Shown in pieces: positions 1-64,000 of a DNA stretch of 64,000 nucleotides. Made by a program: the position numbers and the translations under genes. A model generated the notes under the pieces. The model was not told the origin of the DNA. It did not search any database and was given only the letters and a program-made list of their open reading frames with translations. Positions within the stretch are counted from its first letter, which is position 1; each line of letters opens with the position of its first letter. The DNA lies in the NCBI GenBank assembly GCA_049663345.1, contig JBATDG010000087.1:33695-97694 (forward strand), given 5' to 3'. Source of the stretch: Bacteroidota bacterium. GTDB taxonomy: Bacteria; Bacteroidota; Ignavibacteria; SZUA-365.

Positions 1-890
1 GCCAAGTTATAGATGCTATGTATTTGGTCGAATTCTTCTACGGCGGTCAAATCGCCTGGATAGATCCGCCAGCGGATTTTTATCTGGCATGGAGAGTTCG
101 TGGTCCGGCAGGCGACTATGCTCGTATCCTCATGATGAAGCCCGCATTGGAACCTTTGCGCTCCGTTATTATCAATGCGAACAATACAACGACGCTTGCA
201 ACGGATTTTATGAGGTCGCAGCTGCAGCTGGGTTCAACAGATTCCGTGGATTTCAAAGCCACGGTTCATGCCTGCTGGCCTTATGGGGTTCCTGTTGAAC
301 TTACAGCATTCACGGCACGCTATGCAGACAACGCTGCATTGTTGGAGTGGCACACTGCCACAGAGGAAAATAATCGCGGGTTTATCATTGAACGCCTGGC
401 CGCTACTTCGGACATTGGAATGATGAATCTATGGCAGCGAATCGGTTTCGTAGAGGGGAATGGGACTACGAATCTTCCTCAATCATATTTCTTCGTAGAT
501 CCGTATCCTACGGACGCGATTGACAAGAACGGAGTTGCACACTACCGGCTGCGTCAGATGGACTACAATGGCCGCTTCGATGTATCTCCAGCAGTAGAAC
601 TAGCCATACCGCATGATTACAGCTTTGCTCTTGAACAGACATATCCGAACCCGGCGAACCTATCCGCAGCCAGCGCAACGGTCTCGTTCACTCTCCCTGA
701 AGAGCAATCTGCAAGACTAGAACTCTTTGATGCACTTGGCCGGTCTGTTCGCATCATCGCTGAGCAAGATTATACAGCCGGCATCCACCGGACTGATATC
801 TCGCTCAACGGTCTTCACTCCGGCGTGTATTTTTATCGTCTCACGTCCGGCGGAGCTATGTTAACCCGCCGTATGACGGTGATCGACTAA
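1..890 (+). CDS. Secreted protein with a T9SS (Por) C-terminal sorting domain. It is 5'-partial, because the reading frame is open to the window edge. It carries the conserved pre-CTD module (LEWHTATEENNRGFIIER...YRLRQMDYNG) also present at 32476..34263 and 35524..36891
   Basis: The C-terminus reads YPNPANLSAASATVSFTL...GVYFYRL, typical of the Por_Secre_tail. There is no in-frame stop upstream of position 18, and M18 is not followed by a signal peptide. Confidence 0.7.
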   Translation, partial: QVIDAMYLVEFFYGGQIAWIDPPADFYLAWRVRGPAGDYARILMMKPALEPLRSVIINANNTTTLATDFMRSQLQLGSTDSVDFKATVHACWPYGVPVELTAFTARYADNAALLEWHTATEENNRGFIIERLAATSDIGMMNLWQRIGFVEGNGTTNLPQSYFFVDPYPTDAIDKNGVAHYRLRQMDYNGRFDVSPAVELAIPHDYSFALEQTYPNPANLSAASATVSFTLPEEQSARLELFDALGRSVRIIAEQDYTAGIHRTDISLNGLHSGVYFYRLTSGGAMLTRRMTVID

Positions 891-900
891 CAGCACTTTA

Positions 901-2754
901 ATGAAGCGGCAGCCTGCGCATTCGAAAGCGCCTGGCGGTAAGCAGTTGTTCGGCACAGCCAAAATGGATGTGCTTATCCCTGCTGTAATCGCGTTGGCGG
1001 CTATCAGTCTTCGTCTTGCATTCATTTCCTCACTTCGCGAAACACCCTTTTTTCTGCAGCATTTTTCAGACACAAAGCTCTACATGCAGCTTGCGTCGCA
1101 GATTCTGGGCGATGGAATTCCGCAGGCATACTTCATGTCTCCGCTGTATCCATACATGATCGCGCTCATCTGGAAAGCTACCGGGAATCCGGAGTTGTGG
1201 GTCCGAATACTTCAGGCCCTGTTCGGGGGAGGTACAGCGTTGTTGACGTATTTTATTGGGAAAATGTACTTCAGCCGAAGCACCGGGATAGTCGCCGGGG
1301 CGATCGTGGCGTTGTACGCTCCGCTGATTTATTATGACGGCCTCCTTCTGACTGAATCGCTTCAGACATTGCTGTTCACCGGACATCTTCTCATACTTCT
1401 GGCTGCATTGGAGAAAAGGGAGATCAAATACTGGATCGGCGCTGGTGTCTTGCTTGGTCTGTCCGTTATCACTCGCGCGAACATCATTGTATTCCTCCCG
1501 GCCTTTCTGGTTATCTGGATGTTCTTGAAGAAGGAATCGAAACCGTCTCCTCGAAGCCTTCTCGCCTATGCGTTCGCAACGATCATGGTTATTGTGCCAA
1601 TTACTCTGCACAACGCGGCAGCGGAGGGAGTGCTCATCCCGACAACGTCTTCGCTTGGGTACAACCTCTACGCAGGAAACAATTCGGAAGCGACGGGACT
1701 GTACACCATGCCTGACGGAGTAGATCTCTCAGAGGATCTCAACGGCACACATTGGGTAGAAAAACAGACCGGTCGTAACATGAATTCGGCACAGGTTTCC
1801 GACTTCTGGCGCGATCGGGCACTCGGTTGGATGGGAACGCATCCCGGTGACGCGGCAATTCTCTTCGCCCGAAAAATTCTGCTGTTCTTTCATCCCGGCG
1901 AAATTGATCAGCTGGGACTCAGCATGCGGTTTTACACAAACGAATACGGTTGGGTGATCGGCCTTCCTCCCGGTGCCTTCCCGGTGCTGCTGATTCTCTC
2001 CGCAATCGGGCTTCTGCTGGCATTCAGAGATGGAACGGCGACCTGGGTACCGCCGCTCTTCCTTCTCGTTTACGTGCTCTCCACGGCTGTATTCTTTATC
2101 AGTGGTCGCCTGCGTTTGCCTGTTCTGCCTATTCTTATTCTCTACGCGGCGAGCGCATTGGTTGTGCTGGTGCAGCGCAGTAAGGAAGGCCGCTTTGCTT
2201 CTCTGCGCATCCCGGTTGCAGCAGGGGCAGTCGCGGCTCTCGCGTTAATATTTCTGCAGCCGGAAGTGCGCCAGGGTTTTGAACAGGAGTATCTGAAGAT
2301 CGGGCAGGCGTCCTTCAACACAGGCGCGTATCCTGAAGCAGAGCGCCGATTCAGAGCTTCGCTGAATGAGCAGGTTACTGTCGATGCGCTGGTAAATTTG
2401 GGGAATGCGCTTGCGGCGCAGAAACGTGTGGAGGAGGCGGCGGAACAGTATAGGGAAGCACTCAATATGGATTCAACCGCAGCGCTCGCCTGGTTCAACT
2501 ATGGCAATTTGCGCATGCAGACCGGGTCTCCTCAATATGCCTACGGGTACTGGAAGAAGGCCATCGAATGCGATCCTTTTCTTGGGGATGCGAGAAGGAA
2601 TCTAGGCTTACTGCTGATGCAGGCCGGGCGTCTGCCTGAAGCGAGAGAACAGCTGACGAAATATCTTGAACTTGAGCCCGATCCTAAGCGGCGCTCCGAG
2701 ATCAACCGTGATTTGGAGCGCATTCGTCAGATCCTGGAAAAGGATGGACGCTGA
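901..2754 (+). CDS. Polytopic membrane glycosyltransferase-like protein (GT39/ArnT/PMT-like) with C-terminal TPR repeats. The true start may be M22, at about 964
   Basis: The N-terminal half has multiple hydrophobic helices. The C-terminal part shows TPR-like repeats (ALVNLGNALAAQKRVEEAAEQYREAL..., AWFNYGNLRMQTG...). Confidence 0.55.
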   Translation: MKRQPAHSKAPGGKQLFGTAKMDVLIPAVIALAAISLRLAFISSLRETPFFLQHFSDTKLYMQLASQILGDGIPQAYFMSPLYPYMIALIWKATGNPELWVRILQALFGGGTALLTYFIGKMYFSRSTGIVAGAIVALYAPLIYYDGLLLTESLQTLLFTGHLLILLAALEKREIKYWIGAGVLLGLSVITRANIIVFLPAFLVIWMFLKKESKPSPRSLLAYAFATIMVIVPITLHNAAAEGVLIPTTSSLGYNLYAGNNSEATGLYTMPDGVDLSEDLNGTHWVEKQTGRNMNSAQVSDFWRDRALGWMGTHPGDAAILFARKILLFFHPGEIDQLGLSMRFYTNEYGWVIGLPPGAFPVLLILSAIGLLLAFRDGTATWVPPLFLLVYVLSTAVFFISGRLRLPVLPILILYAASALVVLVQRSKEGRFASLRIPVAAGAVAALALIFLQPEVRQGFEQEYLKIGQASFNTGAYPEAERRFRASLNEQVTVDALVNLGNALAAQKRVEEAAEQYREALNMDSTAALAWFNYGNLRMQTGSPQYAYGYWKKAIECDPFLGDARRNLGLLLMQAGRLPEAREQLTKYLELEPDPKRRSEINRDLERIRQILEKDGR

Positions 2755-2761
2755 AAACAAA

Positions 2762-2786
2762 AACGCCCCCTGATTGAGGGGGCGTT
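2762..2786. terminator. Bidirectional rho-independent terminator between the convergent genes
   Basis: The sequence AACGCCCCC-TGATTGA-GGGGGCGTT forms a perfect 9-bp stem. Confidence 0.7.
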
Positions 2787-2789
2787 GAG

Positions 2790-3362
2790 TTATTGTTCGT
2801 CATCTGCAAGAAGATCAGGCTCATCGGAAAGCGGAAATTCTTCCTCCTCCGCCTTGGAAAGCGGGTGTGGAGGCAGATTAAGCACCTCATCGGCGAAATG
2901 CTGCACCAGGTAGGCAATGATATCTTTGACGGAAACAAGTCCCAGAGGCTCGAACGCATCGTTCACGATGGGAATGTGGCGATAGCCGCCGAGATCCATG
3001 AAATTGAGCGCATAGGCGATCGTATCGTCATCGTTAAGCGCCTGGGGATGAATGGTCATCACCTCAGTTATCGGCGACGAACGGAGGTCGAACGATGATC
3101 CGACAATTTTTTTCAGCACATCGCGTTCAGTGAATATGCCGAGCAGTTTCTGATGGCTTGTGACCAGTACGCATCCGATGCGTTTGGTCTGCATCAGGTG
3201 AATCGCGTCACGTATCGGTGTGTCGATGTCAACCGTGATCGCAGGCTTCATGAGACTGCGCAGTGATCGGCGCAAATCTTCCACTTCCAGTGCAGGAATA
3301 TAGGGGTCGGCATCCTGACTGAGGTCTAACTCCGGATCGTCCTTCCTGTTCATCACTACCAC
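2790..3362 (-). CDS. CBS-domain pair protein
   Basis: Two CBS-like motifs are present (ITVDIDTPIRDAIHLMQTKRIGCVLVT..., VMTIHPQALNDDDTIAYALNFMDLGGYRHIPIV). Confidence 0.7.
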   Translation of the reverse strand: MVVMNRKDDPELDLSQDADPYIPALEVEDLRRSLRSLMKPAITVDIDTPIRDAIHLMQTKRIGCVLVTSHQKLLGIFTERDVLKKIVGSSFDLRSSPITEVMTIHPQALNDDDTIAYALNFMDLGGYRHIPIVNDAFEPLGLVSVKDIIAYLVQHFADEVLNLPPHPLSKAEEEEFPLSDEPDLLADDEQ

Positions 3363-3379
3363 TTTCGCTGGTGAAAAAA

Positions 3380-4915
3380 CTATTCAAGATTTCCGATGGT
3401 ACTTTCTACGTTTTCCAAGATAGTATTTTTTTGCACTAGTTCAGCGGTGCGGCGAAGATCTTCAAACATCAAACGGTCTGCATCGAGGTGAGGTACAGAC
3501 TGTCGGATAATGTTATGCGCGACGCGCGTGCCGCGGCCGAGTCCCATTGGCAAATGGAAATCAAGAGCCTGAGCCGCGGTCATAAATTCCACCGCCAGCA
3601 CGTTCTCTACATTGCGCATGATCTGCCAGGCCTTTCGTGCGCCAATGGATCCCATGCTGTTGTGATCCTCCTGATTCGCAGAAGTAGGAATTGAATCCAC
3701 GCTCGCCGGATGCGAGAGAACCTTGTTTTCCGAAACCAGAGAGGCCGCAGTATACTGCGCGATCATAAGGCCGCTGTTGAGTCCTCCCTTTGCGGTGAGA
3801 AAGCGGGGGAGTCCGCTCAGTTTTCCATTCACCATCCGTTCAGTGCGGCGCTCGGAAATACTGGCGAACTCTGACAAGGCTATGCCGAGGAAATCCGCTG
3901 CAAGGGCCACCGGCTGTCCGTGAAAATTCCCACCTTCGACGAGAGATCGGGTCTCCGCGAATATGAGGGGATTATCCGTTGCCGAGTTGATTTCACAGAG
4001 CAATACATTTTCAACGTAACCGATCGCATCGCGCGAGGCCCCGTGAACCTGCGGCATGCAGCGCAAAGAGTACGCATCTTGCACCGCGTCATGTCCGTCC
4101 CGATGCGACTCGCGAATTTCACTCTCATCCAAAAGACGCAGGATATTGCGCGCGACCGCCTGCTGTCCGGGATGCGGCCGCACCGCATGCAGGATCGGGT
4201 TGCAGGCATTTGTGGTGCCGAGCAATCCTTCGAGCGTCATGGATCCCGCGATATCGAACTGCCGCGCAAGCGCTTTTGCCCTTGCGGTCGTCCAGCTCAA
4301 ATATGCCGTCATCATCTGCGTACCGTTGATCAAGGCCAGACCTTCCTTCGCAGCAAGCACCACGGGTTGTAGTCCATGTGCCTGCAGTGCCTCGGCTGCG
4401 GGACGCGGAGTCCCGGTCGCACTCCACACTGTTTCGAGTCCCATCATCCCGCAAACCAGGTGCGCGAGCTGCACCAGATCGCCGCTTGAGCCGACGGATC
4501 CTTGAGAAGGAATCACCGGAATGATATCGGCATTGAGCATCGCAAGCAGCAACTCGACGGTACTCACCCGTATCCCGGAATATCCTTTCGCAAGCGCGTT
4601 GGCGCGCAGCAGCATGAGGATGCGGGTGATATGTTTCGGCATGGGATCGCCGCAGCCGACTGCGTGGCTGATGATAAGGTTGCGCTGCAGCTGCTCGAGC
4701 TGATCGCTTCCGATATGCACATTGCTGAATTCACCAAAGCCCGTAGTGATGCCATACATGACCTTGTTGTCGCGCACCCATTCATCAACCAATGCACGCG
4801 ATGCCTGCATGCGCGGAAGGGCCTCGGCGGATAGCTCCACCGTGCAGTCCCCGGCCGCCGCAATGAGTACATCTTCCAGTGTGAGAGAATTGCCGTCAAT
4901 CGTGAGCGTTTTCAT
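3380..4915 (-). CDS. Aromatic amino-acid ammonia-lyase of the HAL/TAL/PAL family (MIO cofactor type). At 511 aa it is HAL-sized, and its substrate is not resolved
   Basis: Family signature GSVGSSGDLVQLAH (the MIO-forming triad reads Ser-Ser-Gly rather than Ala-Ser-Gly), plus the N-terminal GITTGFGEF motif. Confidence 0.8.
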   Translation of the reverse strand: MKTLTIDGNSLTLEDVLIAAAGDCTVELSAEALPRMQASRALVDEWVRDNKVMYGITTGFGEFSNVHIGSDQLEQLQRNLIISHAVGCGDPMPKHITRILMLLRANALAKGYSGIRVSTVELLLAMLNADIIPVIPSQGSVGSSGDLVQLAHLVCGMMGLETVWSATGTPRPAAEALQAHGLQPVVLAAKEGLALINGTQMMTAYLSWTTARAKALARQFDIAGSMTLEGLLGTTNACNPILHAVRPHPGQQAVARNILRLLDESEIRESHRDGHDAVQDAYSLRCMPQVHGASRDAIGYVENVLLCEINSATDNPLIFAETRSLVEGGNFHGQPVALAADFLGIALSEFASISERRTERMVNGKLSGLPRFLTAKGGLNSGLMIAQYTAASLVSENKVLSHPASVDSIPTSANQEDHNSMGSIGARKAWQIMRNVENVLAVEFMTAAQALDFHLPMGLGRGTRVAHNIIRQSVPHLDADRLMFEDLRRTAELVQKNTILENVESTIGNLE

Positions 4916-5023
4916 AATCCTGTAGTACAGTTGGACTCAAAAAAAGTACATCAACAAAAATACACAGATGGCGCGAGAGGGGAAAGGGCGGAAATCCTCG
5001 GCCCTAACACACAAACTTTGTTT

Positions 5024-5215
5024 CCTGCGTGTGCCTTTTCCTGCGTGTGCCTTTTCCTGCGTGTGCCTTTGCCTCCGTGGGCCGTTGCCTGCGTGTGCCG
5101 TTGCCTGCGTGCGCCGTTACCTGCGTGCGCCGTTACCTGCGTGCGCCGTTACCTGCGTGTGCCGTTGCCTGCGTGCGCCGTTGCCTGCGTGCGCCGTTGC
5201 CTGCGTGCGCCTTTG
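5024..5215. repeat. Tandem direct repeat of 12 x 16 bp (consensus CCTGCGTGYGCCKTTG), located between the divergent lyase gene and the regulator gene
   Basis: The period is read directly from the sequence. The six-frame ORFs 4931..5343 inside it are artefacts of the repeat. Confidence 0.9.
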
Positions 5216-5335
5216 CCGGGCGCGGTGAACGCTCGCCTACGCCGTTTTTCGGCTTTGCCAAGCGCTTGACTTTGAAAGTATTTGCGTTTATGTTGTTCCT
5301 AACGTTTGAAAAATACCAAACATTAAGGCCGCTAC

Positions 5336-5827
5336 ATGGATAGTCGTCCTGCACTGCTCCAGAAGGAATTTGTCGAAGCATTCGGCAATCTGTATGCGGC
5401 CTATGGCTGGAAGCGTCTCGATGGACTGATCATCGGCCTGCTACTCGCGAAGGCCGAGACACTCTCTCTCGATGAAATTTGTACATCGCTTGGCCGGAGC
5501 AAAGGTCCGATCTCCGAAAGCGTTCGTCAGCTCGCTGCACGGGGATTGCTGCGTAAAATGGCGGGCCGTGAGAATCGTCGCGATTACTACGCAATCGAGC
5601 CGGATCTGTTTTTCCACAATCATCAGCTCAACATGCGGGCTGTGCGGAAGAACAGAGCCATTGCGGAGGAGTATCTCGCGCAGGAAGCGGGTTCTGCAGA
5701 ACTCGAAGGCATGCGGAAAAATCTTCGCATCATGCACGCCTTCTATACGTTGATGGAGAGTTTCTATAGTGATTTTTCCATGAGATGGAACGCAGAGAAA
5801 CAGCGGCTCATCGAATTGGAGAAATGA
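5336..5827 (+). CDS. GbsR/MarR-type winged-helix transcriptional regulator
   Basis: N-terminal wHTH region (LSLDEICTSLGRSKGPISESVRQLAARGLLRK) and size typical of the GbsR family. Confidence 0.6.
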   Translation: MDSRPALLQKEFVEAFGNLYAAYGWKRLDGLIIGLLLAKAETLSLDEICTSLGRSKGPISESVRQLAARGLLRKMAGRENRRDYYAIEPDLFFHNHQLNMRAVRKNRAIAEEYLAQEAGSAELEGMRKNLRIMHAFYTLMESFYSDFSMRWNAEKQRLIELEK

Positions 5828-5882
5828 TCGGTCTGCGATGTAGTTTTCTGATCACAGGTACACGCTGCAAAAGGATAGGACT

Positions 5883-6905
5883 ATGAGAACGGCTGTTATC
5901 ACCGGTACCGGACTGTACGCGCCAGGGGAACCGATTCCGAACTCGGTTTTCAACGAGCGGCATCAGCAGGATATCGATAGCTTCCTTCGGGAGAACCGCA
6001 ACATTCTTCAGCGCTATTACATGGCGGAGGACCAGGCTACATCCGATTTGATCGTGCCGGCGGCAAAGGATGCACTCGCTGAGGCGGGAATCACTGCCAA
6101 GGACCTCGATCTGATCATCGTGTCCACAGACACACCAGACTATATTTCTCCCAGCACGGCTGCTGTGGTTCAGTATCGCCTTGGCGCAGGCAACGCGGGG
6201 GTCTTTGATGTGAACACGGCCTGTGCGGGATTCGTGACTGCCCTCGACATTGCCTGGAAGTACATTCGTTCGGATGAACAATACCGGCACATCCTCGTTG
6301 TCGGGGCATACGGGATGAGCAAATATCTGGATCAGGACGATTACAAAATCGCGACGCTTTTCGCGGACGGGGCCGGTGCCGTCGTGCTCTCCGCTGCAGA
6401 CAGCATGCCGGATGCCGCCGGGCGGTCTTCCGTGGGAGTCCTCGCCTCGACGCTGTACGCGGACGGCAGCTTCCATGACTACATGGGAATTTTCAGCGGG
6501 GGGACGCGCATCCCGGCCTCGCACCAGAGTATTGATGCAAAGGATACTTTACTCCGATTTGCGAAGAAAATTCCTCCCGAAACCAATTCGCAGAACTGGC
6601 CGCGGCTGGTACGGACGGTGCTTGACCGCATCGGCAAAACGCCGCAGGATGTGAAGAAGTATTTTTTCACGCAGATCAACATCAACAGCATTCAACAGAC
6701 GCTCGATTTTCTCGATGTGCCGCATGAACGCTCACATAACGTCATGGATAAATTTGCCTATACCGGCAGTGCCTGCATCCCGATGGCCATCGCCGACGCC
6801 GTCGATGCGCATCGGCTGGACAATGGCGACCTGGTCATGCTCGTAGGTTCAGGCGGCGGCATCTCCATGGCGGCCCTCGCGCTCGAATGGTCCTACACCA
6901 CCTGA
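5883..6905 (+). CDS. 3-oxoacyl-ACP synthase III (FabH-like KAS III)
   Basis: Active-site region NTACAGFVTALDIAW with Cys, 340 aa, and a C-terminal GSGGG motif. Confidence 0.8.
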   Translation: MRTAVITGTGLYAPGEPIPNSVFNERHQQDIDSFLRENRNILQRYYMAEDQATSDLIVPAAKDALAEAGITAKDLDLIIVSTDTPDYISPSTAAVVQYRLGAGNAGVFDVNTACAGFVTALDIAWKYIRSDEQYRHILVVGAYGMSKYLDQDDYKIATLFADGAGAVVLSAADSMPDAAGRSSVGVLASTLYADGSFHDYMGIFSGGTRIPASHQSIDAKDTLLRFAKKIPPETNSQNWPRLVRTVLDRIGKTPQDVKKYFFTQININSIQQTLDFLDVPHERSHNVMDKFAYTGSACIPMAIADAVDAHRLDNGDLVMLVGSGGGISMAALALEWSYTT

Positions 6906-6914
6906 GTACTGCAA

Positions 6915-8414
6915 ATGAACAGTGAGACGTATTATTCCTGGATAGCATTTTCGGCCTACGCGATCATCATTGCGGGCATCGCGCTATGGTCGCGAAGCCG
7001 GGCGCGTTCGATGGAATCGTTTTCGGTCGGGACGCGGACCGTCAGTCCGTATTTCGTCGGACTGTCCCTCGCGGCCAACATGGCCAGCGCGGCGACTTTC
7101 GTCATCAATCCCGGTCTGATGTATCTTTACGGCTGGGCGGGAATTCTCGGCTACGCCGTCGCTACGCCGCTTGGGATTTTCCTGGCCCTCATCATCCTCA
7201 GCAAGAAGTTTCGCAGCATCGGAGATCGCACACGTGTGATCACAGTGCCGCAGTGGATTGGCGACCGCTTCGGCGCACGCTTTCTTACAGTGTATTTCTC
7301 GGTTCTCTCGCTTCTGCAGATCACCTTTCTCGTGCTGATCGTTGTGGGGCTCTCGGTCGTTTTGCGCAGTACTCTTGGCATCTCCATCGAGACGGCGCTG
7401 CTCGTGGTCGTGGGCTTCACCTTCGGCTACATCCTGCTTGGCGGAGCGAGCGCGCATATTCTCACGAATACAATTCAGGCGACGATAATGATCGTCGTGG
7501 CTCTGCTCCTTATCACATCGGGATTTGAATATTTCAGCGACGGCATTGGAGGGTTCTTTACCCGCCTCAGCGAAGTGTCGCCAAATTTTGCTTCGGCAAC
7601 GAATCCCGATAGCCAGCTGTTCCGTGACTGGTTTGAAGTGTTCGCCGCGAATTTTATCATCGGCATTGCCATTATTCTCCAGCCGCATATTATTTCGAAG
7701 TCGCTTTATCTGCGCACAGAAGCCGATGTCAACCGATATCTCGCAACGGCCATGATAGTCGCGACGCTGTTCTTTGCCGTACTTCTGACCGGTCTGTTCG
7801 CCAGACTTACCCTCGGCGGCGAATTGCTGAAACCCGACACAGTGATCGCGACCTATATCGTACAGGAGTTCTCTCCGCCCATCCGTGCCATTATCGGACT
7901 CGGTATACTCTCCGCTGGATTCTCCACGCTCGAAGGAATTCTCCTCGCGCTCTCATCGATATTCGCCAACGATTTTCTCAAGGGCGTGCTGCCCCGCCGC
8001 ATGACGGATGGGGATGCATGGAAAAAGCGTTCGCTGCGCTACGCGAAAATATTCCTTATTGCCCTCGCGCCTGTGACGCTTCTGCTCTCGCGGGATCAGC
8101 TTCTCCATCCCTCGCTGTCCGTCGCGCTCTTCGCGCAGAACGGCGTGTATGGACTGTTCGCCGCGACATTTGTCCCTGTGCTCTTCGGCGTGTTCACCCA
8201 GCGGGCGACAAAGGGGATGGTGTTCACTGCCTCGCTCGTCGCACTGGCCGTGCACTTCGGCATGTATTATGGGAAATTGACCGTCTACCACAATAATCCC
8301 GCCGTGACCGCAGCTATTGCGCTTATTGCAAGCGTCGCCATCATGCTTGCAATGATGGCAGTTTCACGCTCCACAGAGACTGCACGCTCGGTAGAAAAGG
8401 AGGCGGTCCGATGA
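6915..8414 (+). CDS. Sodium:solute symporter family (SSF) transporter
   Basis: About 13 TM helices with an SSF-like N-terminal pattern. The start overlaps the previous gene's stop region. Confidence 0.6.
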   Translation: MNSETYYSWIAFSAYAIIIAGIALWSRSRARSMESFSVGTRTVSPYFVGLSLAANMASAATFVINPGLMYLYGWAGILGYAVATPLGIFLALIILSKKFRSIGDRTRVITVPQWIGDRFGARFLTVYFSVLSLLQITFLVLIVVGLSVVLRSTLGISIETALLVVVGFTFGYILLGGASAHILTNTIQATIMIVVALLLITSGFEYFSDGIGGFFTRLSEVSPNFASATNPDSQLFRDWFEVFAANFIIGIAIILQPHIISKSLYLRTEADVNRYLATAMIVATLFFAVLLTGLFARLTLGGELLKPDTVIATYIVQEFSPPIRAIIGLGILSAGFSTLEGILLALSSIFANDFLKGVLPRRMTDGDAWKKRSLRYAKIFLIALAPVTLLLSRDQLLHPSLSVALFAQNGVYGLFAATFVPVLFGVFTQRATKGMVFTASLVALAVHFGMYYGKLTVYHNNPAVTAAIALIASVAIMLAMMAVSRSTETARSVEKEAVR

Positions 8415-9943
8415 ATGGCTCCGAAAGCATCCGCACGGACTGGTTCGATCGATGGGCGCTCTATTCCCCGGATCGACTCGCCCTGACGGACGAAGAATCG
8501 GGACGAACCTTCACCTACGCGCAATGCAGCCGCATCATCAACCGGCTCGCGCTTGTACTTCGCGATGAATATAAGGTGACGCACGGTGATCGGATTGCCG
8601 TCCTGGCCACGAATGAAATCGAGTACGTATTCCTTTTCTTCGCAGCTCAGAAAATCAGCGCGATTCTCGTCCCGATCAACTATCGGCTGGCGCCTCGTGA
8701 AATCGGACATATTCTTTCTGATTGCACGCCGGTGCTCTTTTCCTACCAGCGGCAGTTCACGGCAGAAATTGAAGCGCTGCCGAATGGAGTGGCGGATGGA
8801 ATACAGACAACTTCGTTCGATGGTCCCGACAGTCTGACCGCGCGCATGTTCAATGAAGAGCTGCCAGCGAATACTGTGCAGCAGCAAGCCGATTTCGAGA
8901 CACCGGTCATGGTGCTGTATACTTCCGGAACGACGGGGACTCCAAAGGGTGCTGTGATTACACACGGCATGCTGTTCTGGAATTCGGTCAACACGAGCAT
9001 GCGGCTCAATCTCGTTCAGCAGGACGTCACGCTGACGTTCGCTCCGTTTTTCCATACCGGTGGATGGAATGTGCTGACCACCCCGTTTCTGCATCGTGGT
9101 GCGCATATCATTCTTCTGAAGAAATTCGATCCCGAACAGGTGCTGCATCTTTGCGACAGCGCCGGCGTGTCGATACTTTTCGGCGTGCCGACCATGATGG
9201 ATATGATGCATCGCTGCAGCGCGTTCTCCACCGTGTCGCTCGCGACGGTGCGCTATGCCATTGTTGGCGGAGAGCCGATGCCCGCCGATTTGATACGCGC
9301 GTGGCAGGCAAAGGGCGTGCCTATAAGGCTTGGCTACGGATTGACTGAGTTTGGTCCCAACGTGTTTTCCCTTAATGAAGAGGATGCGATACGGAAAATC
9401 GGTTCCATCGGCTTTCCAAATTTCTATGTAGACACGCGTGTGGTTGACGACAGCGGCGAGGACGCTGCTGATGGTGCGGTTGGTGAACTACTGCTTCGCG
9501 GACCCGTGTGTACGCCCGGATACTGGAACAATCCCGAGGCAACGGCCGCCGCTATTCAGGATGGCTGGCTTCGGACAGGCGACCTTGTACGGCGGGACGA
9601 AGACGGCTATTTTTATGTAGTTGACCGCAAGAAGGATATGTTTATCAGCGGTGCAGAGAATGTGTATCCCGCGGAAATCGAACACTTTCTCCGCACACAT
9701 CCTGCAGTCGAAGCTGTTGCCGTTGTGGGTGTCCCTGATGAGAGGTGGGGTGAAGCAGGGAAAGCCTTCGTGGTGCTGCGCAAGGACGCCGTGACGACAG
9801 CGGAAGATCTGCTCGATTTCTGCAAAGGAAATCTGGCGAAATACAAAATTCCGAAGTATGTTGTCTTATTAGATGCTCTTCCGCTGAGCGACAGTGGAAA
9901 GATTCTCAAAAAGAAACTCAGGGCAATAGAAAATGGAAGGTAA
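8411..9943 (+). CDS. AMP-dependent synthetase/ligase (acyl- or aryl-CoA ligase)
   Basis: AMP-binding motif YTSGTTGTPKGAVITH, a GYGLTE motif and a C-terminal KYKIPKYV lysine. The start overlaps the upstream stop by 4 nt. Confidence 0.85.
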   Translation: MNGSESIRTDWFDRWALYSPDRLALTDEESGRTFTYAQCSRIINRLALVLRDEYKVTHGDRIAVLATNEIEYVFLFFAAQKISAILVPINYRLAPREIGHILSDCTPVLFSYQRQFTAEIEALPNGVADGIQTTSFDGPDSLTARMFNEELPANTVQQQADFETPVMVLYTSGTTGTPKGAVITHGMLFWNSVNTSMRLNLVQQDVTLTFAPFFHTGGWNVLTTPFLHRGAHIILLKKFDPEQVLHLCDSAGVSILFGVPTMMDMMHRCSAFSTVSLATVRYAIVGGEPMPADLIRAWQAKGVPIRLGYGLTEFGPNVFSLNEEDAIRKIGSIGFPNFYVDTRVVDDSGEDAADGAVGELLLRGPVCTPGYWNNPEATAAAIQDGWLRTGDLVRRDEDGYFYVVDRKKDMFISGAENVYPAEIEHFLRTHPAVEAVAVVGVPDERWGEAGKAFVVLRKDAVTTAEDLLDFCKGNLAKYKIPKYVVLLDALPLSDSGKILKKKLRAIENGR

Positions 9944-10352
9944 GCGAATGCAGGACATGCAGGTGGGCGACCGCGCGTCGTTTGCCAAAACGGTGAGCGA
10001 ATCTGATGTGTACGGATTCGCCGGCATCACCGGTGACTTTAATCCGGTGCATGTCAACGCGGTGTACGCGGCGGAAAGCATGTTCGAACGCCGCATCGCG
10101 CACGGGATGCTTTATGCCAGCTTTATTTCGACCGTGCTCGGGATGCAGCTGCCCGGTCCGGGTGTGATCTATCTCTCGCAGTCGCTGCGCTTTCTCAAGC
10201 CTGTTTTTATAGGCGATACCGTGACCGCAGAAGTTGAGGTCGCCGAAATGTTTGCGGAGAAAAACCGTGTCCGCTTCCTCACTCGCTGCTTCAACCAGGA
10301 TGCACAGCTCGTGGCGGAAGGGGAATCACTGCTCATGCCCCGAAAAGATTGA
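9933..10352 (+). CDS. MaoC-like (R)-specific enoyl-CoA hydratase/dehydratase (hotdog fold)
   Basis: GITGDFNPVHVNAVYA...RIAHGM motif. The gene overlaps the ligase stop. Confidence 0.8.
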   Translation: MEGKRMQDMQVGDRASFAKTVSESDVYGFAGITGDFNPVHVNAVYAAESMFERRIAHGMLYASFISTVLGMQLPGPGVIYLSQSLRFLKPVFIGDTVTAEVEVAEMFAEKNRVRFLTRCFNQDAQLVAEGESLLMPRKD

Positions 10353-10421
10353 GCGGAATGCCGATGAAATTCTGATCTATACACTGTCATTCACACACCA
10401 CACTCACGAAGGAGTACTGTT

Positions 10422-11201
10422 ATGAAGTTCCGCCTTCTTCCGCTTGTTCTGGCAGCTGCCATGTTCGTTTTCGCCGCATGTTCGAGTGACGACGACGGCA
10501 CGCCTGTAACCCCGAGCAACAAGATCGCCGTGACCAACATCTCGCCGATCGCTGGTCCCATCGGCACCACGGTGACGATCACGGGTACCAATTTCGGCAC
10601 CGATGCTGCCGCACTCACAATTACCTTCGGCGGCGTCGCCGTCACACCGGTAACGCTCACCGATACCAAAATCACCATAACGGTTCCAGGCAGTCTTGAT
10701 GTCGGAGCGACCAGCGTCAAACTGAAGCGCGGTACCGGTGCGGAAGTGACCGTGCCCTTCACAGTGCAGGATCCGATTGTCGGTACCTGGACCTCAGAAG
10801 GCTCCAACGTTGCATTGCTGCTCTACGGAGCTCCCTTCAACGTCCGCAAGATCGTCGCGACGTTCAAGGCCGATGGCTCCTATATCGTCGTGCAGACTGA
10901 TTCGTCCCAGACCAACCTGACACTAACCGGCGTCTATGTCGTAGCTCCGGGCAACGCCGCAGCGCCTAACGACAAGATTCGCACCGTCACCGTGAATCAG
11001 GGACAGCCGACTTCGGTCACAGCCGAGGGCATTTACGAAGTCACCGTCGCCCCGGCCGGAATCACGATGAAGTATGAAATCGCACAGACAGAGCCGCCCC
11101 TCGCAGGCGTGACCAAACCGACTCCCGCACTCGGGTTCGGCAGCACGGCCGGTGGGCTTTTCGGCACGATCAACATCCAGACATACGTCAAGAACAACTA
11201 A
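10422..11201 (+). CDS. Lipoprotein with an IPT/TIG domain
   Basis: Signal peptide plus lipobox (MKFRLLPLVLAAAMFVFAAC). TIG-like segment ITPIAGPIGTTVTITGTNFG...VTPVTLTDTKITITVP. Confidence 0.65.
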   Translation: MKFRLLPLVLAAAMFVFAACSSDDDGTPVTPSNKIAVTNISPIAGPIGTTVTITGTNFGTDAAALTITFGGVAVTPVTLTDTKITITVPGSLDVGATSVKLKRGTGAEVTVPFTVQDPIVGTWTSEGSNVALLLYGAPFNVRKIVATFKADGSYIVVQTDSSQTNLTLTGVYVVAPGNAAAPNDKIRTVTVNQGQPTSVTAEGIYEVTVAPAGITMKYEIAQTEPPLAGVTKPTPALGFGSTAGGLFGTINIQTYVKNN

Positions 11202-11208
11202 TCCCTGC

Positions 11209-11240
11209 GGGGAGGGGCTTCGGCCCCTCCCATCTGTTTT
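11209..11240 (+). terminator. Rho-independent terminator
   Basis: GGGAGGGGC-TTCG-GCCCCTCCC stem followed by a T-rich run. Confidence 0.7.
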
Positions 11241-11262
11241 GTTTATGTACCGAGGTGGAACG

Positions 11263-12822
11263 ATGCTTCGCATTCTCCTGCTCCTGCTGATCGCCGCTCC
11301 CTTATATGCTCAGATGCCGGATTATCCGGTAGAGGATGACCGCGGCCGCGGCGTGCCCGACAAACCTGCACCCGAGCTGCAGTTTATCGGCTACATGTTT
11401 AACCGCTTCACAACAACCAACATTGCACCGACGAACGAACTGCTCCGCGGACAGATCATAGGCCGCCTTTTCGGCGCCAATACGACGACGACCCTGCCGC
11501 AGACTTCGGTGTACGGCGAGACGCGATTCGTGCCGCTGTTCGTTTATCGTCCCTCCATCCTTGACGGTTCCGCTGTATTCCGCGGATTGTTCAAAGTGGA
11601 TATGACTTGGGGCGATGCCAGCTATGGTGTTGGAAACAATACAGGCGGCGCGATCAGCGGCGGAACGGTGAATATTCAAACGCTCATGGCAAACATCGAA
11701 CTGCGGCCCGCAAAGGAATGGAACGTGATAGTCGGCTTGCAGCGCATTTTTGACAACGTGCGCGATCCGAATATCAATACGCTGTGGACGAATCAGACCA
11801 GCGGAAACCGCCTGATGTACTGGGGGACCCAAGGCGTCGGTGTGAGCAGTTATTCACAGCTTTCTCCTGTGACCGATCTCCGACTGGCCTATTATCAGCT
11901 CTACGAAAATCAGATTCAGTACGACGATGACGTTGTGCTCTGGATGGCGGATGCTGAAACGCAGGTTGATCCTCTTCTGGAAGTCGGTGCGAGCGCATGG
12001 TACGTCCGTGATCGCGGCGCCGGCAACGGCGGCGTCTCGGTATTGGGACAGGGTTTTAATTCATCGCTGGTTAATTACAATGGCGGAGCAAGGCTTCAGC
12101 TCGACAATCCCAGGTACACTGCCGATGTGTTCTGGCTGGGCACAAATACTTCGTGGAACCGGGAGTTCATCAACGGACGCTGGTGGGCGAGCGCCATGGC
12201 GATGGCGAATCTGGGCAGCATCGACACCGTCGCCCTCAATGGCAGTACTGGACACCGTGCGGATATTTTCGGTGTCACCGGCCACGGCTCGCTCTACTAC
12301 AAATTCGGCCAGACCCTGAATGATCGCGTCGGCGTGGAAGGACTCTACACGACAGGCGACAAGGATGGAGCTGCTGACGGAACATATTCCGGCGTCGTTA
12401 CGGGTAATACCTGGGGTTCACCGGTAGGCATCTACAGTTCACATCGCGCCTTTCTGCTTTTCCCGGATGCGCAGGTCATCAATCGCTATTACTCTGCTGT
12501 TCACGATATTTCGAACCTCGGCTACGGCACGAGCGCGCTGTTCTTCAACTATTTCAACGACCTGATTCCCAACAAACTGGGCATGAAACTCGGAGCAGCG
12601 GCTGCGCTGGCCAACGAAAAACCCGATCTCGGCGGTAATTTCATGGGCTACGAAGTGAACGCCGAATTCAAGTACAACTACGGGGTCTTCCTGAACTTCG
12701 GGCTGCACATGGCATACATGGTACCCGGCGATTTCTACGATAGTCCGTTTGTTCGCAACACCGAGCAAAAACCCGCCGATCCATGGGTGCTTTTCCTAAG
12801 CATCGCCTGGCTGATGTTCTGA
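11263..12822 (+). CDS. Putative outer-membrane beta-barrel protein (porin-like)
   Basis: Signal peptide MLRILLLLLIAAPLYAQ after a GAGGTGG ribosome-binding site. The sequence has an alternating amphipathic pattern and a C-terminal aromatic ...WLMF. The ORF start was trimmed from 11152. Confidence 0.5.
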   Translation: MLRILLLLLIAAPLYAQMPDYPVEDDRGRGVPDKPAPELQFIGYMFNRFTTTNIAPTNELLRGQIIGRLFGANTTTTLPQTSVYGETRFVPLFVYRPSILDGSAVFRGLFKVDMTWGDASYGVGNNTGGAISGGTVNIQTLMANIELRPAKEWNVIVGLQRIFDNVRDPNINTLWTNQTSGNRLMYWGTQGVGVSSYSQLSPVTDLRLAYYQLYENQIQYDDDVVLWMADAETQVDPLLEVGASAWYVRDRGAGNGGVSVLGQGFNSSLVNYNGGARLQLDNPRYTADVFWLGTNTSWNREFINGRWWASAMAMANLGSIDTVALNGSTGHRADIFGVTGHGSLYYKFGQTLNDRVGVEGLYTTGDKDGAADGTYSGVVTGNTWGSPVGIYSSHRAFLLFPDAQVINRYYSAVHDISNLGYGTSALFFNYFNDLIPNKLGMKLGAAAALANEKPDLGGNFMGYEVNAEFKYNYGVFLNFGLHMAYMVPGDFYDSPFVRNTEQKPADPWVLFLSIAWLMF

Positions 12823-12860
12823 TAATCGCCTTTGGAACTCCATCATCAATGGCACGCGCT

Positions 12861-13820
12861 ATGAAAATTTCCCTGTTCCCCATATTTCTCATCATCCTCA
12901 TGATTACTGGCTGCAGTTCCGCAAAATTCTATTACGATGCACCGCCTCTTGCCTTCGAGGACATCGACTATGGATTCCCCATGACGACGGGAACCATCAA
13001 TGGTGTGCAGATGGCCTGGTATGACAGCGGCGGCAGCGGCGCCGTCGTTGTGCTTGTGCACGGACTCGCGAGCAATGCCGGCTTCTGGCGCTACAATGTT
13101 TCCGCCTTGGTTTCCGCCGGTTTCCGTGTGATCGCCGTCGACCTTCCCGGTTACGGGAAGTCTGCAAAAGCTTACGCTACGCCCTATGGAATGGCCTTCT
13201 ACGCAAAAACGCTCGATGCCCTGCTGCAAAAGCTCTCGATTGAAAAGGCCACAATTGCCGGACATTCGATGGGCGGACAGATCGCCATGACCATGGTCCT
13301 GCAGGGGAGTGCGCGCGCAGAGCGGCTGTTACTGCTGTCGCCAGCGGGGATCGAGCGCTTCAAGGACGGCGAAGGCCGCTGGCTGAAGGACGCCGTGTCT
13401 CCCGCTTTCGTCATCAATACTCCCGAAGACCGCATACGCGCGAATCTCGCATCGAATTTCTATTGCTGGCGCGATGACCTGGAATGGATGGTGGAGGAAC
13501 GCGTGCGAATGGCGAAGGACCCCGCGTTCGAGCGGTTCGCCTACGTCGTCTCGCGCTGCGTCGCCGCTATGGTCGAGGAACCGGTTTGGCAAAGTCTGGA
13601 CAAGCTCAACGTGCCTATTCTCGTGCTCGCCGGTGAAAAGGATAATCTGATCCCTAATCCATATCTGCATGGAGGGACTACGCAGGGAGTGATGGAGAAT
13701 GGCGTCGCGCAGCTGCCTTCGGCACGGCTGCAGATGATTCCCAGTGCAGGACACATGATTCAGATCGAGAAACCCGAGCTGATCAACGAGGCTATGATTG
13801 CTTTTCTCAAGGGATCGTAA
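12861..13820 (+). CDS. Alpha/beta-hydrolase fold lipoprotein
   Basis: Lipoprotein signal MKISLFPIFLIILMITGCSS. Motifs VLVHGLASNAGFW and GHSMGG (nucleophile elbow). Confidence 0.75.
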   Translation: MKISLFPIFLIILMITGCSSAKFYYDAPPLAFEDIDYGFPMTTGTINGVQMAWYDSGGSGAVVVLVHGLASNAGFWRYNVSALVSAGFRVIAVDLPGYGKSAKAYATPYGMAFYAKTLDALLQKLSIEKATIAGHSMGGQIAMTMVLQGSARAERLLLLSPAGIERFKDGEGRWLKDAVSPAFVINTPEDRIRANLASNFYCWRDDLEWMVEERVRMAKDPAFERFAYVVSRCVAAMVEEPVWQSLDKLNVPILVLAGEKDNLIPNPYLHGGTTQGVMENGVAQLPSARLQMIPSAGHMIQIEKPELINEAMIAFLKGS

Positions 13821-13821
13821 T

Positions 13822-13862
13822 CCGGATCAACTCGTAACCCGGATCAACTCGTAACCCGGATC
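13822..13862. repeat. Short tandem repeat, about 2.4 copies of a 17-bp unit (CCGGATCAACTCGTAAC)
   Basis: Read directly from the sequence. Confidence 0.85.
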
Positions 13863-13923
13863 GGGGAGATCAGGCACTACCCGGACATGACTGCAGGTTC
13901 GGCGACAGGCGGCTATGCCTTCG

Positions 13924-14520
13924 TCAGGCTTGCGTAGAAGATTTCCAGCTTTCGGAACAGGGGAGGATGCGGCAGGCTAGCGGGGAGATGAGCAGCAAGG
14001 CGATCGTAGTGAGAATGCCGCATTGAAGCAGAACTATTGGGAGTGGGAGCGTAGAGGCGAACATTCCAAGCGGAGTGAACCAGAGCCAGTTCCAATCCGC
14101 AGGGAGATGACGGAAGGTCGCCGCGAAATACAGCAGATCGCAGGCTCCGCCCATCCAAACAAGATTTCCTGCCAGCATCGCGCGCCAGCCGGCCGCGAAC
14201 AGTACCGCAGCGCTCAGGATGACCTGAAACGTGACCTGCACAATCCGGTATGCGTTGAGGCTGACAGCATAGGCTGATCGCAGCTCAGGATGCTGCGCCA
14301 TACTGTTTGCCGCCGTCGAGTTCGTCATCACAATGAAATCATACCCGAACACGTCGTACAGACTGAACGCGGCTGCAAAAAGCAGCAGGGCGCTGATGCG
14401 TCGATGGAAGGGATTCTTGAGAAACAGCAGGGAAAACAGAGCGAACGCTCCGATGATCACCAATCCGCCTGCAGCGGTCTGTTTGAAAAGAAGGGAGAAT
14501 ATGTGTTCGCTGGAAAGCAA
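13924..14520 (-). CDS. Hypothetical integral membrane protein
   Basis: About 6 hydrophobic helices. No recognisable catalytic motif. Confidence 0.4.
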   Translation of the reverse strand: MLSSEHIFSLLFKQTAAGGLVIIGAFALFSLLFLKNPFHRRISALLLFAAAFSLYDVFGYDFIVMTNSTAANSMAQHPELRSAYAVSLNAYRIVQVTFQVILSAAVLFAAGWRAMLAGNLVWMGGACDLLYFAATFRHLPADWNWLWFTPLGMFASTLPLPIVLLQCGILTTIALLLISPLACRILPCSESWKSSTQA

Positions 14521-14523
14521 CTT

Positions 14524-15114
14524 TCAGCGATCGCGGCGAAATAGCCAGAAAGAGAACGCCCGTGTCATGAGCGGCATGACTGCATAAGTCATGAGAAGAA
14601 CCATAACCGCGGCGACGACCATGATCTGTCCCCACGAGGGAATTGCGCCAAGGAATTGGACGATAATCGGAGGAACTATGATAACGATTGGAAACAACGC
14701 CAGCCAGGTAACGAAGGCCATCTTGTAGCGCGGCGGTGGAGTGATGCCGGGGTGCTCAGGCAGGGTGAACCAGTACTCAAGCCCTGTCATGCGCTGAACA
14801 CTCATTTCTCCCGTAATCAATGGCTGAACGCGCATCACCCAGCCGCGGCGGACATCCGAGGTTTCCCATGCGATAAGATTTTCGTAAGTGTCGAAGCGAA
14901 ATACGATGACGTATTCGGGACGCGACTTGCTCGAAGGACGGATGATTCCAGCTCCGAGGTGTCCCTCGAAAGCCATCGCATCGCGCATGATTCCCTTCAG
15001 CCATTCTTCAAAATCCTGTTCCTTGCCCGGCTTGACCGTACGGCGAACGACAGTTGTGAAAGGGCCTTCTGATTTTTCCGGAGGATTGGCGATCAGGGGA
15101 TCAGTATGCTGCAT
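14524..15114 (-). CDS. ABM (antibiotic biosynthesis monooxygenase-like) domain fused to a C-terminal two-helix membrane anchor
   Basis: N-terminal ferredoxin-like ABM pattern (TTVVRRTVKPGKEQDFEEWL...YVIVFRFDTYENLIAWETS), followed by the hydrophobic segments FVTWLALFPIVIIVPPIIV and IMVVAAVMVLLMTYAVM. Confidence 0.5.
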   Translation of the reverse strand: MQHTDPLIANPPEKSEGPFTTVVRRTVKPGKEQDFEEWLKGIMRDAMAFEGHLGAGIIRPSSKSRPEYVIVFRFDTYENLIAWETSDVRRGWVMRVQPLITGEMSVQRMTGLEYWFTLPEHPGITPPPRYKMAFVTWLALFPIVIIVPPIIVQFLGAIPSWGQIMVVAAVMVLLMTYAVMPLMTRAFSFWLFRRDR

Positions 15115-15273
15115 TCTTCTTCGTCATTTAATGGAGGGCTCATTCTTGAATAACATCGTTCGGGTACGGAACAATTCCAAAACCGGGAGTGAACATCCAT
15201 TCAGCCGGTCGTGGGATAGCTCACCTGTTCCATACCAGAGGGAGAACGTCTATTCAGCCCGCGGCAGGAACGC

Positions 15274-17214
15274 TCATCGGATGACGCTCAGCATCCTTGC
15301 CTGAACTGCCTCAGCTGTGCTCAGCGTCAGAATATACACACCTGCGGGCAGGACACGTCCAGCCGCGTCGCGGCCATCCCAGGCCAGCAGTGCATGATCT
15401 TTTCCCGGTCCCTTATACACGCTGCGCAAGCTCCGGCCGAGAAGGTCGCGCACCTCTACCCGCACATTCTGCACGGGAGAAGCGTCGAACATTATCTGAA
15501 GACTGCTGCCCTGAGTGAAGGGCTGCGGCCACATCGCGGAGATCCGCAGCGCACCGGATTCCGGAGGCAGCTGACTGAGTCCCGTCGTCTCCTCCGTCTC
15601 GAGAATAAGAGCGGAGGGATATTCCGGCGTGTGATATATCTGGTTATGCGCGACAAGCGAATCGCCATCCGCATACATCACCCCGCCGTTGTTCAGATTC
15701 ACATCGAAACGCGGATAATCGGCTCCGCCGACAACGACGCGCACGCTATGTCCTTTGAGAAATGTATGCGCCAGCTCCTGCAGAGTGATTTCGACCTGAT
15801 AGATGGAATCGGGCTGCAGCAGCGCTTCACGATCGGTGCCCTCGTGGAAACGTGCACGGACGATTCCGTCGGTGAGAATCATTGATCGTCCATCCGGAAA
15901 AACGTCACACAGCCGGATACTGAAATCAGTGTCCGGCCTGTCGGAACGAATGAACAGCTGAACCTTCCCTCCGCCTGCGACCACAAGATTGTTCTCAAGA
16001 GGGTCCGTCGTAAAGAGAAGGACATCATCGCGGTTTTCCACGACATCGCGGATGTCAAGAGGTCCGGGAATGACGGTGTTGTCAAAGGGATTGAATCGCG
16101 CACCGCCATATGAAGGACTCGGGTCACGTGGGTCAGCGGAGAAGCTATCCGCAGCAATGCTGCCCCGCTCCACTTCGGTAAGAAGTTTGCCCTGATCGGA
16201 TAAATACAAAGCATGCTCGGTGCTGCCCTTCGCCGGCCAGCTGTCGCAGGATCGCCATTCATTCTCACCCATCTGATAATAGCGCATAACCGGCGTGAGC
16301 GGCCAACCGTTTTTTGCACCGTAGAGGTAGTAATCGAAGAAAGCGAAGGCGGCATCACGCGCAGTATTCACGGCATTGGGAAAGCTGAGTTCGCCCTGAT
16401 CAGCCATGTCCACAGACGAATGCAGCCACGGACCCATGATGAGCCGATGCTGCAGCCGGACTTTCTCATTGCTCTTTTCCCGCAGATCCTGAAATGCGCG
16501 GAGCACATCGTTCGGATAATGATCGAACCAGCCGCTGACCATCAGCAGAGGCACTTCGATTTCCTCGGGATAATCATTCCTGCTGGAGAGGAGCCGCCAG
16601 TAGGCATTCTCCACCGGCTGGGAGGTGACAAGACTGACGGTGATAAACCCGAGCTTCTCGAGGGTTTCGACGTGTTCGCGCCGCAGATCGCCGCCGTAAT
16701 AATAATCGGAGTATTCAGTCTTGTAATCGATGATCATGGGTGCGGCGCAGACAAGATGGGGCGGATGCTGTCTTGCAGTCTGGAATTGAATCAATCCGAG
16801 GGCGGATCCGCCGTAGGTGGCCACCTTCCCGTTGCACCATGACTGCTCAGCGATCCACTCGACGACGTCGTAGCCGTCCAGCCCTCTATCGTATCCCGCG
16901 ATCGCGGCGTCCTTGGATGCATAAAAGCCGCGCCAGTCGACGATGACGTATTGGTACCTGGAGGAATCAAGCGGGAACCCTGTTTCGCGGTACAAGCCGA
17001 AACTCAACCGGTAGAGCGACTTGTTGTACGGGGTTTGCACAAGGATCACCGGCTTGGGCCGGCTGCCGTCATTCACGTACACGTCAGCTTTCAATACATT
17101 GCCGTCGCGCACGGGAATATCGGTTTCTGCGTAGCGCAGCTGTGCGGAAAGCGGTGCTGCAGCAAAGGTGATCAGGAATGCGATCGAGAGAGCACTGTAT
17201 TTCATAGGCGCCAC
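15274..17214 (-). CDS. CocE/NonD-family (S15, X-Pro dipeptidyl-peptidase-like) hydrolase with a T9SS C-terminal sorting domain
   Basis: GGSALG nucleophile region, a long alpha/beta plus jelly-roll architecture, and a C-terminal ...VRVEVRDLLGRSL...GVYILTL Por-tail. Confidence 0.75.
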   Translation of the reverse strand: MAPMKYSALSIAFLITFAAAPLSAQLRYAETDIPVRDGNVLKADVYVNDGSRPKPVILVQTPYNKSLYRLSFGLYRETGFPLDSSRYQYVIVDWRGFYASKDAAIAGYDRGLDGYDVVEWIAEQSWCNGKVATYGGSALGLIQFQTARQHPPHLVCAAPMIIDYKTEYSDYYYGGDLRREHVETLEKLGFITVSLVTSQPVENAYWRLLSSRNDYPEEIEVPLLMVSGWFDHYPNDVLRAFQDLREKSNEKVRLQHRLIMGPWLHSSVDMADQGELSFPNAVNTARDAAFAFFDYYLYGAKNGWPLTPVMRYYQMGENEWRSCDSWPAKGSTEHALYLSDQGKLLTEVERGSIAADSFSADPRDPSPSYGGARFNPFDNTVIPGPLDIRDVVENRDDVLLFTTDPLENNLVVAGGGKVQLFIRSDRPDTDFSIRLCDVFPDGRSMILTDGIVRARFHEGTDREALLQPDSIYQVEITLQELAHTFLKGHSVRVVVGGADYPRFDVNLNNGGVMYADGDSLVAHNQIYHTPEYPSALILETEETTGLSQLPPESGALRISAMWPQPFTQGSSLQIMFDASPVQNVRVEVRDLLGRSLRSVYKGPGKDHALLAWDGRDAAGRVLPAGVYILTLSTAEAVQARMLSVIR

Positions 17215-17242
17215 CAGTATCGTTCATTTTGAGAATGTGATC

Positions 17243-17268
17243 AAAGGCCGAAGCGATTACCGGCCTTT
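17243..17268 (-). terminator. Rho-independent terminator after the lipoprotein gene
   Basis: AAAGGCCG...CGGCCTTT hairpin with flanking A and T runs. Confidence 0.55.
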
Positions 17269-17307
17269 GACAAGAATATACGCAACGAGGTTTATTTCCT
17301 TGGAGTG

Positions 17308-18174
17308 TCAGCTGGGAACAACCCGCAGGCGTCCGCCCTCTCTCAGAAACGGGTAAAAAACATAGGAAGTGCCGAGCGCGCTGATATCGGCGCCCAGGCT
17401 GTTGAGAAGCCCAATCGGAATATTTTGACCCCGGGGAAGCAGATACGGAATGACTTCGTATTCCCCGGCCCGCAGCTTGTATTTGGGAATGTTGAGGATC
17501 ATCGAACGCGTGTACGCAACAGGACCCACCGACACGTAATCGTTAACTTCAACGCCGGTGACAGTCGTGCGATAGATTTCGACTTCCCCGGTGCCGAGAT
17601 TGTGCAGCAGTACCGGACCCTCGATCGAGCCCATCATGCGCGGGTAAAACACTTCCACCGGCGGAATCGACGATCGCAGCGTCACCTCCATTGTAATTAC
17701 CCTTGGTGAGTCAGCCTCAATATTGGTAAGACTGAGACTGGTGTTGATTGAAAACATCTCCTGCAGAAAGAATTCCTCAATCATGTTGCCGGTGACGTCG
17801 ACATCCGTGCTGGGAAAAACGAAGGACCCGTTATGAACGGCCGTCTTGACCGTCTGCATTCGGTAATTGCCGAGGAAGGCATACACGCGAAATACGCCCT
17901 CGTTTCCACCCGGTGTGGTCTGCGCTTCGGGCAATGGAAGCGTCAGCGAAAAATTTCCATCGCTGTGCGAAACCGTACCAAGATTGAAGCCTTCCATCCA
18001 GATATAAGCGCCGCTGTGATCCTGGCGGTCGGACAAACGTACGACACCGTGAATCCGGCGCTTGGTGGATGCGATGGTGGGATCGCTTTCGAAAGGATTA
18101 TCCGTGCATGCTGCTGCGATCAGCAGGACAGAGAATAAGCACAAAGGAAATAGATATCTGTTGGTAGTCTTCAT
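17308..18174 (-). CDS. Hypothetical lipoprotein, co-transcribed with the TonB-dependent receptor gene (1-nt overlap)
   Basis: MKTTNRYLFPLCLFSVLLIAAAC lipobox. Confidence 0.5.
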   Translation of the reverse strand: MKTTNRYLFPLCLFSVLLIAAACTDNPFESDPTIASTKRRIHGVVRLSDRQDHSGAYIWMEGFNLGTVSHSDGNFSLTLPLPEAQTTPGGNEGVFRVYAFLGNYRMQTVKTAVHNGSFVFPSTDVDVTGNMIEEFFLQEMFSINTSLSLTNIEADSPRVITMEVTLRSSIPPVEVFYPRMMGSIEGPVLLHNLGTGEVEIYRTTVTGVEVNDYVSVGPVAYTRSMILNIPKYKLRAGEYEVIPYLLPRGQNIPIGLLNSLGADISALGTSYVFYPFLREGGRLRVVPS

Positions 18175-20438
18175 TAGTACTGTATCCCCACTGTCACATA
18201 ATAGCGCCGATCCCGCAGGGCGAGTCCGGAAAGCAAGACGTTATCCGTTCGCAGCAGATTGCGCAGGCTGAGATTAATGAACAGCTGCAGTTTGCCGATC
18301 GCGAAATACTTACTGGCGTGGATATCGAGGTTGCTGAAGGAAGGGAGTTCGACTTCCGAGTACGTTCCGTCGGGCTGACGCAGCAATCCGATTTGAGAAC
18401 CCTCAGCGAAATGGAAGATCTGCAGCGAATAACCCGCATGATTCAGTACAAAATTGATCGTGCGTTTGCTGTCGGATTTGAAAGGGAAGGCGGACTGTTC
18501 CGAGATATAATAGCGTGATAGTCCGAATTCCACGAGAATTTTTTTCTCCCAGAAGAAAAGCCCCGCTTTGCCTTCCAGTCCGGAAATCTGCGCATTGTCG
18601 ACATTATCATAAAGCGTCAGAGGAATTCCAGGTGTGCTGATGCTGCGGAATTTATTGTCGTAATTATTCTGAAAAAAGCTGCCATGCAGTTCCCACCCGT
18701 TCACCGCGCCTTCTGTCAGGCTTCGGGTGAGAGCGGCTCCGACCTCAACGCTTCGGTTCGTCTCCACCTCAAGCGGCTCGTTGGCGCGGGAGGGATCGAC
18801 CAACGCGGGTGAGTTGACTTGCTGGAACAGGGTGGGATAGCGAACATTGTTGCCGTAGCTGAGAAAAATATCGATCAGAAAATTCTCCTTCATTCCCTTC
18901 AGGTCGATCGCGAACTTGAATATCGGGTGGCTCCAACTGCGCTCGGTGAAAGCCCCTTCTGCGAAGCTCTGTTCCCGAAGGACAACGTTGTCTTGCGCGT
19001 CGTTGACGAAATCCTGCCGCAGGCTGATATCGAAATCGAAATTGCGGAAGAACGAGGACCCGGTCTCTCCGTGCAGCTTCCCTATAGCCACAAACCCATG
19101 CTGCGTCCGCCGCAGCTCGCTCGATGCGATACCCAGCGGCTGCTCACGCTGATTGCGCCGCAGATCCTCCACGTCGAGGCTGGAGTGTGCGAACTGGTAC
19201 GAAAAGAGAAAGTCGAAGAGGCCTGGCTTCCAGCGTTTTTCGATGCTGCCCTGTCCGCCATTTTCGTGAATGCCTCTCGCGATGGAAGCGTCGCTGGATT
19301 GCAGCGTAAGGTCCTGCCGCAGGCCGTTGTATGCGGCTTTGAGCGCGATTTCACCCAACAGAGGAAGGCTGCCGCCGTAGTGAACACCTGCGAATTGATT
19401 CTGATCGTCAAGCTGCTCGCCATCCCGTTCGTTGACGTACTCGAGAGACGTCACCCTCCAATGCAGCGCGAGAGCATCCGGCTTCTGCGATTCGTCTGAA
19501 AGCTGACAGGAGAAACTTCCGCTGTGGTGAATGCTGCTGTTTGTCAGCTTGTCCTCGGGCAGGTCTTCGAATGCCCTGGTCATTCCGCCGTTGCGTACGC
19601 TGTAGCTTCCGGCGAAGCGGCCGAAGCGCTGAAACAGCTGCAGGCCCCAGATTCCCGAATCATACGACCCGATCTGCTGATGCGCGCGGATCGAGTATTC
19701 GCGATCCGTCTTGGGAACGATGTTGATGACTCCGGAAAATGCTTCGGGTCCGTACAACGTGGTGTTGCTGCCCTTAATGATCTCGAAGCGCTGGATGTCT
19801 GAAAGCTCGATCATCGAAAGATCGAACTCGCTGGTGTAGCTGCCGTTGAGTTTGATGCCGTCATAAAGCACGATGACCTCATCCGGATTTCCTCCGCGGA
19901 TGGATACCAGCTTTCTCCCCGTAAATTCCTCGTCGACCTGAATGCTGTGGTCGGTTCGAAGCAGATCGCCGGCATCAACGTAGCCGCGCACCTCGAATTC
20001 CCTGGACTCAATCGTCGAGACAGTCTGCGGTAAGTCCAGGGCAGCGGCTCCTTCGCGGCGGGTCCCTGTGATTTCCGTGGATTCGAAAGGAATAACCCGC
20101 GGTGTCAGATAAATGTCGCCTGAACGCTGCGCCGCCGAAATGCTGAGGATCCGGTTTTCATATGAAATATGACGGAATACGATCTCTGTCTTCTCGTTGG
20201 GATCTGGGATGCGCAAGGAATAGGAACCTGCGGCGCCGGTGGTGCTCCCAAGATTCGTACCGGCAACGGTGATACTGACGTCCTGAAGGGGACGGTACGT
20301 ATTGCCATCTCTAACGGTGCCGGTGATAGTTACCGTCTGTGCTCCGGCACTGAATTGAAGCAGGAAAAAAAACATCAACACCACGATGGCCGGAGATGCG
20401 AGGCTTTGATCTGGTGGCGAATTGGAATGCTGAATCAT
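18174..20438 (-). CDS. TonB-dependent receptor with an N-terminal carboxypeptidase-regulatory-like domain
   Basis: CarbopepD_reg-like segment TVTITGTVRDGNTYRPLQDVSITV, a plug region and a long beta-barrel. The start is either M1 (20453) or M6 (20438). Confidence 0.75.
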   Translation of the reverse strand: MIQHSNSPPDQSLASPAIVVLMFFFLLQFSAGAQTVTITGTVRDGNTYRPLQDVSITVAGTNLGSTTGAAGSYSLRIPDPNEKTEIVFRHISYENRILSISAAQRSGDIYLTPRVIPFESTEITGTRREGAAALDLPQTVSTIESREFEVRGYVDAGDLLRTDHSIQVDEEFTGRKLVSIRGGNPDEVIVLYDGIKLNGSYTSEFDLSMIELSDIQRFEIIKGSNTTLYGPEAFSGVINIVPKTDREYSIRAHQQIGSYDSGIWGLQLFQRFGRFAGSYSVRNGGMTRAFEDLPEDKLTNSSIHHSGSFSCQLSDESQKPDALALHWRVTSLEYVNERDGEQLDDQNQFAGVHYGGSLPLLGEIALKAAYNGLRQDLTLQSSDASIARGIHENGGQGSIEKRWKPGLFDFLFSYQFAHSSLDVEDLRRNQREQPLGIASSELRRTQHGFVAIGKLHGETGSSFFRNFDFDISLRQDFVNDAQDNVVLREQSFAEGAFTERSWSHPIFKFAIDLKGMKENFLIDIFLSYGNNVRYPTLFQQVNSPALVDPSRANEPLEVETNRSVEVGAALTRSLTEGAVNGWELHGSFFQNNYDNKFRSISTPGIPLTLYDNVDNAQISGLEGKAGLFFWEKKILVEFGLSRYYISEQSAFPFKSDSKRTINFVLNHAGYSLQIFHFAEGSQIGLLRQPDGTYSEVELPSFSNLDIHASKYFAIGKLQLFINLSLRNLLRTDNVLLSGLALRDRRYYVTVGIQY

Positions 20439-20499
20439 ATCATCTAGACACATAAGATGATATTCGGTTGCCGGAAATTGCGATTATCTGCGCAGCAGC

Positions 20500-22470
20500 T
20501 CAACGTACGACGCTTATACGAATGGCCTGACGTGTCGAGTTGGCCTCCAGTATGCAGTGGTATGTGCCGCTCAGCTGTTCGTCCGGCTGCCAGATGATAG
20601 TATGCGAACCTGCGTCGAACACCTCGTTTGCCAGATCTGCGACCAACCGCCCCAATGCATCAAACACCCGAAGGCGCACTGGCATGCGTGAAGGAAGGGT
20701 GAATGGAATCGCAGTGACGGAGGAGGTGGGATTCGGATAATTTTTTCCGAGCTGCACAGATGCTGCGAGGGAAGGAAGATCGTCCGCAGCGTTGATCTGA
20801 AGTACGACGACGGTGCGGCGGAGCGTTGTGCTGCAGCTGCCATTGGATACGGTTACCGAAACCGAGAACGTGCCGGAGCTTGCGTAAGTATGCTGCACGC
20901 TTTGATCGACAGCTGTGGAGCCGTCGCCGAAAGACCAGTCCCAAGTCGTCGCACCTGCGGCGATCGCGGAGAACTGCACCGTGGCTCCGTCGCTGAGGTA
21001 CACCGTATCCGCGGAAACGGTAAGCTGGACAGCAGGAGCGGCAATGACGTCGACACTCGCCTGAATCAGCGCTCTGCCGACGAAGTTTTCGTTTAGGAAT
21101 GAATAGGTGATCCTTCCCGCAGAATCCGCCTGAACAAAGGCCGAGGGCCCAACAGCGAGCCACAGGGGATGGGTTTCATCGAGTACTCTGCCCGCATTCA
21201 AAACCGTAGTTGTGTCGCCTTCAAACCAGAACATATTTCCGACCTTCGCGCTGTCCGCTTTCAGCAGGATGCTTCCGCCGACGCATGCTGTGGCCGGAAG
21301 CTTCGCGATCGGCTGCGGAGTCGTGGGCATTTCAGTAATGATAGAACTCTTGGGATCTCCCACTACGATTGCCATCCAGGAGAATGTCGGGTTCGACATG
21401 TAATAGCTTTCAGCGAGATTGTATCCATTGGAGTAGCGGTCTGCAAGCAGGTTGACCCAGGTCAGTGCGACCGTATATGGTTCGAAAACGTAGCCGCTGG
21501 CTCCGGTGCAGCCTTCGGCGATCAGATCAGCAATGCGCGATTGGCCAGCCTCTGCACCGGGAATGAAATTTCTGGCGGATGTAGACACATAGGTCTCGGC
21601 CACAGACCCCGGCAGCCAGTGGTTGTGCGTGCGGGCGTAGCTCGTATACAGATGGTCGTAATGATCGTTCGATCCCCAGCTCCCGTAACCAATAACGTTT
21701 CGCTGATCGGTGATGAACACAGAGTCCTCATTCAGCAGCACATTCCATCCTTCGTTGGCAAGGTAGTGCCCGGCATTGGCAAGATTTGAGTCGTATGGAT
21801 CCAGTTGAATCGGCTTGGGATCGCGGTCAAACACCCACAACGCACTGTCCTTGTTCACAAACGTGAACGGACCAGATCGATCGATAAGCTGGAAGACATC
21901 TTCCTTGGTCAGTCCTGTGAGCCTCGTCGTGAGAAACAGGTCGTATGCTGTCGGCGGGGAAGAGCCCGGTACAATTTTTCTTCGTCGGTATTTTTCGTCC
22001 TTCCCGAAATATGCATGCACACGAACACTGCTCGGGGAGCTGAAAAGAGTATTCTGATGAATGTGGCTTGCGTAAGCCCCGAGTATGAGCATCAGCTCCG
22101 CATCGACAGAGGCGTTTGACCAATCTCCACCGTCGTTGTTGTGCAGTACCCGCAGCGGTACGCCTTTCGTAGTCACGAAGTAGTTCAGCGAGTCCACTAA
22201 CCCGGTTTCGGATGTGAGGTACATTTCGATCTGCAGCCGCATTGCATCGAATTCTTCGGGAGTGATCGTTTCCTTCGCCGGCGCGGTGACGTGTATAACG
22301 TTGCGCTGAGGAATATTTCTTTTCTGAATGAAATAGGACCCAATAGCAACGGAGTTCGTATCGTTGTCGTTGATAATCAGTCCCACGTCGCGGTAATCCG
22401 CTGGCGCTTGCCCACTGGCTGAAAACGCCAGAATTGTGAGAAAGGAAATGACGGTGGCTGCTAACCGCAT
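20500..22470 (-). CDS. Secreted protein with a PKD domain and a T9SS C-terminal sorting domain
   Basis: Signal peptide MRLAATVISFLTILAFSASG. PKD-like WDWSFGDGS...HTYASSGTFSVSVTVSNG. C-terminal YPNPTSSVTAIPFTL...GTYHCIL Por-tail. The start was trimmed from 22617 to M50. Confidence 0.7.
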   Translation of the reverse strand: MRLAATVISFLTILAFSASGQAPADYRDVGLIINDNDTNSVAIGSYFIQKRNIPQRNVIHVTAPAKETITPEEFDAMRLQIEMYLTSETGLVDSLNYFVTTKGVPLRVLHNNDGGDWSNASVDAELMLILGAYASHIHQNTLFSSPSSVRVHAYFGKDEKYRRRKIVPGSSPPTAYDLFLTTRLTGLTKEDVFQLIDRSGPFTFVNKDSALWVFDRDPKPIQLDPYDSNLANAGHYLANEGWNVLLNEDSVFITDQRNVIGYGSWGSNDHYDHLYTSYARTHNHWLPGSVAETYVSTSARNFIPGAEAGQSRIADLIAEGCTGASGYVFEPYTVALTWVNLLADRYSNGYNLAESYYMSNPTFSWMAIVVGDPKSSIITEMPTTPQPIAKLPATACVGGSILLKADSAKVGNMFWFEGDTTTVLNAGRVLDETHPLWLAVGPSAFVQADSAGRITYSFLNENFVGRALIQASVDVIAAPAVQLTVSADTVYLSDGATVQFSAIAAGATTWDWSFGDGSTAVDQSVQHTYASSGTFSVSVTVSNGSCSTTLRRTVVVLQINAADDLPSLAASVQLGKNYPNPTSSVTAIPFTLPSRMPVRLRVFDALGRLVADLANEVFDAGSHTIIWQPDEQLSGTYHCILEANSTRQAIRISVVR

Positions 22471-22678
22471 GGCATACTCCGGAATTCGGGGGGACAGTGA
22501 AGGCGGGACCCGTGTGCCTGAATGGGCTGAACAAAGGATAACGAGGTCCGACAAGGTAGACAACTGGAAATCTATCCAATTTATCTCTATGCAGCAAGAG
22601 TCGGACAGCGTTTTCACCCCTATATTCTCATGAATAATTTGTAACGTAAATGTTGCAATGTTATCCGAAAGGTTGTTT

Positions 22679-23929
22679 ATGCTGCGATATATTCTGTCGA
22701 TTTTTCTCCTGTCGGTTTCCCTGAAGTTGGCTGCTCAGGACCGGACAGCAATCGATTCACCCAACCCGTCACTGCCTGCTCATGCCATACAGGCGGAAGA
22801 TGACCCTTGCGGCTTCCTGCTCCGCAAGCCAGGGGATATACAAGTCTGGGCTTACGGCCGCGATGCACTGCTGTCGGACATGCAGGGCTGGGCGCTGCAC
22901 CCGATGACCGCAATCGATGTCATTGGAAGCTCCGTGCAGGGAAGGCCGCTGTATCACATGGTATTTACGAACCCGGCCTCGCAGCATCCGAAAAAAAGGA
23001 TCTGGATCCATGCCCGCACACATCCAATAGAGTCGGAGTCGTCTTTTGTTGCACGTGCGGTAGTGGAGGAACTTCTCAGCGGTTCCGCACTCGGAAACCT
23101 CTTACTCGATAATGCGATTATTCACGTGCTTCCGATGCTGAACCCGGATGGAGTGGAATTGCAGTGGGCGCGGGAAAATGCGAACGGTGTCGATCTCGAA
23201 AGCAATTGGGGAGCGGCCGCGCCCGAGCCGGAGGTCGAAGCCCTGCGCCGTCACCTTACGGCGCTTATGAATAGCCATTCCCCTGTGGAAGTCGCGCTGA
23301 ATCTGCATTCCGCCTACAACTGTAAGCGCTATTTCGTCTATCATGCCGTCGAAGGCACCTCGGAAGTCTTTTCGCAGCTAGAACAGCGATTTATCAATTA
23401 TGCACGCGCACGCTTCCCCGGAGGAATCGAACCCTACAATTATTTTGTAAGCTGGACTACGGGAACCCCCGACCGGTACCCTGAGAGCTGGTTCTGGCGC
23501 AGCTACGGCCAACAGGTTATGGCGCTGACGTATGAGGACATGAACTGCGCAACGGCGGGCGAATATCAGCGTACTGCACGCGCTTTGCTGGGCGCAGCAG
23601 GGGACTATCTCGGACTAACCGGCGTCGTTTCGGCGCCTCCCCCTGCCGTCGGCAGTGGTCAGGCACTGCTTGCGGATCTCTATCCCAATCCTGTGCAAAC
23701 CGATGGAAGCGTAAGTATCCGCCTGCAATCGCTGAATCCTGCACTGCGCATTCGTGTTGCCTTGTTTGACTATCTGGGACGTCAGGTCGCAGCCATCTAC
23801 GAAGGAAGCGGGTTTGACGCAGGACATACGCTGGTTATCCCGACCGGGTCGCTTCCGTCAGGGACGTATTACCTCCGCGCGTCTGCCGGTGCTATCATGG
23901 AAACCCGCACTCTTCTGATTCTGCGCTGA
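22679..23929 (+). CDS. M14-family zinc carboxypeptidase with a T9SS C-terminal sorting domain
   Basis: M14 motifs (HARTHPIESESS..., MLNPDG) and a C-terminal LYPNPVQTDGSVSIRL...GTYYLRA tail. Confidence 0.75.
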   Translation: MLRYILSIFLLSVSLKLAAQDRTAIDSPNPSLPAHAIQAEDDPCGFLLRKPGDIQVWAYGRDALLSDMQGWALHPMTAIDVIGSSVQGRPLYHMVFTNPASQHPKKRIWIHARTHPIESESSFVARAVVEELLSGSALGNLLLDNAIIHVLPMLNPDGVELQWARENANGVDLESNWGAAAPEPEVEALRRHLTALMNSHSPVEVALNLHSAYNCKRYFVYHAVEGTSEVFSQLEQRFINYARARFPGGIEPYNYFVSWTTGTPDRYPESWFWRSYGQQVMALTYEDMNCATAGEYQRTARALLGAAGDYLGLTGVVSAPPPAVGSGQALLADLYPNPVQTDGSVSIRLQSLNPALRIRVALFDYLGRQVAAIYEGSGFDAGHTLVIPTGSLPSGTYYLRASAGAIMETRTLLILR

Positions 23930-23941
23930 TCCACCGCAACC

Positions 23942-24643
23942 TTACGCGAAGATCGCATCGAGCAGGCGGTCCGTATCTGTAAGATCTGTGAAGAGATGGT
24001 CGGGCCGTGCTTCTGCAAGCGCTTCCTGGCTGTATCCCCCGGTGGCAACACCGATGCTGCGCACGTTGAGGTGGCGTCCGCAGTCGATATCATGCGGGGT
24101 ATCGCCGATAATGACGATGTCTTTTGCCCTGAATGTTGCCCCCGTGCGATCATAAGCACGGGACACGGCGATTTCCGGCAGATCGTGTCGAAACGGTGCA
24201 TCGTTGCCGAACGCCCCGAAAGAAAAATATTCGAGAAGGGCGGGAGGCGTGAGCTTGATGCGGGCGCCCTGCAGCATGTTGCCGGTCAGCAGCGCAAGCG
24301 TCGCGGCCTCCTCCTGACGAAGCGCCTCGAGCAGCTGTCTCACACCAGGGAAAACGGTGACATTTCCTTCGTGAAGCCGCTCTTCCAGTTTTTTGAAAAA
24401 GATAGCGAACACGGCGTTTTGATGCTTCGCGGCCAATGCTTCCGGAATTTTCGAAGCGCTCATTACTTCAGTATAAATCTGCTGATCTGTCTTTCCGGCA
24501 AAATCATGCTCACGCGCAATCGTTGTGCTGCCTACTACCTCCTCAACTGCCTCTGAAAATGCCTCCTTCGCGATGCCGTTGGTCGTCACCAGCGTACCGT
24601 CAATGTCGAATAGAATCAGGCGAAGAAACTGCTTTGTAATCAT
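23942..24643 (-). CDS. HAD-superfamily hydrolase (phosphoglycolate-phosphatase-like)
   Basis: Motif I LILFDIDGTLV plus C-terminal GDTPHDI. Confidence 0.75.
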   Translation of the reverse strand: MITKQFLRLILFDIDGTLVTTNGIAKEAFSEAVEEVVGSTTIAREHDFAGKTDQQIYTEVMSASKIPEALAAKHQNAVFAIFFKKLEERLHEGNVTVFPGVRQLLEALRQEEAATLALLTGNMLQGARIKLTPPALLEYFSFGAFGNDAPFRHDLPEIAVSRAYDRTGATFRAKDIVIIGDTPHDIDCGRHLNVRSIGVATGGYSQEALAEARPDHLFTDLTDTDRLLDAIFA

Positions 24644-25434
24644 GCGTCGTCCGGTCGGGGAACATTGTGAAACAAAAGATAATCAGTAAGACGTGGAAAA
24701 TGATAGCCCACGAAGGCGAACAGCTTGCCCGGAACGCTCACAACCACCTCGCGTCTGCGGAGGCGAATGCACCGATAAATCGCACTCGCGACCAGTTCAG
24801 GTGAATTCGTGGGAATCTCCCGCCTCTTAGTTTGCGGTACCGCGTATGTCATGCTATCGAAGAACGGGGTCGCGGTGCGGGCGGGACAAACAACTCCCAC
24901 GTGCACGCCGTGCGCTTTCAGCTCGAGGCGCAGGGCATCGGCAAAGCCCAGCAGTCCCTGCTTTGTTGCACAATACACCGCATTATACGGGATGGCGCGC
25001 TTGCCGATAGTGGAAGAAATGAGAATCAGGCTTCCGCGTCGCTGCTCTTGCAGAGTCGGGAGCGCCGCGCGAGCCGATGCCATCGCACCTTCGAGATTGG
25101 TCCGCAGTACGCGCTCGATGTCGCCCCATTCGGTTCCAGCGAAAGGACCGTAGAGTCCGATACCTGCATTCACTATCGCGGCAGCGAGTGATTTGCCCGC
25201 CAGGGCTGTCCTGATTTTCTCAAGCAGTCCCTCGCTGTCCTGAACGTCTGCTTGAATCGTCGTGCATTCGATGCCGAAGCGCGTGGAGAGCGAGGAAGCA
25301 AGTTCCTCCAGACGATCCTTCCCGCGTGCGAGCAGAAGGAGGTCGAATCCCTTCGCAGCGAAGAGATTCGCGGTAGCGCGCCCGATGCCTTCAGAGGCCC
25401 CGGTGATGAAAATTATGCCGTCGTTTGGCTTCAT
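24640..25434 (-). CDS. Short-chain dehydrogenase/reductase (SDR)
   Basis: The Rossmann motif TGASEGIG, expected YxxxK region. The start was set at MKPNDGIIF. Confidence 0.75.
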   Translation of the reverse strand: MKPNDGIIFITGASEGIGRATANLFAAKGFDLLLLARGKDRLEELASSLSTRFGIECTTIQADVQDSEGLLEKIRTALAGKSLAAAIVNAGIGLYGPFAGTEWGDIERVLRTNLEGAMASARAALPTLQEQRRGSLILISSTIGKRAIPYNAVYCATKQGLLGFADALRLELKAHGVHVGVVCPARTATPFFDSMTYAVPQTKRREIPTNSPELVASAIYRCIRLRRREVVVSVPGKLFAFVGYHFPRLTDYLLFHNVPRPDDA

Positions 25435-25573
25435 GGAATCATTGAGAAGTTCACGAGAAAACACTATTATACAAAGTCTAAACTTGCAATTCACCATTGA
25501 AATCAATAAACTCGACCGATACGATTGATCAATAATTCACGTTTCTTGAGCTACCATTACAGAGGAACACAAG

Positions 25574-26989
25574 TTGGGAAACCTGTCCGACGCAGGTGAC
25601 ATCCTGATCGTTGACGATGAGGAAATGATGGGCATCGTGCTGTCCGGCGTATTCGAGGATGCCGGGTTTTCAGTGCGAACCGCCACTAATGGCGAGGCGG
25701 CAATCAAGCTTATCGGTGAACGTTTGCCCGATGCGATGCTGCTTGACATCATCATGCCGGGACTGAGCGGCATGGAAGTGCTCAAACGGATCAAATCCGT
25801 TGATGAGAGCATCCCTGTCATTCTTATGACTGCTATGGCTGGCGTCAGCGGGGCTGTTGAAGCGATGCGCGCCGGTGCCTACGATTACATCGCCAAACCA
25901 TTCCACAATGAGGAACTCCTGCGCATCGTATCCGCCGCCGTTCGGCAGCGTCTCTCGCGCAGCGATTTTATTGCCACCCGGGACGGAGATAACGAACAGC
26001 GTGACCCCATACTCTTTAATATGGGCACCAGTGAGGTTATCATGGAATTGTCCGCGCGCACGCGCCGCGTGGCGAAAAGCAATTTCGATGTTCTTATCAC
26101 AGGGGAAACCGGGACCGGGAAAGAACTCATCGCGCGTTCGATACACGAGATGAGCAGCAGGGGCAATAAGCCCTTCATCGCTATCGACACGGGTGCGATA
26201 CCGGAAGCCCTTCTCGAAAGTGATCTGTTTGGTCATGAGGAGGGCGCGTTTACTGATGCGCGGAATCAGAAGAAGGGGAAGTTTGAACTAGCGCAAGGCG
26301 GCACGATTTTCCTCGATGAAGTCCCCAACATGTCCTGGCAATCTCAGGCCAAACTGCTGCGTGCTCTGCAGGATCGGGCGATTTCCCGTGTCGGTGGAAG
26401 CAAGTCTATTAGCATCGATGTCCGCGTTATCGCGGCGAGCAATTCTGATTTTCAGGATATGATTGATGAAAAGCGATTTCGCGCCGATCTGTTTTACCGC
26501 CTGCGCGAATTCTCTATCCACGTTCCTGCACTGCGCGAGCGCAAAGCCGACATCCCGTTCCTTGTTGACAAATTCGTGCGCATGACAAATCAGGAATTGG
26601 GGAAGAATATCGGGGGCTGCAGCGCCTCAGCGATGGACGCCTTGATGATGTATGATTGGCCCGGAAATGTACGGCAGCTTCGTTCGACAGTTCGCAGCGC
26701 AGTGCTTCAGGCAACCCACATCATTGAGATCGAGCAGCTCGAATTCATGGAGATGTCTGCTGTTGACGGACAAGTACGCTCCGGCGGCGAACTCCCCGAA
26801 CTCGAGAACGGCATGCCGCTGAAGGAGCATGTGAAAAAACATATCGCTCAGATCGAACGGCAAATAATCTATGAAACACTGAAGTCAACCAAGTGGAATA
26901 AGGCAAAGACGGCGCGCGTGCTGCAGATTGCCTACAATACGCTGTTGACGAAGATCGGCGAATACGATCTTCAGAATCCTCACGGTTGA
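25574..26989 (+). CDS. Sigma-54-interaction-domain response regulator (NtrC/Fis family: REC-AAA+-HTH). The sigma-54 contact loop reads GAFTDA
   Basis: REC domain with DIIMPG, Walker A GETGTGKE, ESDLFGHEEGAFTDA and a C-terminal Fis-type HTH. Confidence 0.85.
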   Translation: MGNLSDAGDILIVDDEEMMGIVLSGVFEDAGFSVRTATNGEAAIKLIGERLPDAMLLDIIMPGLSGMEVLKRIKSVDESIPVILMTAMAGVSGAVEAMRAGAYDYIAKPFHNEELLRIVSAAVRQRLSRSDFIATRDGDNEQRDPILFNMGTSEVIMELSARTRRVAKSNFDVLITGETGTGKELIARSIHEMSSRGNKPFIAIDTGAIPEALLESDLFGHEEGAFTDARNQKKGKFELAQGGTIFLDEVPNMSWQSQAKLLRALQDRAISRVGGSKSISIDVRVIAASNSDFQDMIDEKRFRADLFYRLREFSIHVPALRERKADIPFLVDKFVRMTNQELGKNIGGCSASAMDALMMYDWPGNVRQLRSTVRSAVLQATHIIEIEQLEFMEMSAVDGQVRSGGELPELENGMPLKEHVKKHIAQIERQIIYETLKSTKWNKAKTARVLQIAYNTLLTKIGEYDLQNPHG

Positions 26990-27047
26990 CCAGGTCCCGG
27001 CGGTTAACTTTTTTTACACCTCCCCAAATGCAGACAGATCCAGCCGC

Positions 27048-30000
27048 ATGATGACTTCGGACGCCCCGCTACATATTTTTCTGATCGAGGATGATCCCGA
27101 ACAGGTTGCGTTTCTGAAAGTGACCTTGCGTACGGAGCAGAATTCAGCGTATTCGTTGACCCATGCCGCGAGTCTGGGTGAGGCCAAAGTACTGCTGGCC
27201 GAATTGAAGCCGGATGTGATTCTTCTTGATCTGCATCTTCCCGACAGTGAGGGGCTTAACACTCCGCGCGAAATTCTCGCCCTCGCTCCGCAAATCCCAA
27301 TCATTATCTATAGCGGCAACACCGATGTAGAGCTCGCGATCGAGGCAGTGCGGCTCGGAGCGCAGGACTACCTCCTCAAGGGCGAGGCGCGCGAACCTCT
27401 GCTGTCCCGCGCCATGCGATATGCGATTGAGCGGAAACACACCGCTCTCGAACTCGAGCAGGCGCACACAATTCTCGAAGAACGCAATGCAGCTTTGGAG
27501 ATTGCGCGCAGCGAACTCCGGTCGGAACGAGACATGTTCGTTTCCGGACCGACAATCCTGTTCAGACGCGATTTCACGACGGGCTTCCCGATCACCTTCG
27601 TTTCGCGCAATGTCTCACAATTCGGTTTTCTGCAGCGCGATCTCATGGTGGAAGGATTCCGATATGATTCGCTGGTATTCAGCGATGATCGCGAGGGGTT
27701 TCGCAATCTGCTCACCGTGCGCCTTAGCGAGGGTATCGAGAATGTCGAACAGGAATACCGGATTCTTGACGCGAGAGGCGAAATCGTCTGGCTTCACGAA
27801 GTGGCGCGGATACAGCGCGGCGCAGACGGAGAGCCCATCGCTCAGCTCGCCTATGTTGTCGACATAACCCGGCGGCGTCAGGCTGAAAAAAGCCTTTCTT
27901 CCACACGAAGGCGCTTCGATACTATCCTCGGCAGTATCAATGAGATTGTCTACGAAATCGATATTCACGGCCGGCTTCTGTATATCAGTCCCGCCATCGA
28001 ACGCATTCTCGGCTGGGAAGCAGATGGATTAATCGGTCAGCCATTTGCGGAACTAGTCGTTGAGGAGCAGCGCGAGGGCTGGGAAGAAAGCTTCGCACGT
28101 ATCGTCAGCGGAACGGTCCTTGCCTGCGAATTCCCATTGAACGCGGCCGACGGTCACGAACATGTGTTCCAGATCTCCGCACGCCGGCAAACCGATGGGA
28201 CTCAGGTCCGCTCTATTGCCGGGGTGCTCACCGATATAACCGACCGCAGGGAAATGGAACATGCCATCCGGAATGTTCGCACTCAGACGCAGCAATATCT
28301 TGACATCGCCGAGGTGGTGTTCCTTTCGCTTGATCTGAGCGGGAGCATCACGCTCATCAATAAAAAGGGTTGTCAGGTTCTGGGCTATAATGAACATGAG
28401 CTCGTGGGGCGGGACTGGTTTGACCTCTGTATTCCTGAGCATATACGGGAGGAGACTCGTGCATTTTTCTTCCGCATCGTCGGTGGGGGTGAGACCCAAA
28501 CAGATGTACACGAAAATGACGTGCGTACCAAATCGGGTGAAGAGCGGCTCCTTCGCTGGCACAATTCGTTGATGCACGATAGCCGCGGCGCTGTGATCGG
28601 GATGCTGAGCAGCGGTGAGGATATTACTGATCGGCGCAGAATCGAACTCGAGGCCAAAGGGTCGCAGGAACTGATCGACCTTGCACTTTGGGGGGCGGAT
28701 CTCGGTGCGTGGGAATGGGATATTCACAACGATAGCATCACACTGAATTCTCGTGCCCTGTCGATGTTGGGCTACGAAGCAGGGCAGCTCCCATTGTTCA
28801 CTCAGCTGCGGGAAGAAACTCTTCCGATAGAAGATGTGAGCCGATTGCAGGAAATGATGAATGCTCATCTCGAAGGGCGTTCACCCTTCTATCAGGCTGA
28901 GACCTGGATAATTTGCCGGAGTGGTGAATGGAAGTGGGTCCTCGAACGCGGGAAAGTCGTGGAATATGATACTGCGGGAGCGCCTCTGAGGGTTGCAGGC
29001 ACCTACCTTGATCTGACCGTGAGAAAATATGCTGAGATCGCACTTGAGGATAGTGAAAAGAAATTCCGTCTTCTTGCGGAAAACTCATCCGATATCATCT
29101 GGACGGTAAATGCCGATTTCGAGCTGACCTTCGTCAGCCCGTCAATCGAATTCGTACTTGGCTTTACGCCTGAAGAAATGATGGATACGGACTTCTTTGA
29201 CGCCATCGATGAAGACTTTTTGAGGGATAAAAAAGAGCAATTTATCACAGCCCTACGGAACTCTGCCGCCCGCCCTCCGCACGATCGTACGCTTCGCATA
29301 GAAGCCCCGTTCGTGAAAAAAGATGGAAGCATCCTTTGGGTCGAGGTCGTTGCAACTCCGATCCTCGACCATGGCGGAAATCTCGTGAGCGTTCACGGCA
29401 ATTCCCGCGACATTCATTATCGCAGAATCGCACAGCAGGGACTTGCCGACAGCGAAGGGAAGTACCGTCTGCTTGTGCAGAACCAGACAGATCTTGTCAT
29501 CAAGATGGATCTTGACGGAAAGTTCCTCTTCGTAAGCCCTTCGTACTGCAGGATGTTTGGCAAGACGGAAAACGAACTCCTGCTGCAGCCGTTTTTCCCG
29601 ATGGTGCATGAGGATGACCGTGCGGCCGCACTCGACGCTATGAAGAAATTGTTCGAGGCGCCTTTCACCAGCTATGTCGAACAGCGTGCCCTGACCCAGG
29701 ATGGCTGGCGATGGCTCGGCTGGCAGGACACTGCTGTCCTGAACGACAATGATGAAGTGGTTGCGATCATTGGAGTAGGGCGCGACGTGACCGAGCGCCG
29801 TATGGCAGAACGAGCGCTTATTGATAGCGAGAAGCGCCTCCGTACAGTAATCTCCAACCTTCCAGTCATCATGTTCACGCTGAATAAGGATGGGAAATTC
29901 ACCATGTCGGAGGGTATGGGACTCGAATCCCTCGGACTGACATCAGGGCAGGTCGTGGGTCTTTCGGCATTTGATGTTTATGCTAATAATCCCGACGTAG

Positions 30001-32021
30001 TCGCGGGTCTCCGCCGTGCCATCGGAGGTGAGGCTTTTGTCGCCGCGGTGGAAGTCGAAGGGAAGTCGTTCGAGACATGGTATTCGCCGGTGTTCGGCGA
30101 CGGCGGGGAGGTCGAACACGTCATTGGTGTCGCTGTCGACATCACAAGCCGGAAGAAGACTGAACAGGAGCTCGCCCAGTACCGCGATCATCTTGAAGAA
30201 TTGGTCGAGGCGCGGACACTGGAACTCGAGCGTGCTAATGAGCGGCTGAAGCGATTCCGCTTTGCACTTGACAGCGCGGCCGACAACATCTACATCATCG
30301 ATCCGGAAACGATGAAGTATGTGGATCTCAACGAAAGCGCCGTCGAGGCTCTTGGATATGAACGTGAAGAATTGCTGACCATGGGTCCGTACGACGTGCA
30401 GGTGCATTCCGAAAAACAGGAGCATATGGAAACCTATGCTAAGGTGCGCGGGGGCACTCTCGAGGTCGGGATTTTTGAGACAGAGCATATGAAGAAAGAC
30501 GGCAGCCGCTTCCCTGTCGAGGTGTTTGTCCGCGCCTTCGAATCCGGTGATGCCCGGCTCCTCATCGCAACTGCTCGCGATGTCTCTCGCCGCCGCGCCG
30601 CTGAGCTGGCGCTGAAGGAATCCGAGGCGAAGTATCGCAACGTGTTGGAAAACGCGAATGAAGCCATCATCGTGCTTCAGGATAATCTGCTGCGTTTCTA
30701 CAATTACAAAGTCCTAGAGCTGACAGGTCTCTCTGATGCCGCTCTCAAGGATCTCCCCATCTTCGAATTTGTGCATCCTGATGATCACGCGCTACTTCGC
30801 CGCCAATATCAGGAGAGAGTCCGCGGCGGACTTCTGCCCGAGAGCTACGACGTAAGGATGTACGACAGCAACGGCACGATCAAGTGGATGGAAGTGCGCG
30901 ATGTGCTCATCACGTGGGACGGCAAGCCCGCGACACTGAATTTCTTCAACGACATCACAGCCAGGAAATATGCGGAGGATTACATCCGCTTCCAGGCTTC
31001 ACTGCTGAGCATCGTTCGCAACTCGGTTGTGGCACTTGACCAATCGGGCCGCGTTACCTATTGGAATTCCTTCGCGGAGACACTTTTCGGGTGGACCGCA
31101 CAGGAAGTCCAGGGCAGGAAGCTGAATGAATTCCCTACCTTCGGTCCCGAGTTCGAAACCGAGCTGCTTCCCTCAGTGAGAGCTCGCGGTCATTGGGAAG
31201 GCGAAGGCGAACTGCAGCGCAGCGATGGCACAATGCTCTCCGTGTATTCGATGTGGACCGTCATTATTCAGGACGATCAGCTGCGCGGCTACGTGGGAAT
31301 CGGTATGGATCTGTCGGAGAGGAAAAAGCTCGAGAAGGAATTGCTGCAATCCCAGAAGCTCGCCTCGCTCGGCATTCTATCCGAAGGCATTGCGCATGAA
31401 TTGAGGAATCCGCTAGGTTATGCCAGTTCCGCCGCCCAGCTCCTGATATCAAAAAAGGATCTGACCGAGGAGCAGCGGAAGAAATACAGCACAGTGATCC
31501 ACACAGGCGTTGACCGGGCGAATAAAATCGTCGAAAACCTGCTTCTCATCGGCAAGCCCAAGGGGCAGCTGATGAAAAAATCGCTCAATCTGATTGACAC
31601 TGTTCGTGAAGCGCTTTCCCTGATCTCCTCGCATCACAACGCCGCTGGCGTTCACATCGAGAAGCAATTCGAAGCAAAGGAACTCCTCGTGCTGGGAAAC
31701 AGGGAGATTCTCATACAACTCTTTTACAACCTGTTCACCAACGCTCTCGATGCCATGGCTGGCAGCGGAACGCTGCGGATTTGCGGTGAGCAGAAGAAAG
31801 GGCATGTCTATATCCGCGTCAGCGATACTGGTCCCGGTGTTCCCGAGCATATCGTAGAAAACATTTTCGATCCCTTCTTTACGACCTCCAAAACCGACAA
31901 AGGCGTCGGGCTTGGCCTCACGCTCTGCTATTTCATCATGGACGACCATGAAGGCCGTATCGAGCTGGATACCACAGCAGAAACAGGTGCAGCGTTCATT
32001 TTAATCTTCCCGGCCGTGTGA
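27048..32021 (+). CDS. Giant hybrid sensor histidine kinase (1657 aa): N-terminal receiver, at least 8 PAS/PAC repeats, HisKA and HATPase_c
   Basis: REC (LLDLHLPD), repeated PAS-like blocks, H-box LASLGILSEGIAHELRNPL, and N/G boxes near the C-terminus. Confidence 0.85.
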   Translation: MMTSDAPLHIFLIEDDPEQVAFLKVTLRTEQNSAYSLTHAASLGEAKVLLAELKPDVILLDLHLPDSEGLNTPREILALAPQIPIIIYSGNTDVELAIEAVRLGAQDYLLKGEAREPLLSRAMRYAIERKHTALELEQAHTILEERNAALEIARSELRSERDMFVSGPTILFRRDFTTGFPITFVSRNVSQFGFLQRDLMVEGFRYDSLVFSDDREGFRNLLTVRLSEGIENVEQEYRILDARGEIVWLHEVARIQRGADGEPIAQLAYVVDITRRRQAEKSLSSTRRRFDTILGSINEIVYEIDIHGRLLYISPAIERILGWEADGLIGQPFAELVVEEQREGWEESFARIVSGTVLACEFPLNAADGHEHVFQISARRQTDGTQVRSIAGVLTDITDRREMEHAIRNVRTQTQQYLDIAEVVFLSLDLSGSITLINKKGCQVLGYNEHELVGRDWFDLCIPEHIREETRAFFFRIVGGGETQTDVHENDVRTKSGEERLLRWHNSLMHDSRGAVIGMLSSGEDITDRRRIELEAKGSQELIDLALWGADLGAWEWDIHNDSITLNSRALSMLGYEAGQLPLFTQLREETLPIEDVSRLQEMMNAHLEGRSPFYQAETWIICRSGEWKWVLERGKVVEYDTAGAPLRVAGTYLDLTVRKYAEIALEDSEKKFRLLAENSSDIIWTVNADFELTFVSPSIEFVLGFTPEEMMDTDFFDAIDEDFLRDKKEQFITALRNSAARPPHDRTLRIEAPFVKKDGSILWVEVVATPILDHGGNLVSVHGNSRDIHYRRIAQQGLADSEGKYRLLVQNQTDLVIKMDLDGKFLFVSPSYCRMFGKTENELLLQPFFPMVHEDDRAAALDAMKKLFEAPFTSYVEQRALTQDGWRWLGWQDTAVLNDNDEVVAIIGVGRDVTERRMAERALIDSEKRLRTVISNLPVIMFTLNKDGKFTMSEGMGLESLGLTSGQVVGLSAFDVYANNPDVVAGLRRAIGGEAFVAAVEVEGKSFETWYSPVFGDGGEVEHVIGVAVDITSRKKTEQELAQYRDHLEELVEARTLELERANERLKRFRFALDSAADNIYIIDPETMKYVDLNESAVEALGYEREELLTMGPYDVQVHSEKQEHMETYAKVRGGTLEVGIFETEHMKKDGSRFPVEVFVRAFESGDARLLIATARDVSRRRAAELALKESEAKYRNVLENANEAIIVLQDNLLRFYNYKVLELTGLSDAALKDLPIFEFVHPDDHALLRRQYQERVRGGLLPESYDVRMYDSNGTIKWMEVRDVLITWDGKPATLNFFNDITARKYAEDYIRFQASLLSIVRNSVVALDQSGRVTYWNSFAETLFGWTAQEVQGRKLNEFPTFGPEFETELLPSVRARGHWEGEGELQRSDGTMLSVYSMWTVIIQDDQLRGYVGIGMDLSERKKLEKELLQSQKLASLGILSEGIAHELRNPLGYASSAAQLLISKKDLTEEQRKKYSTVIHTGVDRANKIVENLLLIGKPKGQLMKKSLNLIDTVREALSLISSHHNAAGVHIEKQFEAKELLVLGNREILIQLFYNLFTNALDAMAGSGTLRICGEQKKGHVYIRVSDTGPGVPEHIVENIFDPFFTTSKTDKGVGLGLTLCYFIMDDHEGRIELDTTAETGAAFILIFPAV

Positions 32022-32087
32022 CCTGCCGTAGTTAAACCGATCTAGCACACATAGCCCCTCCCGCCCCGGTCGGAGTGAGAAACAAGG

Positions 32088-32113
32088 AAAAAGTCCGCAT
32101 TTGCGGGCTTTTT
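32088..32113. terminator. Bidirectional rho-independent terminator (AAAAAG-hairpin-CTTTTT)
   Basis: CCGCA-TT-TGCGG stem flanked by an A-run and a T-run. Confidence 0.6.
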
Positions 32114-32175
32114 CCGTATGCATCGGTAGCAGAGAGACGACCGGGCTAGTCCGAAAGCACTATTCAATTCATTCC

Positions 32176-32195
32176 CTATGCAGATCCCTGCATAG
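32176..32195. promoter_or_regulatory. Perfect 8-bp inverted repeat CTATGCAG-ATCC-CTGCATAG inside a motif (CAATTCATTCCCTATGCAG) shared with the paralogous site at 34788..34835. It is a candidate operator
   Basis: Read directly. The paralogous intergenic region carries an expanded 16-bp palindrome built on the same TGCAG core. Confidence 0.5.
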
Positions 32196-32403
32196 TTTTT
32201 CAGTGCGCTGCATACTGCGAAGATTAACATTTTGTAAGATTCGTGCAGCATCATCATATGGATAACTGCTCCGATTTCCTTTCAGTTTTCAACCGTTGCT
32301 TTAGTGTTCGGCTCCTATCCTGTTGATTGACAACAGATCCGCATCACGGCAAGCAGGTCTAAATCCCCTATTTCAGGGGCAATTCCCCCCACATTGTGAA
32401 TTA

Positions 32404-32419
32404 TGGCACGATTTGTGAA
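32404..32419 (+). promoter_or_regulatory. Sigma-54-like -24/-12 promoter candidate (TGGCACGATTTGTGAA). The -24 box is perfect and the -12 box is degenerate
   Basis: TGGCACG sits about 55 nt upstream of the start codon at 32476. The paralogous position at 35014 has a full consensus. Confidence 0.4.
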
Positions 32420-32475
32420 CAAATAAGGGAGAATCGAAGACTAAGCTCATGATGTTTTATGAGGAAAGTGCTGTG

Positions 32476-34263
32476 ATGAAAAATCAGATACCGATTGGTA
32501 AAACAATTATCCTTGCAATTACACTATGCATGTTCGGATTCGGGACGCAGGCGAGTGCAGCAACACGGACTTGGTCCGCTTTTGCGGCTACCACTTCATG
32601 GGGGACTGCCTCAAATTGGGTTGAGAATGCAGTCCCAGCTTCTGGTGATGACGTTGTTTTCCTTAATTCCGCTACTGTGGTACTCGAGAGTGCGACTCAA
32701 ATCGGTACATTGACACTTTCCGCTGGTGCGGACGTCGGCTTCACCGCGAACGGCCTGCTAACCATCACAGGAACGCTTACCTTGGGTGCGGGATCAGAGA
32801 TCAATCTTGGGAATGGAACAGCCTCCTACCCGCTGCAATTAAATGGAAATATCCTTTTTGCTGATGGCAACAGTGCATCGGATCCTACTAGAATCTACTC
32901 TTCAGTCATCCCTTGGAAGCTTATCAAAATCAGCAGTGCTTCTCACATCTCCATGGGAGGAATTGCGAACGCTTACTTTGGTGATCATACGACGACGTTG
33001 ATCCAGCTAAATGCACAGCCATTCACTTCGGATGTTCGATTTGAGGGTAATCTTCAATTCACTACGACAAACAACATTCTGCTTGGGGCGAATAACTTAT
33101 ATCTGGGCAAGTCTTGCGAACTCACAGTTACTGCGGTATTCCCTAGTGGTGATGGATTTATTGCGACTGACGGTACCGCAGCAACTCCGCAAGGGACTGT
33201 GCGCCGTCAGTTTGATGCTGTAGCCGATTCATTTTATTTCCCTGTTGGCCCTGTCGGTGGACGAATGTCGCCGATCCGCATCAAAATTATTCCACCATCA
33301 ACTAGTGCTATCTTTACATCCGCTTCACCCTGGCCGTATATCTCTGTCCGCTGTTTGTTAAATTCGAGCGGATCGACAGGCGGACATCCGATGAATTTTG
33401 ATAATTCAAGAATCTGGGTGTATTGGCCTGTGAAGGGCGTCGGGATTTCGGAGCCTGCTTATCTTTCAGGCCGAATGTACCTCCATACGAATTATCGTAG
33501 CGGAGATCCTAAAATCTATTCTGCTCGTTGGACTCCGAACTACGAAGACCTCGGTTCGCTTGGAATATGGGATTTGACTGGCTCCTTACCCGGAACGACA
33601 ACAGGGAATACTCGGGAGGTGCCCTTTTCTGGATGCCCGGGTTTCGGAGACTTTAATATTGGAACAGGAATTGCCGGCGATCCTCTTCCCGTCGAACTCA
33701 CTTCCTTCAGCGCCCGCTACATTGATCGTTCGGTGCGGTTGAACTGGAACACAGCGACGGAGCTGAATAACTACGGCTTCTCGATCGAGCGTTCGCAGGA
33801 CAATGAGACATGGGAAGAAGTCGGCTTTGTGGAAGGCTACGGCACTTCGCTTAGTCCTAAGAGCTACACTCATACGGACATGCTGACGGATGACCTCGCG
33901 AAGGTTCCGCAGCTGGCCTATCGTCTGCGTCAGATCGATCGTGACGGCACCACGGATTACTCGAATATCGTGTTTGTGAAGACGGGCACATTGCCCGCGG
34001 GCGTAGAAATGTACGCTGCATATCCGAATCCCTTCAACCCCTCCACGACGCTGAGCTTTACGATTCAGGACCCTGCGACTGTGAATCTGAAGGTGTACAA
34101 TACCTTCGGTCAGGAAGTCGCAACCCTGCTGAGCAGCAGTGCGATGGATGCGGGCCTGCACACGGTCTCCTTTAATGGAGAGCAGCTCCCGAGCGGCGTG
34201 TACATGGCAGTGCTGGAGGCGAACGGTACGCTGCAGCAGCAAAAGTTTGTGCTCAACAAGTGA
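32476..34263 (+). CDS. Adhesin-like secreted protein: signal peptide, beta-helix-like N-terminal repeats, conserved pre-CTD module and a T9SS C-terminal sorting domain
   Basis: Signal peptide MKNQIPIGKTIILAITLCMFGFGTQASA. N-terminal TRTWSAFAATTSWGTASNWVENAVPASGDDVVF (autotransporter-passenger-like repeat). LNWNTATELNNYGFSIERS module. C-terminal YPNPFNPSTTLSFTI...GVYMAVL tail. Confidence 0.75.
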   Translation: MKNQIPIGKTIILAITLCMFGFGTQASAATRTWSAFAATTSWGTASNWVENAVPASGDDVVFLNSATVVLESATQIGTLTLSAGADVGFTANGLLTITGTLTLGAGSEINLGNGTASYPLQLNGNILFADGNSASDPTRIYSSVIPWKLIKISSASHISMGGIANAYFGDHTTTLIQLNAQPFTSDVRFEGNLQFTTTNNILLGANNLYLGKSCELTVTAVFPSGDGFIATDGTAATPQGTVRRQFDAVADSFYFPVGPVGGRMSPIRIKIIPPSTSAIFTSASPWPYISVRCLLNSSGSTGGHPMNFDNSRIWVYWPVKGVGISEPAYLSGRMYLHTNYRSGDPKIYSARWTPNYEDLGSLGIWDLTGSLPGTTTGNTREVPFSGCPGFGDFNIGTGIAGDPLPVELTSFSARYIDRSVRLNWNTATELNNYGFSIERSQDNETWEEVGFVEGYGTSLSPKSYTHTDMLTDDLAKVPQLAYRLRQIDRDGTTDYSNIVFVKTGTLPAGVEMYAAYPNPFNPSTTLSFTIQDPATVNLKVYNTFGQEVATLLSSSAMDAGLHTVSFNGEQLPSGVYMAVLEANGTLQQQKFVLNK

Positions 34264-34302
34264 GAGTGGAAAGAGAGAGAGCACATTAGCCGAAGACGTG
34301 AA

Positions 34303-34326
34303 GGCGGGGTTTTGAGAGGCCCCGCC
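34303..34326 (+). ncRNA. Conserved stem-loop in the cargo 3' region (GGCGGGG-TTTTGAGAGG-CCCCGCC) with no downstream U-tract
   Basis: The paralogous hairpin at 36927..36960 keeps the loop (TTGTGAGAGG) while both stem arms change in a compensatory way. Confidence 0.5.
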
Positions 34327-34376
34327 TCTCACGCATTCTCTGAAGAATTTGGAAGGAAACAGGTTGGAAACAGTGA

Positions 34377-34691
34377 ATGCAAATGGGAATCGATCAGCGG
34401 AGCAGAGTTATAATGGAGATACCGTTTTCGTTTTCGCAGTATGCGTATCCGTTGAACCCAAGTGCGACCGTGAGCTTTACCCTGGAAGAACAACAGGAAG
34501 TCTCCTTGAGGATTTATAACACGTTCGGACAGGTAGTGCACACGCTCTACGAAAACGTTCAGATGAAAGCCGGATACCATGAATTGAGGCTCTACGGCGA
34601 AACCTTCCCCTCAGGTGGATGCTACGCCAGGCTTCATACAAAAAATGGAGTTCAGCAGCGCACATTGGTGCTGAGCACCGACAACAACTGA
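34377..34691 (+). CDS. CTD-only minigene: a free-standing T9SS C-terminal sorting domain (104 aa) with no signal peptide and no cargo domain
   Basis: The whole ORF matches the Por-tail (YAYPLNPSATVSFTL...GGCYARL). It is about 80% identical to the second minigene at 37051..37365, and both ORFs are intact. Alternative start M13 (34413). Confidence 0.55.
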   Translation: MQMGIDQRSRVIMEIPFSFSQYAYPLNPSATVSFTLEEQQEVSLRIYNTFGQVVHTLYENVQMKAGYHELRLYGETFPSGGCYARLHTKNGVQQRTLVLSTDNN

Positions 34692-34736
34692 CCCCTGAGG
34701 CTACAACCAAGGTAGGTTGATAAAGATTGAGAGGAG

Positions 34737-34766
34737 AAAAAAGTCCGCCGCAAGCGGGCTTTTTTC
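34737..34766. terminator. Bidirectional rho-independent terminator
   Basis: A-run, stem AGUCCGC/GCGGGCU with loop CGCAA, then a T-run. Confidence 0.6.
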
Positions 34767-34801
34767 TTGTTACAGGGTGGAGGTATGCAATTCATTCCCT
34801 A

Positions 34802-34835
34802 TGCAGTGGATTGCATATCTATGCAATCCACTGCA
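34802..34835. promoter_or_regulatory. Perfect 16-bp inverted repeat TGCAGTGGATTGCATA-TC-TATGCAATCCACTGCA, preceded by the shared CAATTCATTCCCTATGCAG motif. It is a candidate operator
   Basis: Read directly. Confidence 0.5.
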
Positions 34836-35013
34836 TGCTATTTTCATTAAGATCACATATAAATAATCACGGGTGCGATTTAGGAAAAAGATGCTATATC
34901 TTAAATTACCAGTTGGAGGAAGCTGGCTATCTCGTTGTTTAGCTTTATCTAGCCGCTCATCTCATGAGGGCGTCAATGAGGACAAAGCATATCTTCAATA
35001 GAACGGATACTTT

Positions 35014-35029
35014 TGGCACGTTTTATGCA
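35014..35029 (+). promoter_or_regulatory. Sigma-54 -24/-12 promoter (TGGCACGTTTTATGCA), with the GG and GC dinucleotides at consensus spacing
   Basis: Matches TGGCAC-N5-TTGCA at every position except one. It lies 60 nt upstream of the start at 35090. Confidence 0.6.
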
Positions 35030-35089
35030 TTTGTTAAGATCAAATACGAATAGACGTGATGCATTTCAGTAAGGCAAGAAATACTAACC

Positions 35090-36891
35090 ATGCAGAAATA
35101 TAGACTGTTTGTGAAAATCGGCCTGCTGGCGGCAATCCTTTTCTATATGGGACTCGGATCTGACGCCTTCGCTGTCACCCGGACCTGGGTAGGTGTCGGA
35201 CTTGGCAATTGGAACACTGCTCTCAACTGGAGGCCTAGCAGCGTCTCGGGTATTACCGGAAACACCGGTGATGCCGTGATTATTAACACCGTCTCGACGA
35301 TTACCATGAATGCTTCTTCAAACATCACGATCGCATCATTGCCCATTTCTGCGTCGAGTGTTGGACTCATTTCGGATAAAAAGATAACCACAGGGTCATT
35401 GACGGTTTCAGGTTCACTTGTTCTCAGCTATGTGAGTGCTGGAGGTGCGGCGAACAATATTTTTGATATCACCGGTGCAATGAGCCTTACTGCTCCGGTA
35501 TTATCTCTCGCTCGGGTTCCTGGGTGAGTACGGATGTCAAGATAAATATCGGCAGGAGAGGTACAGGCACAATAACCATGGCGGCGATTGCGAATAATTA
35601 CATCGCCTACCATGTCAACACTAGTATTGCTCGCAAACCTGTCCTGCTTTCCGATGTGAGATTTGAAGGAGACATTAATCTGCCTTCAGGAATTTCTCTT
35701 GGCACTGATGACCTGTATCTAGGGATCAACGCAGACGTGCTTACTCCGAATGCTGAAATCGGTGACCCAGGGAACTGCATCGAAGTTTCCGGCGGGAATA
35801 CAACTCCCTCCGGTGTTGTACGCAAACAGTATACTGCCGTAAATGACGCGTTCACCTTTAATGTGAGTCCCGGTACCGGCCGGTTGTCGCCCATCACGAT
35901 CAAGGTCATCAGCCCGACGCCATCCTCCTCATTTACAAGTGCTGTTCCCTGGCCGCATATCTTTGTCCGCGTCGTTCTCAATAATGGTGGAAACGGCGGA
36001 CACCCCGCGAATCAGCAGTCGCAAAAAGTCGGGGTTCACTGGCCGGTTAAAGGCTACGGAATCAACACTCCGGTATATTTCTCCGGTGTAATGACTTCCC
36101 ATAACAACTACAGGAACGGATCAGCTAACGATCTGTATTCAGCCCGCTACGCTCCAAGCTACGAAGATAACCTTTTTAATAGCGGTTGGGACCTCACCGG
36201 AACACAGCAAGTCACGACTACGAGCGGTGACCTTCGAAGCGTCCCGTTTAACGGCTTCCCCGGCTTTGGTGATTTCACCATCGGTTTTGGAGATCCCTTT
36301 GGCGGCGACCCTGTACCCGTCGAGCTCACTTCCTTCAGCGCACGCTATATCGATGGTTCGGTTCGCTTGAACTGGAATACCGCGACCGAGCTTAATAACT
36401 TCGGCTTCGCCATCGAGCGTTCGCAGGATTCGAAGAACTGGGAAGAAGTCGGCTTCGTGCAGGGCTACGGAACTTCCAGCAGCCCGAAGAGCTATTCGCA
36501 TACCGATGTGCTTACGGACGACCTTGCACGCACTCCGCAGCTCGCTTACCGTCTGCGTCAGATGGATCGCGACGGCACAATTGATTACTCGAACATCGTT
36601 TTTGTCAAAACGGGCGAACTGCCCGCCGGCGTCGAACTTTACGCTGCCTATCCGAATCCCTTCAACCCCGCAACTACGATCAGCTTTACTGTCAAGGAGT
36701 CTGCGAACGTAAACCTGAAGGTGTACAACACCTTCGGTCAGGTAGTCGCGACCCTGCTCAGCAACAGCTCAATGGATGCCGGCCTGCACACGATGTCGTT
36801 CAACGGAAATGACCTTCCGAGCGGCGTGTACATGGCAGTGCTTGAGGCGAGCGGTGAACTGCAGCAGCAGAAGCTTGTGCTCAACAAGTGA
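35090..36891 (+). pseudogene. Paralogue of cargo gene 32476..34263. It is split by a frameshift near 35520 into ORFs 35090..35527 (signal peptide plus N-terminus) and 35524..36891 (beta-helix, pre-CTD module, T9SS CTD)
   Basis: The two ORFs jointly align along the full length of the 604-aa paralogue (145+455 aa). The frame changes from phase 2 to phase 1. This could be a genuine pseudogene, a sequencing error or programmed slippage. Confidence 0.55.
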
Positions 36892-36926
36892 GAGTGGAAG
36901 AGGTGAGTGAGCACAATTAATCGATA

Positions 36927-36960
36927 CGCGAGGCGGAGTTGTGAGAGGCTCCGCCTCGCG
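36927..36960 (+). ncRNA. Conserved stem-loop (CGCGAGGCGGAG-TTGTGAGAGG-CTCCGCCTCGCG), paralogue of 34303..34326
   Basis: Same loop sequence with covarying stems. Confidence 0.5.
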
Positions 36961-37050
36961 TAAGATTTAAAGTGAAAGACGGACTGGGGAATTAGGAATT
37001 ACGAATTAAGAATTACGAATTACGAACTTTGAAGAAGCAGGAAAGAGTTA

Positions 37051-37365
37051 ATGGAGCTGGGAATGGAATCGCGGAACAGAGAAAAGATGGATATTCCGTT
37101 TACATTTTCGCAGTATGCGTATCCGTTGAACCCGAGCGCAACTCTGAGTTTCACCCTTGACGAAGCACAGGAAGTGTCGCTGAAAATTTACAACATGTTC
37201 GGACAGGTGGTGCGTACGCTCTACGAAAGGGTTCAGATGAAAGCCGGGTACCATGAATTGAGGCTCTATGGAGAGACCTTTCCGGCCGGAGGTTGTTACG
37301 CGCGGCTCCACACAACAAAGGGAGTTCAGCAGCGCACGTTGATGCTGAGCACCGAGAATTCCTGA
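37051..37365 (+). CDS. CTD-only minigene 2 (104 aa, free-standing T9SS C-terminal sorting domain)
   Basis: AGGAAAG ribosome-binding site 7 nt upstream of the ATG. The sequence FSQYAYPLNPSATLSFTL...GGCYARL is about 80% identical to 34377..34691. Confidence 0.55.
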   Translation: MELGMESRNREKMDIPFTFSQYAYPLNPSATLSFTLDEAQEVSLKIYNMFGQVVRTLYERVQMKAGYHELRLYGETFPAGGCYARLHTTKGVQQRTLMLSTENS

Positions 37366-37412
37366 CCCTTGATGGTCGGCCGGGTGAGTTGACGAAGAGA
37401 GAGATTGAAGTG

Positions 37413-37456
37413 AAAAAAAGTCCGCCGTACGCAGTTTGCCGTAGGCGGACTTTTTT
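37413..37456. terminator. Bidirectional rho-independent terminator
   Basis: A7-GTCCGCC...GGCGGAC-T6. Confidence 0.7.
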
Positions 37457-37529
37457 CTTACGGTTGCTGATGTGAATTCGGAGTTCCCTATATTATGTAC
37501 GGAGTACCTAACGGAAGCAGCGCCGCAAC

Positions 37530-38912
37530 ATGCCGGAAAAAGAGAAAATTGATGTCCTGATTGTCGATGATGAGGAGCAGATCTGTTTCGTGCTCACTCA
37601 TCTGCTTAAAGTGCATGGCTATGGCTCACGCATAGCGCCCCGCGGAGACCGTGCACTGCGGATGATTGAGGATCAGCGCCCGGATCTCATTATCATGGAT
37701 ATTCGGATGCCGGGAATGAGCGGCTTTGATGTGCTCGAACGTATCCGGGAGTTTGATACAGATGTTCCTGTAATCCTGATGACAGCCCTGCCGGGGGTGC
37801 GTGATGCAGTCCACGCAATGAAGGCGACGGCTTTCGACTACATTGCAAAACCATTCGACAATAACCACATGGTCGGAACAGTTGAACGCGCACTTAGTGT
37901 TGCAGCAGACCTGCGCCGGAATGAAAAATATACAGACCGGTCGCCGGAGCCGCTTCACCCGCTGTTCGCGGCTATGGGCAGCAGCCTGGCCGTACGAAGA
38001 CTTGCGCGTGAAAGCGGACGAATCGCGAATTCTGCTAATCCGGTAATGATCATTGGAGAAATCGGAACAGGCAAGCGCCACCTCGGAAAAATTCTTCATA
38101 CACTCAGTGAACGCCAGGGATCCTTTCTCAACATCGATTGCACAGGCGCTAGCGAATTGATCCTGCGGCAGGAACTGTTCGGTTCCGCTATCGGAACCGG
38201 GCACCGAGGGAAGCTTGAACTGGCGGATCAGGGCACGCTTCTTCTTGATGAGGTTTCAGAGATTCCGTGGACGTTCCAGGAAATCCTCTCCGAAGCCCTG
38301 CATCAAAAGGAATTCTCCGCACCAGCCAGCGAAGAGATGATCCCGATTGCATGCCGACTTCTTTTCGCTTCGAGTATTGCACCGGATAGAGGTATCGATG
38401 GCAACTTCCTGACGCCTCGTTTCCGTGAGCTTTTCGGAGAAGCGATCATCGAAGTGCCGCCGCTCCGGGAACGGCATGAGGACATCCCCATCCTCGCTCT
38501 GGAATTTCTCCAGGATGCGAACAGGGAGCTGGGGCGAAATATGGTAGTGATCTCGGATGCCGCACTCGAAAAGTTGGTTTCCTATCATTGGCCTGGAAAT
38601 GTGCATCAGCTTAAATCCACGATTCGGCGAGCCACTCTGACCTCCAAGGATACTATCGGGATCGATGACATCGATCTCCCGATTTCTCACCACGATGCAA
38701 CGATGGATGACGGTATTGCTGCAAGCGTCGCTGTCGCCGGCGCTCCGCTGAAGGAACAAGTGAAGCGGCATATTGCCGAGGTCGAAAGGCAGCTCGTCTT
38801 TGAAACACTGCGGCAAACTGGCTGGAATAAAGCCCAGGCCTCAAGACTTCTGGGAGTTACGTATAAAACATTATTGAAAAAAGTCAGCGATTATGGCCTC
38901 GAACGACAATAA
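37530..38912 (+). CDS. Sigma-54-interaction-domain response regulator homologue (REC-AAA+-HTH) whose GAFTGA loop is deleted or degenerate
   Basis: REC (DLIIMDIRMPG), Walker A GEIGTGKR and a Fis-type HTH. The segment equivalent to ESELFGHEKGAFTGA reads QELFGSAIGTGHRG. Confidence 0.8.
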   Translation: MPEKEKIDVLIVDDEEQICFVLTHLLKVHGYGSRIAPRGDRALRMIEDQRPDLIIMDIRMPGMSGFDVLERIREFDTDVPVILMTALPGVRDAVHAMKATAFDYIAKPFDNNHMVGTVERALSVAADLRRNEKYTDRSPEPLHPLFAAMGSSLAVRRLARESGRIANSANPVMIIGEIGTGKRHLGKILHTLSERQGSFLNIDCTGASELILRQELFGSAIGTGHRGKLELADQGTLLLDEVSEIPWTFQEILSEALHQKEFSAPASEEMIPIACRLLFASSIAPDRGIDGNFLTPRFRELFGEAIIEVPPLRERHEDIPILALEFLQDANRELGRNMVVISDAALEKLVSYHWPGNVHQLKSTIRRATLTSKDTIGIDDIDLPISHHDATMDDGIAASVAVAGAPLKEQVKRHIAEVERQLVFETLRQTGWNKAQASRLLGVTYKTLLKKVSDYGLERQ

Positions 38913-38948
38913 GCTGCCCTTCCACAGTACTCTGATGGAGGCTTCATT

Positions 38949-40016
38949 GTGAAAAAGAAAATTCCACAAATTCCCGTGCAGCTCGAACAGCTGCTTCAAA
39001 TCCTTCCTGACGCCGCGTACATTCTCGATGGCGCGGGAATTATTCTCTATGCAAATCCAGCCGTCCACAGGCATACCGGATGGGAATCAGCCCAGCTGGT
39101 CGGTCAGTGCGTCGCTGATTCGCTGCTTTTTGCGCTCCCGTTTCGTTCGTCACTCATGGGCAGCCTCCTCGAGCAAGGAGTGTGGGAGGGTGAATCCGAG
39201 CGGATCCGCCCCGATGGCAGTCTCAACACAGTCCAGGCGCTTTGGCAGGGTCTCCCGGATCCGGATGGGGCCGCAAGATTCATCGGCATAGATCGGGACA
39301 TCTCGGAACTCCGCACACAGGAGCTTGAACTACAGCAGTGCCGCAAACTCGCAAAGATCGGCATCCTCTCTGAAGGTATCGCACACGAATTGCGGAATCC
39401 GCTGAGCTACGCGCTTTCCGCCGCACAGCTTCTCAACGAAGATACGCTGCCGGAGGAAGTGCGCCAGAAATGTGTTCAAACCATCACAATGGGTGTAAAA
39501 AAAGCTGGACTGATTGTCGAAAACATGCTTTCGCTCGGTAGGCCACAAACACAGATTACACGGCAGCGAGTCAACATCGTGCTCGTTCTCGCAGAGGCTA
39601 TTGAAGCGGCCTCATCGCATGCGAACTATTCCGCTGTCCGTATTTTTCAGCGTCTTCCCGGCGAAACATTATTCGTCTCTGGTAATCACGATATGCTTGT
39701 TCAGGTTTTTCATAACGTCATCACCAATGCCCTGAATGAAATGCCGAACGGCGGCAGCATTACGGTGAGCGGGGAAAATAGCACTGATAGTATTCGGATA
39801 TCTGTGTCTGATACGGGCCCCGGCATACCTGAGGAGCATATCGACAAGCTCTTCGATCCGTTTTATTCAGCGTCTTCGTCCGGTACAGGCACCGGTCTGG
39901 GACTGACGCTCAGCTACTTTATCATGAAAGAGCATGCGGGAAGTATCGAAGTGGAAGCGCACCCGGGTTCGGGTGCAACATTTGTACTGACTTTCCCCGG
40001 GTTCAACGAATCGTAA
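38949..40016 (+). CDS. Cytoplasmic PAS sensor histidine kinase
   Basis: A PAS-like N-terminus, H-box LAKIGILSEGIAHELRNPL and HATPase_c motifs (DTGPGIPEEHIDKLFDPFY..GTGLGL). Confidence 0.85.
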   Translation: MKKKIPQIPVQLEQLLQILPDAAYILDGAGIILYANPAVHRHTGWESAQLVGQCVADSLLFALPFRSSLMGSLLEQGVWEGESERIRPDGSLNTVQALWQGLPDPDGAARFIGIDRDISELRTQELELQQCRKLAKIGILSEGIAHELRNPLSYALSAAQLLNEDTLPEEVRQKCVQTITMGVKKAGLIVENMLSLGRPQTQITRQRVNIVLVLAEAIEAASSHANYSAVRIFQRLPGETLFVSGNHDMLVQVFHNVITNALNEMPNGGSITVSGENSTDSIRISVSDTGPGIPEEHIDKLFDPFYSASSSGTGTGLGLTLSYFIMKEHAGSIEVEAHPGSGATFVLTFPGFNES

Positions 40017-40174
40017 CCCGGCAGCCTGTCCCGCCTGAGCAAATCAAGAACAGGGCTGATCGATCTGAACCAGATGCTCCGGCAGGTTGTTCTTCCTATA
40101 TTGCATTGTTTGCATGCATTCCTACCTGAAGCGTGCATCGAATTTTTCCGTTCACGAGTTTTTTAGGAGTATTC

Positions 40175-41281
40175 ATGGCAGTCGTCGCCAACTTTAATCA
40201 ACAGGATGTTCTCAATGCCCTGCGCGTTGTGCAGGCTCCCTATATGAGTATCGATGTGGCAGCAGCGGATATGGTCCGCGATATCGTCATTACCGATGCG
40301 GATGTGCGTTTCACCCTTGATATGAAAATTCCTCCCGCCTTCGTCCAGTCGAATCTTGAGGTTCAGCTGCGAAAGGCACTGCAGGACCACCTTCCAGGTC
40401 TGGGAGAAATAACGATCGATCTAACCGTCAGCATCCCTTCGGCGGGTGAAGCGATGAAAAAGAGCGTCGTACCAGGCGTGCGGAACACCATCGCGATATC
40501 GAGCGGAAAGGGCGGGGTAGGAAAGTCTACCGTGGCAGTCAATCTGGCTGTTGCGCTTGCTCAGTCCGGCGCCCGCGTAGGATTGATCGATGCCGATATT
40601 TATGGCCCCAGTATTCCACTGATGATGAACGTGCAAACTCAGCCGCGCGCCTATTCCGAAGGCGGAAAGACACGCATGCTGCCGGTGGAAAGCTATGGCG
40701 TGCAGCTGATGTCGATCGGATTTCTCGTGCGACCTGAGGACGCCCTCATTTGGCGCGGCCCGATGGCCAGCGGTGCACTCAAGCAATTTCTCTCCGATGT
40801 TGACTGGGACGAACTAGACTACCTGCTGTTCGACATGCCGCCGGGAACCGGAGATATTCAGCTTACACTTTCTCAGTCCCTTCCACTCAGCGGAGCAGTC
40901 ATTGTGACGACACCTCAGGACATTGCGCTGGCCGATGCACGAAAGGGCGTAGCGATGTTCGAGAAGGTGTCGGTACCCATACTCGGCCTGATTGAAAACA
41001 TGTCGTACTACATTTGTTCGCATTGCGGAGAACGCGATGAGATTTTTGATTATGGCGGCGGAAGACGTACGGCGGAAGAATTAGGCGCTCCGTTTCTGGG
41101 CGAAATTCCAATCACGACGCGTGTGCGCGTCGGTGGCGACAAGGGTGTGCCCATCGTGGAGATGGAACCGGAGAGCCCTGTCTCACAGAGTTTCCGTGAA
41201 GCGGCGATGCATCTTGCCGGAAGGATCTCTGAAAGCAATATGCGTCAACCGTCCGCACCTGACATCGATATTTCACTCTGA
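40175..41281 (+). CDS. mrp: Mrp/NBP35-family iron-sulfur cluster carrier ATPase (ApbC)
   Basis: N-terminal DUF59-like domain, P-loop SGKGGVGKST and a CxxC motif (CSHCGE). Confidence 0.85.
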   Translation: MAVVANFNQQDVLNALRVVQAPYMSIDVAAADMVRDIVITDADVRFTLDMKIPPAFVQSNLEVQLRKALQDHLPGLGEITIDLTVSIPSAGEAMKKSVVPGVRNTIAISSGKGGVGKSTVAVNLAVALAQSGARVGLIDADIYGPSIPLMMNVQTQPRAYSEGGKTRMLPVESYGVQLMSIGFLVRPEDALIWRGPMASGALKQFLSDVDWDELDYLLFDMPPGTGDIQLTLSQSLPLSGAVIVTTPQDIALADARKGVAMFEKVSVPILGLIENMSYYICSHCGERDEIFDYGGGRRTAEELGAPFLGEIPITTRVRVGGDKGVPIVEMEPESPVSQSFREAAMHLAGRISESNMRQPSAPDIDISL

Positions 41282-41294
41282 GGGAGGCATCCTC

Positions 41295-41543
41295 ATGCAT
41301 TGCGAGAATCTTGTTGAGACACGGAGCATCCTCATCGCGGCCCTTGATACGGTTCGTCCCTTTCTCAAGAAGGATGGCGGCGATGTCGAACTCGTTTCTG
41401 TTTCCCTGGACGGGATTGTAGAAGTGCGCTTTCTTGGAGAATGTGCAACGTGCTCGCTCTCAATTATGACGCTGCGTGCCGGTATCGAACGAACGCTCAT
41501 GCTCGCATGCCCGGGTGTGCGGCGCATCGAAATGGTAGCGTAA
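41295..41543 (+). CDS. NifU-like (Nfu) Fe-S cluster assembly domain protein
   Basis: DGGDVELVSV...GECATCSLS CxxC motif and an AGGGAGG ribosome-binding site. The listed ORF 41121..41543 was trimmed to ATG 41295. Confidence 0.7.
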   Translation: MHCENLVETRSILIAALDTVRPFLKKDGGDVELVSVSLDGIVEVRFLGECATCSLSIMTLRAGIERTLMLACPGVRRIEMVA

Positions 41544-41621
41544 TGCACTTGCCGCGTATGCCGTTTTTTAGGCAAATTTTTCTAATGTACTTTTCCAGGT
41601 TCATTTTCGCCGGTCTGCAGC

Positions 41622-42545
41622 ATGTCATCTCCAACCCCTGAAAATGTGATTTTCGGAATATTCGGAAATATCGAAAAGCCGGCGGCGCTTGAGGCCGTGC
41701 GTCTGACGCTCGAGTTCATGGAGAAACGCGGCATCAGCTTCATTGTTGAAAAAGAAGTTGCGGATCTTTTCGAGACTCCCGGAGGAGCCGAACGTGACCG
41801 GGCGTCGCGTTCGGAAATTGCCCGACGCGCTGATGTGGTCATTGTCTTTGGCGGTGACGGCACATTGCTTGCCGGAATCCAGCATACGCTATCGCACAGC
41901 ACGCCCCTGTTGGGCGTCAATCTCGGAAAACTCGGCTTCCTCGCGGATGTCGGCGTGGATGAAGTGTTTTGGGCGATCGATGAAATTCTTGCCTCCCGGT
42001 ATACTGTCGAGGAGCGTATGACGCTCTCCGGCCGCAGAGCAGGTGAGGAACACATGTATTCCGCGCTCAATGACATCGTGCTCGCCAAAAGCGGCAAGGC
42101 CAAGGTGATCAGCATTGATGCTTATGTGGACGATGAATTTCTTGCATCGTTTCATGCGGATGGCATCATCATTTCCACTCCCACCGGTTCGACTGCGTAC
42201 TCTCTCGCGACCGGCGGACCTGTAGTCGTGCCGTCCAGCAATGTGATCGTGATAAGTCCGATCAGTGCGCATACCTTGACCGCCCGTCCGGTCATTGTGG
42301 ACGGAGACAGTGTCATCACCGTTTGTGCCAGTACGGAAGAAGGATCGGTCATGGCGATGGCTGATGGTGTGACGATATTGCAGGATCAGACTAGCATTGA
42401 AATTGAGATCTCGCGTGGAATCCACAACGTGGTGCTGGTCAAGGGGCTTGGTCCAAAATACTTTGAAACACTTCGCACGAAGCTCAGCTGGGCACAGGAT
42501 AACCGATTTCGTGCAGAAACCCAGACTCCGCGGAGAACCTACTAA
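41622..42545 (+). CDS. nadK: NAD+ kinase
   Basis: GGDGTLL and NDIV motifs. Confidence 0.85.
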   Translation: MSSPTPENVIFGIFGNIEKPAALEAVRLTLEFMEKRGISFIVEKEVADLFETPGGAERDRASRSEIARRADVVIVFGGDGTLLAGIQHTLSHSTPLLGVNLGKLGFLADVGVDEVFWAIDEILASRYTVEERMTLSGRRAGEEHMYSALNDIVLAKSGKAKVISIDAYVDDEFLASFHADGIIISTPTGSTAYSLATGGPVVVPSSNVIVISPISAHTLTARPVIVDGDSVITVCASTEEGSVMAMADGVTILQDQTSIEIEISRGIHNVVLVKGLGPKYFETLRTKLSWAQDNRFRAETQTPRRTY

Positions 42546-42575
42546 CCGGATATTTTTCCATTCGAGGATACAGTC

Positions 42576-43217
42576 ATGAAAAAGTTTTTAACCATCACTG
42601 CAGTTCTTTTGCTTGCTTCCGCGTCATCGCTGCGCGCGCAGGAGGAAAAAATACTTACAGGTCCCGTTACCGTTGCCGACCTGATTGATCTTCCCGGATG
42701 GTTCGGTGAAGACTATCTCGGATACAAACCGGTGAGCCATTACATAGACCGGATCCCTGATTTGATTAAAGACGTCGACATCGTTTGCGTGCTCGGCACC
42801 TGGTGCTCGGATAGCAAGCGTGATGTCCCTCGAATGATCAGAATATTTCAGACCAAGAATATTCCACCAGAGAAGCTGCAGATGATCGGCGTCGATCGGG
42901 ACAAACGCAGTCCTAACGGCGAGGCCTCGCAATACAACGTGGACCGCGTCCCTACTTTTATTTTCATTCGCAACGGAAGAGAAATCGGCCGCATTGTCGA
43001 AGCTCCGCTTGCGTCACTTGAGAAGGATATGCTCGGAATCATTGACCCGGAAGCAGGGAAAGCGGAAGCAGCGCCTGTCCCTGCCGCCACAAGCGATGAT
43101 GGCTCACAAGTGCTCGACGGCTCTGATCGCGATCCTGAAGAGGTGCGTATGCAGGACGAGAAGAAGCGTCTTGAGCAGGAACGCCAACGGCATGAAGCAG
43201 AGATGCAGAAGAAATAG
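42576..43217 (+). CDS. Secreted thioredoxin-fold protein (monothiol CxxS) with a charged, coiled C-terminal tail
   Basis: Signal peptide, then WCSDS in place of WCxxC, and a C-terminal EEVRMQDEKKRLEQERQRHEAEMQKK. Confidence 0.5.
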   Translation: MKKFLTITAVLLLASASSLRAQEEKILTGPVTVADLIDLPGWFGEDYLGYKPVSHYIDRIPDLIKDVDIVCVLGTWCSDSKRDVPRMIRIFQTKNIPPEKLQMIGVDRDKRSPNGEASQYNVDRVPTFIFIRNGREIGRIVEAPLASLEKDMLGIIDPEAGKAEAAPVPAATSDDGSQVLDGSDRDPEEVRMQDEKKRLEQERQRHEAEMQKK

Positions 43218-43416
43218 TGAAAATGGAAAAGTAACAGTGCATCGGCACGTGTGACAAGAAGAGCGACTTCCCGGTCGCTCTTCTTGTGTTTGTAGGCCTT
43301 CCGCCGTAACTTTCACACTTGCGTCTGGCAAGCAGACAACAATCCTCATCAGAGCCCTTACAAGATTATTCCTATCGTTTTTACATCATCAACGTTTCTT
43401 TACTCAGGAGAATTGT

Positions 43417-45504
43417 ATGGCTGAGACGAAACATGTTCCGTTCGTCCCTGCGGACTCGGATATGAAGGAGTTCACGCTTCGCGCGTTGCTCATCGGTCTC
43501 GTTCTCGCTGTCGTGCTTGGTGCGGCGAATGCATACCTTGGCCTCAAGGCCGGTATGACTATCGCTGCGACCTATCCGGCCGCGGTTATCGGCATGGCCT
43601 TGCTCAAGGCCTTGAAGGGAACGATTCTGGAAGAGAACATGGCGCGAACCGTCGGCTCCATCGGCGAATCCGTCGCAGCAGGCGCGATTTTTACGCTGCC
43701 CGCATTCTTCGTCGCCGGCATCTGGCCGGAGTTCTTTACGACGTCGAATTACATCACCTCAACATTGATCCTGATTTCCGGCGGTGTGCTGGGAATCATG
43801 TTCGTCGCACTTCTGCGGCGAGTGATGGTTGAGGATCCGGAACTCCCGTATCCGGAATCCGTTGCAGCAGCGGAAATTCATAAGGCCGGTCGCGGCGGCG
43901 GCGGCGGATCAAAGTACCTTTTTGGTGCGATGCTCGGCGGCGCCCTCGTCAAAGCACTTGGAGAATTCAATGTTTTCCTTCCGCTGTGGGAACGCTTTAT
44001 TACGTTCTCAAAGACGACGATCACCGGCTTGGAAAAAATTCCTCTGGCTTCGGGCGGCGAAGGTGTCGCAGGAACCGGCGGTATGGTGCTGACCTCTTTC
44101 AAGATCAGTCCTGCCTATGTCGGCGTCGGCTACATTATCGGCCCGAAACTCGCGTCGCTGAACTTCTCCGGCGGTATTATCGCCTGGGGACTTCTCACGC
44201 CCATCATTCTTTATTTCATCGCTCCGTATTTGAACATCGACGGGATGGTGGCTGCCATCATGGCAGCGGATCCTGGCACCACGCTGACCGGTGCGACGGA
44301 GAAGGCATGGATTGACTCCGCGTATGCAGTCTGGAAATTTATCGTACGGCCGATTGCAATCGGTGGTATGCTCGTCGGCGCATCGTTCACGCTGTTCCGT
44401 ATGCGAAACAGTCTTACGGCGGGTATCGCGCGTTCGATCAGCGATGTGAAGAAAGCCGCCTCAGGCAACGCAGCCGATATTGATCGCACGGAGAAGGATA
44501 TCCCCTTCACCTGGACGCTGACCGGTATCTTCGGTGTTGCCGTAGCGACCTTCCTGATCACATTCTACCTTTTCAACACGACGTTCCTGGTCGCCTTTGT
44601 TGCCTCGACGGTAATGATTATCCTGGCGTTTTTCTTCGCTGCGGTATCCGGCTACCTCGTTGGAATCATGGGCTCGAGCAACAACCCGATCAGCGGACTG
44701 ACACTGACCGCCCTGGTCGTAACGGCCCTTATCATGGTGGTGCTCGGTGTTGAAGAAACACAGGGAGTCGCAGCGGTTCTCGGCGTTGCAGCAATTGTAT
44801 GCGTTGCTGCGGCTGTCGCAGGCGAAATGCTGCAGGATCTGAAGGCCGGACATATCCTCGGCGGTACGCCATGGAAAATGGAAATCGGCGACATCATTGG
44901 CGTCGTCCTTGCCGGCATCGTCATGTTTATGGTGCTGGTCTTCCTGAATGACGGTGATATCGCCGCCGGTAAAGTTGCAGGCTATGTCGGCGGTTTCGGC
45001 AGCCGCGAGCTTCCGGCACCGCAGGCGAGTCTCATGGCCATCCTCTCGCGCGGCATCGTCGAACAGCAGATGGCCTGGCCTCTGATTATCGTTGGTATGC
45101 TCATGGGTGCATCGTTCATCTTTATGCAGGTCAAGAGCCCGATGCTCGTCAGCGTCGGTATGTACCTGCCGCTGGAGACAACCTTTGCCATCTTCATCGG
45201 TGGCCTGATGAAAGGCGCAGTTGATATGTACAAGGCAAAGCGCAAGGTTAATGCTGCGCAGGATGCAAGAATCGAGAACACCGGTGTTTTACTTGCCTCC
45301 GGTCTTATTGCCGGAGAGGCGCTTGTGGGGCTTGTATTCGCGGGCTTTGCCGCGTTTGAGATGTTCCCTGGCAAGGTGTTCGAGAATCCGTCCTTCATCG
45401 TCAGTCTTGCCGTTATGGCAGTTATCGGCTGGGTGCTCATCCGCCTTCCGATGAACAATGCCGGCAGTCCCGACGAACCCGCACCGCCCACCGCGGCGCA
45501 CTAA
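43417..45504 (+). CDS. OPT-family oligopeptide transporter
   Basis: 695 aa with about 16 TM helices and a GGGGGS loop. The architecture is typical of the OPT family. Confidence 0.65.
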   Translation: MAETKHVPFVPADSDMKEFTLRALLIGLVLAVVLGAANAYLGLKAGMTIAATYPAAVIGMALLKALKGTILEENMARTVGSIGESVAAGAIFTLPAFFVAGIWPEFFTTSNYITSTLILISGGVLGIMFVALLRRVMVEDPELPYPESVAAAEIHKAGRGGGGGSKYLFGAMLGGALVKALGEFNVFLPLWERFITFSKTTITGLEKIPLASGGEGVAGTGGMVLTSFKISPAYVGVGYIIGPKLASLNFSGGIIAWGLLTPIILYFIAPYLNIDGMVAAIMAADPGTTLTGATEKAWIDSAYAVWKFIVRPIAIGGMLVGASFTLFRMRNSLTAGIARSISDVKKAASGNAADIDRTEKDIPFTWTLTGIFGVAVATFLITFYLFNTTFLVAFVASTVMIILAFFFAAVSGYLVGIMGSSNNPISGLTLTALVVTALIMVVLGVEETQGVAAVLGVAAIVCVAAAVAGEMLQDLKAGHILGGTPWKMEIGDIIGVVLAGIVMFMVLVFLNDGDIAAGKVAGYVGGFGSRELPAPQASLMAILSRGIVEQQMAWPLIIVGMLMGASFIFMQVKSPMLVSVGMYLPLETTFAIFIGGLMKGAVDMYKAKRKVNAAQDARIENTGVLLASGLIAGEALVGLVFAGFAAFEMFPGKVFENPSFIVSLAVMAVIGWVLIRLPMNNAGSPDEPAPPTAAH

Positions 45505-45633
45505 GGTTCACCAACAGTAGTTCACGAAGAATCTCCCGGATGTCCGGGAGATTCTTCGTTTTATCCCGCTCGATCAGTAGATTTCAGAGAAATCCTCCTT
45601 CACCTAGCAAATTACAACGGCATCAGGAAAGTC

Positions 45634-46017
45634 ATGTTCGGTAAAAAGAAAGCAGAAGAAGAAGCACTCAACCTTCTTGAATTGGTGCCTCGCCGCAAGC
45701 GGGAGTTTGAAGTAGACGAAAACAATGTCGTTACGGTCATGATGCCGCGCTTTGAGAACCCCTGGATGCTGAAGAGCTTTGTCCCACGGTGGAAAAGTCC
45801 CTATGTGCGAACGAAACTCGATGACGTCGGCTCGTTTGTCTGGCTGCAATGCGATGGGGAGACGCCCGTCGAAATTATTGCCGAGCGCATGCGCGAACAT
45901 TTCGGTGAAAAAATTGAACCGGCGCATGAACGGCTGAAATTCTTCTTCCAGATGCTCACGCGCCGCACCTGGCTGACGCTGCATCACGCCGACGGCACCG
46001 AGATTTTCAAATCCTGA
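45634..46017 (+). CDS. Standalone PqqD-like (RiPP recognition element, RRE) family protein
   Basis: LDDVGSFVWLQCDGETPVEIIAERMREHFG...RLKFFFQML matches the PqqD winged-helix pattern. Confidence 0.55.
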   Translation: MFGKKKAEEEALNLLELVPRRKREFEVDENNVVTVMMPRFENPWMLKSFVPRWKSPYVRTKLDDVGSFVWLQCDGETPVEIIAERMREHFGEKIEPAHERLKFFFQMLTRRTWLTLHHADGTEIFKS

Positions 46018-46020
46018 TAA

Positions 46021-46162
46021 GATTTTACCGCAGAGGCGCATGAGGCGCACAGAGGATTTTTTAGACGGTCACATCTCGGATGGCTATCATCTAGACCCAT
46101 CACGAGCTCGAAGTGACTATTAAAAACTCTCTGTGCGCCTCAGCGCGCCTCTGCGGTAAAAT
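46021..46162. repeat. Long imperfect inverted repeat (about 34-nt arms, 73-nt spacer) between convergent genes. Each arm also carries the direct repeat GAGGCGC
   Basis: Arm GATTTTACCGCAGAGGCGCATGAGGCGCACAGAG. Its partner is the reverse complement with a 1-nt indel. Confidence 0.8.
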
Positions 46163-46187
46163 CCTCTCCTGCGCCTCTCTTCTCCTC

Positions 46188-47516
46188 TCAGGCGACTCCG
46201 GTTTTTGTCGTTATCGTCTCGAGTCCGTGTCCGTTGGGTCCAAGTTCGCGGCGGCGCAGCCTCCAGGCAACGAGGAACCCGATAAAGCCGAGGATGCTGA
46301 AAATCCACATACCCAGCGTATAGCCGTCGGGATTAGCGGCGCTGGCTCCGGAATAATCGTTCGCCCAACCGATGGCAATATTGAAACCGGCGAGTCCGAT
46401 ATTCTGGATCATCGTCATCAGGCCATACGCAGTTCCCAGCCGTGAACCGTCCACCAGATACGTTACGGAAGGCCACATAACGGCGGGAACCAGCGAGAAG
46501 GCAATTCCCATCATCGCCATGGGGATATAGAGGGAGATATCGAGGTAGGCCATCATGAGATAGACCGGAATGATGAGCACGGAACCGAACATCATCATTA
46601 ATGAGCGCTTGCCGACTTTGTCAGCCAGAAGTCCGAATAACGGAGTAGCAATCATTGCGAACAGCGTCAGCATGCTGGAAAGGAAGCCGCCTGTCTCACG
46701 CGATACACCATGTGTGTGCTGGAAAAACTTGATTGCAAAAGTCTGGAACGGGAACATGGCGGAATAGAAAGTGATGCAGAGTGCGACGACCAACCAGTAG
46801 GAGGTACTGAATTTGAAAATGTCTTTCAGCGCTACCTTGTCGGTATCTCCGGTACTCCCGAGGTTGTAGCGCTTTGTGGCATAATTGTCCTGCGCAAAAT
46901 ACAGCAGCGCTGCAGCGACGCAGATGACGCCCGCACCCACGGAAAGCAGCAGCGGTGATTGCCAATCTGCATACATCGGTTTCGCCCAGGAGGGAGAATT
47001 CAATGCGGCGAAAGATCCAAGTCTGGCAATGGTGAGATTCAATCCAAAAGCAAAACTGAGCTCCTTGCCTTTAAACCAACGAGCAAGCGAAGTCGTCACG
47101 GCGACAATCAGAGATTCAGCTCCCAATCCGAAAATCAGTCGACCAGCAGCCATCATCGTCAGCTCTCCCGAGGAAGCGGTCACTGCCGCGCCGACGAAAC
47201 AGAGCACGGCGAATATGAGAATCGATTTTTTCGTGCCGATTCTGTCAATGATGATGCCGCCGATCAGTACCATGAGAATATTCGGAATACTGTAAATGGC
47301 ATTCAGCATGCCGATGTTTGAATCGGAGAAGCCGAGCTGCGTCGAGAGGACATCAGCGAGCGGGCTGATGCTGTCGTAGATATAGTAATTGCCGAACATC
47401 GCCAGACTGATCACCACCAGCACCATCCAACGGAACGCAGGAGGAGGTGCAGGCAGCGTTGACGAACTGTTTGCAGGAATTTGGCTCATCGTTGTGTTTC
47501 TCCTTGTTGCGGTCAA
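46188..47516 (-). CDS. MFS transporter
   Basis: 12 TM helices and MFS-type loop motifs. Confidence 0.7.
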   Translation of the reverse strand: MTATRRNTTMSQIPANSSSTLPAPPPAFRWMVLVVISLAMFGNYYIYDSISPLADVLSTQLGFSDSNIGMLNAIYSIPNILMVLIGGIIIDRIGTKKSILIFAVLCFVGAAVTASSGELTMMAAGRLIFGLGAESLIVAVTTSLARWFKGKELSFAFGLNLTIARLGSFAALNSPSWAKPMYADWQSPLLLSVGAGVICVAAALLYFAQDNYATKRYNLGSTGDTDKVALKDIFKFSTSYWLVVALCITFYSAMFPFQTFAIKFFQHTHGVSRETGGFLSSMLTLFAMIATPLFGLLADKVGKRSLMMMFGSVLIIPVYLMMAYLDISLYIPMAMMGIAFSLVPAVMWPSVTYLVDGSRLGTAYGLMTMIQNIGLAGFNIAIGWANDYSGASAANPDGYTLGMWIFSILGFIGFLVAWRLRRRELGPNGHGLETITTKTGVA

Positions 47517-47612
47517 TAGACGTACGCTACTATTGCGGCTGCGTACATTTCATATCAGTCCGGGGAATGGATTCCTGCGCACAAGCGCGCAAGATGGGCG
47601 TCAATGGAGTGG

Positions 47613-49373
47613 TCAGGAACAGCGCCGGACGATCAGCATCGTGATGTCATCCGACTGATTCGCACCCACTGTAAATGCTACGATTTCATCGCGAATATAC
47701 TTGAGGAGAGCATCTGCCGAGAGATCTCTCTGATCGGTAAGGAGCTGCTGCAGACGTTCATCACTGAATTCCTCCATCTCCTCCGACATGGCCTCATTTA
47801 CACCGTCGGTGTAGCAGACAATCATATCATCCGGCGCCAGCTGCACAGTCTCGAGACTGTAGGGGGGCGTATCCTTCATAATGCCGAGTATCAGACCTCC
47901 GGCATCAAGTGCGCGCATACTGCCGTCGGCATGCAGCAAGTAGGGAGGGTTGTGTCCGGCGTTTACATACGAAAATGTGTTATCCTGTGTGTTCAGGATT
48001 CCCCAGAAAAAGGTGATGAACTTGTCGGCGGAAGTATTGCCATGAATGATGGTGTTGATTCGGGCCGTGGCATCGGGCATGGGAAGACGGAGGGGAGCGA
48101 TGGTCCGCAAGGCGGCCTGCACGTTTGCCATAAGCAATGAAGCCGGCACTCCCTTCCCTGCAACATCTCCAATGGCGAGCACAAACTCGTGGTCGGAAAG
48201 TGAAATCACGTCGTAGTAATCGCCGCCCACCTGCTGCGACGAATCGTTTATCGCAGCGATCTCGTAGCCATTCAGCGATGGAATTGATTTCGGAAGAAGA
48301 CCCTTTTGTATTGTTTTCGCGACGCTCAGTTCCTGTTCCATCCGCTGCTTATCGATAGTCTCAATTACCAGTCGCGCATTCTCGAGTGCGGAAATAGTAA
48401 TGTTGGCAAGCGCGTGGAGGTATTCGAGCTCCGTGCGATCGAAGTTTGCTCCGCCGACTCGCTGACCCAGGCAGAGCATGCCGCGCACACGATGCTGCGA
48501 CATCATAGGGATCAATGTCGTGATGCCCATATCGAAAAGCCACTGTTCGTGCGGGTGCTCCGGTTGGCGCTGCGCGGAAAAAAGCACGGTCTCGTGCAGA
48601 TTTTCAAGCGCTTGCTGATGTCCTGCATCTGCTTCGAATTCGGGAAGCTTCACCGCTACAGGCTGCAAATTGCTTCCGTCATGCGTGAACACGGCATAAC
48701 GGAGAACGCGCAGCTGTCCCATAAGCGCATAGCTCAGAATTCGAAGAATGTCATCGGGTGCGAACGTCGTATTCATTTCCCGGCTGATCTCAAATAGGGT
48801 GTTCATCTCCTGAATCTTGGTATCAAGCCGTCGATTTACCTGGCGGAGATTTTCAATGGCCAACGCGTTCTTCACTGCCGTGGCTGCTACGGCGGCAACC
48901 GATTCCAGAAATGTCAGATCCGCCGTCTCGAAGGGCTTGCCGGTGATCTTTCGTCCCAGACCGATTATGCCGACCATGTGATCCTTAAGCAGCATCGGAA
49001 CAATTATTTCCAGGCCGCATTCGAGGGAACACGCCCCAAATTGCTTCAGCGACGGATCCTCGGTTTCGTTGAGGGAGGCGACAGAAATGACATGATCCCA
49101 ACCAATGGGAATGGTGAAATCGGAATCAATATTCTCAAGGGAAAACCCCTTTACCGAGCGGACCCGATAAGTTTGATCGCCCCTTTCCAGAAGTACAACT
49201 CCCCGCGTAACCATCAACTTTCCCATCGAGGAAAGCAGAATATTTCCCAGAATGAAATCGAAGTCCGTAGAGGCATTCAGCACGTTGCTTAGCTCCAACA
49301 GCGCGGCGCTGTCGGAAATGATGTCATACGCGGAATGAGAATAATCTGCCGGCATTTCTGAGAATAAGTTCAA
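47613..49373 (-). CDS. GAF-domain PP2C (SpoIIE/RsbU-type) serine phosphatase
   Basis: GDVAGKGVPASLLMA and YTDGVNEA PP2C motifs, with GAF-like domains N-terminal. Confidence 0.8.
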   Translation of the reverse strand: MNLFSEMPADYSHSAYDIISDSAALLELSNVLNASTDFDFILGNILLSSMGKLMVTRGVVLLERGDQTYRVRSVKGFSLENIDSDFTIPIGWDHVISVASLNETEDPSLKQFGACSLECGLEIIVPMLLKDHMVGIIGLGRKITGKPFETADLTFLESVAAVAATAVKNALAIENLRQVNRRLDTKIQEMNTLFEISREMNTTFAPDDILRILSYALMGQLRVLRYAVFTHDGSNLQPVAVKLPEFEADAGHQQALENLHETVLFSAQRQPEHPHEQWLFDMGITTLIPMMSQHRVRGMLCLGQRVGGANFDRTELEYLHALANITISALENARLVIETIDKQRMEQELSVAKTIQKGLLPKSIPSLNGYEIAAINDSSQQVGGDYYDVISLSDHEFVLAIGDVAGKGVPASLLMANVQAALRTIAPLRLPMPDATARINTIIHGNTSADKFITFFWGILNTQDNTFSYVNAGHNPPYLLHADGSMRALDAGGLILGIMKDTPPYSLETVQLAPDDMIVCYTDGVNEAMSEEMEEFSDERLQQLLTDQRDLSADALLKYIRDEIVAFTVGANQSDDITMLIVRRCS

Positions 49374-49443
49374 ATTGATTGACGTGAATCGTAAAATATA
49401 CGCATTCGTCAGGTGGGGAGAAAGGTTGTGTTTTATTGCACAC

Positions 49444-49660
49444 GGAGGAGGTGGAAAGGTTAAAAGGTTAAAAAGTTAAAAGGTTAAAAAGTTAAAAGGT
49501 TAAAAGGTTAAAAGGTCAAAGGGTGAAGAGGGAAATAAGGGGAATGAGGGAAATAAGGGAAATGAGGGAAATAAGGGGAATGAGGGGAAGAGGGGGAAGA
49601 TGGGGAAGAGGAGGAAGAGGAGGGAGAGGAGAAGAGGGGAAGGGGAGGTAAAAGGATAGT
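49444..49660. repeat. A ~215-bp homopurine tract with essentially no cytosine (pyrimidine-rich on the coding strand) inside the partner-switching operon. It is built from nested microsatellites
   Basis: One C in about 215 nt on the + strand. Three sub-arrays: GGTTAAAA(A) x ~8, GGGAAATAAGGGGAATGAG x 3 and GGAAGAGG-like x ~8. Flanked by the RsbW-like gene end (49660) and the PP2C gene start (49373). Confidence 0.9.
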
Positions 49661-50112
49661 CAGGCCGGAAGGTATTTGATCATGCGAATGGTGTTGCGGT
49701 CGCTGACGGAGGGGCCGTATTCGACTTCGTCCATGAGTTTTTTCATCAACACGATGCCGAGGCCGCCGTGGCGGAGTTTCTTGAAGTACTCAGTCATGTC
49801 GGGGGCAGTGTATTTGCTGCTATCAAAGGAGACTCCGCTGTCCAGAATCTCGACAATGAATTTCCTGGTTTTCTCGCTTCCCTGCTGAACACTAAGGCGG
49901 ATTTCGATGATGCCGTCGGGATTATATCGGTAGGCGTGCTTGATAATGTTGGTGCAGGCTTCGTCGATTGCGAGTTCGATTTTCCCAACATCACCTTCGC
50001 CGAACCCAAATTGCCGCGCTGCGTCTGAAACGAAGGTCCTCATGTCAGCCAGAAGTTCGGTTTTACTCTGGATCTGCAGGGTCTGGATGGTATGTTTATT
50101 CTGACTTGTCAA
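49660..50112 (-). CDS. Anti-sigma regulatory factor (RsbW/SpoIIAB-like serine kinase, HATPase_c)
   Basis: ELAIDEACTNIIKHAY and GGLGIVLMKKLMDEV motifs. Confidence 0.8.
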   Translation of the reverse strand: MTSQNKHTIQTLQIQSKTELLADMRTFVSDAARQFGFGEGDVGKIELAIDEACTNIIKHAYRYNPDGIIEIRLSVQQGSEKTRKFIVEILDSGVSFDSSKYTAPDMTEYFKKLRHGGLGIVLMKKLMDEVEYGPSVSDRNTIRMIKYLPA

Positions 50113-50152
50113 GGGTGATTGCAGTATCGGTACTGAAATACCTACGGCTTGT

Positions 50153-50518
50153 TTACGAAGGATTTTCGGATTTGTTCAGGAATTTGTTCACTGCTTCCGC
50201 TTCATCCTTGAAAATCTCGTACAGCATCGGGAAACCGAGCAAATCAAAGACGTTGTACACCCTGGTGGACATGTTGCTTAATTTGATGTCCCCCTCATTA
50301 TTACGGACATCCTCAATGAATTGCATCAGTACTCCAAGTCCTGCACTGCTGATGTAGGAGAGGTCGCTGAAGTTGACAACAATATTATACCTGGCCTCGC
50401 TCAGATGCTTCTGAAAGGCTCTTTCCAGTTCAGGCGCTGTATGGGCATCTAAATAGCCCTTCAACTCAAGAATGGAAACGGTATCCTGTTGTCGGATACC
50501 TACCGAAAATTCACTCAT
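50153..50518 (-). CDS. STAS-domain anti-sigma-factor antagonist (RsbV/SpoIIAA-like)
   Basis: The phosphorylatable-serine motif DLSYISSAGLGVL. 121 aa. Confidence 0.8.
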   Translation of the reverse strand: MSEFSVGIRQQDTVSILELKGYLDAHTAPELERAFQKHLSEARYNIVVNFSDLSYISSAGLGVLMQFIEDVRNNEGDIKLSNMSTRVYNVFDLLGFPMLYEIFKDEAEAVNKFLNKSENPS

Positions 50519-50577
50519 ACCTGACTCCTCAGTTCCGGATTACTTCGCAGTTCAAATTAATCGATTCTTGGTGACAA

Positions 50578-52701
50578 TCAAACTACTCCATTCCAGCGCA
50601 GTACCAGAACGGTGATGTCATCTTCCGCTTCTGCACGTTCACTGTAGATTTTTACGTTGTGCAGAATGGCATTCAGAATATTCTCCGACGGTTCCGCTAC
50701 AGCACTGGCCACTGTTTCACCAAGGCGCGAGTATTGGAATTCTTCGTCCTGCGGGTTCCTCGCTTCGGTAACGCCATCGGTGTACATCACAATTATGTCG
50801 TCCGCTTCAAGCACCAGCGACTCCTCACGCAGTGAATTCGCAAATCGCTCGGTTCCGTCCAGCCCAAGCGCCATGCCTTCCGGCTGAAGGAAGTTGCTCA
50901 CGCCCCGGCGCACATGCAGCAGCGGACAATGCCCGGCGCGTGAAAAAGATAAGGTACCTGTCTCAATATTCAGCACGGCATAGAGCAGGCTGATGAAGGA
51001 TTTTCGCTCCATGCTGTGGCATAGCGGCGTGTTCATGCGGATCAGGATGTCGCGGGTAGAAGCGCCATTCCCGCTCAGCGATTGGAAAATTCCCTTCACC
51101 TGTGCCATGTACAACGCGGCTGACACGCCTTTGCCGGATACGTCGCCGACTACGAATCCGATATGAGCGGCATCGAGCGGCAGCACGTCATAATAGTCAC
51201 CGCCCACCTCGTAAGCAGGAATGGATCGCGCGGCGATTTCAAAAAATGGAGAGGCGGGGAGTACCTGCGGCAGCAGGCTGCGCTGCATCTGCTGGGCAAC
51301 AAGCAGTTCCTGCTCCATGCGTTCTTTAACGATGGACTCCCTGATGAGCGTGCTGTTTTCGATTGCGACTGACACCATATCAGCGAACGCCGCGAGGACA
51401 TTGACAACATCCTTATCGAAGGCGTATGATTCACGCTTCGTCACAGACAGCAATCCGATAATTTCACCATGACTACTGAGTGGAACCATCACCAGCGTGC
51501 CGATTTCTCCGATGCTGCGCGTCGCATTATCAAGTCGACGGTCTGAAGTGAAATCCTGAATCAGAACCGGCCCGGCAGAGTGGAATGCCAGCTGCTGCAG
51601 TGCCTGACCGTCCATGGTCCGCATATTCTCGATACGGCTAATGCTGATATTCTTCACCGAATTCTGCACAATTGCGATATCTTCGGGATTGCGGTCTCCG
51701 CGCTTCGTTTTTCCGTTATCGGGAATCAGCTCCAGCCAGGCGGCATGCCCTTCGCTTACTTCCAGGGCGAGATGCGTCGTTGTTGCGATGAGTTCATCGA
51801 AATCAAATACCTGGGTGATCAGCCGGCTCATATTCTGCAGCGTCGAGATCTCCATTTTTTTTCGGTCGAATTCCTTCGCCGTCGGCAGATGCAGGAGAGT
51901 ACTGGCGAAGCCGATGCCCATGTAGGCAGTGCCGAAATGGAAGGCGAGTGTCATGAAGGCGTATAGCATCGGGTGATATGCCCGCAGTGCATTCTGGAGA
52001 ACCTCCCCTCCGCTCGCATGGATGGAGAGGATGAAGAAAAACGCAAAACCGAAAAGTGAGAGCAGTAGATTCACCATTTTCTCTCGCCGGGTGAGAACCA
52101 GGATCCATGAGAAATGGAATGCGTTGACGAGGATTCCGACGAAAGTAAGTCCGTATGCAATGGCGGTGAAGACTTCAAGCGATTTTAACCCAAAACCGTT
52201 CGGACCCGTGAGGTATTCGAGCAGAATGAAGCAGCCACCCGTCCCCACGAAAAAGATGTAGTTGCGGCGGGTGTTTTTTCTCCGCTTAATGAAAACAAGG
52301 CGGGAGAGGGAAGTGAAGACCACGATGGCACTGATCCCGCCCAGCGCTGCGATGAGGATAGTCGTTACGAGCGTAGAGAAGGATGCCGCAGCGATGAGCC
52401 CGCCCTTGTCCACATATCTGGTAGTGACCGAGAGTTGAATGATTCCGATGAGAAGCAGGTAGATGGTCGAAAAAATGACCGTGCGCCCGATAAGCTGTAT
52501 CGGCGGCTGATCGTTGTCCATCGTGCTGCGGAAATAGTAAAGTCCGCCGCCTCCGAATGCGATGAGGACAAGGAGGGTATGAAACAAATCGCCCTCAAGT
52601 GCTCCGGATGTCGTCAATGCACGTTGAATGAACACGTACACGAAGTCCAGCACGAGTGCAGCGACAGCGGCTATGAGAAGTATTCGTTTGCGAAGATTCA
52701 T
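50578..52701 (-). CDS. Membrane-anchored sensor with a GAF domain and a PP2C (SpoIIE-type) phosphatase domain
   Basis: About 8 N-terminal TM helices. PP2C motifs VGDVSGKGVSAALYMA and YTDGVTEA. The start was set at MNLRKRILLIAAV (M35). Confidence 0.75.
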   Translation of the reverse strand: MNLRKRILLIAAVAALVLDFVYVFIQRALTTSGALEGDLFHTLLVLIAFGGGGLYYFRSTMDNDQPPIQLIGRTVIFSTIYLLLIGIIQLSVTTRYVDKGGLIAAASFSTLVTTILIAALGGISAIVVFTSLSRLVFIKRRKNTRRNYIFFVGTGGCFILLEYLTGPNGFGLKSLEVFTAIAYGLTFVGILVNAFHFSWILVLTRREKMVNLLLSLFGFAFFFILSIHASGGEVLQNALRAYHPMLYAFMTLAFHFGTAYMGIGFASTLLHLPTAKEFDRKKMEISTLQNMSRLITQVFDFDELIATTTHLALEVSEGHAAWLELIPDNGKTKRGDRNPEDIAIVQNSVKNISISRIENMRTMDGQALQQLAFHSAGPVLIQDFTSDRRLDNATRSIGEIGTLVMVPLSSHGEIIGLLSVTKRESYAFDKDVVNVLAAFADMVSVAIENSTLIRESIVKERMEQELLVAQQMQRSLLPQVLPASPFFEIAARSIPAYEVGGDYYDVLPLDAAHIGFVVGDVSGKGVSAALYMAQVKGIFQSLSGNGASTRDILIRMNTPLCHSMERKSFISLLYAVLNIETGTLSFSRAGHCPLLHVRRGVSNFLQPEGMALGLDGTERFANSLREESLVLEADDIIVMYTDGVTEARNPQDEEFQYSRLGETVASAVAEPSENILNAILHNVKIYSERAEAEDDITVLVLRWNGVV

Positions 52702-52845
52702 AGTTAATGGATTACCGGGAACCTGGCACAAGCCGGCAACAGGCACATTATCCGATATACGGGATGAATAGGCGCGGGTTGCACCGATAATATAGACAAT
52801 CACCGGCTGTTTACGAAGGAGGGAGTTGCCTGCGCAACCGGATGT

Positions 52846-53922
52846 TTGCTATTTTACCTGATTAGAAAAAACGGGCTTCCAGTGACAAGCGCTCTTCTCG
52901 AAGTCGAAAATCTCAAGAAATGGTTCCCGGTCCGCACCGGGCTGCTGCGGGGCACGCGCCATCTTGTTCGTGCCGTCGACGGAGTCAGTTTCAAAATCAA
53001 CAAGGGCGAGGTGCTCGGTCTTGTTGGCGAGTCCGGATGCGGCAAAAGTACGCTCGGACGCGTACTGCTTCAGCTCCTCCCCCCGACTGATGGCCGGGTC
53101 TATTTTCAGCAGCAGGATATCACGCGCATCAGCAAACAGGAAATGCGGATACTGCGAAAGAAAATGCAGATCGTGTTTCAGGATCCGTATTCATCGCTGA
53201 ACCCACGCATGACGGTAGGTTCCGCGCTTCATGAAGTACTGCATGTGCATAAACTGCTGCCTCCCGCGGAGGAGGCAGAGAGGATCAGCAGCTTGCTGAA
53301 CATGGTGGGGCTCAATGATTTCCACGCCCGACGTTATCCGCATGAATTCAGCAGCGGGCAGAGGCAGCGCATCGGCATTGCAAGAGCATTGGCGGTGGAG
53401 CCGTTGTTCTTGGTCTGCGATGAGCCGGTATCTGCACTCGATGTCTCCATTCAGGCGCAGATTCTGAATCTTCTCGCGGATATTCGCGAAGCGCTGGACC
53501 TGACCTATCTATTCATTTCGCATGACCTCTCGGTTGTACGCCATATTTCCGATCGGATCGCGGTCATGTATCTGGGACGATTGGTAGAGCTCGGTCCGGT
53601 TGAGGATGTGGTCGCTTCGCCTATGCATCCGTACTCAAAAGCGCTGATGGCTTCTGCTCCGGTTGCCGACCCGGATTTTGTGCGCAACAGACCGCCTTTG
53701 AACTCCGATGTCCCCAGCCCGGTGAATATTCCCGATGGCTGCGCTTTCCACACGAGATGCTCTGAGGCATTCGCAGATTGCCGGCATGTGATTCCGCGCA
53801 TGGCTTCTGACGCCAACGGCCATCAGGTAAGTTGCCTGAAATATGACGCGTCATGGCCGCCCGAGACTTCACGGCCGATTTCTCACAGATCCTTCCCATA
53901 TACAGAGAGTGGAGATGAGTGA
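52846..53922 (+). CDS. ABC transporter ATP-binding protein, oligopeptide/dipeptide (OppF/DppF) type
   Basis: Walker A GESGCGKST, signature LSGGQRQRIGIARAL and a C-terminal extension typical of Opp/Dpp ATPases. The start is uncertain. Confidence 0.8.
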   Translation: MLFYLIRKNGLPVTSALLEVENLKKWFPVRTGLLRGTRHLVRAVDGVSFKINKGEVLGLVGESGCGKSTLGRVLLQLLPPTDGRVYFQQQDITRISKQEMRILRKKMQIVFQDPYSSLNPRMTVGSALHEVLHVHKLLPPAEEAERISSLLNMVGLNDFHARRYPHEFSSGQRQRIGIARALAVEPLFLVCDEPVSALDVSIQAQILNLLADIREALDLTYLFISHDLSVVRHISDRIAVMYLGRLVELGPVEDVVASPMHPYSKALMASAPVADPDFVRNRPPLNSDVPSPVNIPDGCAFHTRCSEAFADCRHVIPRMASDANGHQVSCLKYDASWPPETSRPISHRSFPYTESGDE

Positions 53923-55162
53923 ATTGTTTGATACGATGACCGAGGCGATTCCTACCCTCCGGCCGGATCTGGAACTCCTTCCGATCAGGGAAGACGGCGA
54001 AGATCTGCTCCTGCTCCGGGATCCTTCCGGATATTCGGATGAGATGCTCGTGTTCAGGCCCGCAGCGATGGCGCTGCTGCAGCTGTTCGACGGCAAGAGG
54101 AGTGTGAACGCACTGCTGGACGAAATTCAGTCAGGCACCGGGGTTCGTATTGACGGCGAACAGATTCTTGGAATCGTTCAATCGCTCGACCGCTTCTATT
54201 TTCTGCACAACCAGCGCAGCAGGGACAAACAGGAGGAGATGGATGCGGTCTGGATTGCACAGGATTATCGTCCCGCGGCGCACGCGGGAAATTCCTACCC
54301 GGATGATCCAGAGGAACTGAAGGATTTTCTGCAGGAGCTCTTTGATGCGGACGGAACCGCCATCGAAAGCGGTGAGCTGCTCGGCATCCTGACGCCGCAC
54401 ATCGATTTGCAGATCGGACCGCAGGTGTACGTTCCGGCATTTCGCCAGCTTTTGGACACCGATGTCGATACGGTGGTGATTCTCGGGACGAGCCATTATT
54501 CGTACGAGGATCTTTTCATCCTCACTGAAAAGGATTTCGCGACCCCGCTCGGTACGCTCCAGACGGACAAGGAGTTTGTGCGAATGCTGCGTGAGGAAAG
54601 CGGGGACCTCTTCACCCATCGGGATGTTGCCCACAAGCAGGAGCATTCCATCGAGTTCCCTGTCGTTTTTCTTCAGCATCTTTATGGAAACGAGCGTGTG
54701 CGTATTGTCCCCATTCTGTGCACATCGTTCGAGGAATTTCTCGTTGAGGGTTCCCGTGCGCTGGCGGATGAAAAATACGCGGCGTTCCTTCGAGCATTCA
54801 AAGCAACAGTCGATAAGTTGGGACGCAAAGTGCGCTTTGTGCTGAGCGTCGACTGGTCGCATGTCGGCAGGAAATTCGGTGACGATTTTGATGCCGCGGA
54901 TGTTCTTGAGACCGTTCGCGAATCCGATCACGCCCAATTCGCGGCACTCGAGGCCTGTGACTATGAGCGATTCTACGACTTGCTGCGTGATTCCAGGAAT
55001 GCATCCAAAATCGATGGCTTCGCCTGCATCACCACATTCTTTGACCTCACGCATCCGCAGCGCGGCGTGCTTCTCGATTATCAGCAATGGCATGAAGAGG
55101 AGCGGGCTTCCGCTGTGACCTTCGCCGGTATGGCTTTCTTTGGAGGCGAGGCGAACCCTTGA
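53915..55162 (+). CDS. Fusion protein: an N-terminal PqqD-like (RRE) domain joined to a Memo/AmmeMemoRadiSam-protein-B-like domain
   Basis: The N-terminal ~110 aa (FRPAAMALLQLFDGKRSVNALLDEIQ...ILGIVQSLDRFYFL) match the PqqD pattern. Memo hallmark: PAAHAGNSYP followed by ILGTSH. GAGAGTGGAG ribosome-binding site before ATG 53915. Confidence 0.6.
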   Translation: MSELFDTMTEAIPTLRPDLELLPIREDGEDLLLLRDPSGYSDEMLVFRPAAMALLQLFDGKRSVNALLDEIQSGTGVRIDGEQILGIVQSLDRFYFLHNQRSRDKQEEMDAVWIAQDYRPAAHAGNSYPDDPEELKDFLQELFDADGTAIESGELLGILTPHIDLQIGPQVYVPAFRQLLDTDVDTVVILGTSHYSYEDLFILTEKDFATPLGTLQTDKEFVRMLREESGDLFTHRDVAHKQEHSIEFPVVFLQHLYGNERVRIVPILCTSFEEFLVEGSRALADEKYAAFLRAFKATVDKLGRKVRFVLSVDWSHVGRKFGDDFDAADVLETVRESDHAQFAALEACDYERFYDLLRDSRNASKIDGFACITTFFDLTHPQRGVLLDYQQWHEEERASAVTFAGMAFFGGEANP

Positions 55163-55965
55163 GCATGCAAATGAATGAATTCATTGACACGCATTGTCAT
55201 TTGTATTGGGACGACTTCCGCCAGGATCTCCCGCAGGTCCTCGCAGCGGCACGGGCCGTCGGAGTAACGCGGATGATAATTCCAGCGACAGATTTTTCTT
55301 CGTTCCACCAGGCCTGCAGCATTGCTGATGCATTCGAGGATATCTTCATCGCTGTGGGCATTCATCCGCATGATGCAGGGAAGGCGCCGCAGGACTTTGC
55401 CGATGAATTGCGTCGGCTTGCCCGGCATCCGAAGGTTGTCGCGATTGGGGAAATCGGACTCGACTATTATTATGATTTCTGTACTCCCGCCGTGCAGCAT
55501 CGTATACTGCATTCGCAGCTGGAAGCCGCCCGTGAACTCGGTCTCCCGGTGATTCTTCATAATCGGGAGTCGGACGACGATCTCGTCGCCATAGTGAAAG
55601 AGCATCAGGATGGCAGCCTTCGCGGTCAGTTCCACTGCTTCAGCTCGGATACGCGCTACGCCCGGCGTGTGCTGGACGCTGGATTCCATATTTCTTTCAC
55701 GGGCAATGTCAGCTTCAAGAAAAGCACGCTCGATCCGGTGCTCTCGTATGTGCCTGATGACCGATTGCTGATTGAAACGGATTCCCCTTTCATGACTCCA
55801 GTGCCGTATCGCGGAAAGCGGAACGAACCCGCTTTTATCCCGCTTATAGCACAGCGCTTCGCGGCGACGCGGCATCAGTCAGTTTCGCATATCTCCCGTA
55901 TTACGACGCGCAATGCGGAGGAGCTTTTTCATCTCGAAAGGAAACACAGTAATGAACGCAGTTGA
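55159..55965 (+). CDS. tatD: TatD-family metal-dependent hydrolase
   Basis: Motifs DTHCHL..., GEIGLD and HNRES. Confidence 0.8.
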   Translation: MSMQMNEFIDTHCHLYWDDFRQDLPQVLAAARAVGVTRMIIPATDFSSFHQACSIADAFEDIFIAVGIHPHDAGKAPQDFADELRRLARHPKVVAIGEIGLDYYYDFCTPAVQHRILHSQLEAARELGLPVILHNRESDDDLVAIVKEHQDGSLRGQFHCFSSDTRYARRVLDAGFHISFTGNVSFKKSTLDPVLSYVPDDRLLIETDSPFMTPVPYRGKRNEPAFIPLIAQRFAATRHQSVSHISRITTRNAEELFHLERKHSNERS

Positions 55966-56755
55966 CCTCCCAAATTCGACGGAAGCACCGGAGCTGATTT
56001 CGTCGCTCGAGATGCATCAAGGCAGCCGCACGCTTCGTACGGAACTGCTGAAGAAAAAATATAAAAAGCGCTTTGTAGTAAAAGGCGCCACGGTCTCGGT
56101 TCGGCAGGGTGAAATCGTCGGGCTGCTCGGACCCAACGGCGCCGGTAAGACCACGACGTTTTACATGATCACCGGGATGATCCGTCCTACATCAGGCCGC
56201 GTGTACATTGATGACCGCGATATTACCCGGATGCCCATGTACAAACGCTCACGTCTGGGTATCGGTTATCTGCCTCAGGAGGCATCGGTATTCCGCCAAC
56301 TGACGGTTGAAGAGAATCTGCTCGCCACGCTCGAAGTCGTCGGCATGAACAGGAAGGATCGGAAAGCGAAAGCGGAAGAACTGCTGAATGATTTCAATAT
56401 TGCACACATCCGCGGAAGCAAAGGATACATGCTTTCGGGCGGCGAGCGTCGGCGGACGGAAATTGCGCGGGCAATGACGACGAACCCCAGCTTCATCCTT
56501 CTTGACGAGCCGTTTGCCGGCGTTGATCCCATCGCTGTGGAGGACATCATGCGCATCGTAATAAAGCTGAAGGAGCGCAATATCGGCGTCCTCATCACCG
56601 ATCATAACGTGCATGAAACACTTTCCATCGTGGACCGGGCGTATCTGCTGTTCGATGGCAGCATATTAATGGAAGGGGACAAGGAAAAGCTTGCCAACGA
56701 CGAGGAGGCGCGCAAAATGTACCTGGGTGAGAGCTTCCGCCTCGATCGATACTGA
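55952..56755 (+). CDS. lptB: LPS export ABC transporter ATP-binding protein LptB
   Basis: Walker A GPNGAGKTT, signature LSGGERRRTEIARAM, and about 240 aa. The start is 55952 or 56012. Confidence 0.7.
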   Translation: MNAVDLPNSTEAPELISSLEMHQGSRTLRTELLKKKYKKRFVVKGATVSVRQGEIVGLLGPNGAGKTTTFYMITGMIRPTSGRVYIDDRDITRMPMYKRSRLGIGYLPQEASVFRQLTVEENLLATLEVVGMNRKDRKAKAEELLNDFNIAHIRGSKGYMLSGGERRRTEIARAMTTNPSFILLDEPFAGVDPIAVEDIMRIVIKLKERNIGVLITDHNVHETLSIVDRAYLLFDGSILMEGDKEKLANDEEARKMYLGESFRLDRY

Positions 56756-56863
56756 CAATGCTGCGTTCGTAAGCCGGAGTATTTTCCGCGTGAGCTGGAG
56801 AACCAATCCCGCACGGTTCGTGTTGCTATGCTGTAACCATCTCATAACGTTTAATACTCCAGC

Positions 56864-57250
56864 ATGATGCTTGCCTATACAAAAACCACTGAGGGTCTTA
56901 CCGTCACCGTCCAGAGCTACTTTCTGGAAGAGCGGTCTGACGTGATGAAAAGCAGCTTCTTTTTCGTGTATTTCATCAGCATTCAAAACAACGGCACAGG
57001 CCCCTTGAAATTGCTCCGACGTCATTGGTTCATCCATGACGCATCGGCGCAGGATTATGAGGTAGAGGGAGAAGGTGTGGTCGGTGAGCAGCCCATGGTA
57101 AAACCGGGAATGACATACCACTACAACAGCTTTTGCGTGCTCAAATCCTTCGAAGGGTCGATGACCGGCAGCTACACGATGCAGCGGGAAGACGGCAGTT
57201 CCTTCGAGGCGGAAATCCCACGCTTTTATCTCAAGGCCCGTCTGAACTAG
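56864..57250 (+). CDS. apaG: ApaG-domain protein
   Basis: Conserved ApaG/DUF525 motifs (...GEQPMVKPGMTYHYNSFCVL...). Confidence 0.7.
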   Translation: MMLAYTKTTEGLTVTVQSYFLEERSDVMKSSFFFVYFISIQNNGTGPLKLLRRHWFIHDASAQDYEVEGEGVVGEQPMVKPGMTYHYNSFCVLKSFEGSMTGSYTMQREDGSSFEAEIPRFYLKARLN

Positions 57251-57279
57251 ATTTCGAGTTACATCTCGGCAAAAAAAAA

Positions 57280-57305
57280 GTGGCAGAATCGTCTGCCACT
57301 TTTTT
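57280..57305. terminator. Bidirectional rho-independent terminator between apaG and clpC
   Basis: A9-GTGGCAGA-ATCG-TCTGCCAC-T6. Confidence 0.8.
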
Positions 57306-57326
57306 CATATCAATCGGACAAAGTTT

Positions 57327-59882
57327 TTAGATAATATCTTCGCCTTTGTCCACAATCGTGTGCTCTTCCGTCGAATCCTTGTCGCCGGATGCTGCAGTAT
57401 CGGAGGAAGGTTCAAAGTCGAACCCATCTTTGTCTTCATTGAGGGAGACTACAATGCGGCTGCCTTCAGGGAAACGCCCCTTCAGGATTTCTTCCGCAAG
57501 CGGATCCTCAACATGATTCTGAAGCGCGCGGCGCAGCGGTCGTGCTCCGAAATTGGGGTCAAAGCCCTTGTCGGCAAGGAAATCTTTGGCGCCTTCGGAG
57601 AATTCCATCGTGAGGCCCATGTGGCCGAGACGACCGAAGAGCTTTTTTGTTGAAATATCGATAATTCTCTTGATGTCCTCTTTCGTGAGCGCATGGAAGA
57701 CGATGCTTTCATCGATACGGTTCAGGAATTCAGGATTGAACAGCTTTTTCAGCGACTCATCCAGAATTTTCTTCATATCGCGATATGCGTGTTTTTCCAG
57801 AGGCTCTTCACCGAATCCAAAGACGCCATCCCGCTTGATATCACGCGCACCGATGTTTGATGTCATGATCAGAATGGTGTTTTTGAAATCCACACGTCGA
57901 CCGAGTCCATCCGTGATAATACCATCGTCCAGAACCTGGAGGAGGATATTAAACACATCCGGGTGTGCTTTCTCGATTTCATCGAGCAGGACGACGGAAT
58001 ACGGTTTGCGGCGGATCTTTTCGGTCAGCTGGCCGCCCTCTTCGTAGCCAACGTAGCCCGGAGGCGCTCCGACAAGGCGGGAGACGGAAAATTTCTCCAT
58101 GTACTCGCTCATATCGATGCGTACCAAGGCGTCTTCGGAATCGAAGAGATACCTGGCGAGCACTTTTGCGAGTTCGGTTTTACCTACACCGGTGGGACCC
58201 AGGAAAATGAACGAACCGATGGGACGAGTGGGATCCTTGAGTCCGGCGCGGGTCCGGCGGATGGCGCGAACCAGTTTCTCAATGGCTTCGTCCTGTCCGA
58301 TGATTTCTTCTTTCAGTTCATCGCCCATCTTGAGAAGCTTTTGCGACTCGGATTGCGCGATGCGATTGACAGGAATTCCGGTCATCATGGAGACGACATC
58401 GGAAATCACATCGTCGTTGACCTCATGCACGATTGACTGTGCTTCGGTTTCCCACTGACGTTTCGCTTCGTCGAGCTCGTGCAGCAGTTTTTTCTCGATG
58501 TCGCGGAGCCTTGCGGCTTCCTCGAAATTCTGATTGCGCACGACCTGGTTTTTCTCGCTTTTGATCTTCTCGATATCCTCTTCCAGCGCCACAATGTTTT
58601 TCGGCACCACAATATTCTCAAGGTGCACGCGGGCTCCGGACTCATCGAGCACGTCGATGGCTTTGTCGGGAAGGAAGCGGTCAGTGATATAGCGGTCACT
58701 CAGACGAACGCATTCCTGAATCGCCTTGTCGGTGTAGCGTACGTTGTGATGCTCTTCGTACTTCTGCTTGATGTTGTCGAGAATTTGAATGGTTTCATCC
58801 ACGCTGGTTGGATCCACCATGATCTTCTGAAATCGGCGATCGAGCGCACCGTCTTTTTCGATGTGCTGCCGATATTCATCGAGCGTGGTAGCGCCAATGC
58901 ATTGGATGTCGCCGCGAGCGAGTGCGGGCTTGAACATGTTGGAGGCATCGAGAGAACCCGAGGCGCCGCCTGCACCCACTATCGTGTGCAATTCGTCGAT
59001 AAACAGAATGATGTCGAGCGCTTTCTCCAGTTCGTTCATCACCGCTTTCATGCGTTCTTCGAACTGTCCGCGGTACTTGGTTCCTGCAACCAAAGCAGCC
59101 AGATCAAGCGTAACGACGCGCTTGTTGTGCAGCACGCGCGAGACCTTTTTCTGAATAATGCGGAGCGCGAGTCCTTCGGCGATTGCGGTTTTACCCACGC
59201 CGGGTTCACCGATCAGCACCGGATTGTTTTTCTTTCGGCGGGAGAGCACTTGAGCGACACGCTCAATTTCCTTTTCACGACCTACAATCGGATCGAGCTT
59301 GTCTTCCATCGCCATTTTTGTGAGATCGCGTCCGAAGTTGTCGAGCACCGGCGTTTTGATCCGTTCGCTGCGCTTGTCTGCGGCAGCGCTGGCTTCACTG
59401 CGCTCAGGTCCGCGTCCCGCTTCGTTCGCCGTGGGATTAGAAGGCTTACCGCTGATGATGTTGTCGAGTTCGTTGCGCACGAGATCGTACTGCACGTTGA
59501 ACTGGTTGAGTATCTGCGCGGCGATGTTGTCGTCGTCGCGAAGAAGTGAAAGCAGAAGATGTTCCGTACCGATGACCTCGGATTTATACAGCTTTGCTTC
59601 GAGGTAGGTGATTTTCAGCACTTTCTCCGCCTGTTTGGTCAGGGGAATATTGCCAATGGTGATCGTACCTCCCGAAGAGCGGACGGTGTCTTCGATGCTT
59701 TTTTTCACCTGGTACAGATCGCAGCCGAGGTTGCGCAGGATCTTGACAGCGATCCCTTCGCCCTCGCGGATGATACCAAGGAGTAAATGCTCAGTGCCGA
59801 TGTAGTCATGGCCCAGCCGAAGAGCTTCTTCGCGGCTCAGGCGAATAACTTCCTGCACTCTGTTAGAAAAGTTGCCTTCCAT
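57327..59882 (-). CDS. clpC: ATP-dependent Clp protease ATP-binding subunit, ClpC type (Clp_N repeats, two AAA+ modules, short UVR-like linker)
   Basis: Two Walker A motifs ([16 protein letters not shown]), an N-terminal Clp_N repeat and a short middle region rather than the long ClpB coiled coil. Confidence 0.8.
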
Positions 59883-60066
59883 TGTATTTCCAGGTTGTAT
59901 CTGTCATGATTCAGACGCCTTTCGGCATTCTGTGTGTCCTGATTGGCACACATTCTAATACTACACTACAAAATTCCGCTTTGCAGCGTTCCCCTAAGAT
60001 ACCGACATGTGATTCAGCGATCAAGGCGAAGAGTAGTCCCTACAGCGAGATCCCCGATGCGAAACT

Positions 60067-60837
60067 CTAGAAAATGATGAGCCAGAGTGCATAGTCAAGA
60101 ATCAGGATCATTGCGGAGGAGAGTACGAAGGAGCGTATTGTGGAAAGCCCGACGCCTTCAGCACCGCCGCTGGTTTTGAAGCCGATATGGCAGCCGAGAA
60201 TTGATGTGACTCCCCCGAACGCGATCGATTTGATTATGCCTGAAAAGATGTCCTTACTCTGAAAAAACCGCTCAACACTGCCGAAAAACACCTGTGAGGT
60301 CAGCCCGAGAAAGAAATTCGAAACCAGGTATGCCCCGATAAGTGCGACGCTGTTGGCGAAAATCACGAGTACCGGCATCATTATTACTGCCCCGAGAAAA
60401 CGCGGCATGGCGAGGTAGCGTACCGGATCGATGGCCATGCTTTCGAGTGCGTCGATCTGTTCGGTGACCTTCATCGTGCCGAGCTCGGCTGCAATCGAGG
60501 CGCCGACGCGTCCGGCAATGACAATGGCAGTGAGCACGGGTCCCAACTCAATAAAAATTGCGCGGCTGACTGCGCCGCCGATTAGTGAAAAACTGATCAT
60601 TCCCTGAAATTGATAGGCTGCCTGCCACGCAGAGACCATGCCGGTGAATAATCCGATGATGAGCACGAGCGGCAGTGACCCGACACCGATATGTGCCATT
60701 TGCGCTATTACAAGACGTCGATCGCGGATCAGGCGATGCATGCTGCGAAACACCTTGACCTGCAGCAGAGCCACCTGACCGATCTCTGTGAAAAAGCGTA
60801 TCGTCCGGCGTCCGATAATGTCAATTCCGAATGTCAT
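60067..60837 (-). CDS. mlaE: MlaE/Ttg2B-family ABC transporter permease
   Basis: 256 aa, 5-6 TM helices and a conserved MlaE N-terminus (...QVALLQVKVF...). Confidence 0.65.
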   Translation of the reverse strand: MTFGIDIIGRRTIRFFTEIGQVALLQVKVFRSMHRLIRDRRLVIAQMAHIGVGSLPLVLIIGLFTGMVSAWQAAYQFQGMISFSLIGGAVSRAIFIELGPVLTAIVIAGRVGASIAAELGTMKVTEQIDALESMAIDPVRYLAMPRFLGAVIMMPVLVIFANSVALIGAYLVSNFFLGLTSQVFFGSVERFFQSKDIFSGIIKSIAFGGVTSILGCHIGFKTSGGAEGVGLSTIRSFVLSSAMILILDYALWLIIF

Positions 60838-60898
60838 GGGGTCAATCTACAGATAATTGTCGGGAAAACATTGGGGGCGAAAGAACGTCAGGGCGGCA

Positions 60899-61912
60899 TC
60901 ACCGGTAAATGCGGAGACCTTCCGTGCAGTTGCGGCAAATGGGAATATCGCGGCGGCCGTTGAGTACGCGGTTGCGGAAGTCATGGTATTTCTCGGATTG
61001 CCACACTTCATCGAAGCTGTTTTCCTCGAGGGAGCCCAGAGGATACTCCGCATTTTTGTCAAAACAGCAGGGCACGACAACGCCGTCCCAGGTGATGACG
61101 CTGCGCTCCCAGAGTCGGACGCAGCGATTGTGCAGGCCGCTTTTGGGCTGCAGCTCTCCGTCGACGATTCGATAACGGCTGTAGCGCTCGTCGCGCGGGA
61201 GAAAGCGCTCGGCACTTTCGATAGAATACACCTGCATGGTTTTGAGCGCGACATCGGCATCGTGCGTCTGCGCCAGCGACCGCAGCTGTGGGAGCTGCGC
61301 TTCGTTCTGTCGGGTGACAAGAAGCTGCAGCGTGAGTTCCGTGGTGGCGCTGCGGCCAAGTACGCGTCGGACGGCATCCACATGCGCGAGCGCATCATGC
61401 ACTTTCTGCAAGGAACCGCCCACGCGATATTCTTCATAGACTTCCTGTGTGAGTCCGTCGATGGATACGATAAGGCGATCGAGTCCGGCGCGCAGAAGCG
61501 CATCAACAATTTCGCGGCGGAGAAAATGCGCGTTGGTGCTGATCGATACGAAAATCCGTTTCGAACGGGCATAGGCGATCATGTCCACCAACTGGTTGTT
61601 GATGAACGGCTCTCCCTGAAAGAAAAGTTGAAGGTAGAAAACGTCCCTGGAAATTTCGTCCACAATTTGGCGGAAGTGTTCGAGGTCCATCATGCCGAGG
61701 GGACGCACCATTTCGCCGTTGCCAGAGGGACACTCCGGACATTTCAAATTGCAGCGATTCGTGGGTTCGATAGTGAGGGTGTAGGGCCGTCCCCAGACAA
61801 CGCTCCGGCCGCGGCGGACCGAAAGTTGATAGGAAAGACCGACGAGCAGCAGGTTCCAAGCGCGGCGAAAACTGAAGCAGCGTGTGAGATTGCGGAGAGT
61901 CCGCAGTGTCAT
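60899..61912 (-). CDS. Radical SAM enzyme with a C-terminal SPASM/twitch-like auxiliary-cluster domain
   Basis: CNLKCPEC (Cx3Cx2C) in the N-terminal third. C-terminal GVVVPCCFD...CRNC cysteine cluster. Confidence 0.75.
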   Translation of the reverse strand: MTLRTLRNLTRCFSFRRAWNLLLVGLSYQLSVRRGRSVVWGRPYTLTIEPTNRCNLKCPECPSGNGEMVRPLGMMDLEHFRQIVDEISRDVFYLQLFFQGEPFINNQLVDMIAYARSKRIFVSISTNAHFLRREIVDALLRAGLDRLIVSIDGLTQEVYEEYRVGGSLQKVHDALAHVDAVRRVLGRSATTELTLQLLVTRQNEAQLPQLRSLAQTHDADVALKTMQVYSIESAERFLPRDERYSRYRIVDGELQPKSGLHNRCVRLWERSVITWDGVVVPCCFDKNAEYPLGSLEENSFDEVWQSEKYHDFRNRVLNGRRDIPICRNCTEGLRIYR

Positions 61913-62772
61913 CAGTTATCCTTTCTGCAGATCAGATACCAGGTCGGATTGAACCAGGTGTTGAAGAGTCCGGGCTCATCGCTCACGAGCCGGAGGACGA
62001 AATTTTTCAGGCCGCTGCTCTTCAGCAGCGATACCATTCGGAGGTGTCCTGTACTCCAAACCAGAGCTTCCGGACGAACAAAAAGCATTTGCGCCATCTG
62101 GCGGTTGATAAACGAGGCGTGGAGGCCGCTGTGCTTCAGCAGTCCGGTGAGTTCCGGGAAGCTGAACAGCTGCGCCAGATCTTCACGATCGGCATCGGCA
62201 GGACGCTTTTTCCTGAGCAGCGGACGCAATTTCTCACGCGTCTTCAGGCTGGCAAACGGCAGTCCGAAATGCGGATCGGAAACAATGTTGGAAAGGGCTT
62301 TCCGGTTCGGCGTGCTGAGGTAGAGCAGTCCTTCCGGCGTCAGTACTCGCGTGATTTCCTCAAGCACGCGCGATGGATCAACGACATGCTCGAGCACATC
62401 CTGCAGCACGATGGCATCGAAAGACGCATCCGGATACGGCAGTTCATCCAGAGCCGTCAGATCGGTTTCGATGTCCGGCAGACTTTCATTCAGTGCAGCG
62501 ATGCGGTCGGGATCGCAATCCACGGCTATGACATCCGCGCCGCGGGCGTAGAGCGCCGCGCTGGTCCCGCCGACGCCGCATCCGGCGTCCAGCACAACAG
62601 CGCCGTCGATGGTCATGAATTCGGAGAGGGCTCCGCATACCGCATCGCCCCGAAGCCGGGCATGATCGATGGCACGCTGCCAACGATCATAGTTCGGATG
62701 CGTGTTGTCGAGAGTGTATGTCGATTCGAATGTCGTTTCTATCACGGGATTACCAACGCGGCGGTTTGACAA
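61912..62772 (-). CDS. Class I SAM-dependent methyltransferase
   Basis: Motif I VLDAGCGVGG. Its stop overlaps the radical-SAM start by 1 nt. Confidence 0.75.
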   Translation of the reverse strand: MSNRRVGNPVIETTFESTYTLDNTHPNYDRWQRAIDHARLRGDAVCGALSEFMTIDGAVVLDAGCGVGGTSAALYARGADVIAVDCDPDRIAALNESLPDIETDLTALDELPYPDASFDAIVLQDVLEHVVDPSRVLEEITRVLTPEGLLYLSTPNRKALSNIVSDPHFGLPFASLKTREKLRPLLRKKRPADADREDLAQLFSFPELTGLLKHSGLHASFINRQMAQMLFVRPEALVWSTGHLRMVSLLKSSGLKNFVLRLVSDEPGLFNTWFNPTWYLICRKDN

Positions 62773-63859
62773 AAGACGTGAAACCGGTCAATGTTGAAAA
62801 GAAAATATGGAATCCTTCCCAAAACGCAAGACGAAATCTGCCGGCCTTGCTTTCATTCCAACGAAATGCATGCTGCAGAAAGCCCACATCATACCACAAT
62901 TTCCAAAACCACAAGATGAGTGGGATCACCCGTTCCGGCCCCTGGATGAAGATAGTGAGGGCGATTACTGCGAGGGGGGTGAGTCCTTCGCTGATGACGA
63001 ACAACGCGAGCAGAATAGCGGCACGGCCTCGATAGGCGGCGGATACGCGATAGTGGCGGAGCTTCTGCCTGAAAAGATCTCTCCAGGTTTCCAGTGCTGG
63101 TGAAACAACTATGGCGTCCTGCTGCACACAGACTCCAACGCTTGCGCCATGCCGCAGCATCTGCTGCAGCAGTAAATCATCATCGCCGCCGAGGTGAGCG
63201 TAGATCGAAGGGAGGCCTCCGCATTTTTCGTACATCGTGCGCGAAAATGCCCAGCTGCGGCCGCTCGCCATATACGGAAAACCGGAAGCAGCAGCGGCGA
63301 CGGCAAGCGTGGCTGTGCGCCGTGATTCGAATGCCGCATACGCCGAGGCGCCGCCTTTTCCGGCGGAGAGCGGTGCGAGTCCAATCACAGCATCAATGCC
63401 TTCCGCAAATGCGGATACCATGCCGCGGATCCACGATGAACGGGGAATGCAATCTGCATCGGTGAATAGCAGGAGTTCATGCGACGCGGCCATGATCCCG
63501 GCATGGAGCGCATGCTTCTTGGGTGAAACTCCATCGGGTACCGCATCGATACGGAGAATGCTCAAGGGCAGAGACTCGCTATATCGGAGTGTAGAGTCCG
63601 CTGTTCCGTCATTGGAGCGATCATCCACGATGATGATTTCGAGCAGCTCGCGCGGATAGTCCTGCGCCTCGAGTGCATCGAGCAGTTTCGGCAGCGTCCC
63701 GCATTCATTGTGCGCGGCGACGATGACCGAGACCGGCCTGAGCTCAATGCGTACGGGCGGCTTTCTCAATGCCCGCATCCATCCCCGATACGTGAAGACG
63801 AAGAAGGCTGAACTGAGCACGGCGCATAATACGGCGATTATCTGGAGGACGATGATCAT
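62750..63859 (-). CDS. Family-2 glycosyltransferase (GT2) with C-terminal TM helices
   Basis: An N-terminal TM helix, the motif IIVDDRSNDGT, and DxD-like DAD. It overlaps the methyltransferase start by 23 nt. Confidence 0.75.
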   Translation of the reverse strand: MIIVLQIIAVLCAVLSSAFFVFTYRGWMRALRKPPVRIELRPVSVIVAAHNECGTLPKLLDALEAQDYPRELLEIIIVDDRSNDGTADSTLRYSESLPLSILRIDAVPDGVSPKKHALHAGIMAASHELLLFTDADCIPRSSWIRGMVSAFAEGIDAVIGLAPLSAGKGGASAYAAFESRRTATLAVAAAASGFPYMASGRSWAFSRTMYEKCGGLPSIYAHLGGDDDLLLQQMLRHGASVGVCVQQDAIVVSPALETWRDLFRQKLRHYRVSAAYRGRAAILLALFVISEGLTPLAVIALTIFIQGPERVIPLILWFWKLWYDVGFLQHAFRWNESKAGRFRLAFWEGFHIFFSTLTGFTSFVKPPRW

Positions 63860-64000
63860 GACGGAATCTCTTTCGCATCGCGGACGGCGCGCAGCATCGG
63901 CGGGGTCAGCCAGGCATTGGCGACCAGGCGTCCCGTCACGAGCGCGATGGCGGCAGCGACGGCTCCGACCGCATCGAAAACCATGATGGCGATCGCGAGC
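63856..64000 (-). CDS. 3' end of a further minus-strand membrane-protein gene in the same operon (partial)
   Basis: The minus-strand frame is open from the window edge to the TGA at 63856..63858. The protein ends ...LVANAWLTPPMLRAVRDAKEIPS. Confidence 0.35.
   Translation of the reverse strand, partial: LAIAIMVFDAVGAVAAAIALVTGRLVANAWLTPPMLRAVRDAKEIPS

Follow-up and report, generated by a model that had tools for sequence, protein, structure and literature searches.

In a partner-switching locus on the minus strand of a 64-kb stretch of DNA from an uncultured member of the Bacteroidota (the whole stretch is called the window here), a gene for an RsbW-like kinase of the anti-sigma-factor type (49660–50112, minus strand, 150 aa; source-MAG gene call; Pfam HATPase_c_2, E=4.6e-30) is followed by one for a GAF-GAF-PP2C phosphatase of the SpoIIE type (47613–49355, minus strand, 580 aa; Pfam SpoIIE, E=3.8e-48, and GAF_3, E=3.2e-18). 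An earlier note on this DNA had started the phosphatase at a TTG codon at 49373, but the ATG at 49355 is likelier, as it is the start of the 580-aa source-MAG call and orthologues match from residue 1. The rsbW frame closes with a TGA stop codon (49660–49662, minus strand), and 11 nt past it begins a tract of highly unusual composition. On the plus strand, the 217 nt from 49444 to 49660 hold 95 A, 94 G, 27 T and a single C, at position 49517; at the C frequency of the window, the probability of finding at most one C in 217 nt is 1.4e-27. The two longest C-free runs of the window, 143 and 73 nt, both lie inside the tract, and no C-free or G-free run of at least 40 nt occurs elsewhere in the 64 kb. 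The tract is thus the compositional extreme of the window, and none of the window's other intergenic regions shows a similar bias. These counts bear out the cytosine-poor tract of ~215 bp that the earlier note had described, its position between the two genes and its pyrimidine richness on the transcribed (minus) strand. The label of strict homopurine goes too far, given the 27 T and a longest pure purine run of 47 nt (49602–49648, plus strand).

Assembly error does not explain the tract: an independent k-mer assembly (Logan SRR28060544) recovers it from both sides, the only break being in an array of octamers at its promoter-proximal end. Because Logan contigs break within this array, two of them (L002 and L084) stopping inside it, octamer copy number is the single uncertain detail.

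Downstream of the tract, 45 nt ahead of the PP2C ATG, lies a TATATTT box (49394–49400, minus strand) that is likely to be the -10/-7 promoter element of the phosphatase gene. It is unchanged in an alignment of eight species in which its flanks vary, and it is one of seven TATATT sequences, among 16 in the window, that lie 36–93 nt upstream of a gene start on the same strand. Nineteen nucleotides further upstream is a CTTTC element (49420–49424, minus strand), its TT invariant in the eight species, which, going by the Bacteroidota promoter consensus, we take to be the -33 element. The tract ends about 45 nt upstream of the box and ~20 nt upstream of this -33-like element. A sigma-70 promoter scan of 49200–49800 returned a single weak plus-strand match and no terminator; as the tool lacks a Bacteroidota promoter model, we called the promoter from cross-species conservation and the distribution of TATATT in the window. 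The idea that the tract forms a polypyrimidine leader of the phosphatase message is therefore right as to the pyrimidine-rich transcribed strand but wrong as to the leader, since the invariant box lies downstream of the tract; being upstream of the PP2C promoter, the tract would enter RNA only through read-through from rsbW.

We rejected a structured RNA and a coding sequence as explanations. Comparison of the full 64 kb with Rfam at gathering thresholds gave no match, nor did 49250–49750 at E≤1, and no tRNA or tmRNA genes were found in the 64 kb. The ORFs of the tract are all repeat-derived, namely one of 42 aa on the plus strand and minus-strand open frames that are meaningless because CT-only sequence cannot hold stop codons. 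No plausible minus-strand ORF crosses the tract, because the octamer array supplies TAA in all three frames.

Repeat anatomy of the spacer

Tandem Repeats Finder (TRF) resolves an 8-mer present 8.8 times (49455–49524), an 18-mer present 4.4 times (49519–49598) and a degenerate 9-mer present 12.9 times (49528–49641), matching the three-array organisation described earlier. In minus-strand order, the spacer opens with an 11-nt linker, CTATCCTTTTA (49649–49659, read from the sequence), which leads from the rsbW stop to the first C-rich array. There follows an irregular array made of C and T only, in CCTCTTCC and CTTCCCC-type units (49582–49648), which includes the uninterrupted 47-nt run; the orthologous spacers of the relatives L168 and L167 hold similar arrays, of CTTTCCCC and CTCTCCCC. 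Next come six 9-mers, found by TRF and by pattern search, in which TCATTCCCC and TTATTTCCC alternate so as to form an 18-mer repeated three times (49530–49583), then a decayed unit and then CCCTTTGACC, reaching to about 49510. Both this 9-mer and the CCCTTTGACC flank recur in L008 and L169. The octamer array (49455–49524, by TRF) consists of seven to eight copies of TTTTAACC or TTTTAACT and appears to derive from a TTTGACC element that precedes it; at the same position L174 has (ATTTGACC)x5. The 3' end of the C-free tract reads CCACCTCCTCC on the minus strand (49444–49454) and abuts a small palindrome, GTGTGCAATAAAACAC, of the form TGTG-N8-CACA (49428–49443, minus strand), which in the centroid structure is the sole stable hairpin of the spacer RNA. 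We considered this palindrome as a CRP/FNR-like site and dropped that reading because it is conserved in no relative.

Within the window, arrays of the 9-mer and 8-mer units occur at the tract only, and there are four short-unit arrays in the 64 kb altogether. The repeat units differ from one another at ~15 variant positions, too few to tell avoidance of G from an ordinary excess of transitions. Copy number varies in close kin: two strains of a sister species, with PP2C genes that are 99.66% identical, carry eight and three copies of the same 9-mer in the orthologous spacer, and three and six copies in a second array. This comparison makes plausible the earlier suggestion that the repeats are prone to slippage. 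For the source species itself, the protein clusters consist of identical sequences only, from two MAGs and Logan contigs.

The orthologous spacer in related genomes

We measured the spacer in relatives by anchoring on the C-terminal peptide of RsbW, and in about nine related species found a C-rich, G-poor spacer at the rsbW-PP2C position, with differing repeat units. Within the clade of at least 70% PP2C identity, all full-length spacers, meaning those that reach from the rsbW stop to the promoter box, are 87–259 nt long and 74–91% pyrimidine, with (C-G)/(C+G) of 0.45–0.86. The C-rich strand is the sense strand in every such spacer. Spacer sequences and repeat units are unrelated across this clade, and the spacers of L003 and L005 keep the bias with no detectable tandem structure, so that composition is conserved across species and sequence is not. 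None of the clade's spacers contains a terminator-like hairpin, and no intrinsic terminator (a GC-rich stem-loop with a T-run) is present in the window between 49200 and 49800. In the next clade, with 66–68% identity, all five spacers (L171 and L009–L012) have a hairpin-plus-T-run terminator at the position of the tract, immediately ahead of the same promoter box. C-rich tracts and intrinsic terminators are thus distributed in a complementary manner among the relatives. That a composition is kept through complete turnover of sequence, in place of the hairpin terminator of the next clade, is the most informative result of this analysis.

L004 and L166 have an rsbW-PP2C gap of only 17–22 nt, already CT-rich, and no promoter box, from which it follows that co-transcription of the two genes is tolerated. 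At the orthologous spot L016 has arrays that are not CT-rich, and it carries five CGATTTA arrays in 10 kb; the TTGCCATC array of L085 is only moderately G-poor. In L008/L169 and in L171, C-rich arrays also lie directly behind the PP2C2 stop codon. Among the relatives, short tandem arrays with units that are not C-rich (CGATTTA, GAAGTCA, CAATGAA, TGGTGCG and TCAACTAA) occur at like positions, and since such arrays fill the same kinds of position, the habit of building repeats is independent of C-richness. Across 21.7 kb of L008, all 12 copies of the 9-mer CATTCCCCT are on one strand, in three arrays that bracket both transcription units of the partner-switching locus, with none in the other ~17 kb. 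All three arrays are oriented to yield C-rich RNA toward the partner-switching genes, two of the three lie directly upstream of TATATT boxes, and one occupies a divergent promoter region and lacks a co-directional gene upstream.

A candidate Rho-loading element and its alternatives

The earlier note had proposed a pyrimidine-tract RNA-binding protein as a ligand of the tract, a reasonable idea for which the termination factor Rho is the obvious candidate. We tentatively read the tract as a terminator or insulator that is built from repeats, loads Rho and separates the rsbW operon from the PP2C promoter, and give this reading a probability of about 40%. A cluster of short tandem repeats, generated by slippage, would furnish ~215 nt of minus-strand RNA that is C-rich, almost devoid of G, free of structure and not translated, and this RNA could act as a loading platform (rut site) for Rho. 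Polymerases finishing the PP2C1-STAS-rsbW operon would then come off the template ahead of, or close to, the downstream promoter, and the second phosphatase gene would be expressed chiefly from its own TATATTT promoter. The tract would do the work of the hairpin-plus-T-run terminator found at this position in more distant relatives, and the instability of its repeats would let its length, and with it the degree of read-through, drift between strains. Rho binding, termination and tuning by repeat length are what we infer from the features that follow and from the comparison of relatives, in which the conserved composition, its complementarity to intrinsic terminators, the C-rich arrays behind the PP2C2 stop codon and the shared orientation of the three L008 arrays all speak for this reading.

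Sites of the rut type are sought as a C>G bubble of at least about 78–80 nt on the non-template strand, with at least four YC dinucleotides chained at 9–13-nt spacing, little RNA structure and no translating ribosomes. Here the minus-strand bubble runs from 49237 to 49790 (477 window positions, area 11,909 %.bp, maximum 59%) and is the largest in the 64 kb, the runner-up having an area of 4,877. The spacer contains 92 YC dinucleotides, of which the longest chain at that spacing counts 13, and YC density in the tract is four times the background. The best 78-nt segment (49572–49649, minus strand) has 46 C, no G and 45 YC, compared with 78-nt means across the window of 0.9 for C-G (sd 6.4) and 11 for YC (sd 3.7). 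The minimum free energy of the 266 nt across the tract is only -5.2 kcal/mol, the lone stable hairpin lying outside the tract, and the tract follows the rsbW stop, with no plausible ORF to carry ribosomes across it. In E. coli and Salmonella, templates with a bubble of >78 bp or an area of >700 %.bp all showed Rho-dependent termination in vitro, but C>G bubbles are common and insufficient as predictors (PMC6144790). When untranslated, an artificial (UC)15 repeat brings about Rho-dependent termination efficiently (Guerin et al. 1998, as reported in PMC5021804 and PMC12360218). Rho itself is known in Bacteroides, and the Rho of Bacteroidota carries a large inserted domain (PMC12360218); no rho gene is among the ORFs of the window.

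Several observations count against Rho. At 217 nt, the tract is far longer than Rho needs, and the 17–22-nt junctions of L004 and L166, the divergent-promoter array of L008, the arrays that are not C-rich and the moderately G-poor L085 all fit poorly. A more general proposal, in which short tandem repeats at transcription-unit boundaries of this Bacteroidota/Ignavibacteria-related lineage are evolvable directional insulators, C-rich arrays acting through Rho or through template G-quadruplexes, and slippage makes them a rheostat of read-through, seems to us improbable. Under that proposal, a change in copy number would heritably set the co-expression of the kinase/antagonist half with the second phosphatase, and an insulator encoded in repeat length would stand in place of fixed hairpin terminators.

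One main rival, somewhat less probable than the Rho reading, is a functionless, hypervariable repeat cluster: slippage would have amplified short units in an ancestrally CT-rich, insertion-tolerant spacer, among them the CT-rich -33 region, and the C-free composition would simply be inherited from these seeds. Intergenic short-unit arrays are common in the group, with genome-specific units, and the window alone has its four; the units turn over fully between species of about 80% protein identity, and copy number varies between 99.7%-identical strains. The L168 unit CTTTCCCC resembles the -33-like CTTTC region, the L016 arrays at the same spot are not CT-rich and the short spacers of L004 and L166 are CT-rich already. 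What such a cluster does not readily account for is that the bias persists in about nine species despite complete turnover, even in L003 and L005 with their lack of tandem structure, that the sense strand is without exception the C-rich one, that distribution is complementary to that of intrinsic terminators and that the bias is absent from other intergenic regions of the window. Even a functionless cluster would leave the locus useful, as a hypervariable marker documented in these MAGs and as a spot where contigs break time and again. The earlier note's own idea of an element that switches or tunes phosphatase expression, here taken to act heritably on the PP2C promoter through upstream geometry or the number of binding sites, has polymorphic copy number in homologous arrays of the sister species in its favour, as well as a tract that adjoins the promoter-upstream region and a precedent in Nostoc, where deletion of heptamer repeats near a promoter changed reporter activity (bioRxiv 10.1101/2022.06.06.494920). 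It is nevertheless quite unlikely, and as a classical phase-variation switch it finds no support, the repeats lying in neither of the two on/off positions, the -33/-7 spacer and the reading frame. Coding sequence occupies the DNA on the upstream side of the tract, which leaves no activator site there that repeat changes could shift relative to the promoter.

Two further readings turn on what the repeats might form or bind. Non-B DNA, with G-quadruplexes on the template strand, possible i-motifs and perhaps a triplex in the 47-bp run acting as a roadblock to read-through polymerases or as a supercoil-sensitive modulator immediately upstream of the PP2C promoter, is an improbable explanation despite a conspicuous motif. 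The plus strand at 49521–49605 holds ten G3+ tracts with loops of at most 7 nt and a G4Hunter maximum of 2.2, where four or more G3+ runs, loops of 1–7 nt and a score of at least 1.5 define a candidate; it is the sole canonical G-quadruplex motif on either strand of the window, lies on the template strand for rsbW and PP2C and has a complement with i-motif potential. On the same strand, the orthologous spacers of L008, L169, L168 and L167 score 2.4–2.6. Bacterial motifs of this kind show a 2.78-fold template-strand enrichment shortly past the ends of genes, and they are also enriched ahead of promoters (PMC12581993); two of the three L008 arrays directly precede TATATT boxes. Yet the CT-rich spacers of L085 and L005 have no G-quadruplex potential, those of L003 and L006 lie at the borderline, G-runs are missing from the octamer third of the tract and folding in vivo within duplex DNA stays a putative step. 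Moreover, any C-run-rich, rut-like sequence automatically gives such potential, so it does not discriminate between readings. The H-DNA that the earlier note drew from mirror repeats we reject, as mirror symmetry does not exceed that of shuffled sequence (best arm 10 nt with one mismatch, compared with 10.5 +/- 1.5 in shuffles) and 27 T interrupt the purines. Least probable of all, in our estimation, are arrays of sites for a dedicated, sequence-specific DNA- or RNA-binding protein other than Rho that co-regulates the partner-switching locus. The one-strand, locus-bracketing distribution of the L008 9-mer, and its presence in both L008 and the window species, would suit such a protein. A conserved specific binder would not, however, tolerate the wholly different units of the closest relatives (TTGCCATC, CCGCTCCTT, CTTTCCCC and CTCTCCCC); copy number is unstable, the unit is confined to one array in the window species and no candidate gene for a binder lies nearby.

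Should the Rho-loading reading hold, the tract would be among the first concrete rut candidates in the Bacteroidota, whose Rho has its unusual inserted domain. Terminator strength could evolve fast through repeat slippage, and strains could differ in how tightly the kinase module is coupled to the second phosphatase in a partner-switching stress pathway.

Comparison with known systems

The tract shares features with several known classes of element and differs from each in some respects. The contingency repeats of Neisseria and Haemophilus turn expression on or off from a position inside the promoter spacer or the reading frame. They resemble the tract in having short-unit repeats near a promoter and, going by the sister species, copy number that changes from strain to strain, but the tract lies outside both the promoter spacer and the reading frame. 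The STRR/TAACTGA heptamer arrays of Cyanobacteria, Beggiatoaceae and some Bacteroidetes (MacGregor 2015, PMC4679880) are likewise intergenic short units that are missing from the same spacer in close relatives, and contigs often end inside them. Those are 7-mers, often immediately upstream of start codons, with one unit at many loci, whereas the tract's units measure 8 and 9/18 nt, follow a stop codon and precede a promoter, are confined to one locus in the window and carry a strong strand-specific bias to C. Bacterial triplex motifs (Holder et al. 2015, PMC4666352) show a similar purine/pyrimidine strand asymmetry and link to repeat instability; their defining requirement, mirror symmetry, is at chance level here, and a T interrupts most of the purine strand every 8–9 nt. 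With the template-strand G-quadruplex motifs of the Quadrupia catalogue (PMC12581993) the tract has in common a template-strand array of G3+ tracts placed directly behind a gene and ahead of a promoter, although that trend is statistical, with no established bacterial mechanism, and the tract is unusually long at ten G-tracts and embedded in tandem repeats.

Two further parallels are with Rho-dependent terminators. Like natural rut regions such as lambda tR1 (Nadiras et al. 2018, PMC6144790; PMC12360218), the tract combines C>G skew over at least 78 nt, dense YC at 9–13-nt spacing and low folding energy outside translated sequence; known rut sites are non-repetitive and moderately skewed, whereas the tract is repeat-built and extreme (46 C and no G in 78 nt), and its dependence on Rho is putative. 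The artificial (UC)n terminator (Guerin, Robichon, Geiselmann & Rahmouni 1998, NAR 26:4895) is also a tandem, pyrimidine, G-free, unstructured and untranslated sequence placed downstream of translated RNA, and in E. coli, going by the account in PMC5021804, 15 repeats of rUrC suffice. As described there, it is synthetic, 30 nt long and built from a dinucleotide, whereas the tract is natural, ~215 nt long and 12% A, and combines an 8-mer, a 9/18-mer and an irregular array in an uncultured Bacteroidota. If it does load Rho, the tract would be the natural counterpart of this synthetic polypyrimidine-repeat terminator.

Composition and setting of the tract

The genes concerned all lie on the minus strand, in the order PP2C1 (a GAF-PP2C phosphatase, 50578-52803; 707 aa in the MAG call, 741 aa as the longest ORF), a STAS-domain protein (50153-50518), an RsbW-like HATPase_c_2 kinase (49660-50112), the tract (49444-49660), PP2C2 (a GAF-GAF-PP2C phosphatase of 580 aa) and an MFS transporter. 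Sorting domains of the T9SS type, found in other parts of the window, fit a bacterium of the Bacteroidota or an Ignavibacteria-like relative. PP2C2 had been taken to begin at 49373, where the mechanical ORF opens with TTG, yet ATG 49355 has the backing of the MAG annotation and of every orthologue. Counting bases over the 217 nt of the tract gives A95, G94, T27 and a lone C, at 49517, on the plus strand, in agreement with the earlier note's one C in about 215 nt; at the window C frequency of 0.263, a 217-nt stretch would contain one C or none with a probability of 1.4e-27. Of all C-free runs in the 64-kb window, the top two in length, 143 and 73 nt, both fall within the tract, and no C-free or G-free run of at least 40 nt occurs elsewhere in the window. 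The description of the tract as homopurine holds for its poverty in C but not strictly, the longest unbroken purine run being 47 nt (49602-49648). Its proposed organisation into three microsatellites stands: Tandem Repeats Finder (TRF) resolves an 8-mer array of 8.8 copies (49455-49524), an 18-mer array of 4.4 copies built from two diverged 9-mers (49519-49598) and a degenerate GA-rich 9-mer-like array reaching 49641. The source MAG contig (GCA_049289355.1, JBATLO010000176.1) carries exactly this sequence, and so does an independently made Logan assembly of SRR28060544, where one contig stops and a second starts within the octamer array. The tract is accordingly real, and uncertainty attaches solely to the octamer copy number.

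In an alignment of the final ~115 nt preceding the PP2C2 start codon in eight species, the sole invariant block besides the ATG is TATATTT, 35-45 nt ahead of it, with an invariant TT ~24 nt farther upstream inside a CTTTC-like -33 element. The Bacteroidota promoter consensus is TAnnTTTG. Of the 16 TATATT occurrences in the window, seven are intergenic and precede a gene start on the same strand by 36-93 nt; one of these seven precedes each PP2C gene (52789-52794 for PP2C1), and further ones lie at 17280, 22621, 37489 and 40097. TATATT is probably the -10/-7 box used by promoters of this organism in general. With its end ~45 nt upstream of the PP2C2 box, the tract can enter RNA solely through read-through from rsbW, which is at odds with the suggestion that it forms a transcribed leader of PP2C2. 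The stretch from the tract to the -33-like element contains a palindrome, TGTG-N8-CACA, with CRP/FNR-like half-sites (49428-49443). The spacer RNA has no stable hairpin other than this palindrome, which relatives do not conserve.

The spacer in relatives

We compared the spacer, from the rsbW stop codon to the TATATTT box, across species-representative genomes, metagenomes and contigs with close homologues. Where PP2C identity is at least 70% (the window, L085, L003, L167, L005, L168 and two strains of a sister species, L008/L169), it spans 87-259 nt, with 74-91% pyrimidine and a (C-G)/(C+G) of 0.45-0.86. The spacer sequences and repeat units of this group are mutually unrelated, with (TTGCCATC)n in L085, (CCGCTCCTT)3 in L006, (CTCTCCCC)n in L167, (CTTTCCCC)n in L168 and (CCCCTCATT)8 in L008, and no clear tandem structure in L003 or L005. 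At ~77-79% identity, L004 and L166 have the two genes joined by just 17-22 CT-rich nt, without a promoter box. At 66-68% (L171, L009-L012), the spacer is 50-56 nt and places a GC hairpin and T-run directly before the same promoter box. Such a terminator-like hairpin and T-run is absent from the window spacer and from all CT-rich spacers examined, so C-rich, G-poor tracts and intrinsic terminators share this position in complementary fashion across species.

L008 and L169, at 70% protein identity, also have the window 9-mer (TCATTCCCC) and the CCCTTTGACC that comes next, which makes the array at this position an old one. The window octamer TTTTAACC (seven copies) comes after that TTTGACC element, and L174, a contig of 87% nucleotide identity to L008, carries (ATTTGACC)x5 in its spacer (1-45), an independent amplification of the same element; it has no array after the PP2C stop codon. 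The conspecific L008 and L169, whose PP2C genes share 99.66% nucleotide identity, differ in spacer 9-mer copies (8 versus 3, an exact 45-nt indel) and, in the opposite direction, in a second array directly after the PP2C2 stop (3 versus 6). Logan assembly uses a k-mer size of 31 nt. As these differences run in opposite directions and the short L169 spacer array is under 31 nt, assembly collapse is unlikely. The earlier view of the repeats as slippage-prone is thus upheld for homologous arrays in relatives, where slippage-type instability is documented. Contigs of several independent assemblies (L002, L084, L165, L167, L173, L174, L006) end inside the spacer arrays or within ~250 nt of them, mostly within ~140 nt; assemblies repeatedly break here on account of the spacer repeats. 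There is good support for an origin by replication slippage, with short units rich in C and T amplified in a spacer that tolerates them.

Tandem arrays elsewhere

Across all loci compared, TRF finds that intergenic DNA in this group commonly carries tandem arrays with units of 7-10 nt, often directly beside stop codons; in L017, L037, L055, L073, L125, L137 and L171, unrelated arrays begin within ~30 nt of the PP2C stop, most within ~10 nt. In the L008 genome (contig L172), the 9-mer CATTCCCCT has 12 copies, all on the same strand and grouped into three arrays (6602-6682, 9819-9889, 11740-11773) that flank both partner-switching transcription units: one upstream of the PP2C1 box, one separating rsbW from the PP2C2 promoter, and one directly after the PP2C2 stop. 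No further copy occurs in 21.7 kb of this genome. L016, a 63%-identity relative, has five CGATTTA arrays in 10 kb (including 56-103, 521-552 and 7089-7124); at 3714-3960, its 289-nt rsbW-PP2C spacer contains ~21 CGATTTA-like heptamers and then the same unit in an inverted array, and the RNA of this spacer folds to -83 kcal/mol through the inverted pair.

The window holds a related heptamer, GAATTAC, in 5.4 copies (36989-37026), 25 nt ahead of an ORF at 37051 and directly after a GC hairpin (~36929-36960) downstream of a T9SS-tail protein gene. Around it, 25574-40016 is densely packed with signalling proteins: a hybrid kinase of 1657 aa with eight or more PAS domains (27048-32021), a PAS histidine kinase (38949-40016) and two response regulators dependent on sigma-54 (25574-26989, 37530-38912), besides two T9SS-tail proteins. 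A 16-mer array, GTTGCCTGCGTGCGCC x12.4 (92% match; 5020-5217), nearly A-free on the plus strand and crossed by a spurious ORF (4931-5269), fills the intergenic DNA separating two divergent genes, one for an aromatic amino acid lyase (3380-4915, minus) and one for a MarR/winged-helix regulator (5336-5827, plus); a KAS III gene comes after the regulator gene. A 17-mer (TCGTAACCCGGATCAAC, x2.8, 96% match) lies at 13815-13862, where an alpha/beta-hydrolase gene (12783-13820) ends.

Candidate functions and published parallels

By the 78-nt sliding window of Nadiras et al., the minus strand carries a region of C>G skew, or C>G bubble, at 49237-49790 (477 window positions, maximum 59%) with an area of 11,909 %.bp, the largest of the 64-kb window (runner-up 4,877). 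Its best 78-nt stretch has C46, G0 and 45 pyrimidine-C (YC) dinucleotides, against window-wide means of 0.9 (sd 6.4) for C-G and 11 (sd 3.7) for YC. The spacer holds a 13-member YC chain at 9-13-nt spacing, and 266 nt across the tract fold with just -5.2 kcal/mol. In E. coli/Salmonella, all tested templates with a bubble above 78 bp or an area above 700 %.bp gave Rho termination in vitro, although C>G bubbles are common and generally not sufficient for it (PMC6144790). An untranslated (UC)15 repeat is described as an efficient artificial Rho-dependent terminator in the 1998 study of Guerin et al., as relayed by PMC5021804 and listed in PMC12360218.

We tentatively read the tract as a directional element for termination or insulation, most plausibly a candidate Rho-loading site, with a probability of roughly 40%. 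Rho would load on the C-rich read-through RNA after the rsbW stop and before the PP2C2 promoter. This reading is favoured by the tract's place between stop codon and promoter, by RNA properties that fit known Rho-loading determinants, by a distribution complementary to that of intrinsic terminators and by a strand-specific C-rich, G-poor bias that survives complete sequence turnover across some nine species. Against it, no rho gene was found among the ORFs of the 64-kb window, L004 and L166 tolerate direct co-transcription, one L008 array sits in a divergent promoter region, and non-C-rich arrays hold comparable positions elsewhere. Because of these points, a functionless, hypervariable repeat cluster, although somewhat unlikely, is still a serious alternative.

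A non-B DNA element (G-quadruplex or i-motif) is unlikely. The window, both strands counted, has a single canonical G-quadruplex motif, and it does lie here (49521-49605, plus; 10 G-tracts, G4Hunter up to 2.2), on the template strand for rsbW and PP2C2; according to a recent catalogue, bacterial motifs of this kind are enriched on the template strand downstream of gene ends (PMC12581993). The same strand scores 2.4-2.6 in the spacers of L008, L169, L168 and L167; those of L085 and L005 do not qualify. Such potential follows automatically from a strand rich in C runs and does not discriminate between the readings. H-DNA formed by mirror repeats, as once proposed, finds no footing, since the mirror symmetry it requires is at shuffle level (best arm 10 nt, against 10.5 +/- 1.5). 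Copy number does vary in the homologous arrays, but promoter tuning through repeat number is quite improbable; that the arrays, with units so dissimilar between species, are sites for a specific binding protein is very improbable.

The comparative pattern is the main source of interest and yields a clean, testable prediction on repeat-built Rho terminators in Bacteroidota. Each ingredient is already known, be it the intergenic tandem repeats, the purine/pyrimidine tracts or the C>G regions resembling Rho utilisation sites; what is new is an extreme composite tract, conserved by composition, at a defined operon boundary and in place of a hairpin terminator. The closest published parallel to the repeat habit is found in the intergenic heptamer arrays of Cyanobacteria, Beggiatoaceae and some Bacteroidetes (PMC4679880; bioRxiv 10.1101/2022.06.06.494920).

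Follow-up and report, generated by a model that had tools for sequence, protein, structure and literature searches.

A putative metalloenzyme with an RRE-like domain fused to a Memo domain, encoded in a housekeeping operon of a Bacteroidota bacterium

The window considered here is a stretch of 64,000 nucleotides from a Bacteroidota bacterium of the Ignavibacteria lineage SZUA-365 (contig JBATDG010000087.1). On its forward strand it carries an intact open reading frame of 415 codons plus stop (positions 53915–55162), encoding an RRE/PqqD-like domain followed by a Memo domain; the gene, called RRE-Memo below, is defined by the ORF and its translation, an identical public protein and a full-length AF2 model. 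The start codon, ATG at 53915, is in agreement with the N-termini of 39 aligned homologues and with the public gene call, and the 24 extra residues of an alternative, longer ORF that begins at 53843 are not conserved. The public protein P0001, described as 'MAG: Bacteroidota bacterium', is 100% identical to the translation and occurs in two independent assemblies, an NCBI MAG and a Logan assembly. The AF2 model of the full-length protein (pLDDT 93.6, pTM 0.88) is confident in predicting a single unit, in which a leader-binding-type fold is shown rigidly associated with the Memo domain, the same pTM of 0.88 applying to this predicted association. The two domains are joined by a linker helix, assigned by DSSP to residues 100–115 in both AF2 models (54212–54259, forward strand).

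RRE-Memo is the second gene of a co-oriented run that further comprises an OppF-like ATPase, a TatD-family hydrolase, LptB and ApaG. The first of these is an orphan OppF/DppF-type ABC ATPase (52882–53922, forward strand; the longest ORF starts at 52846 and the public start is 52882), which has ABC_tran and oligo_HPY domains and scores 402 bits against PRK11308. It retains the Walker A and B motifs, the signature and the H-loop in intact form and has four invariant cysteines in its C-terminal part. The C-terminal tail of the ATPase was considered as a substrate encoded in the same operon; beyond 'SWP' it is not conserved and it is therefore not a candidate ligand. An earlier note on this DNA, made from the sequence alone, had pointed out that the RRE-Memo start overlaps the stop of this ATPase and that the latter lacks a permease partner nearby. 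Both observations hold. The stop at 53922 overlaps the start of RRE-Memo by 8 nt (ATGAGTGA), and permease or binding-protein genes (BPD_transp_1, SBP_bac_5) were not found within about 10 kb, neither here nor in the related loci L001, L003 and L006; when these loci, the window and the distant locus L007 are taken together, Opp permease and binding-protein genes occur only in L007. An OPT peptide transporter is encoded 8 kb upstream of RRE-Memo in the window.

The TatD-family hydrolase directly downstream (55171–55965, forward strand; PF01026, 1.5e-78; TIGR00010, 260 bits; public call) is the conserved downstream neighbour of RRE-Memo in its clade. It is followed by the LPS export ABC ATPase LptB (56012–56755, forward strand; TIGR04406, 366 bits against a cutoff of 240; public call) and by ApaG (DUF525; 56864–57250, forward strand; NF003967, 9.6e-42), which closes the run and is kept in L001, L003 and L006. 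The same gene order is found in these three loci, which are of Bacteroidota type and from Ignavibacteria, and the adjacency of OppF and RRE-Memo is limited to this FCB-type clade and one distant locus. On the opposite strand, a partner-switching module (two GAF-SpoIIE proteins, STAS and an RsbW-like kinase) is located upstream and ClpB and MlaE are located downstream. Promoter and terminator scans within the operon gave results no better than those with shuffled sequences. RRE-Memo belongs, in this organism, to an ordinary housekeeping operon.

The N-terminal domain (residues ~10–99; 53942–54211, forward strand) was delimited with the AF2 model and its structural matches. An AlphaFold run on this domain, from alignment A2, gave a confident model (pLDDT 93.8, pTM 0.82) with three strands (20–26, 29–35, 45–47) followed by three helices (49–56, 64–75, 81–93), which is the order of secondary structure elements expected of an RRE. 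The predicted domain resembles solved leader-binding RREs, with PqqD, TfuB1, TbiB1 and PbtF at the top of the structural matches and aligned over the greatest lengths; RRE-like folds were also found in NovN/GdmN, PKMT and MINA53 by structural comparison, and a Foldseek search of the domain model against the PDB returned nothing significant. The first 125 amino acids alone gave no Pfam match even at E≤10, the PqqD model included. Weak NCBIfam matches were obtained with the RRE part of ApyI (7.5e-4), PqqD (0.0098) and ScmD (0.044), those of ApyI and PqqD being far under their cutoffs. When a profile of 30 N-domains (A2) was searched against PDB sequences, PaaA (0.017) and three PqqD entries were among the top five, and 6 of the 30 relatives individually matched Pfam PqqD (PF05402), the best at 9.4e-5. 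A feature that is newly described here, from the alignment of 194 full-length relatives, is that this predicted RRE contains an invariant aspartate (D36, 194/194) and a near-invariant arginine (R16, 193/194), which are conserved as strongly as the metal ligands of the Memo domain.

The Memo domain itself (residues ~119–408; 54269–55138, forward strand) was delimited with Pfam and a MEMO1 alignment. It matches PF01875 with 156 bits (cutoff 27; E=1.5e-45) over residues 121–406 and profile positions 2–268 of 269, and has the MEMO1-type fold, which is that of class III extradiol dioxygenases. The motifs named in the earlier note are present (AAHAGNSYP at 121–129, ILGTSH at 189–194 and DWSH at 313–316), and its description of the protein as a PqqD-like domain fused to Memo is upheld, with an RRE/PqqD fold in the AlphaFold run and a genuine Memo domain behind it. 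Identity with human MEMO1 is 22%; a phmmer search of PDB sequences with the whole protein gave no match, so that a family profile was needed to align MEMO1. In this alignment H162 (54398–54400), H194 (54494–54496) and D367 (55013–55015), all forward strand, coincide with H49, H81 and C244 of MEMO1, its iron or copper ligands, and with the LigB equivalents H12, H61 and E242 (PMC11081632). D313 and H316 lie near the predicted metal site. In the 194 full-length relatives H162, H194, D313, H316 and E247 are invariant, and as judged from this conservation the predicted metal site of RRE-Memo is complete in terms of MEMO1-equivalent residues.

Position 367 varies in a way that is newly described here: it is Cys in 114 of these relatives and Asp in 78, and in 71 of the latter Asp367 is accompanied by Cys371. 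The more distant RRE-Memo proteins retain the MEMO1-type Cys, and the clade of the window thus shows a predicted switch of the third ligand from Cys244 of MEMO1 to Asp367. Because Asp replaces Cys, this clade would have the 2-His-1-carboxylate set of true extradiol dioxygenases. Dioxygenase activity of MEMO1 was not detectable, and Memo proteins in general have no known enzymatic activity (PMC11081632). In the MEMO1 crystal glutathione is located beside the iron (PMC11081632), and the active site was reported to bind a phosphopeptide (Qiu 2008, as cited in PMC7694686).

The concern of the earlier note that the fusion might be an assembly chimera can be dispelled. A scan of one genome per species, in line with its suggestion to search for the same fusion elsewhere, confirmed fusion loci in at least 593 species genomes from many phyla: Bacteroidota, Ignavibacteria/Kapaibacteria, Acidobacteriota, Aminicenantes, Thermodesulfobacteriota, Verrucomicrobiota, Planctomycetota, Nitrospinota, Methylomirabilota, Spirochaetota and others. 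Complete genomes with the gene also exist, for example OZ244991.1, OY970261.1 and CP070774.1. The best 120 of 770 homologues are about 400–440 amino acids long, are covered over their full length and are all fused, a few truncated entries excepted; the precomputed Pfam annotation of the same 120 gives Memo alone. More generally, Pfam and NCBI annotation do not show the RRE-Memo architecture. A profile of the N-domain found 2163 proteins at E≤0.001 among 1.84 billion cluster representatives. The best 150 of these are RRE-Memo proteins or short entries, and the matches that were checked carry Memo or are truncated fragments of Memo-bearing proteins. Short matches of 110–230 amino acids, considered as stand-alone N-domains, turned out to be truncated or frameshifted fragments running into the Memo motif, and a protein of 2076 amino acids with 16 partial matches (P0122) was rejected as a repeat-protein false positive. 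To judge from these searches, the N-domain virtually never occurs apart from Memo, and the fusion appears to be obligate and phylum-spanning.

In other phyla the gene is surrounded by different neighbours. In Thermodesulfobacteriota, Dadabacteria and one Ignavibacteriales MAG it stands between HyuB (oxoprolinase B) and an M19 dipeptidase, in Aminicenantes it is followed by an arginase family gene and an M64 peptidase, and in an Acidobacteriota locus it occurs with methylmalonyl-CoA mutase and enoyl-CoA hydratase. The distant member in L007 (36% identity) is encoded directly after a complete OppDF-A-BC operon. About 50 of the 82 loci have no common context. The recurrence of peptide-handling neighbours is suggestive, yet it is not independent across loci; as the neighbourhood varies by phylum and so many loci share no context, the peptide-handling theme could be lineage synteny.

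The proposal that went furthest in the earlier note was a pathway of the RiPP or AmmeMemoRadiSam type, in which RRE-Memo would act together with a radical-SAM/SPASM enzyme encoded 6 kb away on a ribosomally made precursor. RREs are indeed typical of RiPP pathways, the radical-SAM/SPASM gene is real (60899–61912, reverse strand) and it is present at equal distance in L001. It is situated, however, on the opposite strand, where it forms a separate operon together with genes for a methyltransferase and a glycosyltransferase of type GT2, and five genes (TatD, LptB, ApaG, ClpB and MlaE) lie between it and RRE-Memo; its product lacks an RRE and cannot be assigned to any NCBIfam family at the model cutoffs. 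An Ignavibacteria locus whose synteny is otherwise the same has RlmN as the radical SAM protein at that position. Over about 80 loci from many phyla, radical SAM accounts for 2 of the 108 neighbours at ±2, and at ±1 it does not figure among the top families. The AMMECR1 partner that the earlier note recommended to look for was not found among the 45 window ORFs scanned, nor among the top-25 families of the 148 ±1 and 108 ±2 neighbours in these loci. The AmmeMemoRadiSam system is defined by co-encoded AMMECR1 and a radical-SAM activase, and this combination was absent from the neighbourhoods scanned; the link to the triad is not supported. The protein does score 112.1 bits against TIGR04336 (AmmeMemoRadiSam protein B, a hypothetical-equivalog model), where the cutoff is 26, and public annotation names it AmmeMemoRadiSam system protein B; for the RRE-Memo subfamily this is probably an over-annotation. 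When the ORFs of 20–120 amino acids lying no more than 1.5 kb from the gene were compared all-against-all across 82 loci, no conserved small ORF emerged beside RRE-Memo outside shadow ORFs in the OppF, TatD, arginase and M19 genes. Where a RiPP cluster would have an adjacent precursor together with tailoring, protease and export genes, the neighbours here are housekeeping or catabolic. A RiPP gene cluster at RRE-Memo is thus not supported, and the joint pathway, largely refuted by synteny, must be regarded as very improbable.

Most likely, RRE-Memo is a stand-alone peptide- or protein-directed metalloenzyme. The best explanation that can be offered, and one for which we consider the balance about even, is that it is a member of the Memo_RRE class in which the RRE docks a peptide or protein segment for the metal centre of the Memo domain. 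A linear segment would be bound by strand addition at the third strand and third helix of the RRE, a nearby residue of the docked segment would be presented to the Fe (or Cu) centre, and this residue would undergo a redox or other metal-dependent modification. We infer docking because of the precedent of other RREs, the phosphopeptide binding reported for MEMO1 (in the work cited in PMC7694686) and the glutathione beside the MEMO1 iron. By this analogy it is plausible that the RRE supplies Memo with a peptide substrate, as the earlier note had supposed. Operon contexts with peptide handling (the OppF-like ATPase, the Opp operon of L007, M19 and M64) speak for the docking explanation. Against it speak the marginal sequence likeness of the N-domain to PqqD, the lack of a significant Foldseek match, the neighbourhoods that differ by phylum, the failure of the search in 82 loci to find a peptide partner or conserved small ORF, and the absence of a known enzymatic activity in Memo proteins. 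Because no precursor, RiPP tailoring genes or AMMECR1/radical-SAM partners were found in the loci scanned, a cellular peptide or protein, or peptides from catabolism or uptake, would be likelier substrates than a RiPP precursor. The narrower possibility that a housekeeping RRE-Memo directs its metal centre to a cellular protein or peptide that is itself conserved, which would amount to leader-guided modification outside natural-product clusters, is rather unlikely in our estimate. Judged by taxonomy, many of the host lineages are anaerobes. This speaks against a reaction that strictly needs O2, and as moreover no Memo protein has a demonstrated activity, oxygen-dependent ring cleavage should not be assumed.

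The main rival to peptide docking assigns the RRE-like domain a structural or regulatory role, as a winged helix serving in dimerisation, partner docking or allostery, and gives Memo a small-molecule substrate, such as a glutathione-like thiol peptide or a compound arising in the catabolism of peptides or amino acids. The failure to find a precursor gene in 82 loci fits with this, as does the presence of small-substrate hydrolases next to the gene in three lineages (M19 dipeptidase, oxoprolinase B subunit, arginase family), and the glutathione beside Fe in MEMO1 (PMC11081632) may be read in the same way. The invariance of D36 and near-invariance of R16, moreover, would point to residues with a fixed task in structure or catalysis and less to a leader-binding surface that co-evolves. 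On the other hand, the best structural matches of the domain are bona fide leader-binding RREs, the MEMO1 active site has been reported to bind a peptide (as cited in PMC7694686), and a small-molecule substrate is known for no Memo protein, so that a role of this kind is possible but on the doubtful side. It may also be envisaged that RRE-Memo is a partner of the OppF-like ATPase, either as a peptide sensor or regulator or as an accessory subunit of an oligopeptide ABC importer, in view of the overlapping or abutting arrangement of the two genes in every locus of the clade, the Opp operon directly preceding the L007 member and the OPT transporter upstream in the window. Such a partnership is hard to reconcile with the restriction of the adjacency to one clade and one distant locus, most phyla being without a nearby ABC gene, with the lack of conservation of the ATPase tail, or with the occurrence of the unrelated TatD, LptB and ApaG in the same operon, and we regard it as decidedly unlikely.

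The architecture is already on record. In an update of RRE-Finder, Memo-like proteins (PF01875) were listed among high-confidence fusions 'unprecedented in RiPPs' (Bregman et al., mSystems Nov 2025, PMC12710340), and the RRE-Finder model RREFam044 'Memo_RRE' was issued with that paper, so that the novelty is less than had been assumed. The class has the same combination of an N-terminal RRE and a Memo domain of family PF01875. Structure, not sequence, led to its detection, and by its architecture the window protein is presumably a member. No function, genomic context or active-site analysis was given for Memo_RRE in PMC12710340. The housekeeping context, the predicted replacement of the ligand Cys by Asp and the (near-)invariance of R16 and D36 are what is added here.

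Comparison with better-known proteins brings out the differences. Human MEMO1 (PDB 3BCZ, 7KQ8) has no RRE and uses Cys244 as its third ligand; the clade has Asp367 there, followed by a Cys at position 371. PqqD (5SXY) and the lasso RREs TfuB1 (6JX3) and TbiB1 (5V1U) exist as separate proteins, and next to their genes are those for a precursor peptide and for a radical SAM protein or a protease. The window domain, by contrast, is part of a Memo protein without a precursor gene nearby, is not recognised by the Pfam PqqD model and carries the family-specific (near-)invariant R16 and D36. As to AmmeMemoRadiSam (TIGR04335/04336/04337), the Memo domain passes the low cutoff of TIGR04336, but the defining partners are absent nearby in about 80 loci. 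The JmjC ribosomal oxygenases MINA53 (2XDV) and NO66 (4DIQ) also combine a winged helix with a catalytic domain, but there the winged helix is C-terminal and the catalytic part is a cupin instead of a LigB/Memo fold; the likeness is an analogy of design and not homology of the catalytic parts.

The remaining value of RRE-Memo is that of an entry point to Memo biochemistry rather than that of a new system, and its occurrence in a housekeeping operon illustrates that a RiPP cluster cannot be inferred from an RRE alone. Conserved from bacteria to humans, Memo proteins have been implicated in cancer-cell motility and iron homeostasis, with no reaction assigned (PMC11081632). An obligate peptide-recognition domain, if the predicted RRE acts as such, narrows the search for Memo substrates to peptides and protein segments, and RRE-Memo, a simple and soluble product of one gene, lends itself to binding screens. 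The predicted Asp/Cys switch provides a natural variant pair for comparing metal preference and reactivity. If leader-guided modification in a housekeeping setting proves to be true, the reaction of the Memo family, human MEMO1 included, would become tractable for the first time through these bacterial proteins.

In the Memo protein, the 415-aa fusion of an N-terminal RRE (RiPP recognition element)/PqqD-like domain to a Memo domain, the third metal-ligand position lies in a stretch (residues 367–371; window 55013–55027, + strand) that switches in a co-varying manner: the clade of the window carries 'IDGF(A/S)C', whereas distant members have 'ICG(L/F)PP'. Among 194 full-length relatives, the pair of residues at 367 and 371 is D/C in 71 and C/P in 73. 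In the RRE domain (window 53960–54022, + strand), R16 (193/194) and D36 (194/194) are as well conserved as the catalytic histidines, in all phyla, a level which is unusual among RREs. These two residues may form a salt bridge, or they may make contacts with the Memo domain or with the substrate.

The gene preceding RRE-Memo encodes an orphan OppF/DppF-type ATPase (52882–53922, + strand), which is conserved and has no permease or binding-protein gene nearby. Eight orthologues all share its four C-terminal cysteines (C299, C305, C312 and C330), a pattern suggestive of an Fe–S site. An OPT-family oligopeptide transporter (43417–45504, + strand), located 8 kb upstream of the ATPase, is a second peptide-uptake gene in this part of the window. 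The operon that comprises the ATPase and RRE-Memo is divergent from a partner-switching module (47613–52803, − strand), composed of two GAF-SpoIIE (PP2C) phosphatases, a STAS anti-anti-sigma protein and an RsbW-like kinase. The synteny of module and operon is found in related Bacteroidota-type and Ignavibacteria loci (L001, L003 and L008–L012).

Further downstream, an operon on the − strand (60899–63859) encodes a radical-SAM/SPASM protein, a class I methyltransferase and a GT2 glycosyltransferase, a trio that is kept in L001. The radical-SAM/SPASM protein (336 aa) contains no RRE, and all its scores against NCBIfam families are far under the cutoffs, with the tungsten-cofactor maturase family at the top (116 vs. 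380 bits). The trio looks more like small-molecule or glycolipid chemistry than like a RiPP pathway.

Elsewhere in the window, an Mrp/NUBPL-type Fe–S carrier ATPase (40133–41281, + strand) has a DUF59 (FeS_assembly_P) domain at its N-terminus. The RRE-Finder paper (PMC12710340) names DUF59 as its other novel RRE fusion partner; no RRE was seen on this Fe–S carrier ATPase. A very long ORF of 1657 aa (27048–32021, + strand) lies near genes whose products have type IX secretion sorting tails (18–890 and 35524–36891). An aromatic amino-acid ammonia-lyase (− strand), a MarR-like regulator, a KAS III-like protein, a sodium:solute symporter and an AMP-dependent ligase are grouped at 3380–9943, and the group may constitute a small aryl-acid pathway.

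A different setting of RRE-Memo occurs in six 21-kb loci (L021, L032, L038, L043, L051 and L068), where it is part of a tight operon (at about 8.4–12.2 kb), between a Hydantoinase_B/oxoprolinase subunit and an M19 dipeptidase, with no Hydantoinase_A gene seen beside it. The enzymes on either side of RRE-Memo in these loci are both members of gamma-glutamyl-cycle-type peptide breakdown.

Follow-up and report, generated by a model that had tools for sequence, protein, structure and literature searches.

Three adjacent genes, encoding a membrane-embedded GT2 glycosyltransferase, a class I methyltransferase (MT) and a radical SAM enzyme, lie close to the end of the window, i.e. the whole stretch of 64,000 nucleotides that was analysed. 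Their positions are reported in Table 1, together with those of the features discussed along with them. The clade from which the trio derives is uncultured. A previous sequence-only reading had described three tightly coupled minus-strand genes with these domains, and open reading frames, junctions and Pfam matches all agree with that description. Two of the overlaps that it reported can be read directly from the sequence: the junction between the MT and radical SAM genes is TGATG, a 1-nt overlap, and that between the transporter and GT2 genes is ATGA, a 4-nt overlap, with the transporter stop at 63856. The third, of 23 nt between the GT2 and MT genes, exists only if TTG 62772 is taken as the MT start. 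The in-frame GTG 62745, which is the start called by NCBI, leaves instead a 4-nt gap after the GT2 stop, and is more probably the correct one, because the MTs of relatives start just past the GT2 stop. Whichever start is used, the three genes are tightly packed. Scanning the 21-kb locus with Rfam revealed no RNA elements, and a sigma-70 promoter scan produced no match, as expected for Bacteroidota.

Table 1. Genes of the trio, adjoining genes and the PqqD-domain gene, numbered along the window.
Feature	Position	Strand	Details
Radical SAM gene	60899-61912	-	337 aa ORF; Pfam Radical_SAM and SPASM
Class I SAM-dependent methyltransferase (MT)	61912-62772 or 61912-62745	-	286 aa (TTG) or 277 aa (GTG)
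GT2 glycosyltransferase, membrane-embedded	62750-63859	-	369 aa
MOP/MATE/ANKH-like transporter	63856-64000	-	3' end of 460-aa multi-pass membrane protein
MlaE-family lipid ABC transporter permease	60067-60837	-	NCBIfam TIGR00056
PqqD-domain gene	45634-46017		127 aa

The full-length transporter gene (6675-8057 of locus L001, with a terminator-like hairpin upstream, at 6491-6515) has no Pfam match of its own; some of its homologues have MatE or ANKH matches, or transporter names. Since gatB is interposed between the transporter and GT2 genes in relatives L004, L006 and L086, and homologues showing 60% identity have unrelated neighbours in Melioribacteraceae and Calditrichia, the transporter was rejected as an obligate part of the system. 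The upstream gene does overlap the GT2 gene, as first noticed, but it is probably an independently conserved neighbour of the trio. On the other side, the gene for the MlaE permease is located 61 nt downstream of the radical SAM gene, with no terminator-like site in the spacer; it is possibly co-transcribed with the trio. The permease scored 219 bits against the TIGR00056 cut-off of 212, and was the only product to exceed an equivalog cut-off when all genes were scanned with NCBIfam and Pfam. An mlaE gene also follows the radical SAM gene in L004, L006, L085, L092, L094 and L095, but not in L084 and L086.

The order GT2-MT-radical SAM is kept in about 12 related loci (L004-L006, L084-L086 and L092-L095, where the radical SAM proteins are 50-88% identical, with partial versions on the short contigs L091, L093, L096 and L097), while the surrounding genes vary (gatB, mlaE, a spoIIE-like gene, a 754-aa insert). 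The insert, a multi-TM/TPR protein found in L085, was considered as a relative of the PMT_2/TPR GT-C protein encoded at 901-2754 of the window, and discarded, only the TPR part being similar (E 0.01). The MT stop overlaps the radical SAM start in all 16 independent loci containing both genes, among them the distant L122, L123 and L147, at about 40% identity. Because the same order recurs in related loci and the overlap is constant, the arrangement exceeds what chance would produce.

Other arrangements are found further away. A GT2-MT pair devoid of a radical SAM gene was identified in about 40 metagenome loci. Most GT2-MT pairs are of this kind and lie amid nucleoside-salvage genes, being commonly followed by cdd, tdk, nupC, PNP and secDF. 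In 13 Ignavibacteria loci, the radical SAM gene is followed by a lipid-flippase-like gene (LPG_synthase_TM) and by a PgaC-like GT2 gene. Composite loci show the orders MT, radical SAM, flippase-like, GT2, CE4 deacetylase (L122 and L123), GT2, MT, flippase-like, GT2 (L140), and GT2, MT, radical SAM, flippase-like, CE4, Wzi-like, GT2 (L147). The core conserved across lineages consists of a GT2-MT pair and an MT-radical SAM pair, not always of all three genes. One protein, P0505 (632 aa), is a fusion of a GT2 with a radical SAM enzyme that is 38% identical to that of the window and has the same cysteines. Its gene belongs to an O-antigen-like cluster and is flanked there by two genes for class I methyltransferases; the cluster also includes GT4s, Wzx, a DegT-type aminotransferase and enzymes modifying nucleotide sugars (epimerase/dehydratase-type genes, Methyltransf_13/14 members). 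The fused GT2 is not similar to that of the window.

The radical SAM family is large, comprising 1270 cluster representatives (E<=1e-30, 50% clustering); GTDB species genomes contain at least 600 pattern matches, at least 599 of them confirmed by tblastn, mostly in Bacteroidota and Ignavibacteria. Most homologues from Bacteroidia are solitary, with no GT2 or MT gene within 8 kb, and no curated model or paper assigning a function to the family was found.

These data bear on whether the three genes act together at all. They might be independent housekeeping genes sharing a mixed operon and no common pathway, the radical SAM enzyme having a separate, widely conserved role. The trio does stand among unrelated housekeeping genes (gatB, mlaE, clpC and an lptB-like gene), the breadth and mostly solitary occurrence of the radical SAM family fit such a role, as does the frequency of GT2-MT pairs lacking it, and homologues of the GT2 in Cytophagales adjoin tgt/lptFG and an ECF sigma factor gene, with neither partner. 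This explanation is nonetheless unlikely: linkage is observed in at least four gene orders, across lineages of only about 40% identity, and a GT2-radical SAM fusion exists. A functional unit is favoured because the trio remains intact while the flanking genes change, and because of the universal MT/radical SAM overlap. As most GT2-MT pairs occur without the radical SAM gene, the three genes need not always act together. The solitary homologues in Bacteroidia and the dissimilarity of the P0505 GT2 do weigh against a unit; so does the fact that no second GT2, flippase-like or CE4 gene, of the kind present in composite loci, was found in the window plus L001 (72 kb of this genome).

The GT2 protein matches PF00535 Glycos_transf_2 (70 bits), PF13641 Glyco_tranf_2_3 and PF13506 Glyco_transf_21. 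One TM helix lies at the N-terminus and 3-4 at the C-terminus, together with a GT-A domain and an interface helix; the motifs are DD80, TDAD134-136, GGDDDLL225-229 and QKLRH265-269. Residues D80, D134-A-D136 and GDDD226-228 are invariant in its family, so that the GT-A domain with its DxD motif is established. The QxxRW motif of processive enzymes is replaced by QKxRH, in which R is invariant and H occurs in 29/29 (A3) and at least 28/29 (A4) aligned sequences. Among solved structures, the sequence matches PcManGT (PDB 6yv7, 4e-18). A Foldseek search with the AF2 model (pLDDT 94) retrieved PcManGT (6e-15), hyaluronan synthases (TMq up to 0.76) and BcsA. The membrane-integrated GT-A fold, the interface helices and the C-terminal TM helices are shared with PcManGT and with hyaluronan and cellulose synthases, whereas identity is limited to 12-21%. 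Weak, nearly full-length NCBIfam matches were obtained with the lipid glycosyltransferases CruG and HpnI.

The MT matches Pfam Methyltransf_11, _23 and _25, and its best NCBIfam match is the DVU_1556 family (72.5 bits, cut-off 155). Its Rossmann core is joined to about 120 C-terminal residues that are specific to the family and include the motifs DPHFGLP, RPxDAxRxDL and VW..H. Solved structures match it over the Rossmann core only; the match is generic and gives no pointer to the substrate.

The fold of the GT2 leaves room for a processive enzyme, in which case the trio would make a secreted, methylated and radically modified exopolysaccharide or oligosaccharide, PNAG- or Nod-factor-like, rather than a discrete glycolipid. 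Besides the similarity to hyaluronan and cellulose synthases, the partner GT2 of composite loci is PgaC-like, has an intact QQRKRW and lies beside the CE4 deacetylase gene; L147 adds a Wzi-like capsule-assembly protein, and P0505 is part of an O-antigen-like cluster. A GT2 combined with a CE4 deacetylase and an N-methyltransferase corresponds to the logic of NodC/NodB/NodS. The GT2 family of the window has QKxRH in place of QxxRW, the window enzyme is of minimal size, as is the non-processive PcManGT, and no CE4, porin, Wzi or second GT2 gene is found near the trio of the window, all of which make a processive synthase quite unlikely. It is in any case a sub-variant of a glycoconjugate pathway, not a true opposite.

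In the radical SAM enzyme, the CxxxCxxC motif of the superfamily, which binds the SAM-cleaving [4Fe-4S] cluster, is present as CNLKCPEC (C54, C58, C61), within a partial TIM-barrel core, and Pfam scores are 61 bits for Radical_SAM and 65 bits for SPASM. The C-terminal domain contains C264, C282, C283, C326 and C329. Eight cysteines are kept across 92 homologues, six in all of them and C326 and C329 in 99%; the five just listed are the only C-terminal ones conserved. They are arranged as C264-x12-G277-x4-C282 (plus C283) and C326-x2-C329, without the CX5CX3C and final Cys of the seven-Cys SPASM pattern (CX9-15GX4C ... CX2CX5CX3C ... C). Against the PDB, the family profile matches BtrN best (E 1e-19), and in the profile alignment C264, C282, C326 and C329 coincide with the four ligands of its single auxiliary cluster. 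NCBIfam N_Twi_rSAM also matches residues 263-331. By its sequence, the domain is thus a twitch, or truncated SPASM, domain of about four Cys, with one predicted auxiliary [4Fe-4S] cluster. PF13186 still matches because the model spans the part common to SPASM and twitch domains. The enzyme had been called a SPASM-domain protein, a label supported by the Pfam match and not by the cysteines, and the accompanying premise that SPASM enzymes mostly modify peptides weighs little for an enzyme with a twitch-type set.

Curated NCBIfam models were also compared with the radical SAM enzyme, and none reached its cut-off. The best score was for W_rSAM_matur (116 bits, cut-off 380); PqqE (71 vs 381), NirJ/AhbD (59-66 vs 500-650) and MoaA (60 vs 284) were also below theirs. 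Housekeeping and cofactor families (anSME, MoaA, PqqE, NirJ/AhbD, heme d1, tungsten-cofactor maturase) were accordingly rejected at their curated equivalog cut-offs; assignment to one of these would have contradicted the sequence-only reading.

A role in a RiPP or other protein-modifying system, where the radical SAM enzyme would cross-link or epimerise a peptide before its glycosylation and methylation, with the PqqD protein as in-trans recognition element, was evaluated on the same sequences. It could draw on the Pfam SPASM match, on the fold neighbours of the AF2 model (pLDDT 86), which include SuiB, SkfB, PqqE and anSME, and on the PqqD-domain gene of the window, a homologue of which is separated from the radical SAM gene by only 3.3 kb in L084 and L086. 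Neither an RRE nor a precursor gene accompanies the trio, as already noticed from the sequence. The conserved N-terminal extension, with no Pfam domain ahead of residue 48, is not an RRE because its two helices, of about 40 residues, are too small. Conserved small ORFs, which had been suggested as something to look for in relatives, are absent around the trio, both in the window and in the relatives' loci (flanking gaps of 40-260 nt). Two PqqD-like domains had been reported in the window; a second PqqD gene was looked for and not found, and the verified one lies 15 kb from the trio, as part of a different conserved block (NAD kinase, OPT transporter, PqqD, MFS). Apart from L084 and L086, no fetched radical-SAM locus contains a homologue. 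As, in addition, the cysteine set is not the seven-Cys type typical of RiPP maturases and the remaining linked genes all concern glycans or lipids, peptide modification is very unlikely.

In order to place the trio among known systems, its members were compared with those of pathways combining similar enzymes. BtrN, the 2-deoxy-scyllo-inosamine dehydrogenase of the butirosin pathway and the founding twitch enzyme, is the best match among solved structures, both the core and the C-terminal domain being aligned. Its substrate is carbohydrate-like, and neither a peptide nor an RRE is involved. HpnJ and the calditol synthase Cds are precedents for a radical SAM enzyme that remodels the head group of a glycolipid (PMC13459092). 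The logic of the Hpn pathway (HpnI GT2, HpnK deacetylase, HpnJ radical SAM) and of archaeal Cds is the same, a sugar being placed on a lipid by a GT2 and remodelled by a radical SAM enzyme (PMC13459092). The alignment of the window GT2 with the HpnI model spans almost the full length, and relatives L122, L123 and L147 add a deacetylase. Scores, by contrast, remain below cut-off (HpnI 36.7 bits vs 310, HpnB 59.3 vs 379), HpnJ is absent among the best radical SAM matches, the deacetylase of the relatives is a CE4 according to Pfam, and the MT belongs to the unit of the window. HpnK is a different, YdjC-like type of deacetylase, and Bacteroidota are not known to produce hopanoids. The trio was thus not assigned to the hopanoid HpnI/HpnJ/HpnK module.

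Mycofactocin (MftC/MftF/MftM) and arsenosugar synthesis (ArsS/ArsM plus a TIGR04283 transferase) employ the same three enzyme classes as the trio. MftF is the top NCBIfam match of the GT2 (79.6, cut-off 280), and MftC and MftM also appear in the match lists (76.7 vs 265 and 27.5 vs 200). MftC is a SPASM enzyme, whereas that of the window is twitch-type. No MftA, MftB, MftD or MftE was found in the gene tables, covering about 8-64 kb of the window and 8 kb beyond its end, or among four ORFs from the first 7 kb that were scanned with Pfam. Mycofactocin was therefore rejected. So was arsenosugar synthesis: TIGR04283 scored 42.2 against a cut-off of 182 and ArsM models at most 33 bits against 240-263, and ArsS, a radical SAM enzyme whose Cys-rich C-terminal domain is of another type, is absent among the 25 best radical SAM matches, the lowest of which scored 37 bits. 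Literature searches found no description of a GT2-MT-radical SAM gene set, in agreement with the statement that the trio was not recognised as a described system; the combination of enzyme classes itself is not unprecedented, although the corresponding models are far below cut-off. The unit is one for which no earlier description was found, within a familiar type of pathway.

Taken together, the trio probably is one functional unit which makes and tailors a membrane-associated envelope glycoconjugate, be it the head group of a glycolipid or a short glycan linked to a lipid, and does not modify a peptide. Tailoring of a glycolipid or glycan, or else of a peptide, had been proposed beforehand; the first option is the one that comparative evidence favours, because the radical SAM family recurs beside GT2s, flippase-like and CE4 genes and is in one case fused to a GT2. 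Radical tailoring of a membrane-linked sugar is the most likely role of the radical SAM enzyme. In favour of a glycoconjugate, the closest match of the family profile, BtrN, is a carbohydrate dehydrogenase, and the GT2 is an integral-membrane enzyme with weak matches to CruG and HpnI.

We infer the acceptor, the sugar, the order of the steps and the radical chemistry as follows. The cellulose-synthase-like membrane GT2 would work at the cytoplasmic face of the membrane, glycosylating a lipid acceptor with a nucleotide sugar as donor, and the MT would then methylate the transferred sugar (O- or N-methylation). The radical SAM enzyme, possibly made in fixed ratio with the MT via translational coupling, would abstract a hydrogen atom at one of the sugar's carbons, and so oxidise, epimerise, deoxygenate or ring-contract the sugar. 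Its predicted single auxiliary [4Fe-4S] cluster may serve as electron acceptor, as in BtrN. The invariant Cys283 lies beside a cluster ligand and might donate a hydrogen atom, in which case epimerisation would be favoured.

The clade of the window provides the clearest genomic clue to the function of a large uncharacterised radical SAM family. For radical SAM enzymology, it suggests a specific hypothesis on the substrate of a twitch enzyme, one that does not involve a peptide; for lipid and glycan chemistry, it indicates where a new envelope component might be sought. It also cautions that proteins matching Pfam SPASM should not be annotated as RiPP maturases by default. A more speculative reading, in itself rather unlikely, takes the trio as the compact version of an envelope-lipid pathway that is widespread in Bacteroidota and Ignavibacteria but undescribed. 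The twitch enzyme would then rebuild the sugar that heads a membrane glycolipid, giving a novel structure such as a carbocyclic or a keto/epimerised methylated sugar. If true, this would be a bacterial counterpart of calditol or of the cyclitol ethers of hopanoids; both the lipid class and the radical SAM reaction would be new, and the phylum concerned is among the most abundant in the environment.

The three minus-strand genes for a glycosyltransferase (GT2), a methyltransferase (MT) and a radical SAM enzyme (rSAM) form a compact unit (see the table). The sequence-only reading had described four tightly packed genes overlapping by 23, 1 and 4 nt. The last two values were read in the sequence as TGATG at the MT/rSAM junction and ATGA at the junction of the upstream gene with the GT2 gene, and the tight packing stands; the 23-nt GT2/MT overlap is conditional on the TTG start of MT. 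NCBI annotates MT from the GTG codon, which lies 4 nt past the GT2 stop, and in relatives MT starts just past this stop. The mlaE gene follows 61 nt downstream of the rSAM gene, with clpC next; no terminator-like hairpin was found by a terminator scan inside the trio or ahead of mlaE. The MlaE permease stands alone, with no MlaF or MlaD adjoining, an arrangement kept in six related loci.

Features discussed in the text and their coordinates
Feature	Sequence	Position	Strand	Length (aa)	Remarks
rSAM gene	window	60899-61912	-	337	ORF list and sequence
MT gene	window	end 61912; start TTG 62772 or GTG 62745	-	286 or 277	ORF list and sequence
GT2 gene	window	62750-63859	-	369	ORF list and sequence
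ORF upstream of GT2	window	stop 63856, start beyond window	-		ORF list and sequence
Upstream gene, full protein	L001	6675-8057		460	
Terminator-like hairpin	L001	6491-6515			outside window
MlaE permease	window	60067-60837	-		between rSAM gene and clpC
OPT-family oligopeptide transporter	window	43417-45504	+		directly before PqqD gene
PqqD-domain protein, stand-alone	window	45634-46017	+	127	
MFS transporter	window	46188-47516	-		adjoins PqqD gene
PMT_2 glycosyltransferase	window	901-2754	+	617	GT-C, ArnT/PMT-like; C-terminal TPR repeats
Aromatic amino acid lyase	window	3380-4915	-		
KAS III-type ketosynthase	window	5883-6905	+		
SSF transporter	window	6915-8414	+		
AMP-dependent ligase	window	8411-9943	+		
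MaoC dehydratase	window	about 9950-10350	+		
Hybrid sensor	window	27048-32021	+	1657	receiver domain, many PAS domains
Insert between GT2 and MT	L085	3898-6162		754	overlaps GT2 and MT genes
Composite locus	L122	5983-10537			MT, rSAM, flippase-like, GT2, CE4 deacetylase
Composite locus	L123	5980-10528			MT, rSAM, flippase-like, GT2, CE4 deacetylase
Composite locus	L140	4784-8932			GT2, MT, flippase-like, GT2
Composite locus	L147	4727-12464			GT2, MT, rSAM, flippase-like, CE4, Wzi-like, GT2
P0505	L171	7001-8899		632	natural GT2-rSAM fusion

The upstream gene could be completed on L001, a locus that extends beyond the window. Its product has no Pfam match and is about 60% identical to homologues in Calditrichia and Melioribacteraceae; now and then a homologue is annotated as MatE, ANKH or 'O-antigen/teichoic acid export'. 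In three loci (L004, L006, L086) gatB is interposed between this gene and GT2, and in two others (L172, L173) its homologues have unrelated neighbours. It is regarded here as a neighbour of the trio, possibly co-transcribed. Between this 460-aa transporter gene and the gene of a Kelch/T9SS-sorted protein, L001 has a strong hairpin resembling an intrinsic terminator (11-bp stem, T8 tail), which likely marks the start of the transcription unit containing the trio.

An identical rSAM protein, with the same neighbours, is found on three contigs, and the GT2-MT-rSAM order is kept in relatives at 50-88% identity, with variable flanks. The trio lies between gatB upstream and mlaE/clpC downstream in L004, L006, L092, L094 and L095, and between gatB and SpoIIE/GAF genes in L086; it is followed by a 258-aa gene and a SpoIIE-like gene in L084, and by mlaE/clpC in L085. 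Wherever both genes are present (16 independent loci), the MT stop overlaps the rSAM start, as ATGA, GTGA or TGATG. In L085 the GT2 and MT genes are set apart by an inserted gene whose 754-aa product has many TM helices and, at its C-terminus, a TPR region; this product matches no Pfam family except weakly TPR, and homology with the window PMT_2 protein was rejected.

Among all genes scanned against NCBIfam, only MlaE scored above a curated cut-off. GT2 matches Glycos_transf_2, Glyco_tranf_2_3 and Glyco_transf_21 in Pfam, and its top NCBIfam match is MftF (80 against a cut-off of 280); CruG and HpnI, two lipid glycosyltransferases scoring far under cut-off, gave the only near-full-length NCBIfam alignments. 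The AF2 model (pLDDT 94) has a single TM helix at the N-terminus and 3-4 at the C-terminus, besides a GT-A domain and an interface helix, and the best structure or sequence matches are PcManGT (6e-15), hyaluronan synthases (TMq 0.76) and BcsA. The family retains the DD, TDAD and GDDD motifs, and carries QKxRH (residues 265-269 of the window protein) where processive synthases have QxxRW and related membrane GT2s Q(Q/R)xRW. Within this motif Arg is invariant and His is present in 29 of 29 sequences in one family alignment (A3) and in at least 28 of 29 in another (A4); a C-terminal RW is likewise invariant. MT matches Methyltransf_11/23/25, with the DVU_1556 family as top NCBIfam match (72.5 against 155). 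Among solved structures its Rossmann core alone is matched (UbiG, PEAMT, others), and its conserved C-terminal 120 residues found no match.

The rSAM enzyme matches Radical_SAM and SPASM in Pfam; its top NCBIfam match is a tungsten-cofactor maturase (116 against 380), followed by a Geobacter metalloenzyme maturase, MftC (77 against 265) and PqqE (71 against 381). Alignments of 23, and later 92, homologues revealed eight conserved cysteines, six invariant and two (C326 and C329) present in 99%. C54, C58 and C61 are those of the SAM cluster; the C-terminal ones are C264, C282, C283, C326 and C329. The spacing C-x12-G-x4-C ... C-x2-C corresponds to the first half of the SPASM motif; a full SPASM domain was ruled out, the CX5CX3C...C half being absent from these alignments. 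The best solved relative of the family profile is BtrN (E 1e-19, both domains aligned), a 2-deoxy-scyllo-inosamine dehydrogenase of the 'twitch' type, and C264, C282, C326 and C329 fall on its auxiliary-cluster positions. Because of the half motif and of these four positions, the enzyme is assigned from sequence to the twitch type, with one predicted auxiliary cluster and the extra invariant Cys283.

The genome scan gave at least 600 pattern matches, at least 599 of them confirmed relatives, and the family amounts to 1270 cluster representatives at E<=1e-30. Among the best 80 of the at least 599 genome loci, four gene contexts correspond to four clades of a neighbour-joining tree: the trio, in the window clade; rSAM with an LPG_synthase_TM flippase-like protein and a PgaC-like GT2 bearing QQRKRW, in 13 Ignavibacteria loci; composite metagenome loci, whose second GT2 is PgaC-like; and a solitary rSAM gene in Bacteroidia (Chitinophagaceae, Algoriphagus, Lewinella, Flectobacillus, others). 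Cultured species with an orthologous rSAM gene include Niastella vici, Algoriphagus winogradskyi, Lewinella cohaerens and Flectobacillus roseus. A metagenome search with MT recovered the conserved GT2-MT pair in about 45 loci, most without an rSAM gene and with cdd, tdk, nupC, purine nucleoside phosphorylase and secDF following the pair. In Cytophagales the neighbours of GT2 homologues are tgt/lptFG and an ECF sigma factor, with neither MT nor rSAM. The fusion protein P0505 shows 38% identity, with cysteines as in the window rSAM and a soluble-type GT2 domain. It belongs to an O-antigen-like cluster, with two class I methyltransferases flanking it and, further, GT4s, Wzx, a DegT-type aminotransferase, a PMT_2 protein and nucleotide-sugar-modifying enzymes (epimerase/dehydratase-type genes, Methyltransf_13/14 methyltransferases).

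The strongest rival explanation is mere co-location of the three genes, since each pair is often seen with the third gene missing, and the trio has housekeeping genes on its flanks. Against this, the linkage recurs in several gene orders, the MT/rSAM coupling is universal, a GT2-rSAM fusion exists and the partners are exclusively glycan or lipid genes; for these reasons the rSAM enzyme, in its general function, rather probably acts on a glycoconjugate synthesised at the membrane. Synthesis of a secreted PNAG- or Nod-factor-like oligosaccharide would be a variant of this reading. It fits the composite loci, whose GT2, CE4 and methyltransferase resemble NodC/NodB/NodS, better than the window, where CE4, Wzi and a second GT2 were not found within 72 kb. 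A RiPP system is weakly supported: as the earlier reading had noted, no precursor gene or RRE adjoins the trio, the cysteine set is of twitch type, and the single PqqD gene found in the window (two such domains had been announced) is part of a separate NAD kinase/OPT/PqqD/MFS block, not found in the other fetched loci besides L084 and L086. In these two the block, which also holds thioredoxin-like and SpoIIE/GAF genes, lies 3.3 kb from the rSAM gene.

Elsewhere in the window, the genes from the aromatic amino acid lyase to the MaoC dehydratase lie together and may represent a cluster of aryl-lipid or small polyketide-like type, and sigma-54 activators flank the hybrid sensor.

Mycofactocin (MftC/F/M) and arsenosugar (ArsS/ArsM/TIGR04283) biosynthesis use the same three enzyme classes, so that the composition of the trio is not unique. 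Identity with either was rejected, all relevant models being far under cut-off and the accessory genes absent from the gene tables, which cover about 8-64 kb of the window and 8 kb past its end. The GT2-MT-rSAM unit is described neither by a curated family nor by any paper that the literature search brought up, in agreement with the initial impression that it is no described system.

Sugars are the substrates of BtrN, DesII and BlsE. Confidence in any specific chemistry of the trio is low, and acceptor, sugar, methylation site and radical outcome are all points that we infer. Radical SAM remodelling of lipid sugar head groups has precedents in HpnI/HpnK/HpnJ and the calditol synthase Cds (PMC13459092). 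According to PMC10991966, Cys249 is the hydrogen donor in the sugar epimerase NeoN, and, by the title of a paper cited there, mutating the single hydrogen-donor cysteine of the twitch epimerase HygY reveals dehydrogenase activity; by analogy, Cys283 is a candidate hydrogen donor. On balance, radical SAM tailoring of a membrane glycoconjugate, a known kind of pathway, appears the likelier role of the trio, which deserves attention because its rSAM family, as yet uncharacterised, is both large and abundant in Bacteroidota.
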